Shown here one piece after another: positions 1 to 64,000 of a stretch of 64,000 nt of DNA. Under the pieces are notes generated by a model. The model did not search any database. It was given only the letters and a program-made list of their open reading frames with translations, and had not been told where the DNA came from. The translations under genes were made by a program, and so were the position numbers. The stretch lies in NCBI GenBank assembly GCA_000004985.1, contig GG738888.1; one strand, 5' to 3'. This stretch comes from Naegleria gruberi (taxonomy: Eukaryota). Numbering within the stretch: position 1 is the first letter of the stretch; every line of letters starts with the position of its first letter.

Positions 1-2
1 AA

Positions 3-332
3 TATCCATACTTTAATGGCACTATAATTGATGATGTCACCACTCAATACTATCAAGTTATGTGCACTTCTTTAACATTGGAAAACTCTCTTGTAAAATT
101 GGACTATCTCAACAAGATTGAACAAACAACCACAGCCTTACATCCATTCATACTCAATCAAATCAAATCCCAAATAGAAAACCTTCACTGGTTCATTGCC
201 AACCGAGCTTCATCTCTCGATAACAAATTTATCCGAACTTTACCTCAACCTGTTCAAGAGTTAATCTCTCGCTTCTTCACGCATGATAATTTGGGCATGG
301 CAAGTTTTGAGGAGGTAACTATTGAAGAATAA
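3..332 (+). CDS. 3'-terminal exon of a gene that begins upstream of the window; product unknown
   Basis: The frame of ORF 60..332 stays open back to position 3 with no stop, so the CDS is cut by the window edge. I see no recognisable motif. Confidence 0.3.
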   Translation, partial: YPYFNGTIIDDVTTQYYQVMCTSLTLENSLVKLDYLNKIEQTTTALHPFILNQIKSQIENLHWFIANRASSLDNKFIRTLPQPVQELISRFFTHDNLGMASFEEVTIEE

Positions 333-485
333 TTCAATCATACATAGATATTTATTATTAACTAGTGTATTTCTTCTCTGAGATTGTGAGTAAAATTGTA
401 CAGTATTCTGTTTCATATCTTTACATCAGTTAGGTGTAGAAATGAATTTATTTTACAATTATCAGAAAGAATATATCTATTGGTT

Positions 486-2066
486 TTAGAAAATATTATA
501 AACCTTATCTGATTTCTTTGCCTTTCTAGCGCATTCCAATCTCTTCTCTTCAGTCTTGACAATCTCCTGACAGAATGGTTTGTGAACTTTCCAATTGGAT
601 TTCATACACTCTACAGAACAATATCTTTCAATCTTGCATCCACCACAATAATGATTTGCTTTCTTTCCACAATTGGCACATTTAAAGTCGAATTTCAAAC
701 GACACTTTGCAGGATGAGACAGAATTGGATAGTTTGGCTTGAACAAGATAGCACCCTTAGTATTGAACAATGCATAAATAACTTGTTGAACGGAAACATC
801 GACGAGACCTCTATCTGTTCTGGCTATTTCAAGCTTCTCTAAAGTGTCACGTTTTTCTTCTTCTGAAGTGTCAGGAGAGAAACCAAATTTTACAGGTTTT
901 GGAAAGGTCATGCAACAAATCTTTTCAAAGTAAGCTTGTTGTTCCTTAATCCATTGAGCTGAAATAAATTGGTTGAAAATGATGAATATTTAGAATGTTA
1001 AACGACTTACCTTGAGCTGGGAAACATGGAATTCTTGAATTGATTGGTACATCTTGACACATCTCAGCAATAAGATTTGGAATTTGTGCAAATAACGAAT
1101 CAACAAAAATAAATTGGATCATATTTAACCAATCTTGGAAATTCTCATTCTTGTGCAAAGTTGTTCCAAACTCAAAGGCCAACTTGATACTTTGCATTCG
1201 TGTAAAATTCTCCTTGTATATTTCAACAATTTTCTCTCTAAACACGTATCTCCTTTCTTTGGTTCCTTTCATTAAAGTGCTTTCCAATTGTTCTGGAATG
1301 TCTTCATATTCTGCATTGATCATTTCCCAGCCTTTCTGAACTATTACAAGATTATGCTTGAATAATTCCATTGCAATTTTGTCTTTGGAGTTATTCTCAT
1401 AAGTTTTGGAACGCTTGGCTATTTCTTCTTGAATCATTTCTACTTTCTTTGATGAAATCTTCTTTTTGGCAAGTGATTGACTGGCATTGGCAGTTGTTTT
1501 TTCATGTTCTTTAGGAGAAAAAGCAGCTCTATACGAATCAAAAGTTGGATCCAAACGTTTTCTCATTTCATACGAGCCAGAAAAAATTATTTCATTATCA
1601 ACTTGATGCATGAGAATCTTTTTGAGATAAACGAGAGTGAAAATAGTGCACATCTTGTCCTGAGTTTCGGTTAATCTTGTTCCCTCAATAACTTCTCCCT
1701 CAATTTCATGAAATTGAACTGATAATTGCTTTCTCAATATGAAATTGCTGAGAAGATTACAGACGAAACAAAGCTTGTGTTGAGGAGAAAGATTATCGTA
1801 CATATTTCTGAAAACAGTGTTATGTGAAAAGAAGCCACTATATTCAACAAAGACTATTCACCAAGATGATTTACAACCTTATTCGAAACAAGTTTAAACT
1901 TACCTTCCTTTTCAGGATGAGAAACATTCAAATCTACAAAACGCTCCCAATCTCTAATAATTCGTGGAATCAACAATTTGAATAATTCACAATACTTTTC
2001 ATACATTGGCAATCTCTCCAAAGGAAATGCTATAACTTTACTACACAATTCGTCCCAATCATACAT
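486..2066 (-). CDS. MYND zinc-finger protein, 3 exons: complement(join(486..958,1011..1853,1904..~2066))
   Basis: The last exon carries a MYND-type Cys/His cluster, CANCGKKANHYCGGCKIERYCSVECMKSNWKVHKPFC. ORFs 1854..2135, 946..1803 and 486..911 join into one frame across two introns. One intron (959..1010) runs GTAAGT...TTTCAG. The other (about 1854..1903, 50 nt) runs GTAAGT...AATAG. The first in-frame ATG is at about 2066. Upstream of it the ORF starts with TTG. Confidence 0.6.
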
Positions 2067-2284
2067 TCCAGTCCTTTCGTATTTGGTTGTGTTGACATTT
2101 TTTTTTGGTTGTTTTTTCTTGAAACTAACTCTCAAAGGAGGAACATATTGGGCTAGGCTTGCGCGACAATATTGTAAACTAGGCTATTTTTTTCAAAGCC
2201 TTTGTTTTTCTGGGTTAGTTTCTATACAACAAGTTTAACAAGTTTGGTTGGTGGTTCGATTCCTGGCGCTGTTAACAATATTTT

Positions 2285-4342
2285 TTAATGATGATTTCCC
2301 ATTGTTAATGAATAATTCTTATTGAGTATCTTATTTGTGGTTGTATACATTTCAAAGCTTACCAAAGGGGAAGTAATGAATGGCAATAGATTCCTTCCTG
2401 CCTCTCCCTTCTCCAACACTTTAAATCTCAAATTTTCCATGGCTAGACTTGCCAAAAATGGTTCATTGGTGTTAAATTTTCCCAATCTCAATGTCATGTA
2501 AATGCATTTCATGTTATATCGACAAGATTCCAATAAAAATTCTTCATCTATGAATGGTGCTTTTGCTGCAAGTCCCAATACATTCACGTTAATGTCATGC
2601 AGTTTCAATGTTTCTCTTACAATGTCCTTATCCAATTTGTCAGGACAATCAGGGAGAGTATATCCATCGTATTTGACAACTTGTAACATGAAGCTTTTAT
2701 CAGCTTTCAATTCATCAGCAAGATAGTAGAAACAAAAATGTTTCGTTTTGGAAATTAGTTTGAGCATGAATTCCTTGTCTTTTGCTAGGTGTTTGAATTT
2801 TCTCGACTGTAATAAACTAGGTTGCTTTCTAATCATTAACTCAATGACATCAGGATCATCACTTAAACTACTATACTTGTCTAGGACAGAAATGGAATTA
2901 CTGGCTGCTAGTAAAATTAAATCTCTTTCGTTTTTCAAACCTTTGGACGCGTGGAAAATGGATTGACCATCTTGTTGAACTGCAATTGAAACTACCTCTC
3001 TGTCATTCTTGAGTTCAGCAGAAACATGTTTGAGAATTTCAGGATTGAATTTTAAGGCTTTCATTACAAAAGTTTTGTCAGATTTCAATTCTGAAGTTTT
3101 GATAATGTCAGCACTTTCTCTGATAGCTTGAATCATGATATCTTGATCAGTTTTCAATTCGTTTCGTATGAGAGAGAAAACCTTATTTGGTTTGACAATT
3201 TTTAACAATCTCAAAACGAAACTCTTATTCTGTTTCAACTCGTGTGGAATCTTGTCGAGCATTTTAGGAAATCTAGAAATGGCAGCAATGGAAACATCAT
3301 GATCTCTCTTCACTTCTTCAAAGGCCAATTCATAGGTATTATTGGAGGGATCACATTGTTGAATGGCATCCAGGAAGAACCTCTTATTCTTTTTCAAATC
3401 ATCAGTTAAATATTTGAGAATTGTTGTCTTTTTCTCTGAAATGAGATATTGTAAAATGACTCTTCCATCAGTTTTGAATTTTTCAGGAACCTTTAAATGT
3501 AAATTATTGAGATTATATGCATTTCTGGTAAATTCCAAATCATTTTGCATTGTTTCCTCTATTATTGTTGAATATGGACAGCATCCATGTTTAAATCCTT
3601 CTAATATAATGTAGGGATCCTTCTTTAATTCTGGAGATAATCTATTGAATAGATCTTTTGCACTTTCCAAATTAGGAGACCTCTTTCCCATAATTTTAAA
3701 AGTAAAAAGTGCAAATTCTCTATCATTAAAGAACTGAGATGGTATATGTATGAAAAGTTCAGGTAAATGAGATGAACGTTCGACTGCTTGATAAATTACA
3801 TCTCTATCATTTCTAAAAGTATCAGAAACTGACTCATAGATACAAACATTATTTCGAATACTATCCAAAATGAACTGTTTCTCCTTTAGAAAATGGTCTG
3901 GAATTCCAGCAAATAATTTTCCAAAACGCAACAAATGCAAAACCACATCCCTATCATTCTTCAACTCATCTGACAAGTACGGAAAACACTGTTCATGATG
4001 CACATTAGCAAGTACCAACTCCTTATTTGCTCTCCATTCCAGTGGTACTTTCGATATTGTTAAATCTCCCATGACCAAAGGTATTTTACAACCCCAATAT
4101 TTTCTTCCCTTATTACGTCTGACTAGAATGTTGATGAGATGAGTGTCTTTCAAAATGACATGTCCAAAATGTTCAATCATGATTGAATACTCTTCCGAGC
4201 TGAATGTTTTAAATAGAAAGGAATCGAATTGAAATTTAGTTTTTAACAAATGGGAAGATGGTGTAGAGTCGAGTAGAATTTTCACACAAGCACCGGGAAG
4301 TGAATTTTCAAGTTTTGGCAGCATTATCAAGAGTTGACTCAT
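2285..4342 (-). CDS. Protein of ~685 aa built from tandem ~35-40 aa helical repeats (DUF4116-like repeat protein)
   Basis: Single ORF with an ATG at 4342. It contains more than 12 copies of a repeat with consensus ELKNDR[ED]VVLxAVxxxGxALxxAS, for example ELKNDREVVSIAVQQDGQSIFHAS and ELKADKSFMLQVVKYDGYTL. The same repeat type is fused to a kinase at 16391..18911. Confidence 0.55.
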   Translation of the reverse strand: MSQLLIMLPKLENSLPGACVKILLDSTPSSHLLKTKFQFDSFLFKTFSSEEYSIMIEHFGHVILKDTHLINILVRRNKGRKYWGCKIPLVMGDLTISKVPLEWRANKELVLANVHHEQCFPYLSDELKNDRDVVLHLLRFGKLFAGIPDHFLKEKQFILDSIRNNVCIYESVSDTFRNDRDVIYQAVERSSHLPELFIHIPSQFFNDREFALFTFKIMGKRSPNLESAKDLFNRLSPELKKDPYIILEGFKHGCCPYSTIIEETMQNDLEFTRNAYNLNNLHLKVPEKFKTDGRVILQYLISEKKTTILKYLTDDLKKNKRFFLDAIQQCDPSNNTYELAFEEVKRDHDVSIAAISRFPKMLDKIPHELKQNKSFVLRLLKIVKPNKVFSLIRNELKTDQDIMIQAIRESADIIKTSELKSDKTFVMKALKFNPEILKHVSAELKNDREVVSIAVQQDGQSIFHASKGLKNERDLILLAASNSISVLDKYSSLSDDPDVIELMIRKQPSLLQSRKFKHLAKDKEFMLKLISKTKHFCFYYLADELKADKSFMLQVVKYDGYTLPDCPDKLDKDIVRETLKLHDINVNVLGLAAKAPFIDEEFLLESCRYNMKCIYMTLRLGKFNTNEPFLASLAMENLRFKVLEKGEAGRNLLPFITSPLVSFEMYTTTNKILNKNYSLTMGNHH

Positions 4343-4633
4343 CAGCAGCCAAGCTTCTTTTCATTTTTTTTCTAATATTTTCCAACGAAATTCACTAGAA
4401 CTTGAAAATGTATACAGATAAATGGCGGGAAACTTAAACCACAAACAAATTGAAATTCCTCACCGGACAATTTTAATGTGCTTTTATCCTCATTTAACCT
4501 CCCTCAATTTCTCAACTTTAAAAAAAAATACATCCAACTAACAACCACGAAATCTTTGCCAATTTTTTAAAGAAAACGTGATTCGGAAGTTATTAGATTT
4601 ACCTATTGCGATCATCAATATTAATATTAAAAA

Positions 4634-5463
4634 ATGGATTTTCAAAAGGCTGCAACCAAGTTGAAGGAACGAGGCAATGAACACTTTAAAAAGAATGAAT
4701 TATCGGAGGCTATTAAATGTTATCAACAAGCCTTTGAACATGATGAAGATGCCTTCTTTAAAACAAACTTGGCTCTTTGTTATATTAAATTAAAACAATA
4801 TGAGAAGGCTACGGAGGAGTGTAAATCTGCAATCAAGTTGAATCCAAAGTTTGTAAAGGCTTATTTCTTGTTGGGAGAATGTCATTTGAATTGTTTGAAT
4901 TATGAGCAAGCTGAGAGTGCTTATTTGAAAGCTGAAGTATTGGCTAAGGAATTACATAATACATCCAAATCTATATTGCTGAATATTTATAAAGGAGTCG
5001 ATAGATCGAGAGCAAGGAGATATGAGAAACAAGAACAGGAGAGACAATCAGTAGTTGCAGAATTGAAAAAGTATGTCGAAAAGACGATGGACAATTATGA
5101 AAATATGGAATGGTCAAATCATCAACTGAAAGAGAAGAGTTTAATCTGAAAAAGTTTCAATTAGAGTCCTTCTTTGAACAGAATTTGCATCCACACAAGG
5201 AAACTGAAGTCCCAGATGTTTTGTGTTGTAAAATAACCTATACTATTATGAGAGATCCTGTCATTACAACATCAGGTATAACTTATGAACGATCTGCCAT
5301 TGAGAAACATTTACGAGAGAATGGAACGTTCGATCCTGTAACTAGACAACCTTGTACAATATCACAACTTTATCCAAATTTAGCTGTTAAAGAAATGGTG
5401 GAATCTTGGATTGAGAAACATCCTTACACAATAACAGAAGATCACTACTATATAATGGATTAA
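4634..5463 (+). CDS. CHIP/STUB1-like U-box E3 ubiquitin ligase (TPR repeats + charged linker + U-box), join(4634..5070,5133..5463)
   Basis: Start context is aaaaATGG. The N-terminal part has TPR motifs (KERGNEHFKKNELSEAIKCYQQAF..., KAYFLLGECHLNCLNYEQAE). The second ORF, in another frame, encodes a U-box (VPDVLCCKITYTIMRDPVITTSGITYERSAIEKHL...TRQPC...LAVKEMVESWI). A 62-nt intron from GTATGT at 5071 to AG at 5131-5132 joins the two frames as ...AELKK|KEEFNLKKFQLE.... Confidence 0.8.
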
Positions 5464-5492
5464 AAAAGTATTTATATATTATCAGCTAATAA

Positions 5493-8400
5493 CTATTGAC
5501 CTTCAATAATGAGTCTCGATTTTAGAGAGCTCAAAATGGTGCTTATTATGGTAAATGATGGACGTTGTTTTGGATCAGAATTCCAACATTGTGTCATTAA
5601 CTTGATGAACTCTCCAACAATATTTCTAAATCTTTCCTTGCATTGGTCTCGATCGAGTGGAACATCACTACTAGAAAAATCATACTCTTGCACATAGGAG
5701 CTCAAATAGGAATCCATTTCTGTATCATTGCTGAAGGGAATAACTGGTCGTTCTCCTTTTAGAACTCTTGGTAGCACTGTGAAGGGAGAAACTTCATTCT
5801 GTCTCGCTTGTGTAATCTTGGTGTTTTTTGTGTGAATGTATGGATTCTCCTCAAAGAATAATTCATACATGATGATCGCAAAACTGAAAACATCAATGGA
5901 TGGAGCTAGGGTGGAACTTGTATGAGATAGTTCAGAATCTAAAAGTTCTGGAGCTATATAGAATAAAGTGCCCATTCCTGTTGTGGTGTTTGTTTGGTTA
6001 TTACCATTCATTAGTCTACTCAATCCAAAATCGCAAACTTTTGCAGTATTATTCGAATCTAGAAGAATGTTTCCAGGTTTTAAATCTCTGTGAATAATTG
6101 GTGGTTTCAGACTGTGCAAATATTCCATTCCACATGCAACATCAATCAGAAGTGATAATTTAGAAATCAAGTCTAGAGAAATCTCACCCTTCCTACATTG
6201 ACTTATTAAATTCTCAATACTTCCCTTCTCCAAATACTCAACCACAAGATAGTGTTTTTTCGGAGTGATTGAAATTCCATAAAACATTAAAACGTTTGGA
6301 TGACGTAATTTGCACAATAGAGATGCCTCCTTTTCAATGTCATCTCTCAATGCATAATTTTCCACATCAACTCTTAAACATTTGATTGCAACAGTATTGT
6401 GATCCCAACGACCTTTAAAAACTACTCCAGATCCACCCTCTCCAATCTTCTTTTCTATAAACAGCTTATCCAATGTAATTATAAAAACAGCACCACTCTT
6501 TGAAGAACTATCATCACTATTTCTGAGATCTTCCTGTGCATCCACAATGTCATTTTCCAATAATCTCTTTTCAATGTCCTTTTCAGCACGTTCTCTACCC
6601 CTCCAATATCGAATAATTTTAGCTAATTTGTAAACTCCATATCCAACACCTGATAATATAATTAGCAAGCTACAAAATGCGAAAAAGGAAGCTACCACAG
6701 CAACGATAATGATGGACTCATAATTTGGCTTGACCTTACAGATAAATGATGATTCTGAACCATAAGTTGCTGGTGTTGATTCATAATCAACTGGACAAGG
6801 TATAATCTCCAATGGAATATCACTATTCGCATGAAAGAATGAGAGTGTGAGAGATGCCTTAATTGGTTGTGTGAATTGCCTCTCAGAAACTGTAATGAAA
6901 ATTCCCTCCACCACTTCAGAAACTCGTGTCTGTTTGGGAATGGTTGCAGTGATCGAGTCAGTACTCACTGAATTAGAATACACTTCCCACATGTACTCTA
7001 CTGAATTTCCAAAAGTGTCCTTGGATGTCGGTTTCAATGTAAATCTCTGTCCTGGAAAGAGAGTTACCACTCCATTCATTGGTTCAAAATCTCCACTCAA
7101 TTTTCCATTAATTTCTTTAGAGACTTGCCAAGTGATTTGTCTAATTGAGGATCCTATATTTCCACCATAGTTTAGAGCACTATTTCCAGTAAAGTTGCTC
7201 TGCAGAAATTCTTTCTTGACAATTTTGTGGAAGAAAATTCCTCCACCAGAGTAGTCAGCTTGATTATCCGAAATTTCCACATCTTCCCAAAGGCAAGCTA
7301 GAGTATCATATTTCAGGTTGAATGAAATTGCTCCTCCTCTCAATGCTCTGTTCATATGGAATTTGGAGGAATAAATTGCAAACTTGGTATGGAAACCTGT
7401 TCCCGTAAAACTCAAAGCACCTCCATTTCCAAGACATTTCGTTGAGGAGCACATTAAACTGGATGTGATGTTTTCAGTGAGTACTGAATTATTTACAAAG
7501 AGTGTTTCATAGGATGAGAAATTGCCTGAACAGAGTATAGCACCACCACTATTTTTTGCTGTATTTGATCGAAATACTGATTCTCCAATTGCTATATTCG
7601 AATCTATTCCACTAATGGCTCCTCCTCCTGCTGATGAATAATTTTCAATAAACTCTGAAAGGAATACGATGATATCACTCCCATAGGATGAGAGAGCTCC
7701 ACCAGTCTTACCATTTCTGTTTCTAATAAATTTCGAGGAGGTAACCAGAGTTTTGTGAGAGGAAAGTGAGCTGGACAATATAGCTCCTCCCAAGACAGAT
7801 ACGTTATCTGTGAAAGTAGATTCGACAATATAGGTTGCTACTACATTGCTCAACAGTAAAACTCCAGTAGAACCTCTATTATGGGCAAATATGCATCTTC
7901 TCACAATGACATTCCTCGAATTTCTAACAGTGACAATGCTTCCCTCTGTATTTTGACTTCCAACGAATTGACAATCTTGAAATTGGACCTCAATTGATTC
8001 TCCAATTGTTATAATATTTCCATTTGATTTGCCAAATATTGTGTGAGAAATTCTGACAACATTCGAGAAGAGAATATTCAAACTTCCATCATTAATTGTA
8101 CTCGTTTTCGTATTAACCAAGCAACCAATCATCACAATCTCCTTAACTTCCTCTATAAATACCAATTTGTCAATATTTATAGTCCCATTGAGGAACCACA
8201 TATTTGTGGCAGCCAATGTGAACTGATCTAGAAAGAAAGACAACTCAGACTCTGTAAATATCGAAATCTCTTCATATTTAAACTCAACTACAGGTCTCGA
8301 ATCATCAAAATCATATCTAACCTTCTTAAATAATGAAAGATGAGCGTCAGTTTCAAATTGTCCACTAATTTTCGAATTTTGCACAATGACATAATTTCCA

Positions 8401-9134
8401 AGAAATTTCCCACCTTTTAGTGTGCAATTTTCAATAAATGCATTTCGATTCTGTTGTAATATTTGCAAATTGAAACCCTTGAATATTGTAACTGCCTTAT
8501 CAAAGGTTTCTCCATAATCAATAAAATATGATTCACAATTAATTGTGGAATTGATCTTGCTTTCCAATTCGATGAATAGTTTGATATCACGCAATAAATT
8601 ATTTGTGGTTAATTCTTGAATTTTCAAATTGTTTTGACAATTATTCGAAACTATATCCGATTCCACATTAATTTTCATGTAAATGATGGCACCGGGACGT
8701 TCCACAGATGGAACATTTCCTATTTGATATTCAATTTCATTCGTAAAATAATTAATTAATTCCTTCATTGATGAAAAACTAATTGTTGAATTTAAAGTGG
8801 ACGAAACATTCGAAAAGGTATATTCGAAATCCAAAGATAAACAATTTACACTAAAAATTGATTCCTCCCGTTGTGTTTTACAAATTTCGTATTCCATCAC
8901 TTTCGAATATTGTGCCATATTTAATAATCTCGTAACCTCTACTTCTGCATTCGAATAGCCTTTATCCGCCGATAGAAATGAAGGTAGTTTATAATTGGTA
9001 TCAAATGGTGAAATGTAATCGGAAAGAGAATAATTAGAAATTGAAATTATATTCGAAGGTCCAATAACCACTAAAAGAAGCAAAATAAACACACTAGAAG
9101 GTGTCAGTGTTTCGTTTCTGTATATTGTAGTCAT
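5493..9134 (-). CDS. Single-pass receptor-like Ser/Thr protein kinase with a parallel beta-helix (PbH1/Pmp-like GGA-repeat) ectodomain; intronless, 1213 aa
   Basis: Signal peptide is MTTIYRNETLTPSSVFILLLLVVIGPSNIIS. The ectodomain has many GG[AG][AI] beta-helix repeats (GGAILSSS, GGALSSYG, GGGAISG, GGAILCSG, GGALSF, GGAISF, GGGIFF). A transmembrane helix IIIVAVVASFFAFCSLLIILSGVGYGVY follows. The cytoplasmic kinase has IGEGGSGVVFKG, VAIK, HRDLKPGNILL, DFG and GTLFYIAPE. Confidence 0.85.
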   Translation of the reverse strand: MTTIYRNETLTPSSVFILLLLVVIGPSNIISISNYSLSDYISPFDTNYKLPSFLSADKGYSNAEVEVTRLLNMAQYSKVMEYEICKTQREESIFSVNCLSLDFEYTFSNVSSTLNSTISFSSMKELINYFTNEIEYQIGNVPSVERPGAIIYMKINVESDIVSNNCQNNLKIQELTTNNLLRDIKLFIELESKINSTINCESYFIDYGETFDKAVTIFKGFNLQILQQNRNAFIENCTLKGGKFLGNYVIVQNSKISGQFETDAHLSLFKKVRYDFDDSRPVVEFKYEEISIFTESELSFFLDQFTLAATNMWFLNGTINIDKLVFIEEVKEIVMIGCLVNTKTSTINDGSLNILFSNVVRISHTIFGKSNGNIITIGESIEVQFQDCQFVGSQNTEGSIVTVRNSRNVIVRRCIFAHNRGSTGVLLLSNVVATYIVESTFTDNVSVLGGAILSSSLSSHKTLVTSSKFIRNRNGKTGGALSSYGSDIIVFLSEFIENYSSAGGGAISGIDSNIAIGESVFRSNTAKNSGGAILCSGNFSSYETLFVNNSVLTENITSSLMCSSTKCLGNGGALSFTGTGFHTKFAIYSSKFHMNRALRGGAISFNLKYDTLACLWEDVEISDNQADYSGGGIFFHKIVKKEFLQSNFTGNSALNYGGNIGSSIRQITWQVSKEINGKLSGDFEPMNGVVTLFPGQRFTLKPTSKDTFGNSVEYMWEVYSNSVSTDSITATIPKQTRVSEVVEGIFITVSERQFTQPIKASLTLSFFHANSDIPLEIIPCPVDYESTPATYGSESSFICKVKPNYESIIIVAVVASFFAFCSLLIILSGVGYGVYKLAKIIRYWRGRERAEKDIEKRLLENDIVDAQEDLRNSDDSSSKSGAVFIITLDKLFIEKKIGEGGSGVVFKGRWDHNTVAIKCLRVDVENYALRDDIEKEASLLCKLRHPNVLMFYGISITPKKHYLVVEYLEKGSIENLISQCRKGEISLDLISKLSLLIDVACGMEYLHSLKPPIIHRDLKPGNILLDSNNTAKVCDFGLSRLMNGNNQTNTTTGMGTLFYIAPELLDSELSHTSSTLAPSIDVFSFAIIMYELFFEENPYIHTKNTKITQARQNEVSPFTVLPRVLKGERPVIPFSNDTEMDSYLSSYVQEYDFSSSDVPLDRDQCKERFRNIVGEFIKLMTQCWNSDPKQRPSFTIISTILSSLKSRLIIEGQ

Positions 9135-9252
9135 GATGACGGTATTTTTTTAGTCTATTCCTCTTCAAATGTCTGTTGATATTGGTATTTAATGACAGGT
9201 GTTGTGAGCTTTCTAATATTTTGCTATGATTTTTAATTATTAAAAAATTTAT

Positions 9253-12200
9253 TTACAATTTGAAGGCAGCAGTCATGATGGATTCAATTTCCTTCAAATG
9301 GTCATACTTCAAACCAGTAGCTGGAGCAGAGGCAGCATTTCTACCAATATATTTGATAAGGTTATATCTGTTATCACCGTGGACAACAGTATTGATTGCC
9401 TTATTAAGTCTTGGAGCAACATAGGTCTTTGAAGAATATTAATAAAAACAAAATACTATGGAAATTATATACTTACATAGGCACCCATGTTTTCATGTTC
9501 TTCTTGAATCCAAGTCCAGTTAACAGTCTTCATCCATTCCTTGTCCCATTTGTCCATAACTTGATATAATTGTTCGAATGGGAATGGACTCAATTGTTCC
9601 AATCTGATAATCATAACTTCATTTTCCATATTCTTCTTGGCTCTTTCTTCAAACAAGTCATAGTAAATCTTACCACTACAGAAAAGAACCTTCTTAACCT
9701 TTGTGATATTAGCATGTTTGTAATCATCAGTCAAAACTCTTTGGAAGATGGTTCCTTCATCGAATTCAGACAAATTGCTGACACATTCCTTCTTCTTCAA
9801 GAGAGTCTTTGGTGAGAAGACAACGAGTGGTTTTCTGAACTTTCTCTTCATTTGTCTTCTGAGAACGTGGAAGTAATTAGCAGGTGTAGTACAATTGACA
9901 ACACACATATTAACTCTCTTTTGAACAAGTTCGTCAGTGTTAATATCACTGTCACATAATTGGAGGAATCTTTCAATTCTACCACTTGAATGTTCTGGAC
10001 CAGCTCCATCATAACCATGTGGTAAGAGAAGAGTCATACCACTGCATAAACACCATTTGTCTTCACCAGAATTGATGAAAGTATCAATGATGATTTGAGC
10101 ACCATTAAAAAAGTCACCAAATTGCATTTCATTGACAGAGAAATTGTTTGGATTATCAATAGTATAACCATATTCAAAGCCCATAACAGCAAATTCAGAA
10201 AGTGGAGATTGAGCCAATTCAAATCTTCCTCTAGCACCTGGAATGGCATCCAAAAGTGGGAGAACTCTCTTTTCTGATTCTTGATCTACAAATTCCAAGT
10301 GTCTTTGATTGAAAGTACCTCTGATAACATCTTGACCACTCAATCTGACAGTATAACCTTCATCCAAGAGGGAACCAAAGGCCATAACTTCAGCAGTTGC
10401 CCAATCAACATTAACATCCTTATTATCCTTTTGGAGAGCTTGTAATCTTGAACCAATGTGATGCTTTTCCAAATGCTTGTGAACATTAAATCCTTCAGGA
10501 ATCTTGACACTGAAAATGGCAATTTCCTTCAGTCTATCAATATTGTAACCAGTCATTGGAAGAGAAAGCTTTGAAAAGTCAGAAGCTTGAATAATATTAT
10601 GCCAATCTCCGAGGAAATAACGCTTTTCTGGCTTGTATCCTTCAACTGCCTTGAATTCAGCATCCAAATATTGATTACATTTATCCTTGATTTGTTGAAC
10701 TTCTTCAGTAGTGACAATATTCTTACCAATCAAATCTTCAGTGTAGGTAGCTGGGAATGTTGGCTTCTTTCTAATAACTTGGTACATCTTTGGTTGAGTG
10801 AATGCAGGTTCATCCAATTCATTGTGACCATGTCTTCTATAACCAACCAATTCAACAATAATATCCTTAGCGAACTTATTTCTGTATTTAGCAGAAATGC
10901 TCATAACCTTCTTAACAGCTTCAACATCTTCAGCATTGACAGCAAGAATTGGACAACCAACCATTTTACCAACATCTCCTGAATATCTTGTACTTCTGGA
11001 AAGAGTTGGAGAGGTTGTGAAACCAATTTGATTGTTCAAAATAATGTGAATAGTACCACCAGTTCTGAAAAGTGGCAATCTAGATAAGGTAAATGTTTCA
11101 GCAACGATACCTTGACCAGCAAATGAAGCATCACCATGCATTAAGATACAAGCAGCATTAGAACCATGACTTTGCTTGGCACGAGTCTTACCAAGAGCAA
11201 CAGGATTGATAGCTTCAAGGTGAGATGGATTATTCAAGAGATGGAGTTGCACCTTCTTATTATGATAATCAAGTTCAGTACTAACACCAAGGTGAGACAA
11301 GACATCACCAGTGGCAACCAATTCCTCAGGGAATTCACTATATCCCTTAACCTTATGGAAGAGAGCTCTAGTTGGGAAATTCAATAAACCAGTCAAGAGA
11401 TTTAATCTACCTCTGTGTGGCATACCCAAAATAATATCGGAAATATCACTATTGGCCAATTCTTCAAAAACAACATCCATAGCATAAATCATTGATTCAC
11501 AACCTTCCAAACCATATCTCTTAACAGATGGGAACTTTTTAGCCATGAAATGATCAAAAGCTTCACTTTCAACCATTAAAGACATGGCTCTCTTTTGTTC
11601 TTCATTGGTCATGTGATCGGCTTGCAATGATTCCAATTGTTTAGATAACCACATTTGTTCCTTTGTAGTTTCCAAGTGAGAGAATTGAGCAGCAATATTT
11701 CCACAATAAACATCTCTCAAGTGATCAACAATTTCAGGAATGGTTGCTTGTTTCTTTGGTATGGTCTTTTCACCAATATGAACAATACCATCAATATCAA
11801 CTGGTGTAGTTCCCAATGATTCTATATCCTTTAAATGATAAACTCCGGGATTTAATTCAATAGTTGTTCCTCTTTTTTGTTATCAGTATGATGATGATGA
11901 TGATTTTTAATATTAAATAATAATAATAATATTAAACAATAGTAATATTATTGTAAATATTAATATTTTGATCAAAATAATTGTCATCAAATATGATTAA
12001 ATAATATCAAAACAACCTACTTTTTAGGAACATTCAATCCGAGAGGATCAATATTAGCTTCCAAATGTCCATAATTTCTATAGGCTCTCACCATTGAATG
12101 AACTCTACACAACAATTCATCCTTACTCACAGCAGAGGAGGAAGCATAACATCTCATGGCAGTTGCAATAAATTCCTGTTGGAGAAGTTGATGAGAAGTT

Positions 12201-12301
12201 GAGTGTTGGAAAGTAGAAGAGGAGGAAAACTTCAAGCCGCTACCTGTTGTTGCTTGCTTAACAGCTTTCGAGGTGGTGCTGCGGGCAGCGTGTCTGTACA
12301 T
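9253..12301 (-). CDS. OGDH: 2-oxoglutarate dehydrogenase E1 component, mitochondrial; complement(join(9253..9426,9477..11828,12020..12301))
   Basis: Exon 1 (ATG at 12301) encodes a Ser/Thr/Arg-rich presequence plus RVHSMVRAYRNYGHLEANIDPLGL. Exon 2 carries the thiamine-diphosphate E1 core (GMPHRGRLNLL, ILMHGDASFAGQGIV, HNELDEP). Exon 3 gives the conserved C-terminus TYVAPRLNKAINTVVHGDNRYNLIKYIGRNAASAPATGLKYDHLKEIESIMTAAFKL. One intron is GTAGGT...AAAG (about 12019..11829, roughly 190 nt, AT-rich with an (ATG)n tract). The other is GTAAGT...AAAG (9476..9427, 50 nt). Confidence 0.9.
11886..11975. repeat. (ATG)5-6 microsatellite followed by an AAT/ATT-rich low-complexity tract inside OGDH intron 1
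   Basis: The sequence reads gtatgatgatgatgatgatt, then aataataataataatattaaacaatagtaatattattg. Confidence 0.6.
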
Positions 12302-12802
12302 TTTTTTTCTTGTTGTGTGCTGGATAATTATCTCAACGATCTCGTTGTGTGAGCGGAGATGTTTTGTTCGGACCTTGAGTTTACAAAATAATTGTCATGA
12401 GCATAAAAAGTATTCACAGTGAATGTGTAACGGTAAAGTGAAAGGTCCTTTTTTAAAGTTGAGGATATCGGAGCAAAATATTTTACTGTGTTGTTAAAAA
12501 GTTGTTGAATCCTCAAGTCGGGTAAGTTTGTGATGAGAAGAAAATTTTAATGGCAAGGTTGAGTATGTACCAATTCAATCAATTTCATGTGGGTGCTAAT
12601 CTTCAATGCACTCCATCAAGAAAGTATCCTCTTCTCAAATTGCTTGTGGTTTAGGGAAGGGAGTATTTCAACTTGATCTGCAGGATATTGTTATACCATT
12701 CGACGTATAGAGAAATGCAATATGTTCCTTTGGTGAGTCTTCTTCTAACATTATTGATTTCATTCTTTAATTTAGCATTGTATATTAAGGAATAAATATA
12801 TC

Positions 12803-14425
12803 TCAATCCAGATCATCAATAGTAGGTCCAATACTATTGGTTCCCATAATTGGAATTGTATCTGAAGCCATTTGAAGCAATAATTCTTCAATTTCCTCAG
12901 GTTTGAGTGGTACTGGTCGAGAGGGAATGAAAGAATCCTCTGTGCCATAAGTTGGACTTCTGGCAGACACTGTCATATTCAAATTCAGGGAAAAGAAGAG
13001 TTCGAAAATGAGTTCAACCTCAAAATGAGCATCTTGATAATTGTCGGGAATGTCCAATCTTAAAGTCCCAATCTTTTCACAATCTTTCACGAATTTTCTG
13101 TTCCCCTCATAAATGTCAATGCTTATAAATTTCTCATTTCCGGTTAATGGTATTGAAATAGTTTGAGTTTTCGAATAAGGCACTGATGTTCTAGGAACAA
13201 TAACTATCATTTCACCATTTTCGTTTGAAATTCCATAATTACAGCATGTATTATCGTTCATTAGTATATTTGGGTCATTACTAATATAGCTTTCAATACA
13301 GCCACCAAGTTCAATAGGACATTCTATCCAATCGCATATTTCTGCTTCTGGTTGTTCTGTAGAAATCAATTTTCTAATCATTTCTTTTAACTTGGGAATT
13401 CTAGTTGATTTCCCACACACGATAATGTATTCAAAAGTCTCCTTATTCATGAATTCAAGTATTTCTACAATAAGTCTATTGATAACGTCTAGAGTCAATT
13501 CTTCAAATAAGCTTTTGCTAAATTCTGGAATATTTAAATCAATGTTATTGTAAAATTTAGGAATATGTAAATGCCAGGAATCATGATCTGATAACTTGGC
13601 TTTAACTTCTTCGCAAGCTCTTCTCAATTTGATCATGGAGAGTGGATTTTCCTGGATTGAATATTTGCTTTCCCGTTTAAATAGGTCATCACAATATTCC
13701 ATCATTTTCAAAGTGATGGCTTCTCCTCCCAATTCATCATTCCTATAAAATCGTTCCTTAAATATTTGCCCTTCATCAATAGAAAATGCACCTATTTTCA
13801 AAGATTGACCTACATCCAAATACAGAGCTTTCTTGTCATTCATTGATGGAAAGAAAAGATTATAAGCAATTAATGAAAGTCTTGATTCTGAATAAACATT
13901 CATTACATTATAGCCCCATTCACTAACTTTCTTTCTAATTAATTGATAAACTGCATAGGGAAAGTAATCTGGAACTGCTATTGCCAATCGATTTTTCATA
14001 TTTGCACAATTTCGTTCCAACATTGTTTTCATAATTTTCAAATATAAATCTAGAGGTGAAACAGTGATGCCATTGCCTATTTCAATTTCAATTTCTTCTT
14101 CTCTACTGTTCATGAACTGCAAAGCACGATATGGGGAATATATGTGGTTATCATCTCGTTGCTGCTTTCCATTAATTATTAAATTTGCAATATTGGTTAC
14201 TAGTCGATGAGGATTCAAATCATCATCACTTGGTTGAATTTCTCTTCCAATTTTTTCATCATCAAATTCATCCGACAACGACAACGATAGCAAGATTATT
14301 GCTTCATCTTCTTCGAGCAATTTATAATCAAAGAGTCGGAATCTGTTCCGAGATGATTCCTTCAAAGTAGAACTGACCAGTGTTGCATGTGAATTGCCAA
14401 CATGCAAACAGCATGGTGCATTCAT
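12803..14425 (-). CDS. Highly divergent Hsp70-superfamily (actin-like ATPase) protein, 540 aa
   Basis: ATG at 14425. Hsp70 signature positions are recognisable but degenerate. LYLDVGQS corresponds to DLGTT, ELGGEAITLKMMEY to DLGGGTFD, and LRRACEEVKAKLS to VERAKRTLSS. IIVCGKSTRIPKLKEMI corresponds to VLVGGSTRIPKVQ, and YEGNRKFVKDCEKIGTLRL to YEGER...N.LLG.F.L. No EEVD tail is present. Confidence 0.6.
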   Translation of the reverse strand: MNAPCCLHVGNSHATLVSSTLKESSRNRFRLFDYKLLEEDEAIILLSLSLSDEFDDEKIGREIQPSDDDLNPHRLVTNIANLIINGKQQRDDNHIYSPYRALQFMNSREEEIEIEIGNGITVSPLDLYLKIMKTMLERNCANMKNRLAIAVPDYFPYAVYQLIRKKVSEWGYNVMNVYSESRLSLIAYNLFFPSMNDKKALYLDVGQSLKIGAFSIDEGQIFKERFYRNDELGGEAITLKMMEYCDDLFKRESKYSIQENPLSMIKLRRACEEVKAKLSDHDSWHLHIPKFYNNIDLNIPEFSKSLFEELTLDVINRLIVEILEFMNKETFEYIIVCGKSTRIPKLKEMIRKLISTEQPEAEICDWIECPIELGGCIESYISNDPNILMNDNTCCNYGISNENGEMIVIVPRTSVPYSKTQTISIPLTGNEKFISIDIYEGNRKFVKDCEKIGTLRLDIPDNYQDAHFEVELIFELFFSLNLNMTVSARSPTYGTEDSFIPSRPVPLKPEEIEELLLQMASDTIPIMGTNSIGPTIDDLD

Positions 14426-14510
14426 TTTTTTGTTTAATGTTTACAAAATATTGACCAATATTAAAGGTAAAAATGAAATATTTAATTTGATTAGTTCACA
14501 CAGTAATACT

Positions 14511-16229
14511 TTACCGCACCACTAGAAAATGAATACATTGAATAAGTTTCCCAAGTTGTTTCTTGAGCATTGTATCAAAATTTGGGGAATCACTAATTTT
14601 AAGTTCAGAAATGCTTCTGTTTTGAGCATAGCTTATCAATGCCTGTAATGTCATATTGCTCAACTTGTTAGATTTAATGTGGAGAGTTGAAATTTTTGGT
14701 TCAAAGTTCAAATAATCAATTATTCCTGAATCAGAAACACCACAATTATTAGCTTCCAATTTAATTATGGATAGAGGGCTCAATAAAGATAAACCAGTAT
14801 CTCCAATACTTGGATTGTTAGAAATATTCAATTCTTTCAACTGATTCATCTTTGAAATGACATCACAACATTTATACGAAACATAATTATGACTAATGTC
14901 TAGATGGATAAGATTCCTAAATTCACTTCTGAATAATTCAATAACTGATTCATCTCCAATATCATTTGATCCAACGTGTAAATATTCCAACTCATTACAA
15001 TTACTCAAATATTTCAATCCATTTCCAATTTTGTTATTATTTAACATTAAATATTTCAGTAATTTTAAATTTCCAAAGTTTCTCAAACCCTCTTCACCAA
15101 TTAAACTTTCTTTCAAAGATAAATTTTCAAGTTTGACATTTTCTGATAGATAATTAGCTCCAACATCTCCAACTTGATTACTTGACAAGTTTAATATTTT
15201 GAGTTGAGAAAGTTTATAAAAATATTTCAAACCTTGCCCACCAATTAAATTATTCGAAAGATTAAGTTCTGTTAAATTAGAAAGTGAGCACAAATTAATT
15301 GCTCCTTCATTTCCAATCCTATTATTCTGTAAATTCAAACTTTTCATATTTTCCAAATATGGAAAATTACAAGCAGTTATTAAATTGTTATCCAAATGGA
15401 GCTCCTCAAGCTTCTTCAATGTTGAAAGGTCTTTAACTGCTTCCTCTTTAATTCTTCCCTTGGAAATGAAATGAAATTTCTTTAAATTTCCAAGTGGAGA
15501 AATAAATTTCATCTCTTCTTCAAATAAATTGTTTCTAAATGTTAAACAAAATAGATCAGTAATGGATTCCAATTTCCGAATATGTTCAAAAATTGATTTC
15601 TCTATAAAAGTGTTACAAATTCCAAAGTTCTTTAACTTGTTGGCGAATTTGCTTTCGAATATTGAAATGTATGATTTTGAATTCAATTGACCATGCAGAA
15701 ATAACCTCTCCAATGGCCAATCCAATTGATCAAATAATAAATCTTCAACTTGTACATTTACGCGCTCTGGTGACCATGTTTTAATGAAGAGCGTTTTAAT
15801 CTTGGACTTGGTTTCGAATAGTAATCGAATACTATTAATATTCATTTTCACTAATTGCACATTTTCCAATGTCTTCAATTTGGAAAATTCAACAATTACA
15901 TCATTACTGCAATTAGACAGTTTCAATGACTTTAAATTGGTCAACTTGGAAATAAACTCTATATTCGAATCTAAATATTCGCTCGGATGGCATTCTAAAT
16001 GAGTTATTTTGTGTAATTCATCGGAATGTTTCGTTAAAATAATTTCTAAATGTTTACTTTCTTCAGAAAATTGCATTGGAAAGTAAAATGTTGGAGTTGA
16101 TTTGTAATTTTCATTCCAATTTTTACAAACTAATCTTACAGTATTTAAAATCCATGTATATTCGAAATTGGAAAGAATTTGATCGAATATTATTTCGGAG
16201 GGAATTACACCAAACTCTCCTTTCATCAT
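14511..16229 (-). CDS. F-box-like / leucine-rich-repeat (RI-type LRR) protein
   Basis: The probable ATG is at about 16229 (aaaaATGATGAAAGGAG). The track ORF starts upstream at ATT. The N-terminus IPSEIIFDQILSNFEYTWILNTVRLVCKNWN is F-box-like. More than 12 LRRs of the LxxLxLxxNxIG type follow (LNLQNNRIGNEGAINLCSLSNLTELNLSNNLIGGQG...). Confidence 0.55.
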   Translation of the reverse strand: MMKGEFGVIPSEIIFDQILSNFEYTWILNTVRLVCKNWNENYKSTPTFYFPMQFSEESKHLEIILTKHSDELHKITHLECHPSEYLDSNIEFISKLTNLKSLKLSNCSNDVIVEFSKLKTLENVQLVKMNINSIRLLFETKSKIKTLFIKTWSPERVNVQVEDLLFDQLDWPLERLFLHGQLNSKSYISIFESKFANKLKNFGICNTFIEKSIFEHIRKLESITDLFCLTFRNNLFEEEMKFISPLGNLKKFHFISKGRIKEEAVKDLSTLKKLEELHLDNNLITACNFPYLENMKSLNLQNNRIGNEGAINLCSLSNLTELNLSNNLIGGQGLKYFYKLSQLKILNLSSNQVGDVGANYLSENVKLENLSLKESLIGEEGLRNFGNLKLLKYLMLNNNKIGNGLKYLSNCNELEYLHVGSNDIGDESVIELFRSEFRNLIHLDISHNYVSYKCCDVISKMNQLKELNISNNPSIGDTGLSLLSPLSIIKLEANNCGVSDSGIIDYLNFEPKISTLHIKSNKLSNMTLQALISYAQNRSISELKISDSPNFDTMLKKQLGKLIQCIHFLVVR

Positions 16230-16390
16230 TTTTTTAACTCGAATATTTTGCAACTTTCTGTTTTGCTCTCTTCCGTATTACTGTTATTAGATTGAATATT
16301 CCTCTGAATTAATTGATGATTTTCAAAATCTTGTCTGTTTCGTTTTTGCTCATTTTTACATCTTGAACATTGATGATTTAATTATGATGT

Positions 16391-18911
16391 TTATACAACT
16401 TGATTTGCTTGTTTGAGTTTTTCAATTTCTTGTTTGAGAAGTTCATTTTCATTTCTGAGTGTGGATATTTCATTACTCAAGAGTAAGTTTTCTTGTTTTA
16501 GGGTTGTGTTTTGTTGAATAATATCATAATAGTTGATTAATTGTTGAATATTGAGAAGATCATCCAGTTCCTTGTGAATATTTTCAGAATAATCATTAAT
16601 TTCACCACGGAGATATTTTGTTAAATTGTCGATAATAATCTTGTAAGTAAAGCAGTCCAATCTTTTACGAGGATCTCTTTGAATCATGGTGATGAGACAT
16701 CTGGTAAGTATTTCATTCACACCCCAAGATTTGTTAATCTGCTTATCAATGGTCATTCTTATGGCATGGTGCACTCTCATTTCTCCCTCAGCTGTTACAA
16801 CAGCGCTGTGAAAATATAATCCCTCCTCTGAACTAAAATATGTGAAATTCGAATCAAATTGTGAAATGTCAGTACCTCCAATAAATTGTTTGCTTACTTT
16901 CAACAAACAATCAGTCAATAATTCCAAAAATATACATCCTAATGAAAAGATATCTGATGCTGTTGAAATCTCCCTCTTGTTTTGAATTAATTTCTCCTGA
17001 TATTCATGAACTAAATGTTGTTCGTTGGATTTTTCATAGGTTGAATCTGAAACCTCTGGAGCCATATAAGTATACTTTCCCACATTGATTGTAATTGATT
17101 TTCCTACTTCAATAACTCTCGATTGATCAAAATCAATAATCTTAAACTTGTCACCAATTTTTAAAATATTATTAGGATCCAAATCTCTATTATAATTATA
17201 ATAATAATAAATATTAAAATAATTACCTATGTGCAATGTTTTGATTGTGAACTGATTGGACTGCCTGAAGGATTTTTGCAAACATTTCCAGTACCTCAAT
17301 CATTTTATCCTTTTCCAAGGATGTTCCAACTCCGCTGCTATGGTTTCTTTCTATAATATTTCTTAAAGTTTCTTCACCCAACTCCATGATGGAAAATAAA
17401 TGTTTCGTCTTAATCTTATCTTGACCATATTCCAGAATACCACATTCAAAACAATTAATCTTTCCATCAATTTGTCTCTTTAAGAATTCAATTTTAGCAT
17501 CCATCTTTTTCATGTCATACTCTGGTTGGAATTTAATCTTTACAGCAACAAAAACTTCTCTACGTTTATCAAAAGCTTTGAATACTACACCCTCACCTCC
17601 AAATCCTAAAGAAGAAATCAACTCGTAATTTTTAACTTTCTTCTGCGTAGTAAAAATTTGGAACGACGAAATGACCTTCTTACTGTCACCTGTTGTTTTC
17701 ATATACTCGCTTATCAGCATTTTCCAATCCCAGTTTGGATTTTCATGTTTCAAAATTCGCTTAATAAGAAATACAATTCCAGGGTGTTCCTTTTTCGAAT
17801 AGTGGTGATAGGGAAAATCGTCGACTATCGTCTTTAGAGCTTCCTTAAAGTGTTTTTTACCAACAGGATGTTTAGGTGACTTGGATTCTATATGTTGTTC
17901 CAACTTTATGCAAAATAAGTGGTAATCCAAATCCGCAATTGTTTCAGTTTCAATTTTCAAACTACTTTCGTTCAGTTTCTTCAAAATCATCAGCATGGCA
18001 AATGTTTGCACAAATTTCACACTATAGGTAAATGAAGAAAATATTCCTTTTGAAATAATTTCAGGTTTCTTATCTTGAAAAAGAAAAGGAATCAATCCAC
18101 TCTCATCCAAAGTCTCCTCCTTAAATGCATTCATTACTGTTTTTAAATTTCCGTGGAATATAATCAATTTATCTGCCTTACAAGGATTTCCCTTTGGCAA
18201 ATATTTGAAAACTCTATAATTCAAAGCTACAGCCTCCAACACAACTTGTCGATCAGTCTTTAATTCCTCAGAAGCAAACATGAATGAGAAAGGCTCATGT
18301 TGAATGGCCATAAACACAACTTCCTTATCCCTTCTCAATTCTTCAGAGGCACTTTTGAAAGCAATTCTATCACTCTTCAAAGCTAACATGACAATTTCCC
18401 TATCATTTCGAAATTCATCTGAAATGTCCTGAATAGCACCAGGAGCACTCTGAATGGCTGCCATGACAACTTCCCTGTCCTTCTTCAATTCATCCCCGAC
18501 CAAAAACAACTCCGAAGCTGCTGCATTATTTTGATTATCCTCTTTTTCATGATTTTGTTGTGAATGATGATGCTGATGATTTTTAAAAGCAGGTGCCGAT
18601 GAAGAATTCTCATCAATTCGTTTTTTAGTCAAAGCCGCCAAAACTACTTGTTTATCGTGGCGCCATTTTTCTGAAATTAATTTCAATGAAAAATCAAATT
18701 TTACAGCTGCGTATTGTAGTATGAAATTTCTATCCAATTCTTCCCGCGCTTTTTCAGAGCTTATCTGCAAGACTTGAGCTGATTTACTCTTTTCCAAGGC
18801 TTGGAGAAGAAAGTCACGATCATTCCGAAGTTCGTCTGGTAGTTTGGCATAATTATATGAGGTTGGATTTTGGATAATATCTTTCAGGTAGCGTTCTCTA
18901 CCTGGAGCCAT
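16391..18911 (-). CDS. Protein kinase with N-terminal DUF4116-like tandem repeats; complement(join(16391..17186,17227..18911))
   Basis: ATG at 18911. N-terminal repeats include ELRNDRDFLLQALEKS, ELKKDREVVMAAIQSAPGAIQDIS, EFRNDREIVMLALKSD, ELRRDKEVVFMAIQ and ELKTDRQVVLEAV. The kinase has a G-loop LGFGGEGVVF and VAVK. The catalytic loop HR|DLDPNNIL is split by a 40-nt intron (GTAATT...AATAG) between the R codon's AG and A. DFD replaces DFG (IIDFDQS). APE is MAPE. The C-terminus is a coiled coil (LKQENLLLSNEISTLRNENELLKQEIEKLKQ). Confidence 0.8.
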
Positions 18912-19125
18912 TTTTTTTAAAGTGAAATTTGACAGTAATGATGCTATTCAAATCTGAATTAGGTCAGAATTTAATGTATTATTTAATTTCTTTTTAGTAA
19001 ACAAAATGAAATTAGATCCAATACACGTTTTTCAATCTTGCCATCACTCAAATCACTTGGGCTATCGAAATGAGTGAGATTTTCCAATACTTGAGGAATG
19101 AATTTGGTCTCTGTTAAAATAATCT

Positions 19126-19371
19126 TTACAAATTCTTATAGTTATCATTTGGAATATTGTAATCGGTTGGTGTGTTCAATGAGCAAACAAATGGAAGAGA
19201 GTTGCTTGTTAACAATTCATTTCGCATTGTTTGGAAGGATGAATATTCAAAACATTCTGGAAATTGGGGAAGACAGCATCCTCTCTTATCGTTGGTCAAT
19301 ACAACCATTCCTTTTTTAGCCAATTCAATACCAATCTCATAGAAAGGGTTACAGTAATTCAATTTATACAC
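19126..19371 (-). other. Small ORF of 81 aa with no ATG at its 5' end (it starts at GTG); possibly a 3' UTR, a terminal exon or a small gene
   Basis: The first in-frame ATG is internal (GMVVLTNDKRGCC...). I see no recognisable motif and cannot splice it to the RCC1-like gene upstream. Confidence 0.15.
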
Positions 19372-19448
19372 TTTCTGTTTAGTATTTGGAAAGGCTAAAA
19401 AGGTTCATTTGTTTCCTTCCTTCCCGTGTTCACTGCTGTTGGATGGTT

Positions 19449-20948
19449 TTAATGTAATATTTCAATATCAAAGAGGGGATGGCCTGCCACAATGTCCTTG
19501 TTTTGAATCAGTCTTTTCATGTTTTGTCGCATCCATTGAGTTCTCTTACTGTTTTCCAATCGTACCATAAAGAAAATATTGGAGGAGAAGGAGCTGGTGA
19601 AGATTCGCCATACCATTTGAGAAGTTGTAATTGGTGGTTTTGGTAATTGGAGAGGCGTAAATTTGTTAATTGCGCTGATATTGCTGATAGAGCACAATTC
19701 TCCAGCACTGTTGGAACCAGCTCCTAAGAATTCTCCATCAACTGTTTGGAGAATCGAAAAGTGCCATCCACAAAAGATGTCCTTGATCTTCTTTGGCAAT
19801 TCGATCAAGACTGGTAATGGATGATGGTCTACCTCACTCTCACTTCCACATTGTCTATAGGAATTGTATCCAAATGCCCAACAATTTCCGCTTTCGCAAA
19901 GACAAATAGTATGAAGAGCTCCCAAAGCTACCTTAATAACCTTTTCTCCAGTCTTGGCCATTGGTTCATGTAGGGTAAATGCCAAAATATTATCGGCATG
20001 TCCAATACCTTGTTGACAAAAAACTCCCCAACCAGTGACATATAATTTACCAAATTTGGTAACCACCAGAGTTCTGTAATAAGCTGCATAGACATCCAGA
20101 ATTGAATCTCCTCTTTCTAATGGAATATGTGGTTGGTAGGTTTCAAAAGTAGCAGTTGAGGCCATATTTCCACTCCCACAAGCCCCATAAGTATCGTATT
20201 GACTTGCTGCAAATAATTCCCCATCCTCTGAAAGAGCCATCAAATGGCTGAGACCACTAGTTATATATTTAATTCTAGCCAATTCATTCTTTTTCTTAAA
20301 TTCCAATAGTGTCCAATTATCTGAGGATGATAACTTGAAAACTAATCCCATTTTAGTTAATATACATAAATGAGTTGAGAGAACACAGACTTGTTGAATA
20401 CCAAACACATATCCCTCCTGTTGACTCATGAGGTCTTCCTCTCCTTTTTTCACTTCTTCCAAATTCAATTCCACAACCATTCCATCATTAGTATTCACCT
20501 TTGTATCAGAATATGACAAACATATAAAAGTTGGTACTTTTGAAGCGTCATGAGTTTCAGAATTTGCTGAAGTAAAAACCCTTCCTTTTGAAGTGAGAAA
20601 ACAACTTGATGATTCACCACACGATATATCCTGAATAAATTCATCATCATAATCCATTGTGGCACCATAAACATTTTCATAATCATTATAACGTTGTGGT
20701 TTTACACCTCTCATCTTGTAGATCAAACATGAACATGGAAGAACCCTCTTTACATAGCCTCCATATTCCTGTGATCCAGATCCACTACTACTTGTTACTT
20801 CTTCCATCGGAATTCCAAGAGAAATATTTTTATTTCCTGATCCATATAATAATGTTGTTCTACATGGTCGATAAATAGATTCGCGATCAGTTTCATTCAA
20901 CAGGGTTTTAATATGATGCTGATAAAAATTGGTGTGATAGTTGGACAT
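19449..20948 (-). CDS. RCC1-like repeat (beta-propeller) protein
   Basis: Degenerate RCC1 blades carry GxG...G motifs: YGACGSGN, WGVFCQQGIGH, FGYNSYRQCGSESEV and LGAGSNSAGELCS. The first real ATG is at about 20948 (MSNYHTNFYQ...). The track ORF begins upstream at TTG. Confidence 0.55.
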   Translation of the reverse strand: MSNYHTNFYQHHIKTLLNETDRESIYRPCRTTLLYGSGNKNISLGIPMEEVTSSSGSGSQEYGGYVKRVLPCSCLIYKMRGVKPQRYNDYENVYGATMDYDDEFIQDISCGESSSCFLTSKGRVFTSANSETHDASKVPTFICLSYSDTKVNTNDGMVVELNLEEVKKGEEDLMSQQEGYVFGIQQVCVLSTHLCILTKMGLVFKLSSSDNWTLLEFKKKNELARIKYITSGLSHLMALSEDGELFAASQYDTYGACGSGNMASTATFETYQPHIPLERGDSILDVYAAYYRTLVVTKFGKLYVTGWGVFCQQGIGHADNILAFTLHEPMAKTGEKVIKVALGALHTICLCESGNCWAFGYNSYRQCGSESEVDHHPLPVLIELPKKIKDIFCGWHFSILQTVDGEFLGAGSNSAGELCSISNISAINKFTPLQLPKPPITTSQMVWRIFTSSFSSNIFFMVRLENSKRTQWMRQNMKRLIQNKDIVAGHPLFDIEILH

Positions 20949-21037
20949 TTTTTTAAAATGAAAAAAAGTAACTTTGGCGGATTTTGTAAGGAAAATAATT
21001 GGCGCCAAAATAAATCGCTCAACTGGATTTATAAAAA
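20949..21037. promoter_or_regulatory. Roughly 90-bp divergent (bidirectional) promoter region between the RCC1-like gene (minus strand) and the F-box/LRR gene (plus strand)
   Basis: The two ATGs face away from each other and are about 90 bp apart. The tract between them is A-rich. Confidence 0.4.
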
Positions 21038-22762
21038 ATGAAAAGAACAACTACACAGGAATCTTCGGAAGAAGCACTCTCAGAGCAATCATCATCCAAA
21101 AAGCTAAAACTTGATCAAAATTGTCAGCTTGGTCTTTATTCCTTGCACTCAGATATCAAACTTTACATTTTAGAATTTATTCAATTTTTTCTTTCTCGTC
21201 ACTTGATAGTTTCTGAATTTGATGAGCATTCGTTAGAGCTTGAACATGTTGATGTTTCATCGAAGGAGAAATTGTGGGAACATACCAAGGTGATGGCTAG
21301 GAGACAATTGTTAAAGTTAATGTTTGGTTATTTCGTGGATGAAAGTAGACGAATTCATCTCCTATTCAAGCATGTGAATTTTTGTGCAAGTGGTATTTTT
21401 CATCAACATGAGTTGTTCACAGAGTTGAGATTTAGAGATTTGAAATCAATTGAGTATTCGAGAAATTACTTGTTTTCAAGTAAATATTTTGATTTTAAAG
21501 AGTATTTGCCGAGATTGGAAGCTGTTTGGGGATTAAATATTGAAGTAGAAGAGGATGCAAAGAGTTTTCTTGCTCATGATTTGAGTAGAATGAAATCTGT
21601 TTCTTTTGGTTACCTCGAGAAAGATGTTTGTGTACCAGAATCTATTGGATTTGAAACTTTCTTTTCCAAATTGACCAATCTTACCACTCTCGAACTGTCT
21701 TGTGGTTATATTGATGAAGAGTTTGTTTTTGCCCTGATGAAAAGCGTAAAACATTTGAGAAAGGCCACATTCACAGAGGCCACCTTGAACAATGATGCCT
21801 TACAAATGTTATTGGAACAAGCAGAGTTTTTGGAGGAGTTGGATGTTAGCATGCCAAATGATTCCTTCGATCTTGATTATATATTTGATAGAGTCAAGAG
21901 GCCACTCAAGCTTACTAAACTTTTTGCTGAGAGTAATGATGTTACAGAAAAATTCTTTGTAAATATTGTAAAGGCAGCAAAATACCTTGGTAATTTGAAA
22001 GTTTTATCAATCTCACCTTATATGATCAATGATGAAGAACTTTGGAAAAATTTATTTAATAGCTTCCCTCAATTGACTGAGCTGGAACTAAGCGATCAAA
22101 CTTTAACAGAGTCAATCATGTCACATATTCATGTATTGAAAGAATTACGCTCTCTGAAATCGAATTTAGAAACCACCAAAGGTCTTGAACTTCTTCTCCA
22201 TTTCAAGTCACTCACTCTCTCATGCTTGACTAGAGAAACTAATTTGGATTTCTCCAAGCTGAACCATTTGGAATTTCTTGCCATTGATGCCTTGTACAAT
22301 ACCATATTGGACAATTTCGATAAGGATGAAAGCTTACCAAAGTTAAAGAGAGTCAAACTTTACCTTATTAATGATGTTGAACGCACTATTGATGAAGTTA
22401 AACAAATTGCAGAAAAAAGGCCTGAAATTAGATTTTCCTTGATATTGCATGAAGGTGTAACTCCAGTCGATATCTTTGAGAGAATTCTTTCCTGTAAAGG
22501 AATTGATGAATTGGATAGTTTTAATGCAAAAATTCCAGATGCCATTGAAACTAACTCCACCCTTAAATCCTTAACTATACTTAACGCGAAATCATTAGCT
22601 AATTTGGAACTTTTACAAAACAACAAGACTTTGGAAGTATTGAATCTCTATTCAGCGGATATTTTTGAAGGTGAATATGTGAGTGAAATTTGTAATTTAT
22701 TCCGTAACTCACAAGCTGAGCATATTTCACTTATTGATCCATCTATTGTTGGTGAACCATAA
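21038..22762 (+). CDS. F-box-like / leucine-rich repeat protein, 574 aa
   Basis: Start context is aaaaATGAAAAG. The N-terminus has YSLHSDIKLYILEFIQFFLSRHL, which is F-box-like. Repeated L-rich segments follow (LTTLELSCGY, LKVLSISPYMINDEELWKNL, LTELELSDQTL, LEFLAIDAL). Confidence 0.5.
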   Translation: MKRTTTQESSEEALSEQSSSKKLKLDQNCQLGLYSLHSDIKLYILEFIQFFLSRHLIVSEFDEHSLELEHVDVSSKEKLWEHTKVMARRQLLKLMFGYFVDESRRIHLLFKHVNFCASGIFHQHELFTELRFRDLKSIEYSRNYLFSSKYFDFKEYLPRLEAVWGLNIEVEEDAKSFLAHDLSRMKSVSFGYLEKDVCVPESIGFETFFSKLTNLTTLELSCGYIDEEFVFALMKSVKHLRKATFTEATLNNDALQMLLEQAEFLEELDVSMPNDSFDLDYIFDRVKRPLKLTKLFAESNDVTEKFFVNIVKAAKYLGNLKVLSISPYMINDEELWKNLFNSFPQLTELELSDQTLTESIMSHIHVLKELRSLKSNLETTKGLELLLHFKSLTLSCLTRETNLDFSKLNHLEFLAIDALYNTILDNFDKDESLPKLKRVKLYLINDVERTIDEVKQIAEKRPEIRFSLILHEGVTPVDIFERILSCKGIDELDSFNAKIPDAIETNSTLKSLTILNAKSLANLELLQNNKTLEVLNLYSADIFEGEYVSEICNLFRNSQAEHISLIDPSIVGEP

Positions 22763-22990
22763 ATTAATCAAATCCTATTGTTTAGAACTTTCGCCAACTT
22801 TATTCAAAACCTTAATTACTCTAATAATGAAAATAACTAACTTCAATATTTCCAATGGGAAATGGATGGTCAACTCGAATATCCACCAAACCCCTATTCC
22901 GATAATTATCGGAACTGCTCATCACATTTCATTGTCCGAAAAGTCCATTAATGCAATTTTGTAACAAACTTGTCCAATTAATCAAAAAAA

Positions 22991-24376
22991 ATGAAAGAAA
23001 ACCACAGCAACTTGATCCTCACACTGCTGTTCATATGTTGTGTGTGTATTGTTGCCTCTCATCAACAAGAAAAAGAGCAATCAACCTCCGATGAATATTC
23101 ATCAAAAATTAGAAAATTCACAATTCCCTACGATGAGAAAGAATGGCACGATTTAAAACAAACACTGAACAAATCAATTGCCAAATTAAAATCCCATCCA
23201 GATTCTATGGTTCCTTTCTATTCCGAAACTGATCGTGCTTGGAAAATGGGAAGTCAAATTAATCAAGTTTTGGAATTGGCTGAATATTGGAAGAATGAAT
23301 TTGATTGGAAGAAACAAGTTGATTTAATGAATGAATTGTTTCCACATTACGAATCCCAAGTTGATGATCATGTTACTGTTAGATTTGGTTGGAGACAAGC
23401 TAAGAGTCAAATTGAAAAACCATTGAAAGAGAGAAAGGTATTGATGATTGTTCATGGTTGGCCAGGATCAATTATTGAATTCCATAGAATTATTAACACA
23501 TTGGTAGATGTTCATGGTTTTGATGTTGTGGTCCCTTCAATTCCAGGTTATGGATATAGCTCTATTCCAAGAAAGGAAGGTTATCATATTGGCAAGGTTG
23601 GCCAAATTTTCGCTCAACTCATGAAAAACATTGGCTATGGCAAATATATTGTACAAGGTGGTGATTGGGGATCAATGATCACAATGTACGTTGCCAGAGC
23701 AGATCCAGAGAATTGCATTGGATACCATTCCAATATGTGTCTCGTTATTCCTAATTGGAGAGATTGGATTGATGTTGCCAAAGATTTAATTACCCAACTC
23801 GTGAGTGGAACTCCATACAGTTCAAATACCAACAGTTTCTCATCATTCCTCTCGGGTTGTTTAACTTACATCACTGAGGAAATTGGTTATCAAGCTATGC
23901 AAAGCTCAAAACCAGATAGTATTGGAGTAGCTCTCTTAGATTCACCTCTTGGATTGATGAATTACATTTTGGAAAAGTTTGTTTCTTGGACAGATATTGA
24001 GCCACGTGATACAACTGGTCTTTTCAAGGTGATTACCAGAGATGAATTCTTAACCAATGTCATGATTTACTATACTACCAATACTATTGATTCTAGTATG
24101 AGAAAATATTACAATGTTGCTAAAGGAGCTGAAGAACACAAGTTGGGTACCAAGAATTATTTGCAAACTCCAACTGCTTGTGCTGTTTTCAAAGATTTAT
24201 TTAGAGCTCCAAAGTCAACTGCTGCCCGAAACTTTAATCTCATTCAATATAATAGGTATGAAAAGGGAGGACACTTTGCTGCTTTGGAAAATGGTCAAAC
24301 TCTTGTGGATGATTTGATTTCATTCACTGAAAAGGTCTATAACCTTCAAAAAACCAACACTAAGAATGAATTGTAA
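22991..24376 (+). CDS. Microsomal epoxide hydrolase (EPHX1-like alpha/beta hydrolase with N-terminal membrane anchor)
   Basis: The hydrophobic N-terminus LILTLLFICCVCIVASH is followed by an epoxide-hydrolase N-domain. The oxyanion motif HGWPGS and the nucleophile motif GGDWGS are present, as is a C-terminal EKGGHFAALE. Confidence 0.85.
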   Translation: MKENHSNLILTLLFICCVCIVASHQQEKEQSTSDEYSSKIRKFTIPYDEKEWHDLKQTLNKSIAKLKSHPDSMVPFYSETDRAWKMGSQINQVLELAEYWKNEFDWKKQVDLMNELFPHYESQVDDHVTVRFGWRQAKSQIEKPLKERKVLMIVHGWPGSIIEFHRIINTLVDVHGFDVVVPSIPGYGYSSIPRKEGYHIGKVGQIFAQLMKNIGYGKYIVQGGDWGSMITMYVARADPENCIGYHSNMCLVIPNWRDWIDVAKDLITQLVSGTPYSSNTNSFSSFLSGCLTYITEEIGYQAMQSSKPDSIGVALLDSPLGLMNYILEKFVSWTDIEPRDTTGLFKVITRDEFLTNVMIYYTTNTIDSSMRKYYNVAKGAEEHKLGTKNYLQTPTACAVFKDLFRAPKSTAARNFNLIQYNRYEKGGHFAALENGQTLVDDLISFTEKVYNLQKTNTKNEL

Positions 24377-24441
24377 ATATTAAGCAAATAATTCACTGAT
24401 TTGGTTACTTCTTTGAGTTTCACATTCTCTATCGGTAACCA

Positions 24442-25413
24442 TTACTGGATAATACATTTCTTTTTCTTAGATACAGTTTCAACACTTTCTTTCTCCATTC
24501 TATCCATTTCTTGTTGACTATAATAGTATAACCTTATTAGGGAAGATCCAAAATTATCGAAACCATAAGAAACCTCCTTCAGTGGACACGCTGTTTCAAA
24601 AAAGGACAAACAGTTCAACTCCTTGGCTAAATTCGATCCTTCCTCATAGCTCACAAAAGTTTCATTCATCAACTCCAGTTCAGTTTGTACCTCCTTGTCA
24701 TTTCTCAAATCAATTTGGCTTGCTACCAAAACACGAGGAGTATACGGTGCTTTTAACACTGCCTCTTGATTGAATTTAGTTTTCACACATTCGACTATAT
24801 CTATTATTGACTGAATAACAGATAAAAATGATATCTTTCTGTTTGTATTGTAATTGTCTAAATTTTTCATATCTATATCAAATTATACATTATCCTATTT
24901 GTAAACTAATCGTTGAACAACTTACTCTTCCTTACCAATAATTGGCAAACTATAAAAATCCCTCTCTCTATACCATCTTGAATTAACAAAATCTTCCATT
25001 TTCCCTTCTCCCAAACATTTCAAAATCATGCAAGTTGTTCCAACATATCCATTTCCAACAAAAAGAACATTAACACTCAATTTTTGATTTTTCTCCATGA
25101 ACAGATAATCATCCAACAACTCTATTTGTTCAATCTCCTCTCGGGAGAGAAAATTGAATGGTCTGTTATATTTTCTATTGTGTCTGTGATTAGTCCTTGC
25201 ATTTTCAATACACATTCGATTCATGAATTTATTCACAAGCATGAATGAGTGAAAATCAGAAATTTTCATAAATTTGAAAATTATTCGGAACAAGTCATCA
25301 TATAAATCATAAATATTAGCAGCCTCAGCAACAGTAGCATAAGCATTTTGATTCATTTTTTTTGATAGACTAGCTGAATATTGCCACCGATTCAGGTTTT
25401 GCAACTTACACAT
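24442..25413 (-). CDS. F-box-like N-terminus + Ras/Rho-like pseudoGTPase; complement(join(24442..24872,24936..25413))
   Basis: ATG at 25413. YDLYDDLFRIIFKFMKISDFHSFMLVNKFMNRMC is F-box-like. The GTPase-like core has a degenerate P-loop VLFVGNGYVGTTCM, with GK[ST] replaced by GTT. Its G3 is IIDMKNLDNY instead of DTAGQE. G4-like RVLVASQIDL and G5-like FFETACP are retained. A 63-nt intron, with donor GTAAGG at about 24935 and acceptor ...GATATAG, joins the two parts. Confidence 0.65.
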
Positions 25414-25618
25414 TCCATCCCCAAATAATCAATTCATCCAAAAAAAGCATCTTTCCAATCGTCAAACAATCTGTGCTGCCCAGATTCTAAATTTACAGTT
25501 TCATATAAGGTAATTTCCAAGCTTTCCAAGCTTATCTCAAGTGGGGCATCTCCAACATCATCCTTGATAGAAAAAAAAAGAGATTTGAATTTGTGTTCAA
25601 AAAGCCTGCGCAATCTTT

Positions 25619-27850
25619 ATGATGATTTCTTCCAAGACGAACGGAACACGGAATGGTGATATTCATCAGCTGCAAAATCATCATCATACCAATGAGACAA
25701 TTACGGAATTTCCATCACACACTAATGAACATGAGTATTATGATCTTAAAAAGGAGGCTCCTCTTCAATTTTTTGATGAGAATGATAAGGATTTGTGGGA
25801 AAATAAGGAAAAACAACAAGTTGGATTGAAATCAGAGGAAAAGATTGGAGTGGCTGATCCAAGAACTGGATTCGCCAATACAGAAAAGACAAATACCTCT
25901 TCCGATGGAGAGGGTCATTGGGAAGCAACAATTGGAAGGTTTCTATTAAGATTAACAACTGCTAGGAGAATTGTTTCTCTAGTTCTTCTCTGTCAATATT
26001 TTCTTCTACTATTGGGTGCCTACCAACAGGGAACAACAATGTTTTGTATAATGTTATTCACCTGTATTCTTGGAGTAATTAATAATAGCAAATATGTTAG
26101 ATTATCCTTCACCCATAGTGATGATAATGTGGGACATTCGGAGGAGAGAAATAGAGTCTTGATAAGTTTGGCCATCTTCTCTTTTAGATATTGTTTGTTT
26201 CCAGAGCTTCGGATTGTGTTGGTACCATTGTATTTGCTAATTGTCATGTCCTCAAATGTTTTGAGTATCAATTCGTGGTTTTACACATTGGCTCCTATTT
26301 ACTTTACTTTGGCACATTTTGGATGCTCTGGTGTTTATGGATTTATCCAGCATGGAATTTCAAAAGAGTTCTATGATAACTGGGCCTTATTCCTCTCAAT
26401 ATTGATTTTCAGTTATTATGTGATTTCTACTTCAGTGCATTTGAGATCGAAATTGGACAAGTTGGAGCAGACAACAGCTCAGTTGGAGAATGCTCTCTCT
26501 GCAAAAAGTGTATTTCTGAGGCATATTTCACATGAATTTAGGTTTGTATTGAAATTTATGTTTCTATTTTAAAAAACGTTTTGTTTTGTAGATCACCATG
26601 TTTGAGTAGTTTGGGAAGTGTTGAATTATTGAGGGAAACCACCTTGACCGATTATCAGAGAGATTTAGTGGAGACAATTGCATCATCGGATGGAATTTTA
26701 TTGAACCTTATTGAGGATGTTCTCACACTAGTGAAAATTGAACATGAGGAAAGAATTGCTGAAAAGGAGGAAATTACTGAAAAAACAAAATTCTTGACAG
26801 TTTTCAGTTTGGATAATTGTGTGAAAATGATTGGAAATATTATTAAGAGTTACTCTACTCAATTCGAAGTGAATGTTTGCGTTTCAGTTGAGGCTCTGGC
26901 AAAGAACGTTTACGTGAGAGCCAATCAAACAAGAATTCATCAAATTATTTCCAATTTGATGACCAATAGTGTGAAAGCGTCTAAAAAGGGTGATTCAGTT
27001 GAGTTGAGGTGCTATTTGGATGGAATAGAATCTGTTTCGAATGGTGTCACCGAACAAAATGTTGTTTTTAAAGTTATAGATCATGGCATTGGTATTCCAA
27101 AAGAGAAACAGGAAAGAATCTTTGAGCCATTCTCTCAACTTCACAATTTGAATGAATCTGTTTATCCAGGAACAGGATTGGGTTTGTCAACGGTATGTTT
27201 CTATGTATTCTTGCTAATTTCAAATATCATTTAGGTTCTTCATAATGTGAGAGCAATGAAAGGAAATATCATTCTCAAATCGGATCTACATCAAGGAGCC
27301 GAATTCACAGTTACCTTACCGCTAGAAGTTGTAAAACCTGATGAAAAAGATCTGTCGACAGAACAGCACGATATTGACCCTTCCATTAAGAGACAATTGA
27401 AAATTCAAGAAAATTACATTAAACTCTTCTCAACCTTTGATAGATCGGGAGAATGTAAAGGGGAGGCCAGTATTTTGGTAGCTGATGATAATGCCATCAA
27501 CAGAAAAGTCATTCTCAAGCTGATTGAAAGTCTAGGATATAAAGCAGATGCTGTTTGTGACGGGAAACAATTGGTCGAACAGTATGATCCAAAGAGGCAC
27601 AAATTGATCATTACAGATTTTGTAAGTTTTCACGCAATCTTAAATTTCAATAACCATTTATTAGAATATGCCTGTTATGGATGGATTGGAAGCGTCAAAG
27701 GAGATTAGAAAGATACACGGCACTGCAAGGATTGTTGCCCTCACAGGTGACGTCATGGCTGAGACACCAAGCTCTGTATTTGATAAGGTTCTTGTAAAGC
27801 CCATCCACAAGGGTACATTGAAGAAGTGTATTGAGGAAAGTTTGGTCTAG
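25619..27850 (+). CDS. Hybrid sensor histidine kinase with multi-TM N-terminal sensor, HisKA, HATPase_c and a C-terminal receiver; join(25619..26541,26592..27192,27235..27621,27665..27850)
   Basis: About five hydrophobic helices sit in residues 100-270. The H-box HEFR|SPC is split by a 50-nt intron (GTTTGT...TTGTAG). The N-box is HQIISNLMTNSVKAS, with G1 VIDHGIGIP and G2 GTGLGLST. A 42-nt intron begins with GTATGT. The receiver has ILVADDNAINRKV...ITDF|NMPVMDG, split by a 43-nt GTAAGT intron, then ...KVLVKPI. Confidence 0.85.
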
Positions 27851-28480
27851 TTTAAAAGTTTGCCAACAAAATCGGAATTTATTACAAATCCTTAATAATG
27901 GACGATTCTTCGTCATATGGAGATTTATTAAGATTCTTTGTAAAGAACCAATATTCCATTTTGCTAGCGGTTTCTATCATCAAACATGTTAGACCTATTC
28001 CAAAAACATCCAGAACCAACATGATCTTGTTCTTAGAAATATCTCTAAACGTGAGCACGAAATTTCCCTCCTTATTTGCTTAACTCTCCTAAATAATCAC
28101 CAACTCGGAAACCTTATTGAGATGAAGTCCTTAGAGAGTTCCACAACCTCCAAAACTCTCCACTACTCGGGCTATTATATATAATTTGTTAATCACTTGC
28201 ACACACAAACCCTCATGGTCTAACCAAATAATGTGAAGATAATGGGAATTTCTCTGTAGTTGATTCTCAATTGGATTGAATTATCTCGAAGGCAACACCT
28301 TCGTTGTGTCTGTTATCAAACTGTCCGCAAGCTTCACCTTTTTGAAATTTTTGGTTGTGGAGTTTTTTGAAAGAAAAAAAAGCACGACAATTATTTCTTG
28401 CATCCTCACACAACATATCATCGATCATCTGCATCGTTGATACCTATTTTTGCGATTGACCCATATTTCCACCTCCGCGA

Positions 28481-29203
28481 ATGTCTATTGAAATGATGAT
28501 GGATACTAGTAGTGCTGCCTCTGCTGAATTGAATAATATGCAACAACAACAAGAACAACAACTTGATAGAAATTATTATATTCAATTCTATACGCAAAAG
28601 CTGTCAGCAATGGCCATTGAGAGACAAATTTCCTCTCTTTCTCATATTGAACAACTTTTAAATTATCAGACCGAGTTGGTGCCACAATTAATTCATACAG
28701 AATTAATTTCATCATCATCAATTTCATCACTCTTGACGGAACCTTGTCTAAAGTGCTTGAAATCACTTTTATTCATATTGACCACAACCCATATTCTTAT
28801 TCAACAACAAGAAAAGAAGGATTTGCAAATTGTTGAACAAGGAATGATTCATAACGAACAAGCCATTCTTGCCTATTTTCTTGAAGCTGGATGTAAAACA
28901 AATACAGACATGATTAATTGGTTGAGAAAGATTCAAGAAAAGTCACAAATGGCTCAGCTCGCACCAGAACAACAACAAGAGGAAGCTAAGAGATGGTACC
29001 AAGTTTTGGAAAGGTATTTTGAACCTGTTTTATTCCCTGAACTTTCCGAAACTTTTGTGAATGCTCACACTAGACCATCCATGAATACATGTTCAATTGC
29101 TGAAGGTAAAGCAGTGGATTTTAATGTGGATAAGAAGGCTTTTATTTTCATGTTGTACGAATTTGTTGATGCCATTCACACAATTTTGAAGATTAGAAAA
29201 TAA
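28481..29203 (+). CDS. Hypothetical protein, 240 aa, Q-rich N-terminus, no recognisable domain
   Basis: Clean ATG ORF sitting in the expected gene-spacing gap. Its composition is like the neighbouring genes. Confidence 0.35.
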   Translation: MSIEMMMDTSSAASAELNNMQQQQEQQLDRNYYIQFYTQKLSAMAIERQISSLSHIEQLLNYQTELVPQLIHTELISSSSISSLLTEPCLKCLKSLLFILTTTHILIQQQEKKDLQIVEQGMIHNEQAILAYFLEAGCKTNTDMINWLRKIQEKSQMAQLAPEQQQEEAKRWYQVLERYFEPVLFPELSETFVNAHTRPSMNTCSIAEGKAVDFNVDKKAFIFMLYEFVDAIHTILKIRK

Positions 29204-29357
29204 TTTATTAGAATTTGATGACATGGCATGAATCAATTTTTCGAAGTTTTAGCTAAGATTTTATAACACATTGTAGAGTATTATTGTTCTGTTGATAGAT
29301 ACAATAAAGTTTTGTAACCATTTATTTAAAAGAACAAGAAACTTCTTTCCTTGATTC

Positions 29358-31787
29358 TCATCTTTGGTTCCTCCTTTTCTTTGAGCTTTTTCTTGCACTG
29401 CTTTTCATACTTTTGTTGAATGGAAATTCTTGTTTGTTCGGGTATTGTTTCAGTAAATGAGGAAGTTGTGATAGGGATTGAAAATTGTCAACCATAAAGT
29501 TTTCACATGCATTTTGCAACGCTTTATCGTTGTGAAAAGTAGCCACCTCGAAAATGGAGCAAACATTCGATTTATCCAATAAAGAAGCTACCAAGGTTCT
29601 GCAACATGAGGCAAGCTCATCCATATCAAATAAGAGTGAATATATCAGTAAACCAAGGGCATTATTTGGATTCAATTGTAATCGATCAGTGTACAAGTAT
29701 TTCAACATGTCAATCATTACTTCCTTATAATAATCTTTCAAATGGACTGTCTTTTCTATTGTTTCAAGCATTCCACTACTGACAAGCATTTTGGAGAAGA
29801 ATGGTGATCTTGATAGGAATAATCTATGAGCGTGAATGATAACTTCTTCATTTGTACCTTGGTTGGCTGTTTCATTGTTATTATCCAAGACGAGAGTAAG
29901 ATCACTATCGACTGAATCACCCAATAAGGTATTGAAATCATTTTGTATCGTGTTGAGAATTTCCATTGTAGTTTCAATATTCTTTGATTCTGCTGAAGAG
30001 TAAATCTTTTGAATGATAGGATAATGCTTTTGTTCAGATGTTGCTTGAACGAAGGAAAGAAATGGAAGAGATTCACTAGCTTTCAAGTGAATAGTACCAG
30101 TATATAGATATTTGAGGTATTTCATCAGAGTATTCGAATCACATTCTGCTATATCAACTATTATCATTTCCTTTTCCAAAAATACTCCCTCCAATTGATT
30201 GGTATTAATCCATTGTTTGCTTGATTGTATCTTTTGGTACAGTATTGGACACCTGGCTTTGATAATACATTTGTGAGCCAAAATATAAGGAGAGCTGCTA
30301 CTGGGGGCTAGGTCATTAACTTGGAATGATACATCGCAAAGATAACCTTCCTCTCTCTTTTGATTCAGATATTGAAGTACAGAAACTGACTTGAAAGAAT
30401 CTCCTACATTCAATAATTTCGAGAATGATCGGTGATTCTTTTCCTTTTGCGAGGATCCAATAGCAAATACTTCCCCTTTCAATGTTGTCAAACACTTGTA
30501 ACCAGAAATATTTTGCTTCATTTCATCAGAAACAATTTCAATAAAATTCCACTTATTATCAATAATATCATATCCATAGAAGCAGTCAGATATTCCTTCT
30601 GATTTGTTTCCTCCATAAATAAAAAAGGATCGTTCATTAACACTAAATGAACAATGCTTGAAAAGTGGAGGTGGAATAATTGATTGCACAATTATTTCAG
30701 TCCAAGTTTTGCTAGAAATATCAAGCATGAATAAATCATTGAGTATTTTGTCGCCAGTAGTTACTCCTCCATAAATAAATATTGAATTGGATACTTTGCA
30801 TGCAGAATGTCCATATCTAGCTGATGGCCATCTTCTTAGCTCTTTAAATTGTTTAGGGGGTGAATATGTTGTACAAGTAAAGGGATTATAACTCGCTCCA
30901 TTAAAATATATCATATAGAGATTTTCATCTAATACACCCTTATCAGATTTACCTCCAAATACATACAGATACAATTTGTTTTCAATTAATACCTTTGTCA
31001 TTGTAAAGTGGATTCTATTGGGCAAAGCAGACCTTTCCACTTGAGTTAAATAGGATAGATTTAAGGGATCAGTAACCTTTTCAATTCTGTGAATTTCCCC
31101 TTTTCCAAATATGAAAATTAGTTGGTCAAGTTCTATCATTTCATATCCAATTAAACCAATTGGCAAGCGAATATTTTTGTAAAAAGGGCCATGACATGCC
31201 AAATATAAATTCTTATAGACATATAACACATTTGATGCAATATCATAGCTAATGAAATCGTCATGCATGACATTTCCAGTTCTACCTCCATAAACAAACA
31301 GAAATTTGCAATCACTAGACATGCAACTCAAATACTCAGTTCTACTTAGAAGCTGCTGTACAAAGCTAAATGATTTTGCCCTTGGATAGTGCTCAACTTC
31401 AAATCTTGGATATTCCAATTTCTTTTCGAGCATCTCCTGCTTTGACTTATAGTTATACCAAGTAAATTCGTTTTTCATCAAATATTTGTAGTTTTCATCA
31501 TATTTTGCTGTTCCAGATAGAATAATCACTTGAGGATCCAGTGCATCAAAAAACAAGGATAATGGCTGAGAAACATCCAAATCCAAATTAATTTCCAATT
31601 CCTTGTTTGAAACTTTTTCATCGACAACAACATTTAAATCATCATTATTCAATTCCTGCTCCTGATCAATTAATATTATTGTTTCTCTATTTTCCTTCTT
31701 ATTTGATGGAAGAATTTTCCTTGTTGTTTTCTTCTTATTTTGTTTCTTTTCCGAAAGCTTTTTAAAAACCAATCCATCAAATGACAT
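29358..31787 (-). CDS. LZTR1-like protein: N-terminal Kelch beta-propeller followed by two BTB/POZ domains
   Basis: Kelch motifs include YGHSACKVSNSIFIYGGVTTGDKILNDLFMLDISSKTWTEI and FIYGGNKSEGISDCFYGYDIIDNKWNFIE. Two BTB-like segments follow: CDVSFQVNDL...YILAHKCIIKARCPILYQKI and DLTLVLDNNNETANQGTNEEVIIHAHRLFLSRSPFFSKMLVSS. The N-terminus is basic (KKQNKKKTTRK). Confidence 0.65.
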   Translation of the reverse strand: MSFDGLVFKKLSEKKQNKKKTTRKILPSNKKENRETIILIDQEQELNNDDLNVVVDEKVSNKELEINLDLDVSQPLSLFFDALDPQVIILSGTAKYDENYKYLMKNEFTWYNYKSKQEMLEKKLEYPRFEVEHYPRAKSFSFVQQLLSRTEYLSCMSSDCKFLFVYGGRTGNVMHDDFISYDIASNVLYVYKNLYLACHGPFYKNIRLPIGLIGYEMIELDQLIFIFGKGEIHRIEKVTDPLNLSYLTQVERSALPNRIHFTMTKVLIENKLYLYVFGGKSDKGVLDENLYMIYFNGASYNPFTCTTYSPPKQFKELRRWPSARYGHSACKVSNSIFIYGGVTTGDKILNDLFMLDISSKTWTEIIVQSIIPPPLFKHCSFSVNERSFFIYGGNKSEGISDCFYGYDIIDNKWNFIEIVSDEMKQNISGYKCLTTLKGEVFAIGSSQKEKNHRSFSKLLNVGDSFKSVSVLQYLNQKREEGYLCDVSFQVNDLAPSSSSPYILAHKCIIKARCPILYQKIQSSKQWINTNQLEGVFLEKEMIIVDIAECDSNTLMKYLKYLYTGTIHLKASESLPFLSFVQATSEQKHYPIIQKIYSSAESKNIETTMEILNTIQNDFNTLLGDSVDSDLTLVLDNNNETANQGTNEEVIIHAHRLFLSRSPFFSKMLVSSGMLETIEKTVHLKDYYKEVMIDMLKYLYTDRLQLNPNNALGLLIYSLLFDMDELASCCRTLVASLLDKSNVCSIFEVATFHNDKALQNACENFMVDNFQSLSQLPHLLKQYPNKQEFPFNKSMKSSARKSSKKRRNQR

Positions 31788-32206
31788 TTTTTCTTCTCAA
31801 GTAAATCTGTTAGTTGAAACATCATCTTTCTTCATCATCATTTAAAATAGTTAACTTTAGAGTTTCGGAAAAGCATTCTAGATTTGATATCATTTTCAAG
31901 CTTGCTTTTTGGCGCCATTTTTTATTTTAAAAAATATTAAAAAAAATACAAAACATTCAAAGCCTTAATTTTTTTTCATTTTTCATTTAAGGTGCAAAGA
32001 AGAAGAAGTTTTCTCTCTCGGGATGGAGACAGTATTAATTCTGTTTTTATTAGATAAATTTAATTGTTGTCAATGGTTAAAATAGTTGAATCAGGTGTGG
32101 AAGGAAAAATATCCTTGAACGGGCTTGCTTTGGAAAAACAATTTCAAATGTCAGTTCTAACAGCGAACAATAGGAGATGTCATTTCAAAAAAATTAATTA
32201 GATTTG

Positions 32207-34549
32207 ATGAAGTTGGTACAACGGGAGACTTATTGGTTTGCAGTGATGCAATTGATTCTACTAACATTTCTGTTAAAAATTGTTATTGCAGATTCGAATA
32301 TTATTACTACAGTTTCGGATATTAACCAATTTAAAAAGTTACCATCCTCTATTACTATTGTGAACATTCCCTCTTATTATCATGTATTCATAAACATGAT
32401 GGCATCTCTTGCCTCTGTTAATGGAACGAACCCTAGGCCGAAAGATATTATCAATAGATGGCAAGAATCAGGTTCATATTGTGTTTTAACACGCGATTTC
32501 AATAATTTAGAGCCGAGCAAATCGTCCTTCAACTTACCTGATTCCCTATCGAACAGTACAACATTTAAGCAAGTTGGGGTAGACAATATTCCTGTGGAAA
32601 TTGCACATTACTCTTACTCAATTCTTGAAAATGCTCCTTCTCTTGTGATAACACCTCCAGAAGTTTTGAGTAGATGGTTGTTGATTTTGAAAAATTCAGT
32701 GTTTGAAAAGCAAGTAAGGTTGTCCTTATGGAATAGTACATTTAGTGATTCATTTACAATATTCCCCTTGTATGAAAGTCCGTCTTCCATTAGCTATGTG
32801 CAATTGGATGAGGTAGTAAATGCAAAGGATATAATAGTGAGCGAACTAGAAGAATTAATATCAAACGATTTGGAAAAATTCAAGAAATATTATGAAATTA
32901 ATATTGAGGAAGGAAAGGGATTGGGATATTCACCTATTCTTCAATATCAAACTTGTAATTCTTCATTTTCTAATTCTACACAAGTATTGGAGTATCACTT
33001 AGCTCTATTTAGGATTGATTTTTATTTGAATTTGATTTTAAGGAATAAGGATGTGATTAGTGTTGGAGCATTTACACAAGATGGGAAATACAAAACACAA
33101 ATCAAATTCATGGATGAAAGTGTCAGAAGCATTGATTATGCCTACTTAATTCAAGCCATTAGAAACATGCTTATTATTGGAAAGTTTGACTTGTATCTAT
33201 CCTTTTCTAATAATACAGCAACATTCTCTTTGGAGTACTACCAAAATTTAGAAAAGAAGGATTTGAAATCTATTTATCTGTTAATGGTCCACCCTGTTTG
33301 CTTTAGTTTTTACTTTGACTATGCAGATATTTACTATTTTAAAGATGGGCTATTCTTTCCAATTATTGTAAATGATGTTATTTACTTTGGCATTGCACTT
33401 TTTGGAATAATTCTATATCTTGCCAATATTGTGAGTTATCTGTTCAACTTTTTGCTGTTCATTAAGAAGAGAATTCTCTTGCCAATTATTGGACCTCCTT
33501 CTCTGATTGTTTTGAGCTTGTTTTTCACAATCTTAATCAGATCTAAACTTGCATCCGCTGGTTATTGGATTCAAATGATTATTGTTTTCTTCCCAGCTCC
33601 AGTATTAATTGGTAGTTATTTGGTGTGCCTGTATAGATTTGCCTACTTGAAGAATATTGATCTGTGCCACAAATATTGTTGTGAATCACTTAGGTTACAC
33701 AGATGTTTGACTTCTTCTCCACTTGCTGTTTTGTTTTCATTGATTTCAACTGTAGTTTGTTTCATAATTTGTCTCGTGCCAATAATTGCTGCAAGCGTTG
33801 CTCTAGCCTACTCATTCCTCAACCTCCCCCAGGAGATATTCATTACCATGTTTGCTATTGAAGTGATTTTCATATTGGTATGTGCTGGAATATTCTTCGT
33901 TGCTGATTTGGTTAGTAGTGGATTCAAAACCATTCGTAAGAAGGGAATTTCGTACTACCTCTTCTTTGACGATCCCATGGGATATAGAATTGATTTAATA
34001 TTGATGGTTGTTATGTTGATTTCAGTAATTCCAATAATTGCTGGCTCAGTTCAAGATACGACTTCATTCTTTGTGGTGAGAAAGATTGTCTCAATTATAT
34101 ATTTTGCCTTGTTTTATTTTGTTATTGGAGGAACTGTGACATTATCTTATTGGATTAATAGATTGAGAAATTTCAATGTGAAATCAGATTCAACCCAATT
34201 GGAAATTTACTTACGAGATGATGAATTCAGAAAGATCTTTAGAACGTATTGTGCTAATGAATATTCCACAGAAAATTTTATAATTTATGAAGATTTGGAA
34301 AACTTGGATGTGAAAGGAAAATGTACCGAGGAAGAAGTGAAAGAATTTCATCTCAAATACATGACCTCAACTTCTCAATTCGAAGTGAACTTTCCCTCCT
34401 TTGTGAAAAAACGATTTGAGGAAATTTTAGAACAATTAGAATCTCAAACCATCTCCAAACCAACGTCTCCATCAACAGCAAGTGTCAGCACCAACAATTT
34501 ATTGGAATCAGAATCAGTTTTTCTCACTACCAGTGCCATGGTACACTAA
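32207..34549 (+). CDS. 7-8 TM membrane protein with a large N-terminal ectodomain and a C-terminal RGS domain (receptor-RGS fusion)
   Basis: ATG at 32207 (the track ORF starts 3 nt earlier at TTG). Signal peptide is MKLVQRETYWFAVMQLILLTFLLKIVIADS. The ectodomain is about 380 aa with many N-x-S/T sites. Seven or eight hydrophobic helices occupy residues about 390-650. The C-terminus is an RGS fold (EFRKIFRTYCANEYSTENFIIYEDLENLD...KEFHLKYM). Confidence 0.65.
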   Translation: MKLVQRETYWFAVMQLILLTFLLKIVIADSNIITTVSDINQFKKLPSSITIVNIPSYYHVFINMMASLASVNGTNPRPKDIINRWQESGSYCVLTRDFNNLEPSKSSFNLPDSLSNSTTFKQVGVDNIPVEIAHYSYSILENAPSLVITPPEVLSRWLLILKNSVFEKQVRLSLWNSTFSDSFTIFPLYESPSSISYVQLDEVVNAKDIIVSELEELISNDLEKFKKYYEINIEEGKGLGYSPILQYQTCNSSFSNSTQVLEYHLALFRIDFYLNLILRNKDVISVGAFTQDGKYKTQIKFMDESVRSIDYAYLIQAIRNMLIIGKFDLYLSFSNNTATFSLEYYQNLEKKDLKSIYLLMVHPVCFSFYFDYADIYYFKDGLFFPIIVNDVIYFGIALFGIILYLANIVSYLFNFLLFIKKRILLPIIGPPSLIVLSLFFTILIRSKLASAGYWIQMIIVFFPAPVLIGSYLVCLYRFAYLKNIDLCHKYCCESLRLHRCLTSSPLAVLFSLISTVVCFIICLVPIIAASVALAYSFLNLPQEIFITMFAIEVIFILVCAGIFFVADLVSSGFKTIRKKGISYYLFFDDPMGYRIDLILMVVMLISVIPIIAGSVQDTTSFFVVRKIVSIIYFALFYFVIGGTVTLSYWINRLRNFNVKSDSTQLEIYLRDDEFRKIFRTYCANEYSTENFIIYEDLENLDVKGKCTEEEVKEFHLKYMTSTSQFEVNFPSFVKKRFEEILEQLESQTISKPTSPSTASVSTNNLLESESVFLTTSAMVH

Positions 34550-35010
34550 CTCGCCAACAGAGCTTTATCAAAAAAACGATATCTTCAAAGGAGATTACGA
34601 CTCTCCTTCTTCCAGAAGTACTAAGAAACCTCATCGACACCTTCTCTCGAATGGAGCACACTCACGAATTTAAACAGTGGAAAGCATTACAGAATTTTAA
34701 AGCAAAGCAAATGGGACTGATTGGAAAGGTTATGCAATAGTTTTAGGTACATGGAGAGCTCAATAACAAATGAATAATTGCATTATAACATTATAACTGA
34801 AAGATTCATAACCGCGCTTTACAGGACATGCTAAATTCCACAAACAGACCTAATCTCGTGTCTAAAATTCCAAAAACGTTGCCATAATCAACAACAGATT
34901 TCTTTTCCAAATTTTAATTTTAAAAATGTCATCTTTTTAAAGATTAGATCTAACCATTTTAGAAAAAGAAGATTTGAGAGATTCACAACAAAAGCAAATC
35001 ATAATAAAAT

Positions 35011-35406
35011 ATGCAAGCTCAGATAACTAAACCAGAGGAAACCGTTAGAAACACATCAAAACTAAGTAAATATTGCACTTTTGACAAGGTAGAATTTGCT
35101 GGCATGAATATGTTTGGTGTAATAAAGAACAGAAAGAGAAGCACACTTGCTTATGAACAAGTCTTCTTGTTGGATACTAATGCTCACTCTGTAGCAAGCG
35201 ATCCACAATATGTCAAAAGAAAAGAAACTAAACCTTTCAAAACAAAAGCTAAAGTAGTAAATTATTCACCCTCTATCAATTACTCTGTAACTCACTCAAA
35301 TGAATTGAAACAAACTAAAATCCAAGAGATTAATGTTGTACCAGTTTCTAACCAGCAGCCAAAAAAGGAGAGAAGAATGTTGTCTTTTCAAGAATTACTA
35401 AACTAA
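35011..35406 (+). CDS. Small basic hypothetical protein, 131 aa
   Basis: ATG ORF in aaaatATG context. It is K/R-rich, has no recognisable motif and could be spurious. Confidence 0.25.
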   Translation: MQAQITKPEETVRNTSKLSKYCTFDKVEFAGMNMFGVIKNRKRSTLAYEQVFLLDTNAHSVASDPQYVKRKETKPFKTKAKVVNYSPSINYSVTHSNELKQTKIQEINVVPVSNQQPKKERRMLSFQELLN

Positions 35407-35423
35407 ATTGCTTTATGAACTGT

Positions 35424-37523
35424 TTATTTTCTCAACCGTTTCATGAATGCTGCCTTGATCTTTGATAACTTTTTAGAGGTTGATGAATGTGCATGTGAAG
35501 GGCTCGATTCATCTCCATAAAGACTTTTCGTCGACATTCGGTTACTTGGAGAAACTGAATCATCGATTGAAATATTTAGAGAATCAGTGTTTGGTGGAGG
35601 ATTACTGAAGAGATTGTGAGTGGAACGTTGGCTCTTTCTCCAAGAGAAGGATCCTGACTTGGTAATTTGTTTTGGTTTGGTCTTCTTTCTTTCAATTGTT
35701 TTGATATTCTTCAAACCATTTTGTAAGGTATTTGAGAAGGTTTGCATTATTTGTTGCATGTGTTGTTGAGGAAGCTGATATTCCTTCAGGATTGCCTTGC
35801 AGGAATCTTCTGGAATATTTCCAAGTTTATCCTTAGCGTAGTAGAGAGTCCCTAATGCTGTGCTGGTGTGGCCTGAGAGTGATTCAACAAAATCAATTGT
35901 TGATTCCAGGCATGAAATATATCTTTGATGTGTAATAAATGTCTCAATTTCAACATTTGAAATGACTGATCTCGAACTAAACATTGAAGAAACAGAGTTT
36001 CTATCAACAGGTCGATCCGACATGGTATCCAATTGAATCAAGTGTCTCGAAATCCATGAGGCAGCTTGTTTGGCACATCCTTCGATTGCTAAGTGTATTA
36101 AATTTCTCTGTTGTTGATCAGTTTCTGTGACAAGGAGGTTGACAAACCTGTCTGTTCCTGTTGTGGCGCAATAATCCTTTAGGAATTGAGATAAAGTGGA
36201 GAAGGCCTTCATATCATTTAGAACAACACATTCCATAATGATATTTCTTCCGAATGAGTTCTTTTGGAGGAAACTCTTCTCGAATGTATCCACACCAAAA
36301 ATTAAAGTTCCTTTGAAAAGGAAGGTTGCAAAAAACATCTTTTCTTCTTCCACAATCTCATTGTTTGCATTAACATTTTGTTGACTCGAATAATTGCTAT
36401 TTCCCAAACTTCCTACAGAAAATGATCCTCCAGAGCTGACGCTACCATTCAGGTAGCTTTCGTTATCTGAAACTAAGGATCCTAACATGAACTTGTCAGT
36501 TGAGTCAGCAAACTCTAAATCAGAAATTGTGTCAGTTCTCTTCTTTCTTCTTCTTCCACCTCTACTGTCGCTGAGTAAGGAGAAAAGTGGATTTTCTTCC
36601 CTTTGGTTTTTCCTTAACAATAAATTAGGTTTAATTTTTGCCAAGTATTCAACCATTTGAATGTCCTTTTCTCTGACAGCATAGTGAAGTAATGTCTCAC
36701 TATTTCCAACAAGAACGTCCACTTTAGCTCCAAATAATTGAAGAAGGTCGCAAAGGTCGTAATCTTTTCTTTTAAGAGCAATATAGAGAGGGAGGTATCC
36801 ATACTTGTCATGTTGAGTGTTCAATTGATCTTGAACACATTTAAAACTACACAAATAAACACAAGCATCTTGTGCTCCGGATTGACAAGCATAGAAAATT
36901 GGGGTAGCGTCATGATTATCGGTTGCTAAAAGTAATTGATTTACAAGTGGGGATCTAGGGGAGGATGATTCAGTAAAATTGGATTCTTCGAATGGTGATT
37001 GTTGTGCATCAATGTGGTGAGCAACTTCTCCAGTTAACAGCCATTGCAAAATATCAACTTGATTCGATTTTGCAGCAATATGGACCAAGTTACAATCTTG
37101 ATGTTCTGGGAATGTAGTATAGAGCAACATGTACCTGACATCTGCTGTCAAATCAGTTGCTGTCTGATTGAGAACACTATTCGCCAGCAATGAAGATGAT
37201 GAAGATAGCGAACCACAAGTACTCTTTCTATTCGATTGATATTCTTTAGCCATATTCTGTAAACTTTCTTGAATGAATTTCAAATCTCCTCTCAGACATG
37301 CATCATAGAGCATGGCCTTGACAAAATCCTCTTCAGTTGTCATGCCATTAGCTCCAGCAATTGTAGGAGGCGATGAAGAATTAGGTTCAGATAAGTAATT
37401 ATTCGGCGAAGACAATGTTCTATGATGAATAGTACCACTACTATCTTGTCTTTCTAAACTAATTTCAGGGACTGGAATGATACCAACAAATGAGTTGGCA
37501 TCGAAAGTTTCAAATTCAGTCAT
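35424..37523 (-). CDS. Ankyrin-repeat protein, 699 aa
   Basis: ATG at 37523. Ankyrin repeats include NLVHIAAKSNQVDILQWLL, TPIFYACQSGAQDACVYL, YLPLYIALKRKDYDLCDLLQLFGAKVD, TLLHYAVREKDIQMVEYL and NLIHLAIEGCAKQAASWI. Confidence 0.7.
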   Translation of the reverse strand: MTEFETFDANSFVGIIPVPEISLERQDSSGTIHHRTLSSPNNYLSEPNSSSPPTIAGANGMTTEEDFVKAMLYDACLRGDLKFIQESLQNMAKEYQSNRKSTCGSLSSSSSLLANSVLNQTATDLTADVRYMLLYTTFPEHQDCNLVHIAAKSNQVDILQWLLTGEVAHHIDAQQSPFEESNFTESSSPRSPLVNQLLLATDNHDATPIFYACQSGAQDACVYLCSFKCVQDQLNTQHDKYGYLPLYIALKRKDYDLCDLLQLFGAKVDVLVGNSETLLHYAVREKDIQMVEYLAKIKPNLLLRKNQREENPLFSLLSDSRGGRRRKKRTDTISDLEFADSTDKFMLGSLVSDNESYLNGSVSSGGSFSVGSLGNSNYSSQQNVNANNEIVEEEKMFFATFLFKGTLIFGVDTFEKSFLQKNSFGRNIIMECVVLNDMKAFSTLSQFLKDYCATTGTDRFVNLLVTETDQQQRNLIHLAIEGCAKQAASWISRHLIQLDTMSDRPVDRNSVSSMFSSRSVISNVEIETFITHQRYISCLESTIDFVESLSGHTSTALGTLYYAKDKLGNIPEDSCKAILKEYQLPQQHMQQIMQTFSNTLQNGLKNIKTIERKKTKPKQITKSGSFSWRKSQRSTHNLFSNPPPNTDSLNISIDDSVSPSNRMSTKSLYGDESSPSHAHSSTSKKLSKIKAAFMKRLRK

Positions 37524-38855
37524 TTTCTGTTTGTTATTTGTTTTGATTATGAATTTAAATTATATATATATTAATATAATAGATGATGATGAAGAAGACA
37601 GTTATCTACAGGATTAATCTAGAAAGTCCCGACGGGTCAGTGAATGAGACTAAATGGTTAATGAATTTACAAGAGTCAGAGTCGATAATGTCTTTGACAC
37701 AACTTTAGGTTCCTAGGGAAAGTTAGAGTCTATTTTTCTATATATATTGCCAATGATGAAATAAATACTACAAAGTTGAGAGAGTCAGCTTCAGCTTTGG
37801 TTTAAGTCTTTTTAGAGTTTGTTTTTCAGTTACTTTTTTCGAGTTGTTGGAAATTTTTTCAAAAGTGGAAATCCTCAAAAATGGAGTAAAAAAAAGTAGC
37901 GACAAGGACAATGTGATTTAAAGCTTCCTGAACGGGTTGATGATTAATGCTCTGCAGCTTCTTGATTAGCGGATGATATTATGATAACCTATAGAGCGCG
38001 TATATTTGGATGTTGTTGTTAGATTGTTTTTTTTCTAATATTCAAAGATTGTATGTTGTGACCAATTCGATGAAAACATGTTTAAAATTTGCAATAATTG
38101 ATGACTATTTGGTAAATTAATTTCGGAGACTCGAATCATTGATGTGATGAAAGATGATCAGTTTGAACCAACAGATCGAAAACATTGCCTACTTTGCTGA
38201 AACGATCGAGTTGCTTGATTCAGGTCGCTCATCAAGCTGTGCACAAATTTATTCCAATCAACATCTTTTGCAGGTTTATTAAAACGCTTTTGGGATGAAG
38301 GTTGAGAGCACAATGCTATGTAAGAGCAATGGAATTTTGTTTATTGTTGGTATATTCGGTTGACTTGTTAATATTCGGTTGGTTTCACTTCAATACATTA
38401 CAAGTGGTCAACTGGTAGTAGTGGGCGTTGTCCATCTATTTGGTTGGAAGGTGGTGTTCATTTAGAGTTTAGATTCTTAAGAGGATTTGAGGTTACCTTA
38501 TAAAACAGATCCAAGATAATATTTGTTTAAAAGGAAGATTGGCGTTTCCTATTTCTCTCTCAACCCAATTTCACATTCTTTAAGAAAGTTAGACCTTTAA
38601 TTGCTGTCAACTACAATTAGAGCTCTAACTTGTTGAACTATCAATTGAGCTTTGTCAAAACCCTTATTATTATCTGAACATTATTATAATAACCACAGAT
38701 TTCTCCTCATTCCTTAGTAAAATAGGTTGGGACCACAACACTCATGGTGTGATGATTATTGTCCGTACTCCCTAGTAATACCTCCACACTCTCTACTAGA
38801 TGTTGAAAACAACAAATATACTCACAGAAGAAGTGAACGAGAAAAACACAAAAAA

Positions 38856-40897
38856 ATGGATAATAACCCTACACTGCAGAATAGTGATGAGGAATTCTCA
38901 AGGAAGAACACAACCCCATGGAGTTGATGAAGAAAATAATGAAATATTGCCTTCTTCTCATCAAGAGAGGGAAGAAGAGCAGGAGAATGAGAAGGTTGTT
39001 ACACCACTGCCCAAGCTACCAATGATTATGATTTCTATGATTATTATATCGGAAGCTGTTGGGTATGCATTGTTGTATCCTGTGGTTCCATTCATGGTGA
39101 GGGACTTTCTTGTGTATGAACATCAGAATGTGGTGGCACAGAATCAGTCAATTAGTTCTTCAATGGTTGGGTTTTTACCTAATTTTGGATTGAATAGATT
39201 GTATCCGATTGCAACATTTGGAAATGATTTTAGAAATGATTTTGTGGAGAGATTTTCAGTGTTGAATAATGGAAATTTTACATTTAATTCTACATTTAAT
39301 TCAACATTAAATGGAACAGAGCCAATTTTTGAGATACCTGAAGAAACTGTTGGATTAATGATTGGAGCACTTTCGTCTGCATTTTCAGCTGCACAACTCC
39401 TTTCTAATTGGTTCATAGCTAGAGCTAGTGATCATGTTGGGAGAAAACCACTCCTATTGCTGGGTTTAGTGTTTAATATTATATTCATGAGTATATTTTC
39501 AGTTTCTAGGAGTTTTTGGTTTGCATTGGCGATTAGAATTTCACATGGTTTATTGAATGCCAATATTCCAATTTACAAATCCTTCTTGATGGATATTAGT
39601 GATTCTACTAATCAGGAAAAGGCATTTGTTATTATTTCAATTTTGGTAAGTTGATACTGATATAATATTTAATTTCTAAATGCTTAATTCTTCAAACATG
39701 TAATTACTTTATTGAATATTCAAACAGTGGAGTTGTAGTAATATTGTAACTCCAGGTATAGGAGGTTTTTTGGTAAATTTTGCAGAGAAATTTCCAGTTC
39801 TTTTCGGTGGAGAGCAATCATCTCTTTACAAATTCTTTAGTGAAAATCCTTTCATTCTTCCATTCTCAATTCCTGTATTGATGAATGTTGTTACACTTGT
39901 ACTTTCAGTTTTCCTTTTGAAAGAGTCCCTTGCCAAACGATTTGATTTTGTAAATTGGTTCAAAACCAAGTTGGGAAAAAAGAAGGAAAACATGGTGGTT
40001 GAATTGGTGGAAACTGCTGATAATCACACGATTGTGGACGATTCAAAGGATAATCTGATTAAATTATCAGAACATGAAACACAAGAAACTGGTGGTGGTA
40101 GCAAACCTAGCTCACAAAATAGTATGCTCATGCTTTTGAAAGATTCTACAGTTGTGAAAGTTGTTTCCCTCTATCTCTTCTTGGGTATTTTTACTAATTT
40201 GGCGGATGAGCTTGTTCCAAGTAAGTATTTTCAATTAATCACTGGATCTTATGCTAACCTATTTCAAGTTTTCTTCAGTAATTCAGTTAAAAAGAGAGGT
40301 TTAGGATTGGATTCACTCATAATTGGATTAATTCTTTCAGTTGGTGGTGTCACTTCACTAGTCATGCTAATTATCTATCCATTGCTTTCTAAAAAGTTTG
40401 GCTTTTTGTGGCTCTATAGAATCGGGTTAGTGATCTATGGTATCTCCATGTTGATCCTTCCGTTCTCCACTGAAATGATTCGATTTGATTTCATTTTCTG
40501 GGTGGTTTTGGTATTTGTAACATTCTTTATATTTATCAAGAGCTGCTCTCACTCAATGGTTTATACTTCTCAATTCCTGATGATTAATAATGCCTCTCCA
40601 TCACCAGAACATATTGGATCTATGAACGGATTGGGACATATTTGTGCATCGATTGGATGGGCTATTGGACCTTTCTTGTGTGGAGTATTAGTGGATGTTG
40701 GATTGAAATTTTCAAGAGATATCGAGACAGCAGATCCAGATTCATTCTTTGCTAAAGTTCCATTTGTTGACAAGTTGAGCTTTATTGTTTGTTCATTGAT
40801 TTGCTTTTTCAATTTAGGACTTTCGTTTACAGTACCCAAGTCGAGTGTCACAACAAGAAGATATGAAAATCCATCTAAAAAGATTGAGCAAGCTTAA
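38856..40897 (+). CDS. Major facilitator superfamily transporter; at least 2 exons (... ..39654, ~39738..40897); start codon ambiguous between 38856 and 38887
   Basis: MFS features include TM1 MIMISMIIISEAVGYALLYPVVPF. A long N-glycosylated loop follows (NGNFTFNSTFNSTLNGT). GALSSAFSAAQLLSNWFIARASDHVGRKPLLL is also present. The motif ...ISIL|WSCSNIVTPGIGGFL is split by an intron of about 83 nt (GTAAGT...AAACAG). A possible additional in-frame 48-nt intron lies near 40223..40270 (GTAAGT...TTTCAAG). An aaaaaaATG at 38856 is in a different frame from the ATG at 38887. Confidence 0.65.
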
Positions 40898-40955
40898 GGA
40901 ATGACAATATATTTAAACAGTATAGTTATCAAAAGGAACTAAATTTAATAGTAAT

Positions 40956-43900
40956 TTATTCGAAACGTTCCAACATTAATTCCAACTTGGTCAAAATTTC
41001 ATCAATGGTTGGTCTTTCTTTTGGATCTTTTCTCCATGCCCGTTTAATTAATTCTGTAATTTCATAAATTATTTCATAACAGTTAACATGTGAATTATTC
41101 GTTTCAGACAGGAATTCCCCACACCACTCTCTACATTCACCAATATCTGAGAATGGAATTATTGGTCTCAGATCTCCCTCACAGATACTCTTATGGAAAT
41201 GGTAAGTACTATTAAATGTATTTGCTTTTGATAACTTTAACTTTTTTAGAACTTTTGAATCGGTACTTTGATAAGGTTCCATAATTTCGAATAAAAGTTG
41301 CCACATAATTATGGACAAACTATAGATATCTATTGATCTAGCATCATCTCTTCCAATTTCACCTGAAAATAGCTCAGGACTCATGTAATTAAAAGTTCCA
41401 ATTTGTGAAGTAACTGCTGACATGGTATGAGAAGAGAATGCTCTTCCTAAACCAAAATCAGCCAATTTGGCAGTTCCATTTTTATCCAACAGAATATTTG
41501 CAGGTTTCAAATCTCTAAATAAAATTAAATTATGTTAATCCTCTTCTTAGAAAACTTACCTGTGAACAATATAATTTGGTTCCAAATGATGAAGATAATT
41601 AATACCACTTGCGACATTGACCAAAATCTCAAGTTTTTGTTTCAACGAACACTTTAAATAACCTCTTTGCAAAGAAGCAATTAAATTTTCCAAACTCTTA
41701 TCCATACATTCCATACATATAAATCTCTTTGTTGGGGTGGATGAAACTCCGTAAAATGAAATAATATTGGGATTTCTTAAATTGCTTAATAGAATTGCCT
41801 CATTCTTGAAATCATTTTCTGAAATATCCATATTATTCAAATCGAATACTTTGACAGCAACTAACATGCCATGGTATCTGGTTTGGAAAACACATCCAAT
41901 TCCTCCTTCTCCCAGTCTCTGAATAGGTTGATAATATTCAGCAATATTTGAAAACTTACTCTTATTGGTTTATCCATATTTAATTGCTCAATTGGAATTA
42001 TAAACTTATTCTCCTCATCAGAGCTATGATGTGAATCAATATTTGTAGAATCGTACAATTCAGTTTGTGTCAGTAATCTTTCGTCCAATTTGAGATCAGT
42101 ATTAATAATCCTTTTGTATTTTTTGAAAATGAAAATCAAGATGATTGAAATAATTGAGATAATTACTGTAAAGAATCCAACCAATCCAAGTACTACTCCT
42201 AACACTATAATATTACTTTCACAATTCTCTCCATTGAATCCTTCTTTACATTGACAAGTATTGTATTTAACACATTTTCCATTTTCACTACATGCCTTTG
42301 ATCCAGATTCTCCAAAACAAATTGGAATTTCACAATTAGATCCCTTGTATCCATTCTTACATTCACAAACATTTGGTGAAATACATGAACCATTCGAAGA
42401 ACAAACACTTGATTGATCACTTGAGATGCCAAAACATATTGGTACTTTACATTCCATTCCACTATATGCTGAGCTACATTCACACTTGTTAAAATTAATA
42501 CATGTTCCATTTCCATAATTGCAAGAGTGACTCTCATTGGCAGCTTTTCCAAAACACACTGGAATGCACTCGACCATATTCGTACTGAGAATGAAACCTT
42601 CCTGACAATAGGGCTTCATCTTTTGTATAATGTTAAGTTTGGAATCTGCAACATAAATTTCTCCCTTTCCATCATTCGAGAATGAAATTCCTTCTGGAAT
42701 TCCCAATGAAACATCATTTGCTGGTGATTCCTTTAATGAATAAGAAGATCCTTTTCCACCTCCAGCTATTGTTGAAATTATTCCATTTCGAATTCGTCTA
42801 ATACGATAGTTTTTAGAATCTGAAAAGACAATGTCTTCGTATGGAGAAATAATTTTCAAATAAGTGGGTGAATTAATTTGTGCCTTAATTGCCAAATCCT
42901 CATCTCCAGAAAAGCCTGCAATTCCATTTCCCGCCAAGGTTGATATAGTGCCATTTTTGTGAATAACTCTGATTCTGTGATTATTTGTATCTGAAAATAT
43001 GAGATTTCCTGTCGATTCTGAATAAACAATGCCTGAAGGATATGCTAAGGATGCTTGTGTAGCATAAATATTATCCAAGTTAAACCCATAGCCTCCATTT
43101 CCAGCTATTGTCGAAATAATTCCATTTCTAATTAATCTTATTAAATTGTTTTTCACATCTGTCAAGTAAATATCATTATTTGGAGCAACAGAGATACCAA
43201 GACAGTTTCCAATAGCATTTTCTGAAGGACCAAAGTCGCCAATTCCTCCTGCTAATGAATGAATGACATTGTTACCTGGATAATAAACTCTTAATCTATC
43301 ATTTCTATTGTCAGAAATTAGTACACGTTCTATTCCTCCTTCATCAACATACGAATGTACAAACACTGGCCCATTTAGTTTTGCCACAAGCGCATTTCCT
43401 CCATCTCCCTCTAAACCTGGAAACCCTGTTTGGCCTACCACAGTTCTAATAGTGAAATCACTTATTGAAATTGCTCTAATTTTGTTATTGAAAGTATCTA
43501 AAGTTCGATAATTATTAGAACACAAAGTCAAAGACAAAACCTACCTGCAATATAGATGGCTGTAACTCCAAAACTAATACTGTGAGGATAGAATAACTCA
43601 CTGTTAATTGCTGGTCCCTCATCACCTCCACTTCCATCAACACTTGATCCTGCAATAGTTTTCACAATGAAATTGGGAATTAATAATCTTATTCTATGGT
43701 TGAACGTATCTGCAACTAATATTCCCATTGTAACCGTAAAAACCACGTCCATTGGTGAGTTGAGTTGGGTTTCCAGTAGTAATTTACCATCACCATTAAA
43801 ACCTGGTATGCCTGTACCAGCAAAAGTTTTAACAGATTTGGTAGTTATTGAAATGGACCTTATCATGTGATTTCCTGAATCGGCAACATAGACATGTCCA

Positions 43901-45720
43901 TCTCCAAAGGATAGTCCTGTTGGACGATTAAAAGTACTATTCAATGCATGATCATTAATAGATCCCACAGTTCCTGGTTGACCAGCAAAAACAGAAACTG
44001 AAAAGTCTTGTAAATTAATAGCTCTAACACAATGATTATTAGAATCTGAAAATAGTATATATATATCCCTATTATCAATATCTACTACAGTGGTTATCCC
44101 ATATGGTCCATCAATACCATGCTTTTCTTTACTCGCAATAGTCGAAATAGTTCCATTCACTGTACTAATCATCAATACTCTATTATTATTTGTATCTGAA
44201 ATGAAAATTAACATATCACCCTTTTGTTGTAAGCTAGTTACTCCTGAGGGTCTGTTTAATACTGATGCCTTAACATTTGTCTTGATATCATTCAAAGATG
44301 ACAACTTATTTCCAAACAAAATGGAATGACTATTCATATTACTATTGTTGAATTTCACTAGAAAATTACTGGACCAATGGCTGATATCATTTGATACAAG
44401 TAAATTAGAATCCCTATCTAAAGCAATTGAATATGGATTTGAAATTACAGGTGTTGCCTTATAGAGTTCATTAGGAGATAATGGAATCAAGTCATTTTCA
44501 ATATTCTCTACTTTTCCACTCACTAGAGAATATCTGAGAATAGACGATGACCCAGATTCTGATATTAAAAGAGATGGATTTCCCTGATTATAAGAATAAA
44601 TTACATCTCTTGGAGATCTCAGAAGGAATGGTGCCTCCAATTCATTTGTGTTAAATACTCTCATTCCATAACTTGTCAATAGGGACGAAATAATTCCAGT
44701 TTTCAAATCAATTTGTCTTATTATACTATAGCCTATTAGCCACAATTTTCCTCTAATGAGTGAGATCGAAATATAATAACTCAATTGAGCATCAATTGCT
44801 AACCCAGAATCTCCCCTAGATCCCACAGTTGCATAAACTCCACTTATTACCTCAGAATTTACCTTGTTATTACCCTGAGAATCAATGGTAATTGTGGTTT
44901 TAAATAATTGATTATCTGGATATTGAGCGTGGTAGAATATTTCAATATTATTGTTCTGTGGGGTTAAATCCAATTCAAATCCCTGAATAAAACTTAAATC
45001 ACTTCTGCTCTGATAAAGAGTAGTAGTATTTCCATTCGAAAGTAACTTTCCAATACTATTATAACCAACAAGAAACAACTCATCGTTTGAATTGACATGC
45101 AAAGAGCTTATATCTGATTGTAGTGTTATCACTCGTGTTGTTCGTTGCCTTTCATCAATCATGTAAACTTTCTCTTTACCAAATATCGAATAGTAAATGT
45201 GAACATTCTCATTTGGACTACTCATATGAACAGCAAGTAAACAATTGGCAGCAAATTTCAATTCACTAAATGAATTAAATCCCTGTGAGGTAAAATCACA
45301 TGAATCTCCTGCTATTCTCTCTATCAAGTTGCTTGTCACATTAAATTTTGATAAAACACATTGTTTATCATTCCTACTTTCAACAACGTAGAAAATGTCA
45401 TGATGAATATTATTAATACTTGGTTGAGCAATGCATATGATATTTTCCAACAGTTTATCCACTCGTCCATTCGAAATATTCAATCTCATCAATGAAGAAA
45501 GTAAATCGGCTGAATGAAGTAAGTAAACGATATCTTCGGAATGTTGGAAGGATGGATAAACCTTTCGTATATCATAATCTAACCATGATGTGTTTTTCTG
45601 GCCGAATAGAGGTTGGATGGTGTATTTAACAGGTGTGTAGCCTGTTGATGATGCTGTCACAGTTGTCAAATAGATATTGATCAAAAAGCAGAGAAAAATC
45701 CAAGAGACGTATCTTTCCAT
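40956..45720 (-). CDS. Receptor-like Ser/Thr kinase with NHL-repeat beta-propeller(s) + EGF-like Cys-rich modules + TM + kinase; complement(join(40956..41514,41560..41918,41960..43497,43545..45720)), ~1540 aa
   Basis: ATG at 45720 with signal peptide MERYVSWIFLCFLINIYLTTVTAS. More than 20 NHL-type repeats (...FSDSNNHCVRAI..., ...VADTFNHRIRLL..., ...SDTNNHRIRVI..., ...SDSKNYRIRRI...) cover about 1000 residues. A 47-nt intron GTAGGT...TTTAG links ...IYIAG|DTFNNKIRA. Three or four EGF-like modules follow (C..C..NG.C....C.C..G..G..C). The TM helix is IIVLGVVLGLVGFFTVIISIISIILIFIF. A 41-nt intron splits KPIR|RLGEGGIGCVF. The kinase then has VAVK and HR|DLKPANILL (45-nt intron GTAAGT...TTTAG), followed by DFG and GTFNYMSPE. 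Confidence 0.8.
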
Positions 45721-45958
45721 TTTTTTGCTCTTTTTTTGGTCAACTCCGGCGAATTAGTGGATCAGAAACAGTGAGCACAAGATCTGATGGAATGTGAACT
45801 TTCATTACAAGAATTATTATTTTCACAAATTAACATCCAAAAAACATATTCTACATCTACTGATTGTATCATAGTTGGACTGCATTTTACGTGATTGAAC
45901 AGAATTAATTTTGATTCATCTCCTCTTCAAATCATTCTCAACCAATTAAGTATTATGA

Positions 45959-47155
45959 TTAATTCAAGATGCATTTCTTTTCTTTTTTTAAACTATTTAA
46001 ATATTTAATATCTTTTTCAATCACTTGTTGTAATATTGAATTTAAATTTGTTTGATTACCAAACCTAATTAACTTAACACCTTCTAGAAATGCATTTTCT
46101 ATACCCTCACCAGTTTTAGCACTACAAATAACTATATTTGTATTTGTTAGTTGATACTCATTAATAATATTAATAATTTCATTTTTCAATTTATCAATTT
46201 CATTGTTATCAGTAATTAAATCCATCTTATTTAATGCAAATATAATTGGAATATCTTCTGAATCTCTGATTCTAATTAATTGTTCAACTAAGGTCTTACA
46301 GAATTCAGCTGAGGAAAAATTAAATAAATCGCAAACATTGATAAAACAATCACCAGTTCTCATATATTGATCTATTCATATTAAATTATTGAGATATTCA
46401 AATCAACTTACCCCTATCAAATTAAATGATAAACAATCACATTTCACAACTTACCTCATAGCTGAGTATTCCTCTTGTCCATCTAATTAAATTAATTAGG
46501 ATTATCAAGTTTAATAATTCAATAAATGAAAATACTAACATGTATCTAATATATCAAGTTCAAACACCCTTCCATCAAATTCAATATTTCTTCTATAATC
46601 ATCATAATAACTTGGATCATATTGATCTGTATATCTATTCTGAATAAATCTAACCACAATCGATGATTTGCCTTATATCAAATATAATTACAATAAAAAT
46701 TAGATGAATAACATACCAACACCACCATCACCTATCATTACAAATTTAAGGTAATTGTCAGTAAAATCTAAATATTTAAATTGTTTATATTTAATATATA
46801 AAGTTAACAAAACAATCCTTTTTAAATTTGTTTTTTTAATTATTTGTTCCTTAATTATTTCATTATTCACTTTTATTGGTAAATAATTTTTCAATAACTC
46901 AAAATAAAATTCATTAAAATAATCACATTGATCATCATCGTACATTAATTTTTTACAACTTGTTTGAAAATTTAATAATTGTTTAATTTTAGTTGTATAT
47001 TTAATATTATAAGAATAACTAGTATCAAGAACATATGATAATATATTTAAATGTATTTCCAAGGGTAAATTAACGAACGTATTTTCATTATTGAATGATC
47101 GCATTTTTTTTAATTTAATTAATAATAACAAAAGTTCATCAAAGTAATCTTGCAA
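45959..47155 (-). CDS. F-box-like N-terminus + canonical Ras-family small GTPase; >=4 introns (exons ~46717..47155, 46540..46671, 46455..46482, [46412..46413?], 45959..46371)
   Basis: The N-terminus NLPLEIHLNILSYVLDTSYSYNIKYTTKIKQLLNFQTSCKKL is F-box-like. G1 GDGGVG|KSS is split by a 45-nt GTATGT intron. The G2/G3 region is [37 protein letters not shown]. The last exon has DQYMRTGDCF..., then G4 FALNKMDL and G5 CSAKTGEG. Confidence 0.7.
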
Positions 47156-47540
47156 ATCAAATAAAGCTATGGAAAGTCATCACAATAACAATGTCTAGTG
47201 GTGAAATAAAGAAGATATAAAGACACTCAGCAGTAAGAAACTAAAAGAAGACAATTGATGAAAAAGAGCTTATCGGAATAAGAGGAGTAAATTGCAATTA
47301 TTCTTCCCTGTCCGTCTTTTTGCACTGATGAGGCAAAAATACATTAAATTCATCATCAACACCCTCTCTTATTGAGGAGATATTAATGATGATTATTCAA
47401 CGACAATCAAATAAGAAAAAAATAAGAACAAGAATATTATCCTTCTTCCTTTTAAAATTGACAGACTCTTATGAAAAATGATGAACCACTTGAGAAGAAA
47501 ACATGCCCTGCCAACGGCTTCTACAACAGAGACTGTGAAT

Positions 47541-49449
47541 ATGGCTAATATTACCATCTTGATGGTGAATGATGTTTATGAATTGTTGGCGTAGGTAGTA
47601 GTAATTTAATTTCATTCCGAATGATGATGACAATGATGATGAATTTATTCATGAAGTGATGATAAAGGAGTTGGTGGATTGGCAGAATTGGCAACCATGA
47701 TTGATCAAGAGAAGAATAAATCGAGGTTTTCGATTTCTACTTTGAATGGTGATTTTATGAGTGCTTCGACTTTGGCAGAACAATTTAAAGGAGCTCACAT
47801 GATTGACGTATTGAATAATATGCCAATGTAAGTATGGTGGATGTTTGAATTTCAATGTTAATGTAATATTAGTGATTTTGTTTGTCCTGGAAATCATGTA
47901 AGTTTAGTTTTGGATTAAATTTTGGAATTAATTATTGGAAATTAGGAAGTAAGTGTTAAAATTTGAATAATGTTTGTGAATTTAAATGAAAATAGTTTGA
48001 TTTTGGATCAGAAATTTTGGAGGAACGCATTAAAGAATCTAATTTCAAGTGGATTTGTTCAAATGTTGTGTACAATAATGAGGAAACCAATGATAAAACA
48101 TTCAATAATTCTGAATCGAATATTTTGAAGGGAGTTTACAGAAAGTTTATTATTACTGACCCTGCTTTGGATGGTTTAAAGATTGGATTGTTTGGAGTTT
48201 GTACAAAATATTCGGAATATCTCAGTAAGCCTGGAAAATTAATCAAATTCCAACCAAGTATTCCTATTGCTAGAAGAATGGTCAATGAGCTTAGAAATGT
48301 AGATAAATGTGACGTTGTTATTGCCATTAACCATTTGAATATTGCCGATGATAAGGAACTGGTCAAAAGGGTGCCTGGAATAGATGTAGTAAGTATTATT
48401 TCTTGCAAACTCTTGCTAATTGACACAAATTCAAATACAGGTTTTGTCAGGTCACGATCATGAAGTATACACTGTCATCAAAGATAATTGCCTTATTCAC
48501 AAGGCAGGTCAGGATGCCAGATACCTCACAAGAATTGATTTAATTATAGAAAAGAATCAAACAACTGTAAATACTGGTAATCAATTCCATACTGTAAAGG
48601 TCTATCCATCATGTAACATGATGATTAATCACGGATACAAACCAAAAAAGAAAGTTTCAGATGTCATTCAAAAGTATATGGAAATGTTGCCACCAGGAAT
48701 TTTCGATCAAATTGGTGTCACTGAAACACCACTCTATTCCAGCACTGAAAGCTGTCGTTCTAAGGAAACCACTTATGGAAATCTTGTGGCTGATATTGTA
48801 AGAGAGGTTTGTTTTGAGAATTGTTTTTCAATATTTATTCTTTTTTGTTGTTCTTAAGATGTTTGATGCTGAAATAGCACTTTTCAATGGAGGTGGAATT
48901 AGAGGAGATCGTTTCTACGATCAAGGTAAAAAGATTACCAAATATGACATTCTCAAAGAATTCCCATTCCCTAATGAAATAGTTCTTTCACAAATTAAGG
49001 GAGTTGATTTATTAGCTGCTGTAGAGGAAGGAGTTCAGAAAGCAGAAAGTGTTGTTGGTGCCTTCCCACACTTCTCCAAAGGTATTTCGATCATTTATGA
49101 CAGTAGGAAACCTCCACTCAAACGTATCATTGAAATGACATTCAATGGCGAGAAAATTGATGAAAATCGCGTCTATTCATTTGCCACTGTTAAATATTTA
49201 CTTAAGGGAGGAGATGGTTTCTTCTCCTTGAAGAATGCAACCATTGTCGATCATCCAAGAAATGATCACAAAATTTTTGATATTGTTGTGGAATGGATTG
49301 AAAAATATCACATTTTGAAAGCTCACATTGAGGGAAGAATTATTGATATTGCCAGAGAACGTATCACTAATCAATGGAGTGGAACTAAGGGTGGAAGTGA
49401 TGACGATTTTGCAGGAGACTACGTTGAAGGAGACAATTTGAAATTCTAA
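47541..49449 (+). CDS. 5'-nucleotidase / UDP-sugar hydrolase family (calcineurin-like phosphoesterase + 5'-NT C-terminal domain), 6 exons: join(47541..47590,47657..47827,47873..47897,47996..48388,48441..48806,48859..49449)
   Basis: Metallophosphoesterase motifs are MANITILMVNDVYE (DxH-type motif with Y), STLNGDFMSAS and a GNH...FDFG motif that spans a 25-nt micro-exon (IDFVCPGNH). NFKWICSNVV matches the family's FPxLSANI. The C-terminal domain has FNGGGIRGD and GGDGF. Introns run 45-98 nt, all GT...AG. Confidence 0.75.
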
Positions 49450-49613
49450 CAAATTCTACAATGAATCTTTTTATTATTTTTGTAGTATATAGGAGCATCA
49501 TCCGTTTCATCATTAAATTATTAGCTTGTCATCTCAAGATTCGTCTGCTTTTGCCTTTTATAGTTTTCAAATATTTTATATTTATTATTTGTTTTACAAT
49601 TTTATTAAAAAAA

Positions 49614-51411
49614 ATGAAAGCACTGAAAGCTGCCAAAAGCAAATCATCAGCTGAATCAGTGTCGTTATTTTCAAAACGATTGCTGCTCTGTGTTGGATAT
49701 TCCGGAAATGGACTGAGTGGTTCTCAGTATCAGAGAAATGTTCCGGTAGAGAAGAGTATGTGATCATCATGATGATTATTAATTATTATATTAAACATAT
49801 TACAAAATTTATATTATTGGATGGGATAATACTGGATTGCAATTTCTGTGAATAATATTATTGGAAATATTGGAAAATTATAATAATAATTGATGAATTT
49901 ATAAAGCAATCGAAGGAAAATTAATGAAGTACATGATGGAGGCTGGATTATTGACTAATATTAAACCATTACCGAAACAACATGAAAATGATCATACCAA
50001 GAAACAAGAATATTTTACAAATCTCCGATCGAACATGGATTGGAATGCATCGAGTAGGACAGATAAGGGAGTTCACTCAATTGCCAATATATTTTCATGT
50101 AAAGTTCCCGAGAGTGTTAAGGAGAATGTAGATTGGATTTCAGAATTGACTAATAGATTTTCAAATGTTGAGGATTCTTTACGAGTTTTTCATTTGGAAA
50201 CAATTAAGGAGGATGCAGAGAATTTCAATAGCAGGAAATTTGGATTGTGGAGAACATATGAATATTTCATTCCACAATATTGTCTGAAAGGAATGATTAG
50301 CGAGAGTAAAATGACACTCTATCAAAAATTGGCAAAAAAGCCAACCGTCACGTTGCCAGACGTTAACTTGGAAGCTGTTTGCAAACAGCTCAATAATGTA
50401 TTTTCTAGGATGGAAGGATTCAAGAATTTCCAAAATTTTACCTCAAACACTACATCAAATGGATCTTCAGAGGGAGGTCAAGAGGATGATTTGGATACCT
50501 TTCAAAATTCTGACACTGTTGGAAATCAGTACCATAGAACTGTATTTCAATGCTTTGCTAAGCCTTATACAATTGGAGTTCCAAACTCCAAGTTACAACA
50601 AGCATCTGGTTTAGCACCCATTTCATCATCAGACGCATTGAGAGGAGTACTAATCAAGGTGACAGCCAGTGGTTTCCTCTATCATCAAATCAGAAAAATG
50701 GTTGGATTGGCAATTTCACATTTAATCTTTCCAAAGGAAATTAACGATGAATTTATCGACATTGCCATCAACTCAAAAGAAACAATGTTCATTCCGACAG
50801 CCCCTGGCGACTCTCTCATTCTTCTTCATACTGCACTCAGAGACTCTTCCATGGAGAATAGAATTTATGGAAATTCCAACAGCTCAAAGAGGTCTGAATT
50901 CTACGATGGTTGTACCAACAAGGAAATGGAACAATTCAGAATTCACCATCTCTATCCTGAAATATTGACAGAAACTCCAGCCTCCTTCATTCATGTCCAA
51001 TCCTATCTAAACAGTGAGAAGAAACAAGAGGAAAAGAAGAATCAAAAATCCTCATGGATTCAACTCGCCCAAGAATTGAAATTCTACCTCAAAGACCTCA
51101 TCGAACAGAAAGAACATGTCAAGGCACGAGCCAAGAAGCAAATAGAAGAATCGAAAAGGAGAGACGAATGGAAGAAGAAGGAAGAGCGAGAACGTCGAAT
51201 GAGGACAACCATTGGAGAAAATACAGAGCTTCTCCCATCAGGTTACAAACTCCACTTTTACATCAAATTTAAATGTCTCCCAAATGAGGAGAAGAGCACC
51301 AAGGCATTGAATATTTTGGAACAACTCTATCGATCAAAGGAAATACCAATTGAGGAAACCAATTTTGAAACTCTAGATCAAATACTAATTTCAAAACTTA
51401 ATTTATCATGA
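49614..51411 (+). CDS. tRNA pseudouridine synthase, TruA/Pus1 family, with long K/E-rich C-terminal extension; join(49614..49755,49907..51411)
   Basis: Exon 1 (aaaaaaaATG) has RLLLCVGYSGNGLSGSQYQRN, the TruA N-terminal motif. A 151-nt intron (GTATGT...AAAG) follows. Exon 2 continues TIEGKLMKYMMEAGLL and carries the catalytic-Asp motif RTDKGVHS and then LYHQIRKMVG. The C-terminal 120 aa are charged coiled coil (KKQEEKKNQ...RRDEWKKKEERERRMR). Confidence 0.75.
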
Positions 51412-51571
51412 ATTTTCACAAACACAATTCTATATTCTTAAATTCTAGAGTGTCATCTTGTGAATGTTGCATTGTAAAGTAACTCAAATCCAGACATGAA
51501 ACTCTAAAAATAAATTTTAAAATCAAAAAAAAATAGCTCCAATAACACAATTAATTCATCAATTTTTAAAA

Positions 51572-53413
51572 ATGTTTCCTGTTATTAAATTCCATTCCGA
51601 TATAGAATCTGCCATCAAGGGAAGAAAAGAATTTGTAACGCAGGTCGATGAAGGCTTCCGATTCATCAAATATAAATCCATCGTAGAGAATACATTTGCC
51701 GATCAATCGACCATGAAGGATATGACCGATCGGGAAAGGCTTGATCAATTAATTAGACGCGAATGTAGAGGAATTATCTTTGAAGAGAAGAGTAAGAAAA
51801 TTGTGTGCAGAAAATTCCACAAATTTTTCAATATTAATGAAAGAGTTGAGAGTAATATTGAAAAGATTAATTGGAAACGACCATTTGTGGTTGTGGAAAA
51901 GATGGATGGAAGTTTGGTTTCTCCAATTTTTGTTTCTTCAAAGAGGGATATTTCAGATATTCGATTTACAACCATGTTGGGATTTACTGCTATGGCCAAG
52001 AATATGGTTGCTGGATATATTGATAAGAATTTAGCGCAGAAGAATTTGAGAAAACCATTCTTGGAATTTTGTAAATATTGTTTGGATCAGGGTTGGAGTT
52101 GTAGTTTCGAATATACTGGACCACAGAATATTGTCGTGATTAAATATTTGGAAGAGAAATTGACTCTACTTGCCATTCGTCATACAGAGAGTGGTGAATA
52201 TTTGACCTACCAGGAAATGAAAGATATTCTCGATAAGAATCCAAATTGGCAAAAGGCAGTCAATTTGGTGAGCTTGTGGAAAGATTTCCCACAAGGAACT
52301 GAAGAACCTCAAAAACTCTTATCAGAAATTTATGAACAGAAAGGATTGGAAGGATACGTCATTCGATTCAATGATGGTGATTTCTACAAGGCCAAAACTA
52401 AATATTATATGTGTTTCCATGGAATTGCAGATAATTCTTCAGAACCTAACAAACAGGGATCTTCATCCATGTTCAGTGCTGAGAAAATTAGAGAACGACA
52501 CATTGTTAAGGCAATTTTAAGTGATGTGATTGATGATGTAATCAGTGGAGTGTTCTGGACTACTGAAATGAAACAAGTAGTTTCAAAATATCGAATTGAA
52601 TTGGAAACTAAAATTTTGGCCAAATTTGAAGAGGAAATCTGGCCAATCCTTAAAAAGGCAATTTCATTCTCAAAGAAGGGTGTTCCAAATGAGTCGATCA
52701 CTTCGAGAGTTATTTCTGGGAAATTAGCCACTACATTTACTGGTGATTTTATTAAGGATATGATTTCGAAACTTTCCAAAGAAGAAAGTTCAAAGAATTC
52801 GAATTACAAAAATCAAGAAAGTGACGAAGAAGAGGAAGAATTTGATTCGAAACCAAGTCAACAATCAAGAGGAAATATGTGGAGCGTTCTCCAAGAGGAA
52901 GAAATTGAAGATGCCGAGCAAGATGCCAAACTCGACAATGAATCAGATGGAGAAAAGGAGGAGAAAAAATTGGAAGAAACTATTCAGCAAACTTCCAATC
53001 TAGTAATAATTGAGGAAGAGCAACCAACCCAAAGTATTTCATTCGACATTTCAGGAATGAAATTTGCACCAATTAAGCCTACTGAGAAACCACAATCAGA
53101 GCAAGAACAAATCGAATCTCAAAAGAATGTTGCCTACGAATGTTACAAAATTTTCTTACAAACCAAGATTTTCCAAGTGAGCGAGCCAAAAGCATTCGAA
53201 ACTAAAAAGTCCAAAGTCTACGATTGGTTAAACGTCGATTTGAAATCTGGAATTATGGGAAACTATGCATTCGATAGTAAAACTGGATCCCTTGTCAAGA
53301 ATTCCACAAGAAAAGTATTGACCAAACCATCAGCCTCTTCATCTAAACATATTGAAGAGGATGATCACGATTTCTCCAACAGCAAGAATAAGAAGAATAA
53401 AAAACGAAAGTAA
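51572..53413 (+). CDS. Phage T4 Rnl1-family ATP-dependent RNA ligase homolog with ~250-aa charged C-terminal tail, intronless, 613 aa
   Basis: Start context is aaaaATG. The protein is collinear with T4 RNA ligase 1. ECRGIIFEE matches T4 ECRGIMFEM, and KFFNINE matches KFFNLNE. The adenylation motif VVEKMDGSLVS matches TKEDGSLVS. CSFEYTGPQNIVVIKY matches ANFEFVAPTNRIVLAY, and ESGEYLTYQEM matches ETGEYISYDDI. Motif IV/V EGYVIRFNDGDFYKAKTKYY matches [20 protein letters not shown]. The tail is D/E/K-rich and ends KNKKNKKRK. Confidence 0.75.
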   Translation: MFPVIKFHSDIESAIKGRKEFVTQVDEGFRFIKYKSIVENTFADQSTMKDMTDRERLDQLIRRECRGIIFEEKSKKIVCRKFHKFFNINERVESNIEKINWKRPFVVVEKMDGSLVSPIFVSSKRDISDIRFTTMLGFTAMAKNMVAGYIDKNLAQKNLRKPFLEFCKYCLDQGWSCSFEYTGPQNIVVIKYLEEKLTLLAIRHTESGEYLTYQEMKDILDKNPNWQKAVNLVSLWKDFPQGTEEPQKLLSEIYEQKGLEGYVIRFNDGDFYKAKTKYYMCFHGIADNSSEPNKQGSSSMFSAEKIRERHIVKAILSDVIDDVISGVFWTTEMKQVVSKYRIELETKILAKFEEEIWPILKKAISFSKKGVPNESITSRVISGKLATTFTGDFIKDMISKLSKEESSKNSNYKNQESDEEEEEFDSKPSQQSRGNMWSVLQEEEIEDAEQDAKLDNESDGEKEEKKLEETIQQTSNLVIIEEEQPTQSISFDISGMKFAPIKPTEKPQSEQEQIESQKNVAYECYKIFLQTKIFQVSEPKAFETKKSKVYDWLNVDLKSGIMGNYAFDSKTGSLVKNSTRKVLTKPSASSSKHIEEDDHDFSNSKNKKNKKRK

Positions 53414-53418
53414 ACGAT

Positions 53419-54708
53419 TTATGTCTCACTAAGTATTTCTGAATATTCACAATAATTACATATGTCTCTTTCATCCTCAAATACATCCCTAATATTTCTT
53501 CCATGTACGAGTTTTTCAATCACTTTCTTTCGAACAGAATCAAATTGGTTAATTCTATAGTAGACAAAAACTGCCAAATTATGAAATGAATAAAGGGGAA
53601 GCAATAATGGCAAATCGGTGATCAATAATTCCACCTTCTCAACTATTTCTTTCATAGCATGGACTTGCAAGTTTAAGTATTTAAATGTGGAATAAATACC
53701 GTAAAGGTGCATCAGTTCAATACTGGCATGTTTGATATGTTTTTGGTGGTTAGTGAGGCTCTTATTAGAAATCATGTTGTAGAGTAATTCTCTAACTGAA
53801 CATATTAGAGATATTGTAATTGGAGCATTTTCTAACGAAACACCATTGTTGATTGATTGTAAATCATACTTGTTGTCGTTTACGTAAACATCATAAAACT
53901 TGGTAAAGAGTTTCCATACTATTTTCAAGCTCTCCACATCATCATCTCCAGCTGAGATGTGGGACTCAATTTTGGAGGCAAGCATTTCAAATTTCATTTT
54001 TTTAACATTATCCAAAAGTGGATCATTTTGAAATTCCTTAATATATTGTAAATAACGAGAAGCCAATTCAACCTGCCCTTCACCAACTGCATATAAAGCA
54101 ATAAGTGATTTGGAAACTTTGGTACAAAGGTCTATGGGATGAGCCAATGATGAATAGTGTACAGACTCTCTAAAAGAAACAATAGAAAGCGCAGGTTGAC
54201 TCATTGATTGTTCACATAAACTTTGAACAACCAGAAGCAATGCCCTAACCGAATACTCCCTCTCCAACAAATCCACATTCAAGACAATTTCTTCCATCTG
54301 TTCCTTACTCAAAAAGTCAATTGTGACATCCACATAATCGTAGAAATAATTAATGATGGCACTTTGAATATTTCCTCTCACCAAACTTCTCTCCCTCTTC
54401 ATGAAAACTGTTTGTTGTACATGTGATTTTGGGAGATAGGGGCGGAATGTTTTTGTTGTTACTTCTATTTGTACTTGCATTGTTGAAGGAGCAATATTGG
54501 CCAATGTCTTATTCTTTGGACCTCTCTTAACTCGTCTCTTCTTTGGAGGTACATAGAGACATGATCTTCCTCTCATACTACATTCAGAACATGAGGGTTT
54601 TAAACGATCGCATGCAAGATGTGATTTTCTACAAGCTAAACAATTAATTTGTTTCGTAGATACAACTTGACTATCATTTTCCAATTCTACATCATATTCA
54701 TCATTCAT
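53419..54708 (-). CDS. Zn(II)2Cys6 binuclear-cluster (GAL4-type) transcription factor-like protein
   Basis: An N-terminal CLACRKSHLACDRLKPSCSECSMRGRSC motif (C-x2-C-x6-C-x5-C-x2-C-x6-C) is followed by a basic stretch PPKKRRVKRGPKNK. The first ATG is at about 54708; the track ORF starts at GTG. Confidence 0.6.
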   Translation of the reverse strand: MNDEYDVELENDSQVVSTKQINCLACRKSHLACDRLKPSCSECSMRGRSCLYVPPKKRRVKRGPKNKTLANIAPSTMQVQIEVTTKTFRPYLPKSHVQQTVFMKRERSLVRGNIQSAIINYFYDYVDVTIDFLSKEQMEEIVLNVDLLEREYSVRALLLVVQSLCEQSMSQPALSIVSFRESVHYSSLAHPIDLCTKVSKSLIALYAVGEGQVELASRYLQYIKEFQNDPLLDNVKKMKFEMLASKIESHISAGDDDVESLKIVWKLFTKFYDVYVNDNKYDLQSINNGVSLENAPITISLICSVRELLYNMISNKSLTNHQKHIKHASIELMHLYGIYSTFKYLNLQVHAMKEIVEKVELLITDLPLLLPLYSFHNLAVFVYYRINQFDSVRKKVIEKLVHGRNIRDVFEDERDICNYCEYSEILSET

Positions 54709-55009
54709 TCCTGCATGCAACACGAAAGAGATTCAAATCGAGTCTTTTTATTAATTATTTTCTTAAATTGCTAAAATAAACCGAACCTCATCATGTGCGA
54801 GGGTACCATGACGTTCGTTGAAAAGGCTTTTTTTTGTGTGAGATTTGTGCTAGCGATTTATCAACCAACCAAAAACATTGGCGCCAAATTTTGTTACAGG
54901 ACCTCGTACGCACAAAATGTGTGTGCTTTAAATTTTGAGCCTCGCAATTATCATTACTTCCAAACAATATAAAAAAACAATTAAACAATTCACTTAGATA
55001 ATCATCATC

Positions 55010-56188
55010 ATGTCCAAGCAACTTATGAAGCCAATCACAGTTAAAGGTTACGCAGTAGCTGAACCAACAGAAACTCAAAAATTTCTCTTGAAACCAATTG
55101 AGCAACAAGTAAATAGCTTGGGTGAAAATGATATTTTTGTTGACATTATTGCCAGTAGTATCTGTTATGGAGGTAAGTGAATATGCAATCTTTCAATTTT
55201 TGGCAATGACTCTCGTATCAGATTTTCTAGCATTCCATCATGTTGGAAATATTCCTGGTCATGAAATTGTGGGAATTGTAAGACATGTTGGTGAGCGAGT
55301 TGAAAAGGATGGAAAGATAGCCGTGGGCATGAGAGTTGGCATGGGTTGGAATTATTCCTCTTGCTTAGAGTGTGGATCTTGCAAGCATCATTTTGAAAAT
55401 TTGTGTGATTCCTCCAAGCCATTCATGAATGCACCAATTGGTGGTGGTTTCCAGAATGGAGTCGTTTGGGATTCGAGATTTGTTTATCCAATTCCTGAGA
55501 AATTGAAGTCAGTTGATGCTGCTCCATTGTTTTGTGCAGGAGCTGCCGTTTTCTCGCCTTTAAAACTTTATCGTGAAAGCCCTTATTCTAAACCAAACGA
55601 ATTCAAAGTTGCTGTTCTTGGATTGGGTGGTTTAGGCCATTTAGCTCTTCAATTTGCTTCCAAAATGGGTTTCCATGTTACTGCTCTTTCCACAAGTGCT
55701 AACAAGGAAGAAGAATGTAGATTATTTGGAGCCAATGATTTTCATGTCCACACCAATGAAAATTCTGTAAAACAATTGAACAGCAATTTTGATTTGATTC
55801 TCAATTGTGTCAGCACCGACATTGATACTGACAAATTTGTGAAAATGTTGAAGCCATTCGGCAAGTTGGCAATAATTGGAGTTCGTAAGTTTTAACAATT
55901 TATTCCAATTATTCAAAATTGAAATTTCAAGCATCCTCTGGAAGTATCAAAGCAGGTGCTTTTGCCATGATTATGAAGAATCGTTCAATTGTTGGTTCTG
56001 GAGGTGCCTCCAACGATCAAATTAGAGAAATGTTGAATTTTGCTGCTGAGCACAATATCAAACCTCAAATTGAATTGAGTTCCTTGGAGAAAGTCAACGA
56101 AGCAATGGAGAAGGTTGTTAAAAATCAAGCACGTTACAGAATTGTTATGGTTGTAGATAAAGAAATAGTTGATAAGGAAAATCAATAA
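55010..56188 (+). CDS. Zinc-dependent alcohol dehydrogenase (cinnamyl/mannitol dehydrogenase-like MDR family), join(55010..55172,55222..55884,55932..56188)
   Basis: Catalytic zinc motifs are SICYG|DFLAFHH (a 49-nt GTAAGT...ATCAG intron lies between CYG and D) and GHEIVGIV. The structural zinc site is CLECGSCKHHFENLC. The Rossmann motif is VLGLGGLGHLALQFA. The C-terminus SIVGSGGASNDQIREMLNFAAEHNI is reached across a 47-nt GTAAGT...TTTCAAG intron. Confidence 0.8.
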
Positions 56189-56584
56189 TGCAATGATAAA
56201 GGACTTCTATGGATTTGAAATTAACAAAGAATAAAGTAAACTATTCCAAGTTAAACCGAATCAGCTTACTGTTTTCAATCCATTGTCCATTAATTCTGTC
56301 ACTGCAAACCTCAAGTGTCGGTCTTTTCACAAACTCCTCTTCACTGTCGCATTCAACTTTCGTCCACTTTCAAAAATCAATTTTTTAACGTCTCAAAAAA
56401 AAATCCTCCACTTCTAACCTCTCCCGCCAATTTTTACATTTTCAAAAAACGCTCATCAAATTTTTCCCTCCGAAATTTTTCAATTTTTTTCATCATTAAG
56501 AAATTTTCAATCAAACGACTTTCAATATAAAAATTTAAATATTTAATTGATAATAATTGATAAGATTGATAGTTAATATTCGAT

Positions 56585-56715
56585 TTTATATTTCATTTTG
56601 GAAAGAAGGAAAGAAAATTTTAATATATAATATTTAAATATATTTAATAATAATAATACTCATAATAATATTATTGGAAATATACAAATAATAATAATAA
56701 TATATAAATAATAAT
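56585..56715. repeat. AT-rich (AAT)n/(ATA)n low-complexity tract in the promoter region of the gene at 56716
   Basis: The sequence includes aataataataatactcataataatattattgg and aataataataataatatataaataataat. Confidence 0.5.
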
Positions 56716-57654
56716 ATGGTTTGCCAGAAAAGCAATGGAGTTTCTCCTAAACTAGTTTCTCAAATAGAAGACAAGGTCGAACAATTGAGGGAAATTTACA
56801 AGAATCAACAATTCAAGACTGTGATCATGTCCAATCAGACGAATGCCATCTTTTATCATGATCCGAAAATATTACTCTCCAATAATGCGATTCCGAATAA
56901 TTCACCACTCACCATTTACAATAGTTCGAGCAATTCGAATAATAATAACAATACGATAACCTCATCAAATTCATCAGGAATTAACAATACAATAACCAGC
57001 AATAATACTACGAGTACTACTACTCAACCCATTACGATTATTACGACAGTGAGTCATTCGAATAATAATAATACAGCAACTTCTTCGCCGCCTACTTCAA
57101 TTACACCTCCTTTGAAAAATACTTTTAAGAATCAATCACCCAAAGAAATATCAGCAACTAATTTGACAGCTCAACTTGGAATGTCAGTTTCACAAATTTC
57201 TCAATCTCAATCACCACATTCTCCAACAACTCATTCACCAGTTTTTGAAAGTCAATCGATTGGATTTGTTGTTGGTTCTATTGAAGATCTTTCGCAACGT
57301 TTGAGACAATATTTGGAAAGTGTTGACAATTTTGTAAAATTATTTGCCGAAGACGAAACTCAGCAATTTATTAGTCAAGGAATTTATCATATACGTGGAT
57401 GTAGTGGATTAATGAATGGATCTTCGAGCTCGTCACTCAATTCCAATGCCAACCATAACAGTTCGACCTTAACTTGTAGTATTTTTGTAAAAACTGATAT
57501 CACTTGTGCAATTTTCACAGATGTTTATGAACAAGGAGCTTTGAGTATGTCAGAAGATATGGATAAGGAAATTCTGGACATTGTAGATCAATTACAATTG
57601 CTTTTGAAAGGAGCCATTGAAAAGGAAAAGCAAATGTTAAAAAATAAAAAATAG
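56716..57654 (+). CDS. Hypothetical S/T/N-rich protein, 312 aa
   Basis: ATG ORF. The central region is low complexity (NSSSNSNNNNNTITSSNSSGINNTITSNNTTSTTTQP). I see no recognisable domain. Confidence 0.35.
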   Translation: MVCQKSNGVSPKLVSQIEDKVEQLREIYKNQQFKTVIMSNQTNAIFYHDPKILLSNNAIPNNSPLTIYNSSSNSNNNNNTITSSNSSGINNTITSNNTTSTTTQPITIITTVSHSNNNNTATSSPPTSITPPLKNTFKNQSPKEISATNLTAQLGMSVSQISQSQSPHSPTTHSPVFESQSIGFVVGSIEDLSQRLRQYLESVDNFVKLFAEDETQQFISQGIYHIRGCSGLMNGSSSSSLNSNANHNSSTLTCSIFVKTDITCAIFTDVYEQGALSMSEDMDKEILDIVDQLQLLLKGAIEKEKQMLKNKK

Positions 57655-57984
57655 TAAAATAACATAAACTCTTATTCGAATGTCTTGTTATTCGAATAAA
57701 AGGTTAAATAAGAAGAAGATGAGGAGGATTGTAAGATTGTGGAATGAGCTCTGATTGAATTTCATAAGATCCAAATTAAAAGTGAAATTTTACAAACTGT
57801 AGAGCCGTCAACAATCAGTGACATCAAAAATCACTACTTAAAAAAAATACAATTAACCATCAGCCCTTCTTTGATTGTTGAACAAGCGATATTGCAAATA
57901 ACAACATCAACAATCAAGAAAACAGCCTCTGAGATCCAAACATTCGTTTAATTTCCAATAACAACAAAAATCTAGACGAAAATA

Positions 57985-59064
57985 ATGGACGAAGAAAATA
58001 CACAACAACCAGCAACAACTTTCGGCAACACCCGAACCATTCACGATGAAACCAAGAAGCGTTGGTACGATCACATCCATTCCAATCATATTTGCTTTTC
58101 CTTCTTCATGTTAGCAACAGTTGCCCTGTTAGCAATTGTCATTGGTTATTTGGTTCCAGTTTGGATCTATGGACCAACTTCTACTCAGTGCACATTAATT
58201 ACCAAAGCAATGAATTCATCATTCATTGGTGAGGATTTGAAAGCAACTTATAGAAAGTTCAGAACTGAATTTAATGTGAAATATCAAGCGTATATTCCAC
58301 AACAAGGAAAAGATATGATAATTCAATCGACAATGTATGGACCAAGTGTTGAACGATGGGATAATCCTAGAGAGGCAGGTTATGTTCTGTCATATGCCAT
58401 TAGAAATGAATTTTATAATAATTATCAAGTTGGACAAGTTTTTGATTGTTTTTATTCAAGTTCAGATCCATATACAGTTGTTATTGAATATGATCCAAGA
58501 TATTATTCATTGATTGCATTACCAATTATTTCATTCTTGCTTGGTTTGTGGGTTTTGTGTTATCCACCAATTGAAAAGTATATTAGAGCTCAATTTGATC
58601 AACGCCAACAATTTAAGCAATATATGGAAATTTCACAAATGGAAGAAACATATGATAAGGAAATGGAAGCACGTGTTGCTTCTGATTTATTCTTTGATGA
58701 TACTGTTGGTGCTTATCGTAGAATTGGAACTGGTGAAATTGTTCAACCAAGTGCCGAAGGTGAAGATTTGGATGATGAATTTGAATTGATTGAGGAAGAA
58801 ATTGAAGTGATTGGTAAATTCTTTGGTAAAAGTGTTGAAGAACATGGTACATTTGTGCAAAAGCCAATTTCTGAACTCGATAGAAATGAAACTAGCAATA
58901 TCAAGATTGTTTCTCAATCTCAACAAGATGAAGAGGAGGATCCAACTCCAACACTTGAAATTAAACCAGCTGTCACCCAACCAACCATAACACCTCAATA
59001 TACTCTCCTCGTTTTGGATGATGATAGTGAAGATGAGGAAGATGATGACGATTATGATGATTAA
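57985..59064 (+). CDS. Hypothetical two-TM membrane protein with acidic C-terminal tail, 359 aa
   Basis: Start context is aaaataATGG. Hydrophobic helices are ICFSFFMLATVALLAIVIGYLVPVWIY and LIALPIISFLLGLWVLCY. The C-terminus is DDDSEDEEDDDDYDD. Confidence 0.4.
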   Translation: MDEENTQQPATTFGNTRTIHDETKKRWYDHIHSNHICFSFFMLATVALLAIVIGYLVPVWIYGPTSTQCTLITKAMNSSFIGEDLKATYRKFRTEFNVKYQAYIPQQGKDMIIQSTMYGPSVERWDNPREAGYVLSYAIRNEFYNNYQVGQVFDCFYSSSDPYTVVIEYDPRYYSLIALPIISFLLGLWVLCYPPIEKYIRAQFDQRQQFKQYMEISQMEETYDKEMEARVASDLFFDDTVGAYRRIGTGEIVQPSAEGEDLDDEFELIEEEIEVIGKFFGKSVEEHGTFVQKPISELDRNETSNIKIVSQSQQDEEEDPTPTLEIKPAVTQPTITPQYTLLVLDDDSEDEEDDDDYDD

Positions 59065-59108
59065 TTTGTGTGATAAAGTTTATTTTATAATTCATGTTGG
59101 TTAGCTCT

Positions 59109-62100
59109 TTATTCCTCATCCTCTTCAACCTCAACAGATTCTTCATCGCTATTGTATTCGATTTTACCATCCTTACCTTCCTTTCTGGAACTGTAATCAA
59201 CTAGAGAAGGTACACTGGCACGAGCATAGCCAAAATTAAATACTTGGAAGCTTCCAACACCATGCAACAACATTTGAGTTTTCTCACCAATATCACAACA
59301 AGTCCAACCTCTTTCCAATGCCGATTTGACAACTTTTGCTTTGGCCCTCTTCTTTTCATTCTTCTTTGCTGATTTGTTCTTGGTTCCAATATTTCTGATT
59401 TCAGTAAGTGTTTTCTTTCTCTCCTCATTGTTCGGTTCTTTCCAAAAGTCTTCCAGACCTATTGGATAAATTCCCTCCATAGATGGAATAAAATAAGTAT
59501 GAACTGAAGAAGTAATATACGAGACAAGGTGAGTAGGTTTGCTCAAATTATGAACTCTATTCTTGAGCTCTTGTTTTGTTTGATTATTCCATAAACTGAC
59601 ACGTCCAATATGTTTCTTATCGTTAAATTCTTCCTCAATCAATTCAATTAGAATTTCAGCAACCTTAATCTTGTGTGTGGTAGACAATTCTCGGAGTGTA
59701 CTAAGGAATTCCTGTGGATTTTTAGAAAGTGTAACTAAGGCAGTATCTTTCGACTCTTGGTTTGAGAAGGATGTAATAATATCTGTATACTTTTGTCTGC
59801 TCTTTTTTGGAAGATTTTCCACTAATATTCTTAACACCTGTAAAATGCCTAATTTGCCATCATCCACAGATTTTATATCTTCTTCATCCTCCTCTTGTTC
59901 TTTCATTATAGAAACAACTTCCTTTTTAGTGTTATCTGGTATCTCGTCAAATAAAATATGCTCCAAGCTTTCCCTTCTTTCATCTGCTTTTTGAGGGTTG
60001 AACAACTCATATTCCAATACTTTTTCCATATATATTAATGCTCTGAGCATTGCAGAGTCATGTGGAGAGTAGACCTTATGTTCATATGAATATTCATAAA
60101 ATTGTCTAATATCATCATGAACAATATGGATTGATTCAATGTGAAGATAATTTGCAACAGCTAATATTGAAGAATGTACAATTCCATACCCAAGGGCAAC
60201 ATCAGAGTCTAATATCAAAAAGAAATAATCAGAAGGATTACCTTCGTTTTCTTCAATAGATTTCTTGTATCTTGCAACATACTTGCTCTCTGTTACAATT
60301 ACGAACATGTGGTGGAGATTGTTTGTCTTGGCATATCTTCTATCTGATTCATATATTTGAAGTTTGTAATTCTTTCCTCTAGGTCTTGTCAAAATAAACA
60401 ATGGTTTCAAGCCATTACTATTCAACTTTCTGATTGGACTTGAAACCTCTTCAACTGTTTTTGTGTTATAAGAGAGCAATAATTGCTTACTCGTTCTGTC
60501 AAACTTCACTAACAACTCATTGGCTTCTCCTTCGTGATCAACTTTTTTGATTGCTATTTGTTCCCTATTACTTTTTTTCAAATCAAAATCCATCAACTTA
60601 TCATTTGGAGCACAGTAATGTTTTTCTGCAATATCTTTCACATCACTACTCTCAGACTTTGGCATTGACAATATCTCTACATATTTACAAGGTTGAGGAT
60701 ATTTAGAGTTCAATTCTGTTGGAACTTGTGCATACTTGGCTGATTTACGCTTGTATTTTTCAAACAGCAATTTTACATTGTTATCCATTCCAGAACTGAT
60801 TTCTTTTAGTGATTCCTTGATTGCTTCAAAGTATGTCCTAATGTGCTCATGAAAATTACATAGACCAGAGTGTATTGTTTCAAGAAAATCGTCCACTTTG
60901 CTGTTGTCATTAATATCCAGTATTTTTACCAACTCTTTTACAACATTCGTATCTAACATATCACTGTAAGAAACACAGGTACTAATAATTGACTGTTTGA
61001 AAGAATTAGCTGTATGAGTCAGGAAGAGAGTGAAACTTTCCACAGTTTCTAAAAAATTCTCCATAAAAGTATTGAAATGATTGGACCAGTCCACTTGTTT
61101 TTCCTCAGATTTTAATCTTCTTCTGTAACTAGCACCAAATTTTTGGAGTCTTGCTGATATATCCCTCTTGTCGAACAAAAGAGCTATTGGAGATTCATAG
61201 AATGATATCAAACTATTAATAAGAGATGAAAGATCTCCTCCATATAGATAGTCAGCATCTGGTGAATAGCTAATTGTCAATTCTAAATTTTCAGCAAACA
61301 TTTCACATAATTGCCTTCTTACTTTGTTGAATTGTTTACAGAACTGTGCTGGGGCCTGATTTTCTTTAGGAACCTTAATGTTGGATAAAATTACAACTGC
61401 CATATCTCTTATCATACTGGCATTATATTCAATGACTTTCTTTCTATTCTTTTCAATGATATATCTGAATTTTTCAATAAATGAATCAGTTTTAGCGTTC
61501 TGAGGAGGGAAAAATGTTACTCCAAAATTATCCTCCAATGATTTTACAAAATTGATTTTGTCATCAAATTCAACTGGTGTTGAGTTTACCACATCCCTTT
61601 CTGACAACACAACACCTTCCAACAATATATCATAATGTAGAGCTAGCTGTTTTCTAAAAGATTTTTTCATACCCTCAATAAGCTCATAGTTATCCAATAA
61701 ATCATAGTATGTAGACTCAACTATATTTGGATTGTTACAGAGAATGGCTATGGAAGGTCTTATTACCTGACTAGGTTGATGAATTCCATATTCCCAAGCT
61801 TTTCTTACAATACCATCATCTAAGATATTTCTGTTATTTTCAATGCCCGATACAATTATGCAAGTATCTAGGAAGCTTTCTCTAATAAATTGCTTGTATA
61901 GTTCTCCCTCTGTCAATTCATCATAACCTGGCATATCCCTTAGAATTACTCTACTCTCTTTAAGGAATGGGCTAGGAACTTTTAGTACAAGTTTCTTTAC
62001 AGTCAAAGAGTCAAAAGTTGTTTTCTCCTTCTCATATTTTTCAATCACTTGTCTTGCTCTTGCAAGAATGCAAGAAAGTCTTTCAGTATCAGTATTGCCA

Positions 62101-63257
62101 CTCAATATTATATTTGATTGAGAGTCAATTTCAATATTTTCCAATTGTTTCTCATAGCTTAACTTTTTTCCTTCATTTTTTACATTCTTTTCGCGTAAAT
62201 TATACTCTTGTACGGTACACATTTCCTTAGTGAGACTGTAAAATTCATCATACATGATATCAATAACTGTACTAGTGATACCCTTTCCAAGTAAATAAGT
62301 GCCTGATGGAAGAGGATAATTATCACATTGGAAACCTGAAACCAATCTATTAATCATATATGATTTACCATAACCTGGCTTTGCAAAAAAAGAAACAACC
62401 ACTCTTTCATCAATTTTCTTAAGTATTTCCTGAATTCTTTCAATGTGCTCAGAACACATATTAGTGATTGCATTCTTTTGTTTGCAGAAATTGTCAAAAT
62501 ACTTTTTCACCCTTTCATAATCCTCCCTTTCTTCCTTGATAAGATTTGCATTCGATTCAAGTATTTCATCAAGTGGAGATTTAACCAAAAAGTTCAAATT
62601 AGTAGTAGAAGCTTTTCTGTGTTGTGAAGAAAGAGTAGGAGAATGAGAGGAAGGAATTGGTAATTGTTCAAGTTGAGAACTGGCACTTACTGCAACTGTT
62701 GGAAGTGGTAATAATGTGCTAGCAGCTGTTGTTGCATTAGAGGATGATTCTCCAGTCATCACCACATCATTATCTTCATCATTTACGTGATGATCTTGTG
62801 GTGATGGCAATGGTTTTACAGGTTTTTCCTTCTTTCTCTTCTTACTGGCAGATGATGACTCGGAACCCTTCTTCTTTGATGAAGAAGCAGCATCACTCTT
62901 TCTCTTCTTATCTGCCTTCTTGGCAGATTCTAATTGGTTGAGGAAGGAATGTCTCATACTCGATGGACCAAACATGAGTAAATTATCAAGAGTAACCAAG
63001 GCTTGTTTTCTTCCCTTTCCTTCTCCATTGATGAAATTCTTGATTAATCGTAAGCCAATAACCAAGTGAAGGGTCGATGATACTTGACTGTTCTTATCCT
63101 GAATGCTCACACGGAAGGGAAGTAATATGAGAGAAACAAAGTTCTTTCCAGCAGCTTTTCCATAAGAATCGAGACGAATTAAATGTTGTTGACTACCTGC
63201 AATGTTGTTATAGCTTGTTTCAGAGTGCTTGTGGCTCTTCAAACCGAGATGATGCAA
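59109..63257 (-). CDS. Large (>1300 aa) protein with dynamin/IRG-like GTPase domain (G1 GYGKS, G3 DMPG) and long uncharacterised C-terminal region; 5' end unresolved
   Basis: The N-terminal region is basic (KKRKSDAASSSKKKGSESSSASKKRKKEKP). The GTPase elements are FFAKPGYGKSYMINRLVSGF (P-loop) ... LLGKGITSTV ... VILRDMPGYDE (DxPG). The remaining ~800 aa have no motif I recognise. The track ORF starts at TTG, and the first in-frame ATG is about 95 codons in. Confidence 0.5.
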   Translation of the reverse strand: MHHLGLKSHKHSETSYNNIAGSQQHLIRLDSYGKAAGKNFVSLILLPFRVSIQDKNSQVSSTLHLVIGLRLIKNFINGEGKGRKQALVTLDNLLMFGPSSMRHSFLNQLESAKKADKKRKSDAASSSKKKGSESSSASKKRKKEKPVKPLPSPQDHHVNDEDNDVVMTGESSSNATTAASTLLPLPTVAVSASSQLEQLPIPSSHSPTLSSQHRKASTTNLNFLVKSPLDEILESNANLIKEEREDYERVKKYFDNFCKQKNAITNMCSEHIERIQEILKKIDERVVVSFFAKPGYGKSYMINRLVSGFQCDNYPLPSGTYLLGKGITSTVIDIMYDEFYSLTKEMCTVQEYNLREKNVKNEGKKLSYEKQLENIEIDSQSNIILSGNTDTERLSCILARARQVIEKYEKEKTTFDSLTVKKLVLKVPSPFLKESRVILRDMPGYDELTEGELYKQFIRESFLDTCIIVSGIENNRNILDDGIVRKAWEYGIHQPSQVIRPSIAILCNNPNIVESTYYDLLDNYELIEGMKKSFRKQLALHYDILLEGVVLSERDVVNSTPVEFDDKINFVKSLEDNFGVTFFPPQNAKTDSFIEKFRYIIEKNRKKVIEYNASMIRDMAVVILSNIKVPKENQAPAQFCKQFNKVRRQLCEMFAENLELTISYSPDADYLYGGDLSSLINSLISFYESPIALLFDKRDISARLQKFGASYRRRLKSEEKQVDWSNHFNTFMENFLETVESFTLFLTHTANSFKQSIISTCVSYSDMLDTNVVKELVKILDINDNSKVDDFLETIHSGLCNFHEHIRTYFEAIKESLKEISSGMDNNVKLLFEKYKRKSAKYAQVPTELNSKYPQPCKYVEILSMPKSESSDVKDIAEKHYCAPNDKLMDFDLKKSNREQIAIKKVDHEGEANELLVKFDRTSKQLLLSYNTKTVEEVSSPIRKLNSNGLKPLFILTRPRGKNYKLQIYESDRRYAKTNNLHHMFVIVTESKYVARYKKSIEENEGNPSDYFFLILDSDVALGYGIVHSSILAVANYLHIESIHIVHDDIRQFYEYSYEHKVYSPHDSAMLRALIYMEKVLEYELFNPQKADERRESLEHILFDEIPDNTKKEVVSIMKEQEEDEEDIKSVDDGKLGILQVLRILVENLPKKSRQKYTDIITSFSNQESKDTALVTLSKNPQEFLSTLRELSTTHKIKVAEILIELIEEEFNDKKHIGRVSLWNNQTKQELKNRVHNLSKPTHLVSYITSSVHTYFIPSMEGIYPIGLEDFWKEPNNEERKKTLTEIRNIGTKNKSAKKNEKKRAKAKVVKSALERGWTCCDIGEKTQMLLHGVGSFQVFNFGYARASVPSLVDYSSRKEGKDGKIEYNSDEESVEVEEDEE

Positions 63258-63861
63258 TTGCTGATTGGTTTCGTGGTAGTTGATGTTGTTTTACCAAGAG
63301 AAGAAAAATCAAAATTTAATTCTCTTTGAATAATTTCTTCATCTGTCTTTGCAGTGGTGGATGTTCTTTCAACGTAACAACAGATAAAATCCTCTTCTAA
63401 TTCGGTGGATAATATTGTTATTGGTGTAGTGTTGCTTGTTGGATGGAAAATAACGTGAAGATCGGCGTATCTTGGATCATGATTTTTGTTTGCTTGGATT
63501 GTGAGTTGGAGAGAAGGTGAGTTGTTAACGTTGATAGAAAAGTTTGCCTTGACACGATTTATGGTGGGCTCACTTTCCGTTGATGATGTACTCAACATTT
63601 TTTTGTGGGTTGAAAAATATTAAACCTGTCATCACAACATTATTCAACAAACAAAGTTTTATTATTGCCTCGCAAAAATTAAAGATCGTAGTTGTATTCG
63701 TGTTGTGTGGATGCAAAGTATTTATCAAGGTCAAAAGGTAATGTTTGAGGGTGTTCCGGTTCATTAGAAGCAACAGGAAGTAAGATGTAAGACAGGAGGT
63801 CCTCTTCGAGTGTAGAAGCTTCAACGGGCAAGGTAGAGAGTAAGTACTCTGAGGAAGACAT
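63239..63861 (-). other. Possible 5' exons or 5' region of the large GTPase gene, or a separate small gene; unresolved
   Basis: Three overlapping minus-strand ORFs lie here in different frames (63239..63598, 63570..63824, 63679..63861). The most upstream one begins with a true ATG (MSSSEYLL...). I could not find frame-consistent GT..AG junctions to the 59109..63257 ORF. Confidence 0.2.
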
Positions 63862-64000
63862 TTGAAATTCTATGATTTTTTTTAATTTTGTGAGCGAATA
63901 ATAATAGCGGGAAAGCTACGCTCATAAAAATGAAGGAGGTTTTTATCTAAAAACACAAACGACTCACAAAAAGTATATTTCGACTGTCATTTTATCCTAT

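What the first reader, a model, noticed from the sequence alone, without database searches (positions are those of the whole stretch)
5493..9134. Receptor-like Ser/Thr kinase with parallel beta-helix (GGA-repeat, Pmp/PbH1-like) ectodomain
The roughly 800-aa extracellular region carries more than 10 GG[AG][AI] triplet-containing repeats about 25 aa long. Examples are GGAILSSSLSSHKT, GGALSSYGSDI, GGGAISGIDSNI, GGAILCSGNFSS, GGALSFTGTGF, GGAISFNLKYDT and GGGIFFHKIV. These are typical of right-handed beta-helix adhesins and pectate-lyase folds, and of chlamydial polymorphic membrane proteins. Such a domain fused through a single TM helix to an active-looking kinase (HRDLKPGNIL, DFG, APE) is an unusual receptor design. 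It may be a carbohydrate or cell-surface sensing receptor.
Basis: seen in the sequence. Interest (0 to 1): 0.6.

Follow-up and report, generated by a model that had tools for sequence, protein, structure and literature searches.

The report
Naegleria receptor kinase with β-helix ectodomain
This is an intact Naegleria gruberi gene for a single-pass membrane receptor with a long Pmp-type β-helix rod on an Ig-like stalk outside the cell and an active-looking Ser/Thr (TKL) kinase inside; it belongs to a small, uncharacterised family found so far only in Naegleria (including the pathogen N. fowleri), and its ligand is unknown.

Summary
The finding holds. Window 5493..9134 (-) is one intronless 1,213-aa ORF, identical to N. 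gruberi NAEGRDRAFT_80827, which is annotated as a hypothetical protein. Its layout is signal peptide, fast-evolving N-terminal region, right-handed parallel β-helix, Ig-like β-sandwich stalk, one TM helix, a conserved juxtamembrane motif, then a TKL-group kinase with all catalytic residues.

An exhaustive HMMER search found 2,702 PMP/β-helix relatives. Only a handful share the full ectodomain plus TM and kinase. All named ones are Naegleria (two N. gruberi paralogs, N. fowleri, N. lovaniensis); the rest are environmental fragments.

It is not a Pmp autotransporter, a plant RLK or a receptor tyrosine kinase. The ligand and function are untested, and carbohydrate sensing remains a guess. Protists are already known to pair lineage-specific ectodomains with conserved kinases. 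I rate this a new variant of a known kind, of moderate interest.

The parts
5493..9134 (-). Complete intronless CDS (1,213 aa plus stop) of N. gruberi NAEGRDRAFT_80827
   Evidence: ORF; 100% identity and 100% coverage to the NCBI protein
9045..9134 (-). aa 1-30: N-terminal signal peptide or signal anchor (hydrophobic core VFILLLLVVIG)
   Evidence: Kyte-Doolittle hydropathy above 1.8 over aa 9-34. No dedicated signal-peptide predictor was available, so cleavage is inferred.
8493..9044 (-). aa 31-214: fast-evolving N-terminal region or cap of unknown fold
   Evidence: pLDDT mostly below 55; aa 31-330 is detectably similar only to paralog NAEGRDRAFT_70310 (24% identity), with no hit in N. fowleri or N. 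lovaniensis relatives.
7155..8492 (-). aa 215-660: right-handed parallel β-helix. It is confidently modelled from aa ~320; the start is uncertain.
7155..7814 (-). aa 441-660: eight canonical Pmp-type coils (FxxN, 4-5 aa, then GG[AGN][AIL]). Coil 5 carries a Cys-x4-Cys loop insertion at aa 562-567.
   Evidence: motif positions and register; Chlam_PMP and POMP_repeat above cutoffs; GGA and FxxN columns invariant across the family; the Cys pair is conserved in 5 of the 6 members covering it
6720..7154 (-). aa 661-805: family-specific membrane-proximal module. It is an Ig-like (E-set/IPT/filamin-type) β-sandwich with an invariant PGQ motif, followed by a C780-P ... C799 hairpin.
6645..6719 (-). 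aa 806-830: single transmembrane helix
   Evidence: hydropathy up to 3.02; 6 K/R in the 20 residues after it, net +5, against net +1 before it, so the C-terminus is cytoplasmic
6468..6644 (-). aa 831-889: juxtamembrane segment with conserved motifs YW.(K/R)R..AEKD.EKRLLE and F-I-I-x-(L/I)-D-x-(L/I)
   Evidence: invariant E, K, E, L, I columns; similar ...ERLL... and FIIPIEQL motifs in the window's second receptor kinase
5496..6467 (-). aa 890-1213: TKL-group Ser/Thr protein kinase domain of RD type, with an insert between subdomains X and XI
   Evidence: Pkinase 6.3e-54, PK_Tyr_Ser-Thr 2.9e-50; best solved relatives are CTR1, TNNI3K, ZAK, TAK1 and B-Raf; K918, E936, D1017, N1022, DFG 1035, APE 1061

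Best explanation
A type I, single-pass receptor Ser/Thr kinase of Naegleria.

**Shown.**
- The ectodomain (aa 31-805) is a rod. It has a fast-evolving N-terminal region, a long Pmp-type right-handed β-helix (about 12-13 confidently modelled coils, 8 with canonical FxxN/GGA motifs) and an Ig-like β-sandwich stalk with a conserved Cys hairpin.
- One TM helix follows, with a positive-inside flank.
- The cytoplasmic part is a conserved juxtamembrane motif plus a catalytically complete RD-type kinase of the TKL group.

**Inferred.**
- The helix flank and/or the variable N-terminal tip binds an extracellular, probably surface-bound or polymeric, ligand. Candidates are glycan or protein on prey bacteria, on the substratum or on other cells.
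- Binding clusters receptors. This may be helped by the known tendency of Pmp β-helices to oligomerise and by the Ig-like stalk.
- Clustering allows trans-autophosphorylation of the Thr-rich activation loop (DFGLSRLMNGNNQTNTTTGMGTLFYIAPE) and downstream signalling.

The TM-juxtamembrane-kinase cassette appears to be a reusable Naegleria module joined to different ectodomains. A second receptor kinase in this same window carries NHL and EGF repeats instead.
For: - **Architecture and topology:**
- **Pmp repeat:**, with the spacing rule from PMC11166332.
- **β-helix fold:**
- **Ig-like stalk:**
- **Kinase group and catalytic residues:**
- **Real, conserved architecture.** Full-length PMP + TM + kinase relatives exist in N. 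gruberi (NAEGRDRAFT_70310, NAEGRDRAFT_76450), N. fowleri (FDP41_011595), N. lovaniensis (C9374_001708) and on an environmental contig with the same GC content.
- **Receptor-like divergence gradient.** The kinase is 39-61% identical across the family, the helix 26-38%, the stalk 29-35%, and the N-terminal region 24% or undetectable.
- **Extracellular signs.** There are 12 N-x-S/T sequons and conserved Cys pairs in the ectodomain.
- **Shared cassette.** The juxtamembrane motifs recur in the NHL/EGF receptor kinase at 40956..45720.
- **Precedents.** Pmp passenger domains form homo- and hetero-oligomers and act as adhesins (PMC11166332). Trichomonas Pmp-like TM proteins increase adhesion (bioRxiv 10.1101/454884).
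Against: - There are no experimental data of any kind. No paper in the searched library mentions these gene IDs.
- Ligand, localisation, expression and kinase activity are all untested.
- The N-terminal 180-280 residues are poorly modelled, so the putative binding tip has no defined fold.
- The structure rests on a 7-sequence alignment and on prediction only.
- The conserved FxxN and GGA residues point into the helix core in Pmps. They argue for fold, not for binding specificity.
- The signal peptide was judged from hydropathy only.
- TKL-group assignment rests on best-hit ranking, not on a phylogeny.
Confidence: 0.72

Rival explanations
1. It is primarily an adhesin or contact/phagocytosis receptor rather than a receptor for a soluble ligand. 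The β-helix rod would stick to prey or substratum, as chlamydial and Trichomonas Pmps do, and the kinase would report contact locally to the cytoskeleton.
Against: Nothing here distinguishes this from the main explanation; it is a sub-case of the same architecture. No adhesion data exist for Naegleria. No endocytic tail motifs were examined.
Confidence: 0.3
2. It is a homophilic or heterophilic self-recognition receptor. The β-helices of family members would stack or oligomerise with each other, in cis or between amoebae, so that clustering itself is the signal and no foreign ligand is needed.
For: Chlamydial Pmp passenger domains form homo- and hetero-oligomers, predicted to stack end-to-end (PMC11166332). 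N. gruberi has at least three paralogs.
Against: This is purely analogical. The N-terminal end, which would have to stack, is the least conserved and worst-modelled part. No multimer prediction was possible with these tools.
Confidence: 0.12
3. The ectodomain is an enzyme (a polysaccharide lyase, hydrolase or epimerase of the pectin-lyase-like fold) tethered to a kinase.
Against: A Pfam scan at E <= 1 finds no pectate-lyase, GH28, Beta_helix or NosD family, only Chlam_PMP. A family profile has zero hits at E <= 1 to any PDB sequence. Sequence identity to the enzyme hits is 7-15%. The conserved columns are the structural FxxN and GGA positions.
Confidence: 0.05
4. It is an artefact: a low-complexity region, a pseudogene, or an assembly or annotation fusion of two unrelated genes.
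For: None beyond the S/N/I-rich composition.
Against: It is a single uninterrupted 3.6-kb ORF. The same collinear architecture occurs in three Naegleria species and on an independent metagenome contig. Complexity is normal. The structured core is confidently predicted.
Confidence: 0.02

Closest known systems
Chlamydial polymorphic membrane proteins (Pmp autotransporters, e.g. PmpD/Pmp21)
   Same: They share the repeat unit: FxxN, a 4-5 aa gap, GGA(I/L/V), then 12-17 aa to the next FxxN. Pfam PF02415 is matched above its cutoff. Both have a predicted right-handed β-helix with loop insertions between coils.
   Different: This protein has no PMP_M middle domain and no C-terminal autotransporter β-barrel. 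It is anchored by an α-helical TM segment and continues into a eukaryotic kinase. It is eukaryotic. It has only 8 canonical coils, against an average of 13.6 GGA motifs in C. trachomatis Pmps.
Trichomonas vaginalis Pmp-like surface proteins (e.g. TVAG_212570, TVAG_140850)
   Same: These are eukaryotic type I membrane proteins with a PMP-repeat ectodomain and a single TM domain. They are the nearest described eukaryotic use of this ectodomain (bioRxiv 10.1101/454884).
   Different: The Trichomonas proteins have short cytoplasmic tails with endocytic motifs and no kinase. This protein has a 383-aa cytoplasmic region with a TKL kinase. No direct sequence comparison was made here.
Protist transmembrane kinases, e.g. 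Entamoeba histolytica TMKs
   Same: Both are single-pass ectodomain-TM-kinase receptors of an amoeboid protist. Both follow the general rule that lineage-specific ectodomains recombine with conserved S/T/Y kinase domains (PMC10463195; PMC2880585 abstract).
   Different: Entamoeba TMK ectodomains are Cys-rich (CXXC/CXC repeats; this is from my own knowledge). This ectodomain has only 14 Cys and no CXXC. Most Entamoeba TMK kinases form an Evosea-specific clade II, whereas this kinase is closest to TKLs. The survey's main text does not mention Naegleria or PMP repeats.
Plant receptor-like kinases (RLK/Pelle family)
   Same: They have the same overall logic: a variable solenoid or repeat ectodomain, one TM helix, and an RD-type Ser/Thr kinase of the TKL group. 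SOBIR1 is among the solved-structure hits at 4e-29.
   Different: The best kinase matches are Raf/MLK-like TKLs (CTR1 at 3.5e-40, TNNI3K, ZAK, TAK1) rather than RLK/Pelle. Known plant RLK ectodomain classes (LRR, LysM, lectin, malectin, WAK and others; from my own knowledge) do not include PMP β-helices. Convergence is therefore more likely than membership.
EGFR and insulin-receptor L domains
   Same: They are a precedent for a right-handed β-helix/solenoid serving as the ligand-binding ectodomain of a single-pass receptor kinase (established knowledge from the IGF-1R and EGFR ectodomain crystal structures; not tested here).
   Different: L domains are short (about 150 aa, 5-6 turns), lack FxxN and GGA motifs, are paired with Cys-rich furin-like domains, and drive tyrosine kinases. 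Pfam found no Recep_L_domain hit.
NHL/EGF receptor kinase in the same window (about 40956..45720, minus strand)
   Same: It has the same TM-juxtamembrane-TKL kinase cassette. The kinase is 35% identical, and the ...ERLL... and F-I-I-x-[IL]-[DE]-x-L juxtamembrane motifs are similar.
   Different: Its ectodomain is made of NHL repeats plus teneurin-like EGF modules. The gene has several short introns, one inside the HRD motif, whereas this gene is intronless.

Membership tests
Pfam PF02415 Chlam_PMP repeat-containing proteins | HMM match above the Pfam gathering threshold | tested here: met
   34.0 bits against a 20.6 cutoff.: TIGR01376 POMP_repeat 25.6 against 15.
Pfam PF02415 Chlam_PMP repeat-containing proteins | Alternating FxxN and GGA(I/L/V) tetrapeptides with regular spacing | tested here: met
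   6 of 8 GG motifs have FxxN 8-9 aa upstream, which is a 4-5 aa gap. This matches the rule in PMC11166332.
Chlamydial Pmp autotransporter family | PMP_M middle domain (PF07548) | tested here: not met
   no hit at E <= 1. An Ig-like β-sandwich takes its place.
Chlamydial Pmp autotransporter family | C-terminal autotransporter β-barrel | tested here: not met
   no autotransporter domain. The C-terminal part is an α-helical TM segment plus a kinase.
Right-handed parallel β-helix (pectin-lyase-like) fold | Three-dimensional superposition on solved β-helix proteins | tested here: met
Carbohydrate-active β-helix enzymes (PL1/3/6/9, GH28, GH87, GH110) | Sequence-family membership or a catalytic signature | tested here: not met
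   no such Pfam family at E <= 1.: the family profile has 0 hits to PDB sequences at E <= 1. Catalytic residues were not examined in 3D.
Eukaryotic protein kinase superfamily (active kinases) | G-loop, VAIK Lys, αC Glu, HRD Asp, catalytic-loop Asn, DFG and APE | tested here: met
   GEGGSG 898, K918, E936, D1017, N1022, DFG 1035, APE 1061. Pkinase E = 6.3e-54.
TKL (tyrosine-kinase-like) group | Closest relatives are TKL kinases; formally, placement in a kinome phylogeny | tested here: inconclusive
   the top solved relatives are all TKL (CTR1, TNNI3K, ZAK/MLT, TAK1, B-Raf, MLK, Roco4). No phylogeny was built.
Metazoan-type receptor tyrosine kinases | Tyr-kinase catalytic loop HRDL(A/R)A(A/R)N | tested here: not met
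   the loop is HRDLKPGN, the Ser/Thr type (signature from established kinase knowledge).
Plant RLK/Pelle (IRAK) family | Kinase domain groups with RLK/Pelle/IRAK rather than with other TKLs | tested here: inconclusive
   the RLK SOBIR1 scores 4.1e-29, weaker than the Raf-like CTR1 at 3.5e-40. No phylogeny was built.
Entamoeba TMK families | Cys-rich (CXXC/CXC) ectodomain repeats | tested here: not met
   14 Cys in the ectodomain, and no two of them are spaced as CXXC.
Trichomonas Pmp-like surface proteins | PMP ectodomain, single TM domain and a short cytoplasmic tail with endocytic motifs | tested here: not met
   The ectodomain and TM domain are met. The tail is a 383-aa kinase-bearing region, not a short tail (definition).
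Naegleria PMP-receptor-kinase family (defined here) | Collinear PMP β-helix, PGQ/Cys-hairpin stalk, TM helix, YW..R..AEKD.EKRLLE juxtamembrane motif and TKL kinase | tested here: met

The most novel reading that the evidence does not exclude
The family is an amoebal pattern-recognition or contact receptor system. A Pmp-type β-helix would have been grafted onto a Naegleria TM-JM-TKL cassette, possibly after acquisition from bacteria, where such repeats are most abundant. It would sense prey or host cell surfaces and trigger feeding or invasion behaviour. This would be convergent with plant RLK immunity receptors. The N. fowleri member (FDP41_011595) would then be relevant to host-cell recognition in primary amoebic meningoencephalitis.
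Probability: 0.15. Interest if true: 0.7.

Novelty: new variant of a known kind. Interest (0 to 1): 0.42.

Why it matters
Very little is known about how Naegleria senses its surroundings, and N. fowleri is a lethal human pathogen. This gene defines a small, conserved and completely uncharacterised receptor-kinase family with a well-defined, druggable kinase and a distinctive surface-exposed rod. It shows that the bacterial-style Pmp adhesin fold has been wired directly to eukaryotic phospho-signalling. It also gives a second example within one 64-kb window of Naegleria reusing one TM-JM-kinase cassette with different ectodomains. That makes domain shuffling in early-branching eukaryotic receptor evolution directly testable. 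The gene is already in public databases with automatic domain calls, and lineage-specific ectodomains on protist kinases are an established theme, so the conceptual surprise is moderate.

Tried and rejected
- **Word-indexed homolog searches were nearly blind to this family.** The ectodomain alone found only itself and one PMP protein. The 7-member profile A1 found 22 PMP or β-helix proteins but not the known paralogs. The stalk/TM/JM profile A2 returned nothing, not even the query's own protein. Because of it I could not take a full census of family size.
- **Exact-sequence contig look-up** of the window protein found nothing.
- **The AlphaFold-database (afdb50) fold library was unavailable**, so I could not test whether similar PMP+kinase models exist in other eukaryotes.
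- **BLAST self-comparison** found no long internal repeats. The coils are too divergent and are recognisable only through motifs and profiles.
- **Literature:** no paper mentions the five gene IDs, or 'polymorphic membrane protein' with Naegleria in a relevant way. The N. gruberi genome paper is not in the searchable library. The TMK survey has no held supplements.
- **Readings considered and rejected:** low-complexity artefact, gene-fusion or pseudogene artefact, catalytic CAZyme ectodomain, membership in Pmp autotransporters, RTKs or Entamoeba TMKs (see the membership tests).
- **Origin of the β-helix:** the nearest non-family PMP relatives are spread over bacteria, archaea (Methanosphaera), a green alga (Caulerpa) and metagenomes. 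No horizontal-transfer donor can be named.
Full report
**1. What is in the sequence.**
Window 5493..9134 (minus strand) is a single ATG-initiated ORF of 1,213 codons with no interruption. It is 100% identical over its full length to the NCBI protein 'hypothetical protein NAEGRDRAFT_80827 [Naegleria gruberi]'. So the window is N. gruberi nuclear DNA, about 33% GC.

The neighbours are ordinary eukaryotic genes. They include 2-oxoglutarate dehydrogenase E1, a TPR/U-box protein and DUF4116 repeat proteins. They form no functional cluster with this gene.

**2. Checking the observation.**
Hydropathy shows two hydrophobic segments: aa ~14-33 (signal peptide or anchor) and aa 806-831 (TM).

- The 20 residues after the TM helix carry 6 K/R (net +5). 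The 15 residues before it are net +1.
- The region between the two segments has 12 N-x-S/T sequons and 14 Cys.
- This is a type I topology with an ectodomain of about 775 aa.

An eighth motif, GGNI, is at aa 657. Spacings are 29, 25, 27, 41, 29, 30 and 27 aa.

The enrichment itself is far beyond chance: 7 strict motifs against a mean of 0.086 in 5,000 shuffles, none of which reached 7.

The region is not low-complexity. segmasker masks only aa 445-467 and 499-516 in the repeat region. Local entropy there is 2.88-2.90 bits, against 2.99 bits in the kinase domain.

The kinase motifs are all present: GEGGSG 898, K918 in VAIK, αC E936, HRDLKPGN with D1017 and N1022, DFG 1035 and APE 1061.

**3. 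The ectodomain repeats are of the Pmp type.**
Pfam Chlam_PMP (PF02415) scores 34.0 bits against a gathering cutoff of 20.6. NCBIfam TIGR01376 POMP_repeat scores 25.6 against 15.

Six of the eight GG motifs have an FxxN tetrapeptide 8-9 residues upstream, which is a 4-5 aa gap. A seventh has FVNN further upstream, separated by a Cys-x4-Cys loop insertion. The eighth has ISDN in place of FxxN.

The next FxxN follows each GGA after 12-17 residues. This is the spacing rule described for chlamydial Pmps, where each FxxN/GGA unit forms one coil of a β-helix and the conserved residues point into the core (PMC11166332).

**4. Fold.**
I modelled aa 31-805 with AlphaFold2, using a 7-member family alignment (A1).

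- Mean pLDDT is 67 and pTM is 0.63.
- pLDDT is 82-97 over aa ~320-650, which is all-β with a period of about 26-28 residues.
- pLDDT is 66-84 over the membrane-proximal part.
- Confidence is poor for the first ~280 modelled residues.

- GH87 α-1,3-glucanases;
- NosD, PL6 lyases, phage tailspikes and the PfbA adhesin.

Foldseek hits are weaker but of the same fold class.

The helix probably extends N-terminally to about aa 215 through coils that lack GGA motifs, but confidence there is low.

**5. Membrane-proximal module.**
Between the last coil and the TM helix lies a family-specific module, aa 661-805. It contains an invariant PGQ motif and a conserved C-P...C pair.

**6. Kinase.**
Pkinase scores 6.3e-54 and PK_Tyr_Ser-Thr scores 2.9e-50. 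The closest solved kinases are all in the TKL group: CTR1 (3.5e-40), TNNI3K, ZAK/MLT, TAK1, B-Raf, MLKs and Roco4. The plant RLK SOBIR1 scores 4e-29.

The catalytic loop HRDLKPGN is of the Ser/Thr type, and the kinase is an RD kinase. From general kinase knowledge, that implies regulation by activation-loop phosphorylation. The loop here is Thr-rich. I did not build a phylogeny, so the subgroup assignment is provisional.

**7. Relatives.**
An exhaustive HMMER search of 1.84 billion representative proteins, using aa 31-805 as the query, found 2,702 hits at E <= 1e-3. Nearly all match only the repeat region, in multiple stretches.

Those that carry names are PMP or β-helix repeat proteins from bacteria, an archaeon, a green alga, or unnamed metagenomes.

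Only a handful align across the whole ectodomain, and each of these continues into a TM helix and a TKL kinase:

- N. gruberi NAEGRDRAFT_70310 (ectodomain about 35% identical);
- N. gruberi NAEGRDRAFT_76450 (partial, on a short contig);
- N. fowleri FDP41_011595 (1,272 aa);
- N. lovaniensis C9374_001708 (1,240 aa);
- two environmental fragments.

One fragment lies on a 6-kb metagenome contig with 33.4% GC. That contig encodes a full-length collinear homolog with its own signal peptide, which a prokaryotic gene caller has split into three pieces.

None of the other ~165 retrieved proteins has a kinase domain.

Divergence across the family is graded:

| Region | Identity to family members |
|---|---|
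| Kinase | 39-61% |
| TM/juxtamembrane | 35-44% |
| Stalk | 29-35% |
| β-helix | 26-38% |
| N-terminal 300 aa | 24% or undetectable |

This is the pattern expected of a receptor with a conserved signalling module and a rapidly evolving distal ectodomain.

**8. A reusable cassette.**
The same window holds a second receptor kinase at about 40956..45720 (minus strand). It has NHL repeats, teneurin-like EGF modules, a TM helix and a kinase 35% identical to this one.

Its juxtamembrane region carries similar motifs...LDERLL... and FIIPIEQL, against IEKRLLE and FIITLDKL here.

This suggests that Naegleria recombines one TM-JM-TKL cassette with different ectodomains. That fits the general conclusion of a cross-kingdom survey of transmembrane kinases: protist ectodomains are lineage-specific, and about 40% lack Pfam annotation (PMC10463195). 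The survey's main text mentions neither Naegleria nor PMP repeats.

**9. How it most likely works.**
*Shown:* the topology, the folds and a complete set of catalytic residues.

*Inferred:*
- The β-helix flank and/or the variable N-terminal tip binds an extracellular ligand.
- Receptor clustering permits trans-autophosphorylation and signalling.

The known functions of PMP-repeat proteins are adhesion and oligomerisation. This holds for chlamydial Pmps and for Trichomonas Pmp-like TM proteins, which increase adherence. I therefore favour a surface-bound or polymeric ligand and contact sensing over a small soluble ligand.

An enzymatic ectodomain is unlikely. No carbohydrate-active family is detected by sequence, and the conserved positions are the structural ones.

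The 'carbohydrate sensing' idea is not excluded, but no evidence specifically supports it.

**10. Comparison with known systems.**
The protein contains Pmp-type repeats. It is not a Pmp autotransporter, because it has no PMP_M domain and no β-barrel. It resembles other systems in these ways:

- It resembles Trichomonas Pmp-like surface proteins in its ectodomain and TM helix, but it replaces their short tail with a kinase.
- It resembles plant RLKs and Entamoeba TMKs in logic, but not in ectodomain type or, apparently, in kinase subfamily.
- EGFR and insulin-receptor L domains are a precedent for a β-helical solenoid on a receptor kinase. This comes from established structural knowledge and was not tested here. 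They are short, unrelated in sequence and coupled to tyrosine kinases.

**11. Verdict.**
The gene is a genuine, conserved member of a small receptor-kinase family, so far found only in Naegleria, that has not been described in the literature I could search.

It is best classed as a new variant of a known kind: single-pass receptor Ser/Thr kinases with lineage-specific ectodomains. Interest is moderate. The architecture is distinctive and touches N. fowleri biology. However, it is already visible through automatic domain annotation, its function is unknown, and the general principle is established.

Noticed in passing
window 40956..45720 (-): A second receptor-type kinase gene: signal peptide, NHL repeats (PF01436), teneurin-like EGF modules (PF23106), TM helix, juxtamembrane motifs resembling those of the studied gene, and a TKL kinase 35% identical to it. 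It is split over at least three reading frames. One short intron-like interruption with in-frame stops lies inside the HRD motif (IVHR | DLKPAN).
   Followed up: partly
window 17223..18911 (-), probably continuing into 16391..17299 (-): DUF4116 repeats (E = 3.3e-44) are followed by the N-lobe of a protein kinase (PF00069, 3.9e-6). This is an apparent DUF4116-kinase fusion and the third kinase gene in the window.
   Followed up: no
window 2285..4342 (-): A 685-aa protein made almost entirely of DUF4116 repeats (E = 1.4e-56, at least 6 copies), immediately downstream of the region studied.
   Followed up: no
window 4634..5149 (+) and 5110..5463 (+): A TPR-repeat ORF and a U-box ORF overlap in different frames. 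Together they look like one CHIP/STUB1-like E3 ligase gene interrupted by a short intron.
   Followed up: no
L001 (ENA ERZ929261 metagenome contig, 6,078 bp), 1325..5025 (+): This environmental contig has the same GC content (33.4%) as the window. It encodes a full-length PMP-receptor-kinase homolog that a prokaryotic gene caller has cut into three 'genes'. The frame break falls near the HRD motif, about where the window's NHL/EGF kinase gene has an intron. A Ras/Roc GTPase gene lies upstream.
   Followed up: partly
window 59109..63257 (-), 32204..34549 (+), 21038..22762 (+), 53419..54723 (-), 946..1803 (-): Long ORFs (1,382, 781, 574, 434 and 285 aa) with no Pfam match at the thresholds used.
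   Followed up: no
window 51572..53413 (+): A 613-aa protein with a T4-type RNA ligase domain (PF09511, 1.1e-35), next to a pseudouridine synthase gene at 49924..51411.
   Followed up: no
window 46001..48000: GC content drops to 0.26, against about 0.33-0.36 elsewhere in the window.
   Followed up: no
P0003 (NAEGRDRAFT_70310) and P0152 (N. fowleri FDP41_011595): The public gene models of the paralog and the N. fowleri relative look truncated. NAEGRDRAFT_70310 starts at a position aligning to about aa 73 of this protein, has no signal peptide, and ends before kinase subdomain XI. The NCBI FDP41_011595 model lacks the N-terminal hydrophobic segment that is present in an ENA version of the same cluster (P0004).
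   Followed up: partly

What the first reader, a model, noticed from the sequence alone, without database searches (positions are those of the whole stretch)
17187..17226. Identical intron position and phase (HR|D of the catalytic loop, AG|A) in two kinases with unrelated N-terminal architectures; the third paralog is intronless
In the DUF4116-repeat kinase (intron 17187..17226, 40 nt) the intron interrupts the catalytic-loop arginine codon after AG (cat ag|gtaatt...tag|a gat). In the NHL receptor kinase (intron 41515..41559, 45 nt) the same happens (cac ag|gtaagt...tag|a gat). Same position and same phase imply that an ancestral intron was inherited before domain shuffling. The closest paralog of the NHL kinase (5493..9134) has lost it, or was retroposed. 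This is a useful marker for reconstructing the kinase family's history in this genome.
Basis: seen in the sequence. Interest (0 to 1): 0.5.

Follow-up and report, generated by a model that had tools for sequence, protein, structure and literature searches.

The report
Shared catalytic-loop intron in Naegleria kinases
Two Naegleria gruberi protein-kinase genes really do carry a short intron at the same spot in the catalytic-loop HRD motif, but that spot also holds an intron in kinases from humans to malaria parasites, so the finding is ordinary and of little use for tracing this genome's kinase history.

Summary
On the minus strand, 17226..17187 (40 nt) and 41559..41515 (45 nt) are GT-AG introns. 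Each splits the Arg codon of the HRD motif after its second base (cat ag|a gat; cac ag|a gat). Splicing them out reproduces the public Naegleria gruberi proteins EFC41087.1 and EFC41092.1 exactly. The third kinase (EFC41083.1, 9134..5493) is one uninterrupted ORF.

Among relatives of the NHL receptor kinase, this intron and a second one show a mosaic pattern (both, either or neither). That indicates an ancestral intron with repeated loss. In the DUF4116-kinase family, all six other kinase domains I could test lack it.

The position is not specific to these two genes. Published data place a phase-2 intron at this site in human ABL1, chicken FES, mouse PKN, Plasmodium PKA and Toxoplasma PK1. My metagenome scan found it in CDPK-, AMPK/MARK-, PKA- and TBK1-type genes.

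It is therefore either a very old kinase-domain intron or a recurrent AG|A insertion site. Either way it is a weak marker. The intronless gene shows no sign of being a retrocopy. Interest is low.

The parts
17187..17226 (-). Intron of gene A (DUF4116-repeat kinase). It is 40 nt, GTAATT...ATAG, 5% G+C, and phase 2 inside the Arg codon of HRD (cat ag|...|a gat).
   Evidence: Sequence read. The spliced product is an exact match to EFC41087.1. Unspliced, the frame reads agg taa.
16391..18911 (-). Gene A CDS: exons 18911..17227 and 17186..16391, 826 aa. It has five DUF4116 repeats plus a divergent protein-kinase domain (HRDLDPNN, DFD).
41515..41559 (-). Intron 3 of gene B (NHL/EGF receptor kinase). 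It is 45 nt, GTAAGT...TTAG, and phase 2 inside the Arg codon of HRD (cac ag|...|a gat).
   Evidence: The spliced product is an exact match to EFC41092.1. The same intron is present in L001 and L002.
41919..41959 (-). Intron 2 of gene B. It is 41 nt, phase 0, and lies between PIR and RLGEGG, just before the glycine loop. The relative L003 shares it; L002 and L004 do not.
43498..43544 (-). Intron 1 of gene B. It is 47 nt, phase 1, and lies inside an NHL repeat (IYIA|DTFNNKIR).
40956..45720 (-). Gene B CDS (4 exons, 1543 aa): signal peptide, NHL/teneurin-like beta-propeller repeats, EGF repeats, a transmembrane segment and a TKL-like kinase.
5493..9134 (-). Gene C: an intronless 1213-aa receptor kinase with Chlam_PMP repeats, a transmembrane segment and a TKL-like kinase. 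The HRD codons cac aga gat at 6092..6084 are uninterrupted.
   Evidence: There is no poly(A) tract downstream.

Best explanation
Both features are ordinary U2-type GT-AG spliceosomal introns of 40 and 45 nt. Each must be removed to join the N-lobe exon, which ends ...H + AG, to the exon that supplies the last base of the Arg codon and the catalytic Asp (A GAT ...). Unspliced transcripts stop at 'agg taa' and would encode a truncated protein without the catalytic Asp.

The site they occupy is phase 2 in the Arg codon of the H/Y-R-D catalytic-loop motif. Kinases of several eukaryotic protein kinase groups in at least three eukaryotic supergroups have an intron there.

The most likely history is that an old intron of the kinase domain was inherited by many paralogous lineages and then lost again and again. 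Loss would occur through the usual routes of recombination with cDNA or genomic deletion. Naegleria genes A and B would then be two survivors, and gene C and many relatives would have lost the intron.

What is shown: the introns are real, their position and phase are identical, the intron is ancestral with differential loss inside the NHL receptor-kinase family, and the position occurs widely elsewhere.

What is inferred: that A's intron and B's intron are copies by descent rather than independent insertions.
For: Reality and identity of position. The spliced models are exact matches to the public proteins.

Ancestral state with loss in the B family: L001 has cac ag|gtatgt..(52 nt)..aatag|a gat. 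L002 has cat ag|gtatgt..(49 nt)..aaatag|a gat. L003 and L004 read HRDLKP without interruption. The phase-0 intron before RLGEGG is present in B and L003 and absent in L002 and L004. The tree is (C-,((B+,L001+),(L004-,(L002+,L003-)))).

Wide occurrence: the metagenome scan gave about 19 truly spliced H/Y/F-R|D phase-2 introns among 74 loci. Labelled examples are a CDPK, TBK1, AMPK/MARK and PKA.

Literature: de Roos 2007 (PMC1800838) lists CIH|RDL for chicken fps and T. gondii PK1, and IVY|RDL for mouse PKN and P. falciparum PKA, all phase 2, as conserved cross-kingdom splice sites. Human ABL1 exon 7 starts at c.1086, the third base of codon 362, and its HRD is His361-Arg362-Asp363 (PMC8457809; PMC12348835).

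Priors: 30-50% of N. gruberi intron positions are shared with other supergroups (PMC3174169). 34.8% of LECA introns in paralogous Pfam groups are shared between pre-LECA paralogs, against about 5% for separately acquired genes, where sharing must reflect parallel gain (PMC9120149).
Against: In the A family only A itself is known to carry the intron. N. lovaniensis P0141 is intronless. Both kinase domains of P0136 are uninterrupted. The environmental DUF4116-kinase L006 has a different intron (phase 1, near the APE motif). P0143 and P0145 are uninterrupted ORFs. The closer N. gruberi paralogs could not be examined.

The Arg codon is AGA in all three window kinases, so an AG|A protosplice-like site is always available at this invariant motif.

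Two sampled green-lineage TKL kinases lack the intron. The Fragaria gene is intronless, and the Chlamydomonas schloesseri gene has a phase-0 intron 5 nt downstream, with a CGT Arg codon.

The A and B intron sequences share nothing beyond splice signals, though none would be expected after this much time.

I could not read how the de Roos tables assign the split residue. The ABL1 case is independent of that table.
Confidence: 0.55

Rival explanations
1. Parallel gain. The introns of A and of the NHL-RK lineage were inserted independently at the same nucleotide. The invariant H-R-D motif, encoded CAY AGA GAY in this AT-rich genome, always offers an AG|A (for B, CAG|A) protosplice-like target. 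On this view the wide occurrence of the position in other kinases reflects a recurrent hot spot.
For: A is the only one of seven tested A-family kinase domains with the intron. All three window kinases use AGA for this Arg. The chance of coincidence rises to about 0.05 if insertion is limited to AG|R sites. The Chlamydomonas homolog has a CGT Arg codon and no intron at this site. Parallel gain is documented at about 5% of shared positions (PMC9120149).
Against: Within the B family the pattern is best read as loss, not gain. Published estimates put parallel gain well below inheritance for positions shared between paralogs. A's junction is TAG|A, which does not fit the MAG|R consensus. There is no sign of a recent, repeated intron element.
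Confidence: 0.33
2. A relatively recent Naegleria kinase carrying this intron duplicated, the copies acquired different N-terminal modules by domain shuffling, and gene C, the closest paralog of B, lost the intron or arose as a retrocopy.
For: Position and phase are identical. C is entirely intronless while B has three introns.
Against: A and B are only 22-30% identical and fall in separate, deep clades. A is not TKL-like. C is 37-39% identical to B, has a different ectodomain (Chlam_PMP rather than NHL/EGF), and has no poly(A) remnant. Relatives much closer to B exist, at 51-67% identity. The same position is found in animal and apicomplexan kinases.
Confidence: 0.07
3. Artefact. The two segments are not spliced, and the genes are pseudogenes or the models are wrong.
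Against: Canonical GT...AG ends restore the HRD motif and an open frame through DFG/DFD, APE and the whole C-lobe. The models equal the public annotation. The same intron is conserved in L001 and L002, with conserved flanking coding sequence but a diverged intron sequence and length.
Confidence: 0.03

Closest known systems
Conserved kinase-domain splice site H/Y|R-D, phase 2 (de Roos 2007, Biol Direct 2:7, supplementary conserved sets); human ABL1 intron 6 (exon 7 = c.1086_1270)
   Same: The codon is the same (Arg of the catalytic-loop HRD/YRD motif) and the phase is the same (2). The site is listed for chicken FES with T. gondii PK1 and for mouse PKN with P. falciparum PKA. ABL1 exon 7 begins at the third base of Arg362 in His361-Arg362-Asp363.
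   Different: Those genes are animal and apicomplexan TK, AGC and CAMK-like kinases. Here the hosts are a heterolobosean TKL-like receptor kinase and a Naegleria-specific DUF4116 kinase. Whether the introns are related by descent is not established. I could not read how the 2007 table assigns the split residue.
Paralogous (pre-duplication) introns shared between ancient paralogs, with differential loss (Vosseberg et al. 2022; Csuros et al. 2011)
   Same: An intron position is shared between distant paralogs of one Pfam family (PF00069). There is a mosaic presence/absence pattern among close relatives, and Naegleria is known to retain many ancient positions.
   Different: I could not confirm that this specific position is among their reconstructed LECA introns. 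PF00069 does not appear in the supplementary files held.
Protosplice-site model of intron insertion (MAG|R)
   Same: B's exon junction is CAG|A, and the Arg codon AGA offers AG|A at an invariant motif.
   Different: A's junction is TAG|A. No evidence of recent insertion was found: no repeated intron copies and no similarity to flanking exons.

Membership tests
U2-type GT-AG spliceosomal intron | A GT at the 5' end and an AG at the 3' end, with removal restoring a continuous, conserved reading frame | tested here: met
   A: GTAATT...ATAG. B: GTAAGT...TTAG. The spliced products keep HRD, DFD/DFG and APE in frame and equal the public proteins.
U2-type GT-AG spliceosomal intron | Splice junctions observed in transcripts | not testable with these tools
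   No RNA-seq or EST data were accessible. Support is indirect: an exact match to the annotated models and conservation in L001 and L002.
Conserved kinase catalytic-loop intron position (H/Y-R|D, phase 2) | The intron lies after the second base of the Arg codon of the HRD/YRD motif | tested here: met
   cat ag|a gat (A) and cac ag|a gat (B). The kinase-domain alignment puts both at the same column.
Conserved kinase catalytic-loop intron position (H/Y-R|D, phase 2) | The same position occurs in kinases of other groups and supergroups | tested here: met
   Environmental CDPK, AMPK/MARK, PKA and TBK1 genes. FES, PKN, PfPKA and TgPK1 in PMC1800838. Human ABL1.
Conserved kinase catalytic-loop intron position (H/Y-R|D, phase 2) | The introns are related by descent rather than by parallel insertion | tested here: inconclusive
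   The B family shows an ancestral intron with loss. In the A family, 6 of 7 tested domains lack it and the close paralogs could not be tested.
TKL-group protein kinases | The kinase domain is most similar to TKL members (Raf/CTR1, IRAK, RIPK, MLK/TAK1, plant RLKs) | tested here: met
   For B, the best solved relatives are CTR1, SOBIR1, CERK1, TNNI3K, IRAK4, RIPK2, TAK1 and BRAF. C is 37% identical to B. C was not searched separately.
TKL-group protein kinases | The same criterion applied to gene A | tested here: not met
   A's best solved relatives are TTK, a MAP kinase and CDKs, at only about 1e-11. A belongs to a small Naegleria-specific subfamily.
Processed retrogene (for gene C) | Intronless copy of an intron-bearing parent, with high similarity to the parent and a poly(A) remnant | tested here: not met
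   C is intronless. However, it is only 37-39% identical to B in the kinase domain, has a different ectodomain, and has no A-rich tract after the stop codon. Target-site duplications were not searched.
Introner-like or recently propagated intron | Sequence similarity among introns, or multiple copies | tested here: not met
   The local alignment score of the A and B intron cores is reached by 213 of 500 shuffles. No 16-mer of A's intron recurs in the window.

The most novel reading that the evidence does not exclude
The Naegleria introns are direct relics of an intron that already split the Arg codon of the HRD motif in the ancestral eukaryotic protein-kinase gene, before the kinase groups (TK/TKL, AGC, CAMK, IKK-related, and the Naegleria-specific DUF4116 kinases) diverged, that is, before LECA. 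Naegleria (Discoba) would then add an independent supergroup witness, alongside animals and alveolates, to a pre-duplication intron in one of the largest eukaryotic gene families.
Probability: 0.5. Interest if true: 0.3.

Novelty: already known. Interest (0 to 1): 0.15.

Why it matters
It matters little by itself. Both introns are in the public N. gruberi gene models. The position is already on record as a conserved kinase splice site. Shared positions between old paralogs, with repeated loss, are a well-described pattern.

The modest value is as one more data point. A discoban lineage keeps this catalytic-loop intron in two very different kinases. Close relatives show loss in progress, with the two kinase-domain introns lost independently. 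That is relevant to studies of pre-LECA introns and of intron loss in Heterolobosea.

As a marker for reconstructing the kinase family in this genome it is unreliable, because presence and absence are highly homoplastic.

Tried and rejected
(1) Word-indexed protein searches gave only four close relatives for the B kinase domain, none for the A kinase domain, and mostly DUF4116 proteins for an A-family alignment. None returned N. gruberi paralogs. The exhaustive search was needed to find the A family.

(2) Fetching DNA for A's N. gruberi paralogs failed. EFC37438 and EFC46766 are 'not on record', so the most informative gene structures remain untested. N. lovaniensis genes could be fetched.

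(3) L005 (617 nt, coverage about 1) was too short and too noisy to use.

(4) In the metagenome pattern scan, about 45 of the 74 loci were uninterrupted kinase genes with a chance AGGTAWNT upstream, and about 10 could not be classified. I had underestimated this noise, so every hit was re-examined.

(5) Two PDB searches returned nothing because my E-value thresholds were too strict. I repeated them.

(6) Retroposition of gene C is rejected: no poly(A) tract, low identity to B, and a different ectodomain.

(7) An introner or recently copied intron is rejected.

(8) Two green-lineage TKL kinases were checked for the position. Both were negative, but the sample is too small to weigh much.

(9) The literature searches for 'subdomain VIb' intron positions and for the Arabidopsis CDPK-SnRK paper found nothing usable. 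The Trichomonas intron paper was not relevant. PF00069 positions are not in the held supplements of Vosseberg 2022.
Full report
**What is there**

The window is part of a 351,708-bp Naegleria gruberi scaffold. It is about 33% G+C, gene-dense and uses the standard genetic code. It contains exactly three protein-kinase domains, all on the minus strand.

- Gene A (18911..16391) has five DUF4116 repeats and a kinase domain.
- Gene B (45720..40956) is a receptor kinase with NHL/teneurin-like repeats, EGF repeats and a transmembrane segment.
- Gene C (9134..5493) is a receptor kinase with Chlam_PMP repeats. It is not an NHL protein.

**Checking the observation**

Read on the minus strand, gene A has ...att gca cat ag|GTAATTATTTTAATATTTATTATTATTATAATTATAATAG|a gat ttg gat cct aat aat. 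That places a 40-nt intron at 17226..17187. Gene B has ...att gtt cac ag|GTAAGT...TTTATTTAG|a gat ttg aaa cct gca aat. That places a 45-nt intron at 41559..41515.

Both introns split the Arg codon of the catalytic-loop HRD motif after its second base (phase 2). Unspliced, both genes read 'agg taa' and stop. A's 40 nt would also shift the frame.

Splicing gives an 826-aa product for A. Together with two further introns in B (43544..43498, phase 1; 41959..41919, phase 0), it gives a 1543-aa product for B. Both are letter-for-letter identical to the public models EFC41087.1 and EFC41092.1. Gene C is a single 1213-aa ORF identical to EFC41083.1, with 'cac aga gat' uninterrupted. No transcript data were available.

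**Is it more than chance?**

Each kinase-domain CDS is about 900 nt and holds 37-49 AG|R sites. Gene A has one intron in the domain and gene B has two in or at its edge. An independent coincidence at the same nucleotide has P of about 0.002 under uniform insertion, and about 0.04-0.05 if insertion is restricted to AG|R sites. The match therefore calls for a biological explanation: either shared ancestry or a preferred insertion site.

**How related are the three kinases?**

By BLASTP, the B and C kinase domains are 37% identical (E = 4e-64). A and B are 30% identical over 181 residues (E = 4e-13). A and C are 23% identical. In a trimmed alignment A is 22-26% identical to all B-type domains.

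Against solved structures, B is closest to TKL kinases: CTR1, SOBIR1, CERK1, TNNI3K, IRAK4, RIPK2, TAK1 and BRAF. A matches only weakly (about 1e-11), to TTK, a MAP kinase and CDKs.

An exhaustive search shows that A belongs to a small Naegleria-specific subfamily. It has six N. gruberi paralogs at 36-63% identity, two N. lovaniensis genes and a few environmental sequences. Several of these also carry DUF4116 repeats.

'Two kinases with unrelated N-terminal architectures' is therefore true. But the kinase domains themselves are also only distantly related, and A is not TKL-like.

**The B lineage: ancestral intron, repeated loss**

Four environmental relatives with the same NHL/EGF, transmembrane and kinase architecture were recovered with DNA.

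| Gene or locus | Identity to B | H-R\|D intron | Phase-0 intron before RLGEGG |
|---|---|---|---|
| B | – | yes (45 nt) | yes |
| L001 (likely ortholog) | 66-67% | yes: cac ag\|gtatgt...aatag\|a gat, 52 nt | unknown (contig starts inside the kinase domain) |
| L002 | 46-52% | yes: cat ag\|gtatgt...aaatag\|a gat, 49 nt | no |
| L003 (63% identical to L002, same sample) | 54-55% | no, reads HRDLKP without a break | yes |
| L004 | 51% | no | no |
| C | 37-39% | no | no |

The distance tree is (C,((B,L001),(L004,(L002,L003)))). Two different introns, each present in some members and absent in others, is the classic signature of an intron-richer ancestor with independent losses.

**The A lineage: only A is known to have it**

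- N. lovaniensis P0141 is an intronless gene.
- N. lovaniensis P0136 has DUF4116 repeats and two kinase domains. Its only intron is a 47-nt intron after codon 7, and both catalytic loops are uninterrupted.
- The environmental DUF4116-kinase on L006 reads FSHRDLKLAN without a break. It has a different, phase-1 intron near the APE motif.
- P0143 and P0145 are uninterrupted ORFs through HRD.

The closer N. gruberi paralogs could not be fetched. That makes 1 of 7 tested domains with the intron.

**The position is not private to A and B**

A pattern written for the junction (AG|GTAWNT, a 33-63-nt intron, AG|A GAY TTR RAN CCN NNN AAY AT) finds only the two introns in the window, with none in 100 shuffles. 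In the metagenome collection it hit 74 loci.

Re-examination showed that about 45 of these are uninterrupted kinase genes with a chance upstream match. About 10 could not be classified. About 19 are truly spliced H/Y/F-R|D phase-2 introns, in contigs of 24-57% G+C.

Labelled against solved structures, these include:

- a calcium-dependent protein kinase (L029, E = 2.7e-109)
- TBK1 (L068, E = 2.5e-126)
- an AMPK/MARK-type kinase (L041 and L013, E = 2.8e-61)
- PKA (L037, E = 2.5e-41)

The literature already records the site. The supplementary conserved-splice-site sets of de Roos 2007 (PMC1800838) list chicken fps ('ESKHCIH|RDLAARN') with Toxoplasma PK1 ('SKNIVH|RDLKLEN'). They also list mouse PKN ('HKIVY|RDLKLDN') with Plasmodium falciparum PKA ('LNIVY|RDLKPEN'). 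All four are phase 2. The paper notes three conserved splice sites within 30 residues of the Ser/Thr kinase domain. I could not read how that table assigns the split residue.

Human ABL1 gives independent confirmation. Its exon 7 is c.1086_1270 (PMC8457809), and its HRD motif is His361-Arg362-Asp363 (PMC12348835). So c.1086 is the third base of codon 362, which means a phase-2 intron in the HRD arginine codon.

Two green-lineage TKL homologs that I sampled do not have it. The Fragaria gene is intronless. The Chlamydomonas schloesseri gene has a phase-0 intron 5 nt downstream and a CGT Arg codon.

**Interpretation**

Two explanations remain.

(a) Inheritance. An old intron of the kinase domain passed to many paralogous lineages and was frequently lost. 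Published priors favour this. Between 30 and 50% of N. gruberi intron positions are shared with other supergroups (PMC3174169). Also, 34.8% of reconstructed LECA introns in paralogous Pfam groups are shared between pre-LECA paralogs, against about 5% for separately acquired genes, where sharing must be parallel gain (PMC9120149). The B-family data show directly that loss is frequent.

(b) Parallel insertion. The invariant motif is encoded CAY AGA GAY, so an AG|A site is always on offer. A is alone in its family among the tested members, and the Chlamydomonas gene with a CGT codon lacks the intron.

I rate (a) at about 0.55 and (b) at about 0.33. If inherited, the character predates the divergence of kinase groups and says nothing specific about A and B or about when their N-terminal modules were attached. 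In both cases presence and absence are strongly homoplastic.

**Gene C**

C is the closest paralog of B only within this window. It is 37-39% identical in the kinase domain and carries a different ectodomain, and relatives far closer to B exist. It has no A-rich tract after its stop codon. Nothing suggests a retrocopy. From my own recollection of the genome paper (Fritz-Laylin et al. 2010, not re-read here), most N. gruberi genes lack introns, so an intronless gene needs no special explanation.

**The intron sequences**

The A and B intron sequences show no similarity beyond the splice signals: 213 of 500 shuffles reach the observed score. A's intron does not recur elsewhere in the window. There is therefore no evidence for a recently propagated intron element.

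**Verdict**

The feature is an ordinary spliceosomal intron at an already documented, widely shared kinase intron position. It is present in the public annotation. Interest is low.

Noticed in passing
window 16391..18911 (-), catalytic loop near 17231..17160; alignment A1: Gene A and its N. gruberi paralogs have HRDLDPxNI in place of HRDLKPxN. The catalytic-loop Lys is replaced by Asp, and DFG is replaced by DFD (one paralog each has FET or FNT). The N. lovaniensis and environmental relatives keep K in the loop. The subfamily may therefore have unusual catalytic properties or be partly inactive.
   Followed up: partly
window 2285..4342 (-): This is a second DUF4116-repeat gene (685 aa, at least 4 repeats, E = 1.4e-56) with no kinase domain. 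It lies about 12 kb from gene A on the same strand.
   Followed up: no
window 41919..41959 (-); L003 about 1658..1708: B's phase-0 intron immediately before the glycine loop (PIR|RLGEGG) is conserved at the same place in the environmental relative L003 (PIK|RLGEGG). It is absent in L002 and L004, so it has been lost independently of the HRD intron.
   Followed up: yes
L008 3001..6290 (N. lovaniensis PYSW02000023.1): This N. lovaniensis A-family member (KAG2382743.1) carries DUF4116 repeats followed by two tandem kinase domains. It has only one intron, of 47 nt, after codon 7.
   Followed up: partly
L006 1088..3516 (JGI 3300022665): This environmental DUF4116-kinase of the A family has a phase-1 intron near the APE motif (TYL|PPE) in place of the HRD intron. 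There is also an unexplained frame change between the DUF4116 ORF and the kinase ORF at about 2478..2497.
   Followed up: partly
L083 about 2099..3075 (Chlamydomonas schloesseri): This TKL homolog has a phase-0 intron between L and K of HRDL|KPGN, 5 nt downstream of the Naegleria position, and its Arg codon is CGT. It is one more of several distinct intron positions clustered in the catalytic loop (compare).
   Followed up: partly
window 46001..48000: This 2-kb bin has the lowest G+C in the window (0.259, against about 0.33 elsewhere) and contains no large ORF apart from a 151-aa one.
   Followed up: no
window 21038..22762 (+), 32204..34549 (+), 59109..63257 (-): Three large ORFs (574, 781 and 1382 aa) have no Pfam match at E <= 1e-5.
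   Followed up: no

What the first reader, a model, noticed from the sequence alone, without database searches (positions are those of the whole stretch)
24442..25413. Paralogous pair of F-box-like + Ras-family GTPase fusion genes; one copy is a pseudoGTPase
The genes at 45959..47155 and 24442..25413 both have an N-terminal F-box-like helix bundle (LPLEIHLNILSYV... and DDLFRIIFKFMKISDF...) followed by a Ras-like G domain. The 45959 copy has canonical G1 (GDGGVGKSS), G3 (DTYGQEEYSAMRDQYMRTGD), G4 (NKMD) and G5 (SAKTG). The 24442 copy has lost the P-loop Lys/Ser (GNGYVGTT) and the G3 glycine (DMKNLDNY). It keeps the hydrophobic core and the G4-like and G5-like segments, so it should be nucleotide-binding-impaired. 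An F-box fused to a Ras-like GTPase suggests a GTP-switch-controlled SCF substrate adaptor. The degenerate paralog may act as a regulator or decoy. An LZTR1-like Kelch/BTB protein, whose animal homolog is a CUL3 adaptor that ubiquitinates RAS, is encoded 4 kb away at 29358..31787.
Basis: partly seen in the sequence, partly recalled or inferred. Interest (0 to 1): 0.65.

Follow-up and report, generated by a model that had tools for sequence, protein, structure and literature searches.

The report
Degenerate F-box–Rho GTPase gene in Naegleria
This is a two-exon Naegleria gruberi gene that joins an F-box (a ubiquitin-ligase docking motif) to a badly eroded Rho-type GTPase domain; it is an uncatalogued, probably decaying member of an F-box–GTPase family already described in this amoeba, and it is not a sister of the Ras-type gene 21 kb away.

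Summary
The window is Naegleria gruberi NEG-M. The quoted sequences are real, and the proposed exon join (25413..24936 + 24872..24442, minus strand) gives a protein colinear with Rho GTPases.

Three parts of the interpretation fail or weaken:
- **Family.** Its G domain is Rho/Rac-type (PDB best hits TC10/Rac1, about 3e-8). The gene at 45959..47104 is a true Ras (HRas 1e-37). The two show no mutual similarity, so they are not a paralogous pair. Each belongs to its own N. gruberi expansion.
- **F-box.** Profile tests support an F-box in the 24442 gene. Support for the Ras gene is sub-threshold only.
- **Novelty.** F-box fusions to Rab, Rho, Ran and Gα GTPases in Naegleria were published in 2021.

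On the motifs, the pseudoGTPase call holds and is worse than stated. The P-loop Lys, the switch I region, the G3 Gly/Gln and the G4 Lys are all lost. The farnesylation signal KKKKCIIQ is kept.

A 99%-identical strain carries a 25-nt frame-breaking insertion at the end of exon 1, which points to a dispensable, decaying copy.

What is new: NCBI annotates only exon 1 (XP_002673833.1), and the 2021 GTPase census omits this gene.

The parts
24936..25413 (-). Gene B exon 1 (first ATG at 25413; the second ATG, at 25356, is the start of the NCBI model). It encodes the F-box, a linker, and the first part of the G domain (beta1, P-loop, alpha1, beta2, beta3).
   Evidence: ORF and splice model. Residues 20-163 of this ORF are annotated alone as NAEGRDRAFT_71103 / XP_002673833.1 / UniProt D2VPY9 'F-box domain-containing protein'. 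Codon log-likelihood is 0.285 bits/codon in frame and -0.50 and -1.01 out of frame.
25213..25314 (-). F-box (residues 34-67: IYDLYDDLFRIIFKFMKISDFHSFMLVNKFMNRM).
   Evidence: Pfam PF00646 scores E=0.0022, 18.3 bits (cut-off 20.5), covering profile positions 2-35 of 43. It scores 38.5 bits against an HMM of the same region from 12 N. gruberi F-box–Rac paralogs built without B; 0 of 1000 shuffles exceeded 12 bits. The family profile hits only F-box proteins in the PDB: FBXW21 2.4e-6, FBXO42, FBXO3, Skp2 6e-4, beta-TrCP, KDM2A/B.
25117..25152 (-). Conserved pre-G-domain linker motif FLSREEIEQIEL.
   Evidence: It aligns with FHTREEILACDL, FFTKQEIMEMTV and HFNTREEIESIEI in paralogs. I94 is invariant in the 14-member family alignment.
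25033..25056 (-). Degenerate P-loop (G1): GNGYVGTT in place of GDGAVGKT. The Lys is replaced by Thr.
   Evidence: Alignments to TC10/Rac1 and to N. gruberi Rac paralogs.
24873..24935 (-). 63-nt intron, GTAAGG...ATATAG, phase 1, splitting the Asp codon (G|AT) of the former DxxG motif.
   Evidence: Only this join keeps both exons in frame. The spliced product is colinear with Rho GTPases across the junction. No transcript evidence could be obtained.
24937..24938 (-). Site of a 25-nt indel polymorphism. The metagenome-derived strain contig L001 has an extra TGGACCTACTAGATTGGGATTTATA just upstream of the splice donor.
   Evidence: L001 (ENA ERZ929261) aligns to window 22143..25028 with differences of 0.6-0.8% in the coding stretches. 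The 25 extra bases shift the frame: exon 1 then reads ...SLPIIGPTRLGFIW*, and the canonical splice would create TGA at the junction.
24442..24872 (-). Gene B exon 2 (including the stop codon). It encodes the rest of the Rho-like G domain and the C-terminal tail. It is not annotated in NEG-M.
   Evidence: 142-codon ORF with in-frame codon log-likelihood of 0.135 bits/codon against -1.10 and -0.61 out of frame. tblastn hits come from Rac paralogs. The same ORF, with 2 amino-acid changes, is present in L001.
24859..24872 (-). Degenerate G3 / switch II: D(split)MKNL in place of DTAGQ. Gly60 becomes Asn and Gln61 becomes Leu. About 9 residues are deleted after switch II.
24661..24720 (-). Degenerate G4 (SQID in place of TKxD; Lys becomes Gln), followed by the Rho-insert region DLRNDKEVQTELELMNE.
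   Evidence: It aligns to Rac1 TKLDLRDDKDTIEKLKEKK and TC10 TQIDLRDDPKTLARLNDMKE.
24445..24468 (-). Polybasic stretch plus CaaX box, KKKKCIIQ. A farnesylation-type signal is inferred from X=Q.
   Evidence: Conserved as ...KKKCIIQ, KTCFLQ, KDCILQ and KKCMLQ in paralogs. Cys299 is invariant in the family alignment. The prenylation type is inferred from general knowledge of CaaX rules and was not tested.
45959..47104 (-). Gene A, used as the comparator; it is not a close relative of B. It is a Ras-type GTPase with a 118-aa N-terminal extension and a C-terminal extension ending KKCILN. Exons: 47104..46717, 46671..46540, 46482..46455, 46413..46412, 46371..45959.
   Evidence: The model is identical to Herman et al. 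Table S8 'Ras XP_002673837.1*'. Pfam Ras scores 116 bits and HRas 1.7e-37. The N-terminal extension is shared with at least 11 other N. gruberi Ras genes.

Best explanation
The locus is one two-exon Naegleria gruberi gene. Its product has, in order:
- an N-terminal F-box
- a short linker
- a Rho/Rac-family G domain
- a polybasic CaaX tail (KKKKCIIQ)

The G domain has lost the P-loop Lys, the switch I Thr region, the switch II Gly/Gln and the G4 Lys.

The gene is a divergent member of the Naegleria-specific F-box–Rac expansion and was missed by a published census of that expansion. In that family the F-box presumably docks the protein to Skp1–Cul1, and the prenylated Rho fold supplies the membrane anchor and the partner-binding surface. 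That would make ubiquitination depend on the GTPase state, or couple the GTPase to its own turnover.

This copy can no longer work as a GTP switch. At best it is a nucleotide-independent, membrane-tethered F-box protein. More likely it is a marginal copy on its way out in a birth-and-death family, because a near-identical strain carries a frame-breaking 25-nt insertion at the end of exon 1.

It is not a paralog, regulator or decoy of the Ras-type gene at 45959..47104.

Shown here: the domain identities, the family placement, the motif losses, the intact coding signal in NEG-M and the disrupted allele. Inferred: Skp1 binding, farnesylation, loss of nucleotide binding and dispensability.
For: Organism and gene A identity:
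- My gene A model matches a manually corrected N. gruberi model exactly.

Rho identity of B:
- All top PDB hits are Rho-family proteins, and the alignment runs across the splice junction and through the Rho insert.
- tblastn hits come from N. gruberi Rac paralogs.
- A neighbour-joining tree places B with ACER01000440 and XP_002676560 inside the clade of Rac genes that carry the N-terminal extension.
- phmmer scores to those two are 70.8 and 65.1 bits.

F-box:
- Pfam scores E=0.0022 for B alone.
- 7 of 14 family members hit PF00646, best 4.2e-5.
- All 27 PDB hits of the family profile are F-box proteins.
- B scores 38.5 bits against the family HMM built without it, against a shuffle maximum of 12.

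Motif losses:
-.
- Across 16 family members, the G3 Gly is lost in 8 and the P-loop Lys in 3. The G4 Lys is lost only in B.

Coding signal intact in NEG-M:
- 0.217 bits/codon in frame, within the 0.195-0.434 range of 18 neighbouring genes. Out-of-frame values are about -0.8.

Disrupted allele:
-.

Prior description of the family and of its birth-and-death dynamics:
- Herman et al. 2021, supplementary text and Table S8.

Incomplete annotation, absent from the census:
-.
Against: - No transcript evidence for the splice. The exact spliced protein is not in the 15-billion-sequence collection, and the junction sequence is absent from JGI metagenome contigs.
- The polarity of the 25-nt indel is unknown. 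It rests on a single MEGAHIT metagenome contig.
- The 142-codon exon 2 ORF and the CaaX box are intact in both strains. I estimate roughly a 2e-5 chance of that in neutral AT-rich sequence (my own calculation, no tool call). So any loss of function is very recent, or exon 2 is still under selection.
- B alone is below Pfam's gathering score for both F-box (18.3 vs 20.5 bits) and Ras (19.8 vs 21.6 bits).
- Structure prediction gave no usable model (pLDDT 40).
- Skp1 binding, prenylation and nucleotide binding are untested.
Confidence: 0.7

Rival explanations
1. B is a maintained, functional pseudoGTPase. It would be a farnesyl-anchored SCF substrate receptor, or a decoy, whose nucleotide-independent Rho fold constitutively binds Rho regulators or effectors. 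The disrupted allele would be a strain-specific loss or an assembly artefact.
For: - The ORF, codon bias and CaaX box are intact.
- Exon 2 is open in both strains.
- Half of the family has lost the G3 Gly while keeping full-length ORFs and CaaX boxes. That suggests the fold is useful without a normal GTP cycle.
- B and its closest relative ACER01000440 are only 33% identical, yet both keep the tail motif CLSF.ET...KKKCIIQ.
Against: - A frame-breaking 25-nt insertion sits in a strain that is about 99.3% identical in the coding stretches.
- B is the most eroded member, with deletions in switch I and after switch II that probably damage the fold.
- No ortholog was detected outside N. gruberi.
- Both differences in exon 2 between the strains change the amino acid.
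Confidence: 0.25
2. A and B are a paralogous pair of F-box + Ras-like GTPases, and the degenerate copy regulates or decoys the canonical one. There may also be cross-talk with the neighbouring LZTR1-like CUL3 adaptor.
For: - Both have an N-terminal extension starting with an F-box-like helix, a small-GTPase domain and a polybasic CaaX end.
- Profile-profile comparison of the two N-terminal families aligns helix 1, at probability 64% over 19 columns.
- The Kelch/BTB neighbour is LZTR1-like at domain level.
Against: - The G domains belong to different ancient families, Rho and Ras.
- There is no pairwise similarity: E=0.44, and no phmmer hit in either direction.
- A's N-terminus scores -2.8 bits against the B-family F-box HMM.
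- Each gene has much closer paralogs elsewhere in the genome.
- Only these two GTPase loci lie in the window, and nothing links them except 21 kb of distance.
Confidence: 0.04
3. The current NCBI annotation is right. The gene is exon 1 only, a 144-aa F-box protein with a GTPase stub. The downstream ORF is an unspliced dead remnant of a former F-box–Rac gene.
For: - NCBI/JGI model XP_002673833.1 ends at the in-frame stop after ...PIIGKEE.
- In both strains exon 1 terminates shortly after beta3 if it is not spliced.
- No spliced product is on record.
Against: - A G domain cut after beta3 cannot fold as a GTPase.
- Exon 2 keeps a 142-codon ORF with normal codon bias and a conserved CaaX in both strains.
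- A GTAAG donor and a TATAG acceptor sit exactly where the reading frames and the Rho alignment join.
- The same curators corrected many JGI models of this family by hand, marked with asterisks in Table S8.
Confidence: 0.12

Closest known systems
Naegleria F-box–Rac (Rho-family) GTPases (Herman et al. 2021, BMC Biol 19:142, supplementary text and Table S8)
   Same: - The architecture is the same: N-terminal F-box, then a helical linker ending in the F..REEI motif, then a Rac-like G domain with the Rho insert, then a polybasic CaaQ end.
- B's N-terminus scores 38.5 bits against the family HMM.
- The closest paralogs are ACER01000440.1 and XP_002676560.1.
   Different: - B lacks about 60 residues of the central linker.
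- It is the most degenerate member. It is the only one that has lost the P-loop Lys, the G3 Gly and the G4 Lys together.
- It is not listed in that census, and NCBI annotates it only as a 144-aa fragment.
RhoBTB proteins (Rho domain + tandem BTB; Cul3 adaptors) and Rab40 (Rab + SOCS box; Cul5)
   Same: A Ras-superfamily G domain is fused in one polypeptide to a cullin-RING-ligase docking module, and the G domain is often atypical. The review notes that RhoBTB, like Rab40b, is part of cullin ligase complexes. Naegleria also has RhoBTB itself.
   Different: - The docking module here is an F-box (Skp1–Cul1), placed N-terminal to the G domain.
- There is no BTB or SOCS box.
- B has a CaaX anchor. 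That RhoBTB lacks one is from my own knowledge and was not checked here.
TbFRP of Euglenozoa (FYVE + F-box + Ras-like GTPase; PMC3593210)
   Same: It is an F-box placed upstream of a small-GTPase domain in another discoban lineage. Its authors also propose a link to ubiquitylation and rapid turnover.
   Different: - TbFRP has an N-terminal FYVE domain for PI3P targeting. No lipid anchor is described for it in the passages read.
- Its authors report orthologs only in Euglenozoa.
- No homology to B beyond the shared domain types was tested.
PseudoGTPases (Stiegler & Boggon 2020, cited)
   Same: A GTPase fold with disabled nucleotide-binding or catalytic motifs, retained inside a larger signalling protein.
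   Different: Membership is defined biochemically. For B only the sequence is available, and a disrupted allele suggests it may be a dying gene rather than a maintained pseudoenzyme.

Membership tests
Rho family of small GTPases (gene B) | Best similarity to Rho/Rac/Cdc42 rather than to other Ras-superfamily branches | tested here: met
   The top 60 PDB hits are all Rho-family proteins: TC10 3.4e-8, Rac1, Cdc42, RhoA, RhoE. B clusters with the N. gruberi Rac genes.
Rho family of small GTPases (gene B) | Rho insert region between beta5 and alpha4 | tested here: met
   DLRNDKEVQTELELMNETF aligns without gaps to the insert of TC10 and Rac1.
Rho family of small GTPases (gene B) | Intact G1 GxxxxGK[ST], G3 DxxG and G4 [NT]KxD motifs | tested here: not met
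   The motifs read GNGYVGTT, DMKNL and SQID. The switch I Thr region is deleted.
F-box domain (gene B) | Match to a curated F-box profile at the curated threshold | tested here: not met
   PF00646 scores 18.3 bits against a cut-off of 20.5, E=0.0022.
F-box domain (gene B) | Profile-level homology to proven F-box proteins | tested here: met
   The family profile that includes B hits 27 PDB sequences, and all are F-box proteins, best 2.4e-6. B scores 38.5 bits against the family HMM built without it. 7 of 14 members hit PF00646.
F-box domain (gene B) | Binding to Skp1 | not testable with these tools
The single-chain AF2 model of exon 1 had pLDDT 40.6.
Naegleria F-box–Rac family | F-box + linker with the F..REEI motif + Rac-like domain + polybasic CaaX | tested here: met
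   Alignment with 13 family members from Table S8.
PseudoGTPase | Loss of nucleotide binding and/or hydrolysis shown biochemically | not testable with these tools
   Only motif loss is shown.
Ras family (gene A) | Ras-type G domain with intact G1-G5 | tested here: met
   Pfam Ras scores 116 bits and HRas 1.7e-37. The motifs read GDGGVGKS, DTYGQ, NKMD and SAK.
F-box domain (gene A) | Profile-level homology to F-box proteins | tested here: inconclusive
   - Pfam F-box-like scores E=0.33 for the full protein and 0.038 for the N-terminus alone, covering helix 1 only.
- 5 of 12 family members give sub-threshold F-box-like hits. XP_002668120, which lacks the insertion, covers profile positions 2-36 of 47 at E=0.056.
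- The family profile finds no F-box protein in the PDB.
- hhalign against the B-family F-box gives probability 64% over 19 columns. It reaches 86% over 36 columns only after I removed the insertion by hand.
- The AF2 model had pLDDT 40.
Close paralogy of A and B | Mutual sequence similarity above that to other family members | tested here: not met
   BLASTP gives E=0.44. There is no phmmer hit in either direction, while each gene has paralogs at 65-210 bits.
LZTR1-like (29358..31787) | N-terminal Kelch propeller followed by two BTB(-BACK) units | tested here: met
   Beta-prop_ATRN-LZTR1 scores 82 bits, and there are two BTB stretches. The best PDB hit is LZTR1 at 7.4e-17. Orthology and any RAS-directed activity were not tested.
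RhoBTB | Tandem BTB domains C-terminal to the Rho domain | tested here: not met
   No BTB hit in B.

The most novel reading that the evidence does not exclude
B, together with the half of the Naegleria F-box–Rac family that has lost the switch II glycine, could be functional. In that reading they are nucleotide-independent, farnesyl-anchored SCF substrate receptors in which a Rho fold has been re-used as a constitutive recognition module for Rho regulators or effectors. That would be an SCF counterpart of RhoBTB and Rab40. The Ras family of at least 12 genes to which gene A belongs would then carry a second, insertion-split F-box derivative, making GTPase-gated cullin-ligase adaptors a major signalling layer in this amoeba.
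Probability: 0.15. Interest if true: 0.55.

Novelty: new member of a known kind. Interest (0 to 1): 0.25.

Why it matters
F-box–GTPase fusions suggest that a GTP switch can directly gate an SCF ubiquitin ligase. That idea has been raised for Naegleria, and for TbFRP in trypanosomes, but never tested.

This locus adds three modest points:
- **An annotation correction.** XP_002673833.1 is the first exon of an F-box–Rho gene.
- **The extreme end of a degeneracy series.** Within the F-box–Rac family this copy has lost the most, which shows the Rho fold there tolerates loss of the nucleotide cycle.
- **A snapshot of gene decay.** The copy is intact in NEG-M and frame-broken in a near-identical strain.

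It does not reveal a new kind of system.

Tried and rejected
- **Single-sequence homolog search with spliced B.** It found nothing, not even the N. gruberi exon-1 protein that the profile search later returned. The negative result is therefore unreliable.
- **Exact-sequence contig look-ups of neighbouring ORFs.** None was on record.
- **Spliced proteins.** The exhaustive HMMER search and AlphaFold both refuse them, so the full G domain of B could not be modelled.
- **AF2 of B exon 1 (single sequence) and A exon 1 (3-sequence alignment).** These gave pLDDT 40.6 and 40.0. I judged both meaningless and ran no fold search.
- **Exhaustive HMMER with A's exon 1.** It found only two representatives. 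One is an N. gruberi paralog by exact look-up and the other is nearly identical to a third N. gruberi gene. There is no outside relative and no F-box protein.
- **Profile of B and its two closest paralogs against 5.8 billion proteins.** It returned generic Rac/Cdc42 proteins. The ten longer hits I inspected were generic Rac proteins without an F-box.
- **Profile searches of the A-family N-terminus against the PDB, native and insertion-edited.** These returned apolipoprotein A-I and DARPin noise, not F-box proteins.
- **Spliced-junction and allele patterns in JGI metagenome contigs.** No hits.
- **An origin for the 25-nt insertion as a local duplication.** None found.
- **Rejected: B as Ras-like.** Pfam's weak 'Ras' hit is only the generic small-GTPase model.
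- **Rejected: functional linkage to the LZTR1-like gene.** Proximity is the only evidence.
Full report
**Source and gene models**

The window is AT-rich (about 34% G+C) and has long ORFs broken by short introns.

I assembled the gene at 45959..47104 (gene A) as five exons joined by 40-57-nt GT..AG introns. My 320-aa product is identical, residue for residue, to the manually corrected Naegleria gruberi model 'Ras, XP_002673837.1*' in Table S8 of Herman et al. 2021 (BMC Biol 19:142, PMC8296547). The window is therefore N. gruberi NEG-M.

For the gene at 24442..25413 (gene B), the only in-frame join uses the GTAAGG donor after 24936 and the TATAG acceptor before 24872. This is a 63-nt intron in phase 1. 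It gives 302 aa, or 283 aa from the second ATG. The core of the donor, GTAAG, is the same as in two of gene A's four introns, so it is not especially weak.

**What gene B encodes**

Against all PDB sequences, the C-terminal 190 residues hit only Rho-family GTPases: TC10 at 3.4e-8, then dozens of Rac1, Cdc42, RhoA and RhoE entries. The alignments run straight across the exon junction and include the Rho-specific insert (DLRNDKEVQTELELMNE against Rac1 DLRDDKDTIEKLKEKK). Pfam's generic small-GTPase model 'Ras' is just below threshold, at 19.8 against 21.6 bits.

The nucleotide-binding motifs compare with Rac1 as follows:

| Motif | Rac1 | Gene B | Change |
|---|---|---|---|
| G1 (P-loop) | GDGAVGKT | GNGYVGTT | Lys16 replaced by Thr; the following Thr is kept |
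| Switch I | contains Thr35 | about 7 residues missing | the Thr35 position is deleted |
| G3 | DTAGQ | DMKNL | Gly60 and Gln61 lost |
| After switch II | – | about 9 residues missing | deletion |
| G4 | TKxD | SQID | Lys lost |
| G5 | ECSA | ETAC | – |

The protein ends in a polybasic CaaX box, KKKKCIIQ.

But the domain is Rho-type, not Ras-like.

**The F-box of gene B**

Pfam F-box (PF00646) matches residues 35-68 at E=0.0022. The score is 18.3 bits against a cut-off of 20.5, so it is sub-threshold.

Table S8 of Herman et al. lists many N. gruberi 'Rac' proteins with N-terminal extensions, several flagged 'F-box', and gives their sequences. I used these for four tests:
- Among the 20 Table S8 sequences I compiled for comparison, B's best hits are ACER01000440.1 (70.8 bits), XP_002676560.1 (65.1) and ACER01000078.1 (44.7).
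- In a 14-member alignment, B's LYDDLFRIIFKFMKISDFHSFMLVNKF lines up with LNDDVFHIILSFLPFTDLNRLPLISKN and LNDDIFRIVLSFLNVSELMILAIVSKK. A linker motif (F..REEI) and the CaaX cysteine are conserved.
- 7 of the 14 members hit PF00646, best 4.2e-5, and 4 hit F-box-like.
- A profile of the N-terminal region hits 27 PDB sequences at E≤1. Every one is an F-box protein: FBXW21 2.4e-6, FBXO42, FBXO3, Skp2 6e-4, FBXO31, beta-TrCP, KDM2A/B, FBH1, FBXL2, FBXW7, TIR1.

B also scores 38.5 bits against an HMM of that region built without B. The best of 1000 shuffles scored 12.0.

**A and B are not a paralogous pair**

- Gene A's G domain is a canonical Ras: Pfam scores 116 bits, HRas scores 1.7e-37, and all G motifs are intact.
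- BLASTP of A against B gives E=0.44, and that hit is in the C-terminal tail.
- Neither gene finds the other with phmmer in a small database where each finds its own relatives at 65-210 bits.
- A's N-terminus scores -2.8 bits against the B-family F-box HMM.
- In a neighbour-joining tree of the G domains, B sits with ACER01000440 and XP_002676560 inside the clade of Rac genes that carry the N-terminal extension. A sits with XP_002677816 on the Ras side.
- Gene A belongs to its own N. gruberi family of at least 12 Ras genes. These share an N-terminal extension (LPxEI..ILSF ... NFQSI.K ... YFN.FWW ... LKRK.LL) and a C-terminal extension.
- Only these two GTPase loci lie in the window.

**Is gene A's extension an F-box?**

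This cannot be settled with these tools.
- Pfam gives only sub-threshold F-box-like hits, confined to helix 1 (E=0.33 for the full protein, 0.038 for the N-terminus). Five of 12 family members behave the same way.
- One member that lacks the roughly 15-30-residue insertion after helix 1 (XP_002668120) aligns to profile positions 2-36 of 47 at E=0.056.
- The family profile finds no F-box protein in the PDB.
- hhalign against the B-family F-box gives 64% probability over 19 columns.
- After I deleted the insertion columns by hand, hhalign rose to 86% (P=5e-6) over 36 columns. That editing biases the test, and the PDB search stayed negative.
- An exhaustive HMMER search of A's exon 1 against 1.84 billion representatives found only two hits, both matching N. 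gruberi genes of the same family.
- The AF2 model was unusable, at pLDDT 40.

Herman et al. list F-box fusions for Rab, Rho, Ran and Gα but not for Ras.

**Prior knowledge**

The supplementary text of Herman et al. 2021 states that the F-box is the most frequent extra domain on Naegleria Ras-superfamily GTPases. [quoted passage not shown] An F-box upstream of a Ras-like GTPase is also known in TbFRP of Euglenozoa. RhoBTB/Cul3 and Rab40/Cul5 are the animal analogues.

The concept is therefore not new. Two things are new:
- NCBI and UniProt annotate only exon 1 of B, as the 144-aa NAEGRDRAFT_71103 / XP_002673833.1 / D2VPY9, 'F-box domain-containing protein'.
- Neither that accession nor B's sequence appears in the census table.

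**Is B a maintained pseudoGTPase or a dying gene?**

Evidence for maintenance:
- Both exons have codon usage typical of the window's genes: 0.217 bits per codon in frame, within the 0.195-0.434 range of 18 neighbours, and about -0.8 out of frame.
- The CaaX box is conserved.
- Degenerate G motifs are common in full-length family members. The G3 Gly is lost in 8 of 16 and the P-loop Lys in 3 of 16.

Evidence for decay:
- An ENA metagenome contig (L001, ERZ929261) matches window 22143..25028 with differences of only 0.6-0.8% in the coding stretches. It has 25 extra bases immediately upstream of B's splice donor. These shift the frame, so exon 1 reads ...SLPIIGPTRLGFIW*, and the canonical splice would create TGA at the junction. 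I found no alternative in-frame GT/AG pair.
- The only two codon differences in exon 2 are both non-synonymous, though these numbers are too small to test.
- B is the only member that has lost Lys16, Gly60 and Lys116 together, and it has deletions in structural elements.
- No ortholog outside N. gruberi was detected.

My reading is that B is a recently relaxed, dispensable copy in a birth-and-death family. The polarity of the indel and the reliability of a single metagenome contig remain open.

**Mechanism (inferred)**

For the family, the F-box presumably recruits Skp1–Cul1. The prenylated, polybasic tail holds the protein at a membrane. The Rho domain binds partners in a nucleotide-dependent way. 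The protein would then act either as a GTP-gated substrate receptor or as a GTPase that brings about its own turnover.

B cannot be nucleotide-gated. If it is made at all, it would act constitutively or not at all. None of this was tested here.

**The LZTR1-like neighbour**

The protein at 29358..31787 has an Attractin/LZTR1-type Kelch propeller and two BTB units, and its best PDB hit is LZTR1. The domain-level description holds. Nothing beyond 4 kb of distance connects it to B, and N. gruberi is rich in Kelch/BTB proteins, some of them fused to Rac.

**Verdict**

This is a new, probably decaying member of a known kind of gene, and its interest is low to moderate.

Noticed in passing
window 46412..46413 (gene A), flanked by introns 46414..46454 and 46372..46411: To encode the canonical Ras sequence SAMRDQYMRTG, gene A needs a 2-nt micro-exon (GG) between two similar introns of 41 and 40 nt. 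Both introns start GTAAGTTG and end (A/T)ATAG, which looks like a tandem duplication of an intron. The manually curated published model implies the same join.
   Followed up: partly
window 45959..47104 and surroundings (46001..48000): The coding sequence of gene A is only 22.7% G+C, against 33.6% for the window and 32.1% for gene B. The 2-kb bin around it is the most AT-rich in the window, at 25.9%.
   Followed up: no
window 24937..24938; L001 92..116: A 25-nt indel, TGGACCTACTAGATTGGGATTTATA, separates NEG-M from a metagenome-derived, near-identical strain. It lies exactly at the end of exon 1 of gene B and breaks the frame. It has no source elsewhere in the window.
   Followed up: yes
window 22763..22990 vs L001: The intergenic region upstream of the epoxide hydrolase gene differs at about 21% of positions, mostly indels, between the two strains. 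The flanking genes differ by 0.6-0.8%.
   Followed up: no
N. gruberi paralogs from Table S8 of PMC8296547 (not in the window): At least 12 N. gruberi Ras genes share gene A's N-terminal extension (LPxEI..ILSF, a variable insertion, NFQSI.K, YFN.FWW, LKRK.LL) and a conserved C-terminal extension before the CaaX. The census does not flag any extra domain for them. Weak hits to three different Pfam F-box models recur.
   Followed up: partly
N. gruberi F-box–Rac paralogs (Table S8) aligned with gene B: Degenerate nucleotide-binding motifs are widespread in the family. The G3 glycine is lost in 8 of 16 members. The P-loop lysine is lost in 3 of 16: B, ACER01000199 (GVT) and XP_002671259 (GRT). The substitutions differ between members, which suggests independent erosion.
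   Followed up: partly
window 14511..16253 (-) and 21038..22762 (+): Two leucine-rich-repeat proteins. The first has an N-terminal F-box-like motif (IPSEIIFDQILSNF...VCKNW; Pfam F-box-like E=0.043), so it looks like an FBXL-type protein. The second shows only a weak LRR hit.
   Followed up: partly
window 25619..27708 (+): Directly upstream of gene B and divergently transcribed, three consecutive ORFs appear to form one intron-split hybrid histidine kinase. They contain a transmembrane region, an H-box (FLRHISHEF), an ATPase domain and the start of a receiver domain.
   Followed up: no
window 25402..25413: The first ATG of gene B is immediately followed by GTAAGT (ATGTGTAAGTTG), a perfect splice-donor consensus. 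The NCBI model starts at the second ATG (25356). The true start is therefore uncertain.
   Followed up: no
tool behaviour, vs 50: The single-sequence search with spliced B reported no hit at E≤0.01, yet the database holds a 100%-identical 144-aa N. gruberi protein, which the later profile search returned. Negative results from the word-indexed search should not be read as absence.
   Followed up: yes

What the first reader, a model, noticed from the sequence alone, without database searches (positions are those of the whole stretch)
32207..34549. Seven-TM receptor fused to an RGS domain, with a ~380-aa glycosylated ectodomain
The topology is signal peptide, large ectodomain, 7-8 TM helices, then a C-terminal RGS box (EFRKIFRTYCANEYSTENFIIYEDLENL...). 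This is the architecture known from plant AtRGS1-type self-regulating GPCR-GAP proteins. It is rare elsewhere. The large ectodomain, roughly 50 kDa, is atypical and suggests a ligand-binding sensor that directly GAPs a G-alpha subunit.
Basis: seen in the sequence. Interest (0 to 1): 0.55.

Follow-up and report, generated by a model that had tools for sequence, protein, structure and literature searches.

The report
Naegleria seven-helix receptor with RGS domain
This is a real gene of the amoeba Naegleria gruberi for a surface receptor whose tail can switch off G proteins, but it is one member of a large receptor family already described in Naegleria, so it is ordinary apart from an uncharacterised outer domain and a faulty public gene model.

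Summary
The ORF at 32207-34549 (+) encodes a signal peptide, a ~355-aa ectodomain with six N-glycosylation sequons, seven TM helices (N-out, C-in) and a C-terminal RGS box.

The window is Naegleria gruberi nuclear DNA. The ORF stop at 34549 is not the gene's end. The last three RGS helices, which carry the family-invariant N-DT-R-T-W residues, lie in another frame at 34561-34740. They need a short intron or a 1-nt frame correction. The public model (716 aa, "predicted protein") is truncated at both ends.

On its own the RGS box falls below Pfam's cut-off (20.7 vs 23.9 bits). A profile of 22 relatives matches 35 solved RGS domains (best E 3.9e-10). All canonical G-alpha contact residues of RGS4 are present.

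The protein belongs to a family of at least 142 clusters. Every named member is from Naegleria or Willaertia. Bosch et al. 2022 (JBC) described 28 such 7TM-RGS proteins in N. fowleri, many with complex ectodomains, and showed GAP activity on self-activating G-alpha subunits. The architecture is therefore neither rare nor atypical here.

The ectodomain matches no known family. There is weak evidence for a periplasmic-binding-protein-like fold.

Verdict: a new member of a known kind, of low to moderate interest.

The parts
32207..32290 (+). Start codon and signal peptide (aa 1-28; hydrophobic core WFAVMQLILLTFLLKIVIA, likely cleavage after VIA)
   Evidence: This is the first ATG of the ORF. Hydropathy peaks at aa 10-28. 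Paralogues P0002, P0003 and P0004 have equivalent hydrophobic N-termini. The public model P0001 starts at Met65 and lacks this segment.
32291..33361 (+). Ectodomain (aa 29-385), alpha/beta, six N-x-S/T sequons, conserved C92, H134, C250, Y263-H264, R269, C365; no Pfam family; possibly a diverged periplasmic-binding-protein-like fold
33362..34150 (+). Seven-transmembrane domain (aa 386-648) with family motifs KKR-x-LLP (ICL1), YRFAYLKN (end of TM3) and KG-x3-LFFDDP-x3-RIDL (ICL3/TM6)
   Evidence: Hydropathy and positive-inside count. AF2 helices. Foldseek matches to GPCR bundles. Family consensus motifs. No sequence-level match to solved GPCRs.
34190..34540 (+). RGS box, first part (aa 662-778): helices with EYSTEN (E685, S687, E689, N690) and FEVNFPS (N728), then the start of a ~40-aa Ser/Thr-rich insert
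   Evidence: Pfam RGS E 5.8e-4, profile positions 6-83. phmmer matches RGS10 and RGS17. Residue mapping onto RGS4 chain 1agr_E.
34541..34560 (+). Frame-restoring gap: shortest candidate intron GTACACTAACTCGCCAACAG (20 nt). Alternative donors at 34517 (44 nt) or 34484 (77 nt) use the same acceptor at 34560. A 1-nt assembly or real frameshift is also possible. This segment contains the ORF stop TAA at 34547-34549.
   Evidence: Candidates enumerated. Three-frame translation. Typical local introns are about 41-83 nt with GTAAGT, GTAGGT or GTAATT donors, so none of the candidates is typical. The junction is unresolved.
34561..34740 (+). Second coding segment (aa 779-837 of the 837-aa model, stop TAG at 34738-34740): end of the insert and the last RGS helices, LLLPEVLRNLIDTFSRMEHTHEFKQWKALQNFKAKQMG
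   Evidence: The frame is open and matches the C-termini of P0002 and 20 other relatives. Family-invariant N801, D804, T805, R808, T812 and near-invariant W818 are all present. Stop coordinate.

Best explanation
The locus encodes a Naegleria gruberi member of the heterolobosean seven-transmembrane RGS (7TM-RGS) receptor family.

Shown here:
- A cleavable signal peptide puts a ~355-aa ectodomain outside the cell, probably glycosylated.
- Seven helices fold as a GPCR-like bundle.
- A cytoplasmic RGS box follows TM7 directly.
- The RGS box keeps every canonical G-alpha contact residue.

Inferred:
- The RGS box binds the transition state of a Naegleria G-alpha subunit at the membrane and accelerates its GTP hydrolysis. 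This holds self-activating (fast-exchanging) G-alpha subunits in the GDP state.
- An extracellular cue sensed by the ectodomain/7TM unit changes that GAP activity or the receptor's surface residence, as glucose does for AtRGS1. This releases G-alpha signalling.
- The ~40-aa Ser/Thr-rich insert between the sixth and seventh RGS helices, shared by the closest paralogues, is a plausible phospho-regulatory loop. This is speculative.

Gene model: the functional protein needs the segment at 34561-34740 joined to the ORF by a short intron or a frame correction. The public 716-aa model is truncated at both ends.
For: Organism and family:
- 100% identity to an N. gruberi protein, plus a 40%-identical paralogue with Pfam RGS.
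- 142 representative clusters at E<=1e-3. Many match over both the 7TM and the RGS regions.
- Every named hit is from N. gruberi, N. lovaniensis, N. fowleri or Willaertia magna.

RGS identity:
- 29 of 50 aligned relatives hit Pfam RGS at E<=1e-3, and 42 of 50 at E<=1.
- A 22-sequence RGS profile hits 35 solved RGS domains, best 3.9e-10. For RGS10, RGS7 and RGS2 the match spans the whole domain.
- E685, S687, E689, N690 and N728 align with RGS4 E83, S85, E87, N88 and N128.
- D804 and R808 sit in the family-invariant N-x2-DT-x2-R motif, equivalent to RGS4 D163 and R167.

Topology.

Function of relatives: N. fowleri expresses 28 7TM-RGS proteins. The RGS domains of Nf 7TM RGS2-4 accelerate GTP hydrolysis on Nf G-alpha 2, 3, 5 and 7 and bind the GDP-AlF4 form. 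This is abolished by the switch-I G-to-S mutation (PMC9283941). N. gruberi has a very large G-alpha repertoire (PMC8584482; PMC3971589).
Against: - The single-sequence Pfam score is below the gathering cut-off (20.7 and 19.4 vs 23.9 bits).
- The reading frame is broken inside the RGS box. None of the candidate introns has the donor or the AT-richness of the three local introns inspected. A truncated, GAP-dead product or a pseudogene is not excluded.
- No expression, ligand, G-alpha partner or GAP data exist for this protein.
- Whether ligand binding modulates GAP activity is unknown even for the N. fowleri proteins.
- A 40-aa insert inside the RGS box could perturb it.
Confidence: 0.75

Rival explanations
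1. Bifunctional receptor. The 7TM bundle is a genuine GPCR that activates a G-alpha subunit (GEF) on ligand binding. The tethered RGS box is a built-in terminator that sharpens or desensitises the signal, rather than the primary output.
For: The bundle superposes on class A GPCRs (target-normalised TM-score about 0.5). Naegleria has both slow- and fast-exchanging G-alpha subunits, and both types engage 7TM-RGS proteins. Conserved intracellular motifs at the end of TM3 and in ICL3 could form a G-protein coupling surface.
Against: There is no sequence similarity to any solved GPCR and no Pfam 7TM family. No GEF activity has been reported for any 7TM-RGS protein in the papers read.
Confidence: 0.12
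2. Decaying or truncated paralogue. The frame break at 34541-34560 is a real frameshift. The protein ends at ...TSAMVH and lacks RGS helices 7-9, so it is a GAP-dead 7TM protein or a pseudogene in a large, redundant family.
For: The ORF stops at 34549 and the public model ends there. The candidate introns are atypical: a 20-nt GTACAC donor or a 44-nt GTTTTT donor, against local GTAAGT, GTAGGT and GTAATT introns of about 41-83 nt.
Against: The downstream frame stays open for 59 codons to a stop. It retains every family-invariant residue (N801, D804, T805, R808, T812, W818). That is unexpected for untranslated sequence unless the lesion is very recent. A CACTAAC branch-like motif sits 11 nt upstream of the CAG acceptor.
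Confidence: 0.1
3. The RGS box is a G-alpha-binding anchor or effector module without catalytic GAP function, like the RH domains of GRK2 or the mammalian RhoGEFs. It scaffolds activated G-alpha at a receptor that signals by another route.
For: The RGS box is divergent: its Pfam score is sub-threshold and it carries a 40-aa insert.
Against: All canonical GAP-type contact residues are present, including the Asn equivalent to RGS4 N128. Related N. fowleri 7TM-RGS boxes are true GAPs that use the canonical interface.
Confidence: 0.05

Closest known systems
Naegleria fowleri 7TM RGS proteins (28 genes; Nf 7TM RGS1-4 studied; Bosch, Jeck & Siderovski 2022, J Biol Chem, PMC9283941)
   Same: Same genus and the same architecture: large ectodomain, 7TM, C-terminal RGS. 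N. fowleri 'RGS domain-containing proteins' are direct sequence relatives over 7TM plus RGS, for example P0066 at E 4.4e-11. The RGS boxes use the canonical G-alpha interface.
   Different: The studied N. fowleri proteins carry GPS motifs, EGF repeats and lectin-like domains. This protein has none of these in Pfam. Its ectodomain is an unannotated subfamily-specific domain shared with P0002-P0005 and, more distantly, with seven further relatives (P0007-P0009, P0012, P0021, P0024, P0034). It also has a Ser/Thr-rich insert inside the RGS box. There is no biochemistry for this protein.
Arabidopsis AtRGS1 (plant 7TM-RGS)
   Same: 7TM domain followed by a cytoplasmic RGS box. It acts as a membrane GAP on a self-activating G-alpha and is regulated by an extracellular cue, glucose (as summarised).
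   Different: From general knowledge, AtRGS1 has only a short extracellular N-terminus and no signal-peptide-led 355-aa ectodomain. No plant protein appeared among the 20 named or sampled hits of the HMMER search. Homology of the 7TM parts was not tested. The resemblance is of architecture, not demonstrated common descent of the fusion.
Fungal class VI GPCRs (GprK/Rgs7-type 7TM-RGS) and Trichomonas 7TM-RGS
   Same: Same 7TM plus C-terminal RGS arrangement with GAP activity (titles and abstracts).
   Different: Different lineages. No sequence relationship was detected here beyond the RGS box. No large ectodomain is described for them in the texts read.
Class C GPCRs (Venus-flytrap ectodomain plus 7TM)
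   Same: This applies only if the ectodomain is binding-protein-like. In that case a bilobed solute-binding module sits on a 7TM bundle.
   Different: Class C receptors use a type I (LIVBP-like) module and act as GEFs, from general knowledge. Here the weak structural matches are to type II NMT1/SsuA/TAXI-like proteins and the output is an RGS box. No sequence relationship was detected.

Membership tests
RGS domain (Pfam PF00615) | Score at or above the Pfam gathering cut-off (23.9 bits) | tested here: not met
   20.7 bits for the ORF and 19.4 bits for the spliced model. The profile match stops at position 83 of 117 because of the 40-aa insert.
RGS domain (Pfam PF00615) | Profile-level homology to solved RGS domains over the whole nine-helix box | tested here: met
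   A 22-sequence family profile that includes the query hits 35 solved RGS domains, best E 3.9e-10. RGS10, RGS7 and RGS2 are covered over profile positions 5-137 of 147. 42 of 50 relatives hit PF00615 at E<=1. Foldseek on the AF2 model finds RGS17 and RGS7.
RGS domain (Pfam PF00615) | Canonical G-alpha contact residues (RGS4 E83, S85, E87, N88, N128, D163, R167) | tested here: met
   E685, S687, E689, N690 and N728 align to them. D804 and R808 lie in the invariant N-x2-DT-x2-R motif. D804 and R808 exist only if the 34561-34740 segment is translated.
7TM-RGS receptors (AtRGS1-type architecture) | Seven TM helices N-terminal to the RGS box, with the RGS box cytoplasmic | tested here: met
   Seven hydropathy peaks after a signal peptide. 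K+R count is 15 inside vs 2 outside. AF2 gives seven helices. The fold is GPCR-like.
7TM-RGS receptors (AtRGS1-type architecture) | GAP activity on a cognate, self-activating G-alpha | not testable with these tools
   Shown only for N. fowleri relatives.
7TM-RGS receptors (AtRGS1-type architecture) | Common descent of the 7TM part with AtRGS1 | not tested
   No AtRGS1 sequence was compared. Every named hit of the HMMER search that was looked up is heterolobosean.
Heterolobosean (Naegleria/Willaertia) 7TM-RGS family | Sequence homology spanning both 7TM and RGS regions to other members, with the family motifs | tested here: met
   66 clusters at E<=1e-10, many covering about aa 380-825. Near-invariant R422, P426, R477, G580, D589, P590, R594, D596, G641 and G642 are present in the query.
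Adhesion-GPCR-like 7TM-RGS (GPS/GAIN, EGF, lectin ectodomains) | GPS motif or EGF/lectin domains in the ectodomain | tested here: not met
   No such Pfam hit at E<=1 for the query, nor among the 25 families listed for 50 relatives.
Periplasmic-binding-protein (type II, NMT1/SsuA/TAXI-like) ectodomain | Significant sequence or fold match of the ectodomain to binding proteins | tested here: inconclusive

The most novel reading that the evidence does not exclude
The ectodomains of this heterolobosean 7TM-RGS family, including a strongly diverged version in this protein, descend from a bacterial-type solute-binding protein (type II, NMT1/SsuA/TAXI-like). Naegleria would then have built small-molecule or nutrient sensors by mounting a binding-protein clamp on a 7TM bundle whose output is a GAP. 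This would be a mirror image of class C GPCRs and has not been described in the papers searched.
Probability: 0.25. Interest if true: 0.5.

Novelty: new member of a known kind. Interest (0 to 1): 0.25.

Why it matters
7TM-RGS proteins underpin the 'GAP-receptor' mode of G-protein control, in which a self-activating G-alpha is held off by a receptor-tethered RGS. This mode is thought to dominate outside animals and fungi.

Naegleria is the richest known case, and its pathogenic species makes these proteins possible drug targets. This locus adds nothing new at the level of principle. It does give three practical points:
- The public N. gruberi model is truncated at both ends. It hides the signal peptide and a third of the RGS box, which is why the protein carries no domain annotation. 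Family counts based on such models will be too low.
- It defines a subfamily with its own conserved, unannotated ectodomain.
- It raises a testable lead: ectodomains in this family may be solute-binding-protein derived, which would suggest what kind of ligands to screen.

Tried and rejected
- Bacterial or viral origin. I first considered a ciliate-, Trichomonas- or dictyostelid-like genome because of the low GC and the apparent tiny intron. The exact N. gruberi protein match settled the organism.
- Paralogue gene structure. Exact look-ups of paralogue genes P0002 and P0003, meant to compare intron positions, found nothing on record.
- G-alpha or other G-protein genes nearby. Pfam scans of 29 large ORFs in the window found none.
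- GPCR relationship by sequence. A whole-family profile against PDB sequences returned only RGS proteins.
- Ectodomain identity by sequence. Pfam and NCBIfam gave no hit for the query. Profiles of related ectodomain groups against PDB sequences returned only spurious hits: desmoplakin and an LRR protein.
- Ectodomain identity by structure. Foldseek against PDB was not significant. The afdb50 library was unavailable.
- GPS/GAIN reading of the conserved Cys-containing beta-hairpin before TM1. No Pfam support, so it was dropped.
- Fixing the exact splice donor. 29 frame-restoring GT/GC...AG pairs exist and none resembles the local introns. This is left unresolved.
- Literature linking binding-protein ectodomains with Naegleria RGS proteins. 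None was found in the library.
Full report
**What is there**

The window is AT-rich (about 33% GC) and densely packed with long ORFs on both strands. Its first ATG is at 32207, giving 780 codons.

A search of 5.8 billion protein clusters returned a 716-aa 'predicted protein' of Naegleria gruberi that is 100% identical over 85% of the query. It also returned a 40%-identical N. gruberi paralogue of 883 aa with a precomputed Pfam RGS domain. The window is therefore nuclear DNA of the amoeboflagellate N. gruberi.

**Gene model**

The ORF stop at 34547-34549 falls inside the RGS box. In another frame immediately downstream the sequence reads SFIKKTISSKEITTLLLPEVLRNLIDTFSRMEHTHEFKQWKALQNFKAKQMGLIGKVMQ*.

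This stretch aligns with the C-termini of the paralogue P0002 (...VLAFEVVKNMVDTYSRLELTSEFNKWKELNDFKAEQMG) and of 20 further relatives. It contains every residue that is invariant in the family's last RGS helices: N801, D804, T805, R808 and T812, plus near-invariant W818. The coding sequence therefore continues to a TAG at 34738-34740.

How the two frames are joined is not settled:
- The shortest GT...AG interval is 20 nt (34541-34560, GTACACTAACTCGCCAACAG).
- Donors at 34517 (44 nt) or 34484 (77 nt) use the same acceptor, which is preceded by a CACTAAC branch-like motif.
- Three introns I could read elsewhere in the window are about 41-83 nt, AT-rich and start with GTAATT, GTAGGT or GTAAGT. 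None of the candidates is typical.
- A 1-nt assembly error or a genuine recent frameshift cannot be excluded.

At the 5' end, the paralogues P0002, P0003 and P0004 align from the hydrophobic N-terminus onward. The public model begins at Met65. The public model thus lacks both the signal peptide and the last third of the RGS box. That explains why it carries no domain annotation.

**Topology**

Hydropathy gives a signal-peptide-like segment (aa 10-28...KIVIA|DS) and seven TM segments between aa 386 and 648. Loops predicted to be cytoplasmic carry 15 Lys+Arg against 2 in the extracellular ones.

An AlphaFold2 model built on 50 relatives has pLDDT 76.5 and pTM 0.71. It shows the same seven helices followed directly by a helical domain. 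Foldseek against the PDB returns class A GPCR bundles (about 290-330 aligned columns, target-normalised TM-score about 0.5, E about 0.03-0.1) together with RGS17 and RGS7.

All six N-x-S/T sequons lie in the ectodomain. Two of them, N176 and N256, are conserved in position among paralogues. Glycosylation remains an inference.

**The RGS box**

On its own the sequence scores 20.7 bits (E 5.8e-4) against Pfam RGS, below the 23.9-bit cut-off. The match stops at profile position 83 of 117. Adding the downstream segment does not raise the score (19.4 bits). The reason is a ~40-aa Ser/Thr-rich insert (43% S+T) that separates the two parts. The three closest paralogues in the RGS alignment share this insert.

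At family level the identification is firm:
- 29 of 50 aligned relatives hit Pfam RGS at E<=1e-3, and 42 of 50 at E<=1.
- A profile of 22 RGS regions that includes the query matches 35 solved RGS domains, best RGS17 at 3.9e-10.
- For RGS10, RGS7 and RGS2 the match spans the whole box.

Aligned with RGS4 from the RGS4-Gi-alpha1 complex (1agr_E, sequence confirmed), the query has E685, S687, E689, N690 and N728 at RGS4 positions E83, S85, E87, N88 and N128. D804 and R808 sit in the invariant N-x2-DT-x2-R motif that corresponds to RGS4 D163 and R167. The automatic numbering is shifted there because two RGS4 residues were dropped. From established knowledge of the 1AGR complex, these residues contact the G-alpha switch regions. 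The box therefore looks catalytically competent, provided the second segment is translated.

**The family**

An exhaustive HMMER search of 1.84 billion representatives found 142 clusters at E<=1e-3 and 66 at E<=1e-10. Most match from just before TM1 to the end of the RGS box.

Every hit with a name among the 20 looked up is from N. gruberi, N. lovaniensis, N. fowleri or Willaertia magna. Several are already labelled 'RGS domain-containing protein'.

The family shares intracellular motifs: KRR-x-L-x-P after TM1, RF-x-YL(K/R)N after TM3, and KG-x3-FLFFDDP-x3-RIDL before TM6. It has no sequence similarity to any solved GPCR and no Pfam 7TM family.

**What is known**

Bosch, Jeck and Siderovski (J Biol Chem 2022, PMC9283941) report that N. 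fowleri expresses 28 seven-transmembrane proteins with C-terminal RGS domains. [quoted passage not shown]

The isolated RGS boxes of three of them accelerate GTP hydrolysis on particular Naegleria G-alpha subunits, including self-activating ones. They bind the GDP-AlF4 form, and this is abolished by the switch-I Gly-to-Ser mutation. The authors state that it is still unknown whether extracellular cues alter the GAP activity.

De Mendoza et al. (PMC3971589) found 7TM-RGS architectures in many bikont lineages, chytrids, filastereans and ichthyosporeans. They also found a lineage-specific expansion of G-alpha in N. gruberi. A review gives 44 G-alpha subunits for N. gruberi (PMC8584482).

The architecture is therefore not rare. 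In Naegleria a large ectodomain is the rule rather than the exception.

**The ectodomain**

It has no Pfam or NCBIfam match and no GPS, EGF or lectin signature. It is conserved, with C92, H134, C250, Y263-H264, R269 and C365. This holds in four close relatives (P0002-P0005, about 34% identity) and, at 14-18% identity, in seven more distant ones.

The AF2 full-length model is confident for aa ~130-380 (pLDDT 70-95) and poor for aa 28-123. An ectodomain-only model reached pLDDT 64.7 and pTM 0.73.

Evidence bearing on a binding-protein-like fold:
- Foldseek found nothing significant (E>1). Its list is headed by maltose-binding-protein fusions.
- Independently, the ectodomain of relative P0035 passes the Pfam NMT1/THI5 cut-off (22.3 vs 20.5 bits, E 1.4e-4). 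It also has a faint TRAP-TAXI hit.
- P0035's ectodomain group is clearly homologous to the main ectodomain group of the family (hhalign probability 96.5%, E 7e-10).
- The query's own group links to that main group only weakly (probability 15.5%, E 0.0017, 165 collinear columns ending at the conserved Cys before TM1). It does not link to the P0035 group at all.

I therefore treat a diverged binding-protein-like ectodomain as a lead, at about one chance in four. It is not a finding. No paper in the library connects binding-protein modules with Naegleria RGS proteins.

**Mechanism**

Shown here: the topology, the RGS identity, the conserved G-alpha contact residues and family membership.

Inferred from relatives: the protein acts as a membrane-tethered GAP that keeps fast-exchanging G-alpha subunits off. 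A cue sensed outside the cell changes that restraint.

Speculative: the Ser/Thr-rich insert is a phosphorylation-dependent switch, by analogy with phosphorylation-driven endocytosis of AtRGS1.

Rivals:
- A bifunctional GEF-plus-GAP receptor.
- A truncated, GAP-dead product or pseudogene.
- An RGS box used only as a G-alpha anchor.

**Surroundings**

None of the 29 large ORFs in the window encodes a G-alpha, G-beta or another RGS protein. The neighbours are a Kelch/BTB protein (29358-31787, minus strand) and an ankyrin-repeat protein (35424-37523, minus strand).

**Verdict**

This is a new, mis-annotated member of a published family, and interest is low to moderate. The one thread worth pulling is the nature of the ectodomain.

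Noticed in passing
window 32207-32398 and 34541-34740: The public N. gruberi protein model (P0001, 716 aa, 'predicted protein') starts at Met65 and ends at the ORF stop. It omits the signal peptide and the last RGS helices, so it carries no Pfam annotation.
   Followed up: yes
relatives P0035, P0010, P0020, P0039 (ectodomains; alignment A6): One subgroup of heterolobosean 7TM-RGS proteins has an ectodomain with a 'DL-x-(G/N)K(R/K)(I/V)A(V/I)' motif. One member passes Pfam NMT1/THI5, a solute-binding-protein fold. This subgroup is homologous to the main ectodomain type of the family (hhalign probability 96.5%).
   Followed up: partly
window 29358-31787 (-): The neighbouring gene encodes an 809-aa Kelch beta-propeller plus two BTB domains, an LZTR1-like arrangement.
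   Followed up: no
window 35424-37523 (-): The neighbouring gene encodes a 699-aa ankyrin-repeat protein with long Ser-rich low-complexity tails.
   Followed up: no
window 5493-9134 (-): A 1213-aa protein has a C-terminal protein kinase domain and an N-terminal region with Chlamydia-PMP-like repeats. It looks like a receptor-type kinase.
   Followed up: no
window 2285-4342 (-) and 16391-18911 (-): Two genes carry DUF4116 repeats. The second is fused to a protein kinase domain that is split by a ~41-nt intron (GTAATT...AATAG) inside the HRDL motif near 17230.
   Followed up: partly
window 41861-45720 (-): An NHL-repeat and teneurin-like EGF protein is split into two ORFs by a ~50-nt intron (GTAGGT...TTTAG) near 43500.
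   Followed up: partly
window 25619-27234 (+): The ORF at 26581-27234 has HisKA and HATPase_c domains, so it is a histidine kinase. It probably continues from the ORF at 25619-26572.
   Followed up: no
window 53419-54723 (-): A 434-aa ORF has a fungal-type Zn2Cys6 binuclear cluster domain (22.7 bits, cut-off 21). This is an unexpected domain for a heterolobosean.
   Followed up: no
window 49924-53413 (+): A tRNA pseudouridine synthase gene lies next to a T4 Rnl1-type RNA ligase gene (PF09511, E 1e-35).
   Followed up: no
window 46001-48000: This is the lowest-GC stretch of the window (0.259 against about 0.33-0.36 elsewhere). It contains no ORF of 200 aa or more.
   Followed up: no
window 59109-63257 (-), 21038-22762 (+), 56716-59064 (+): These long ORFs (1382, 574, 312 and 359 aa) have no Pfam match at E<=1e-3.
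   Followed up: no
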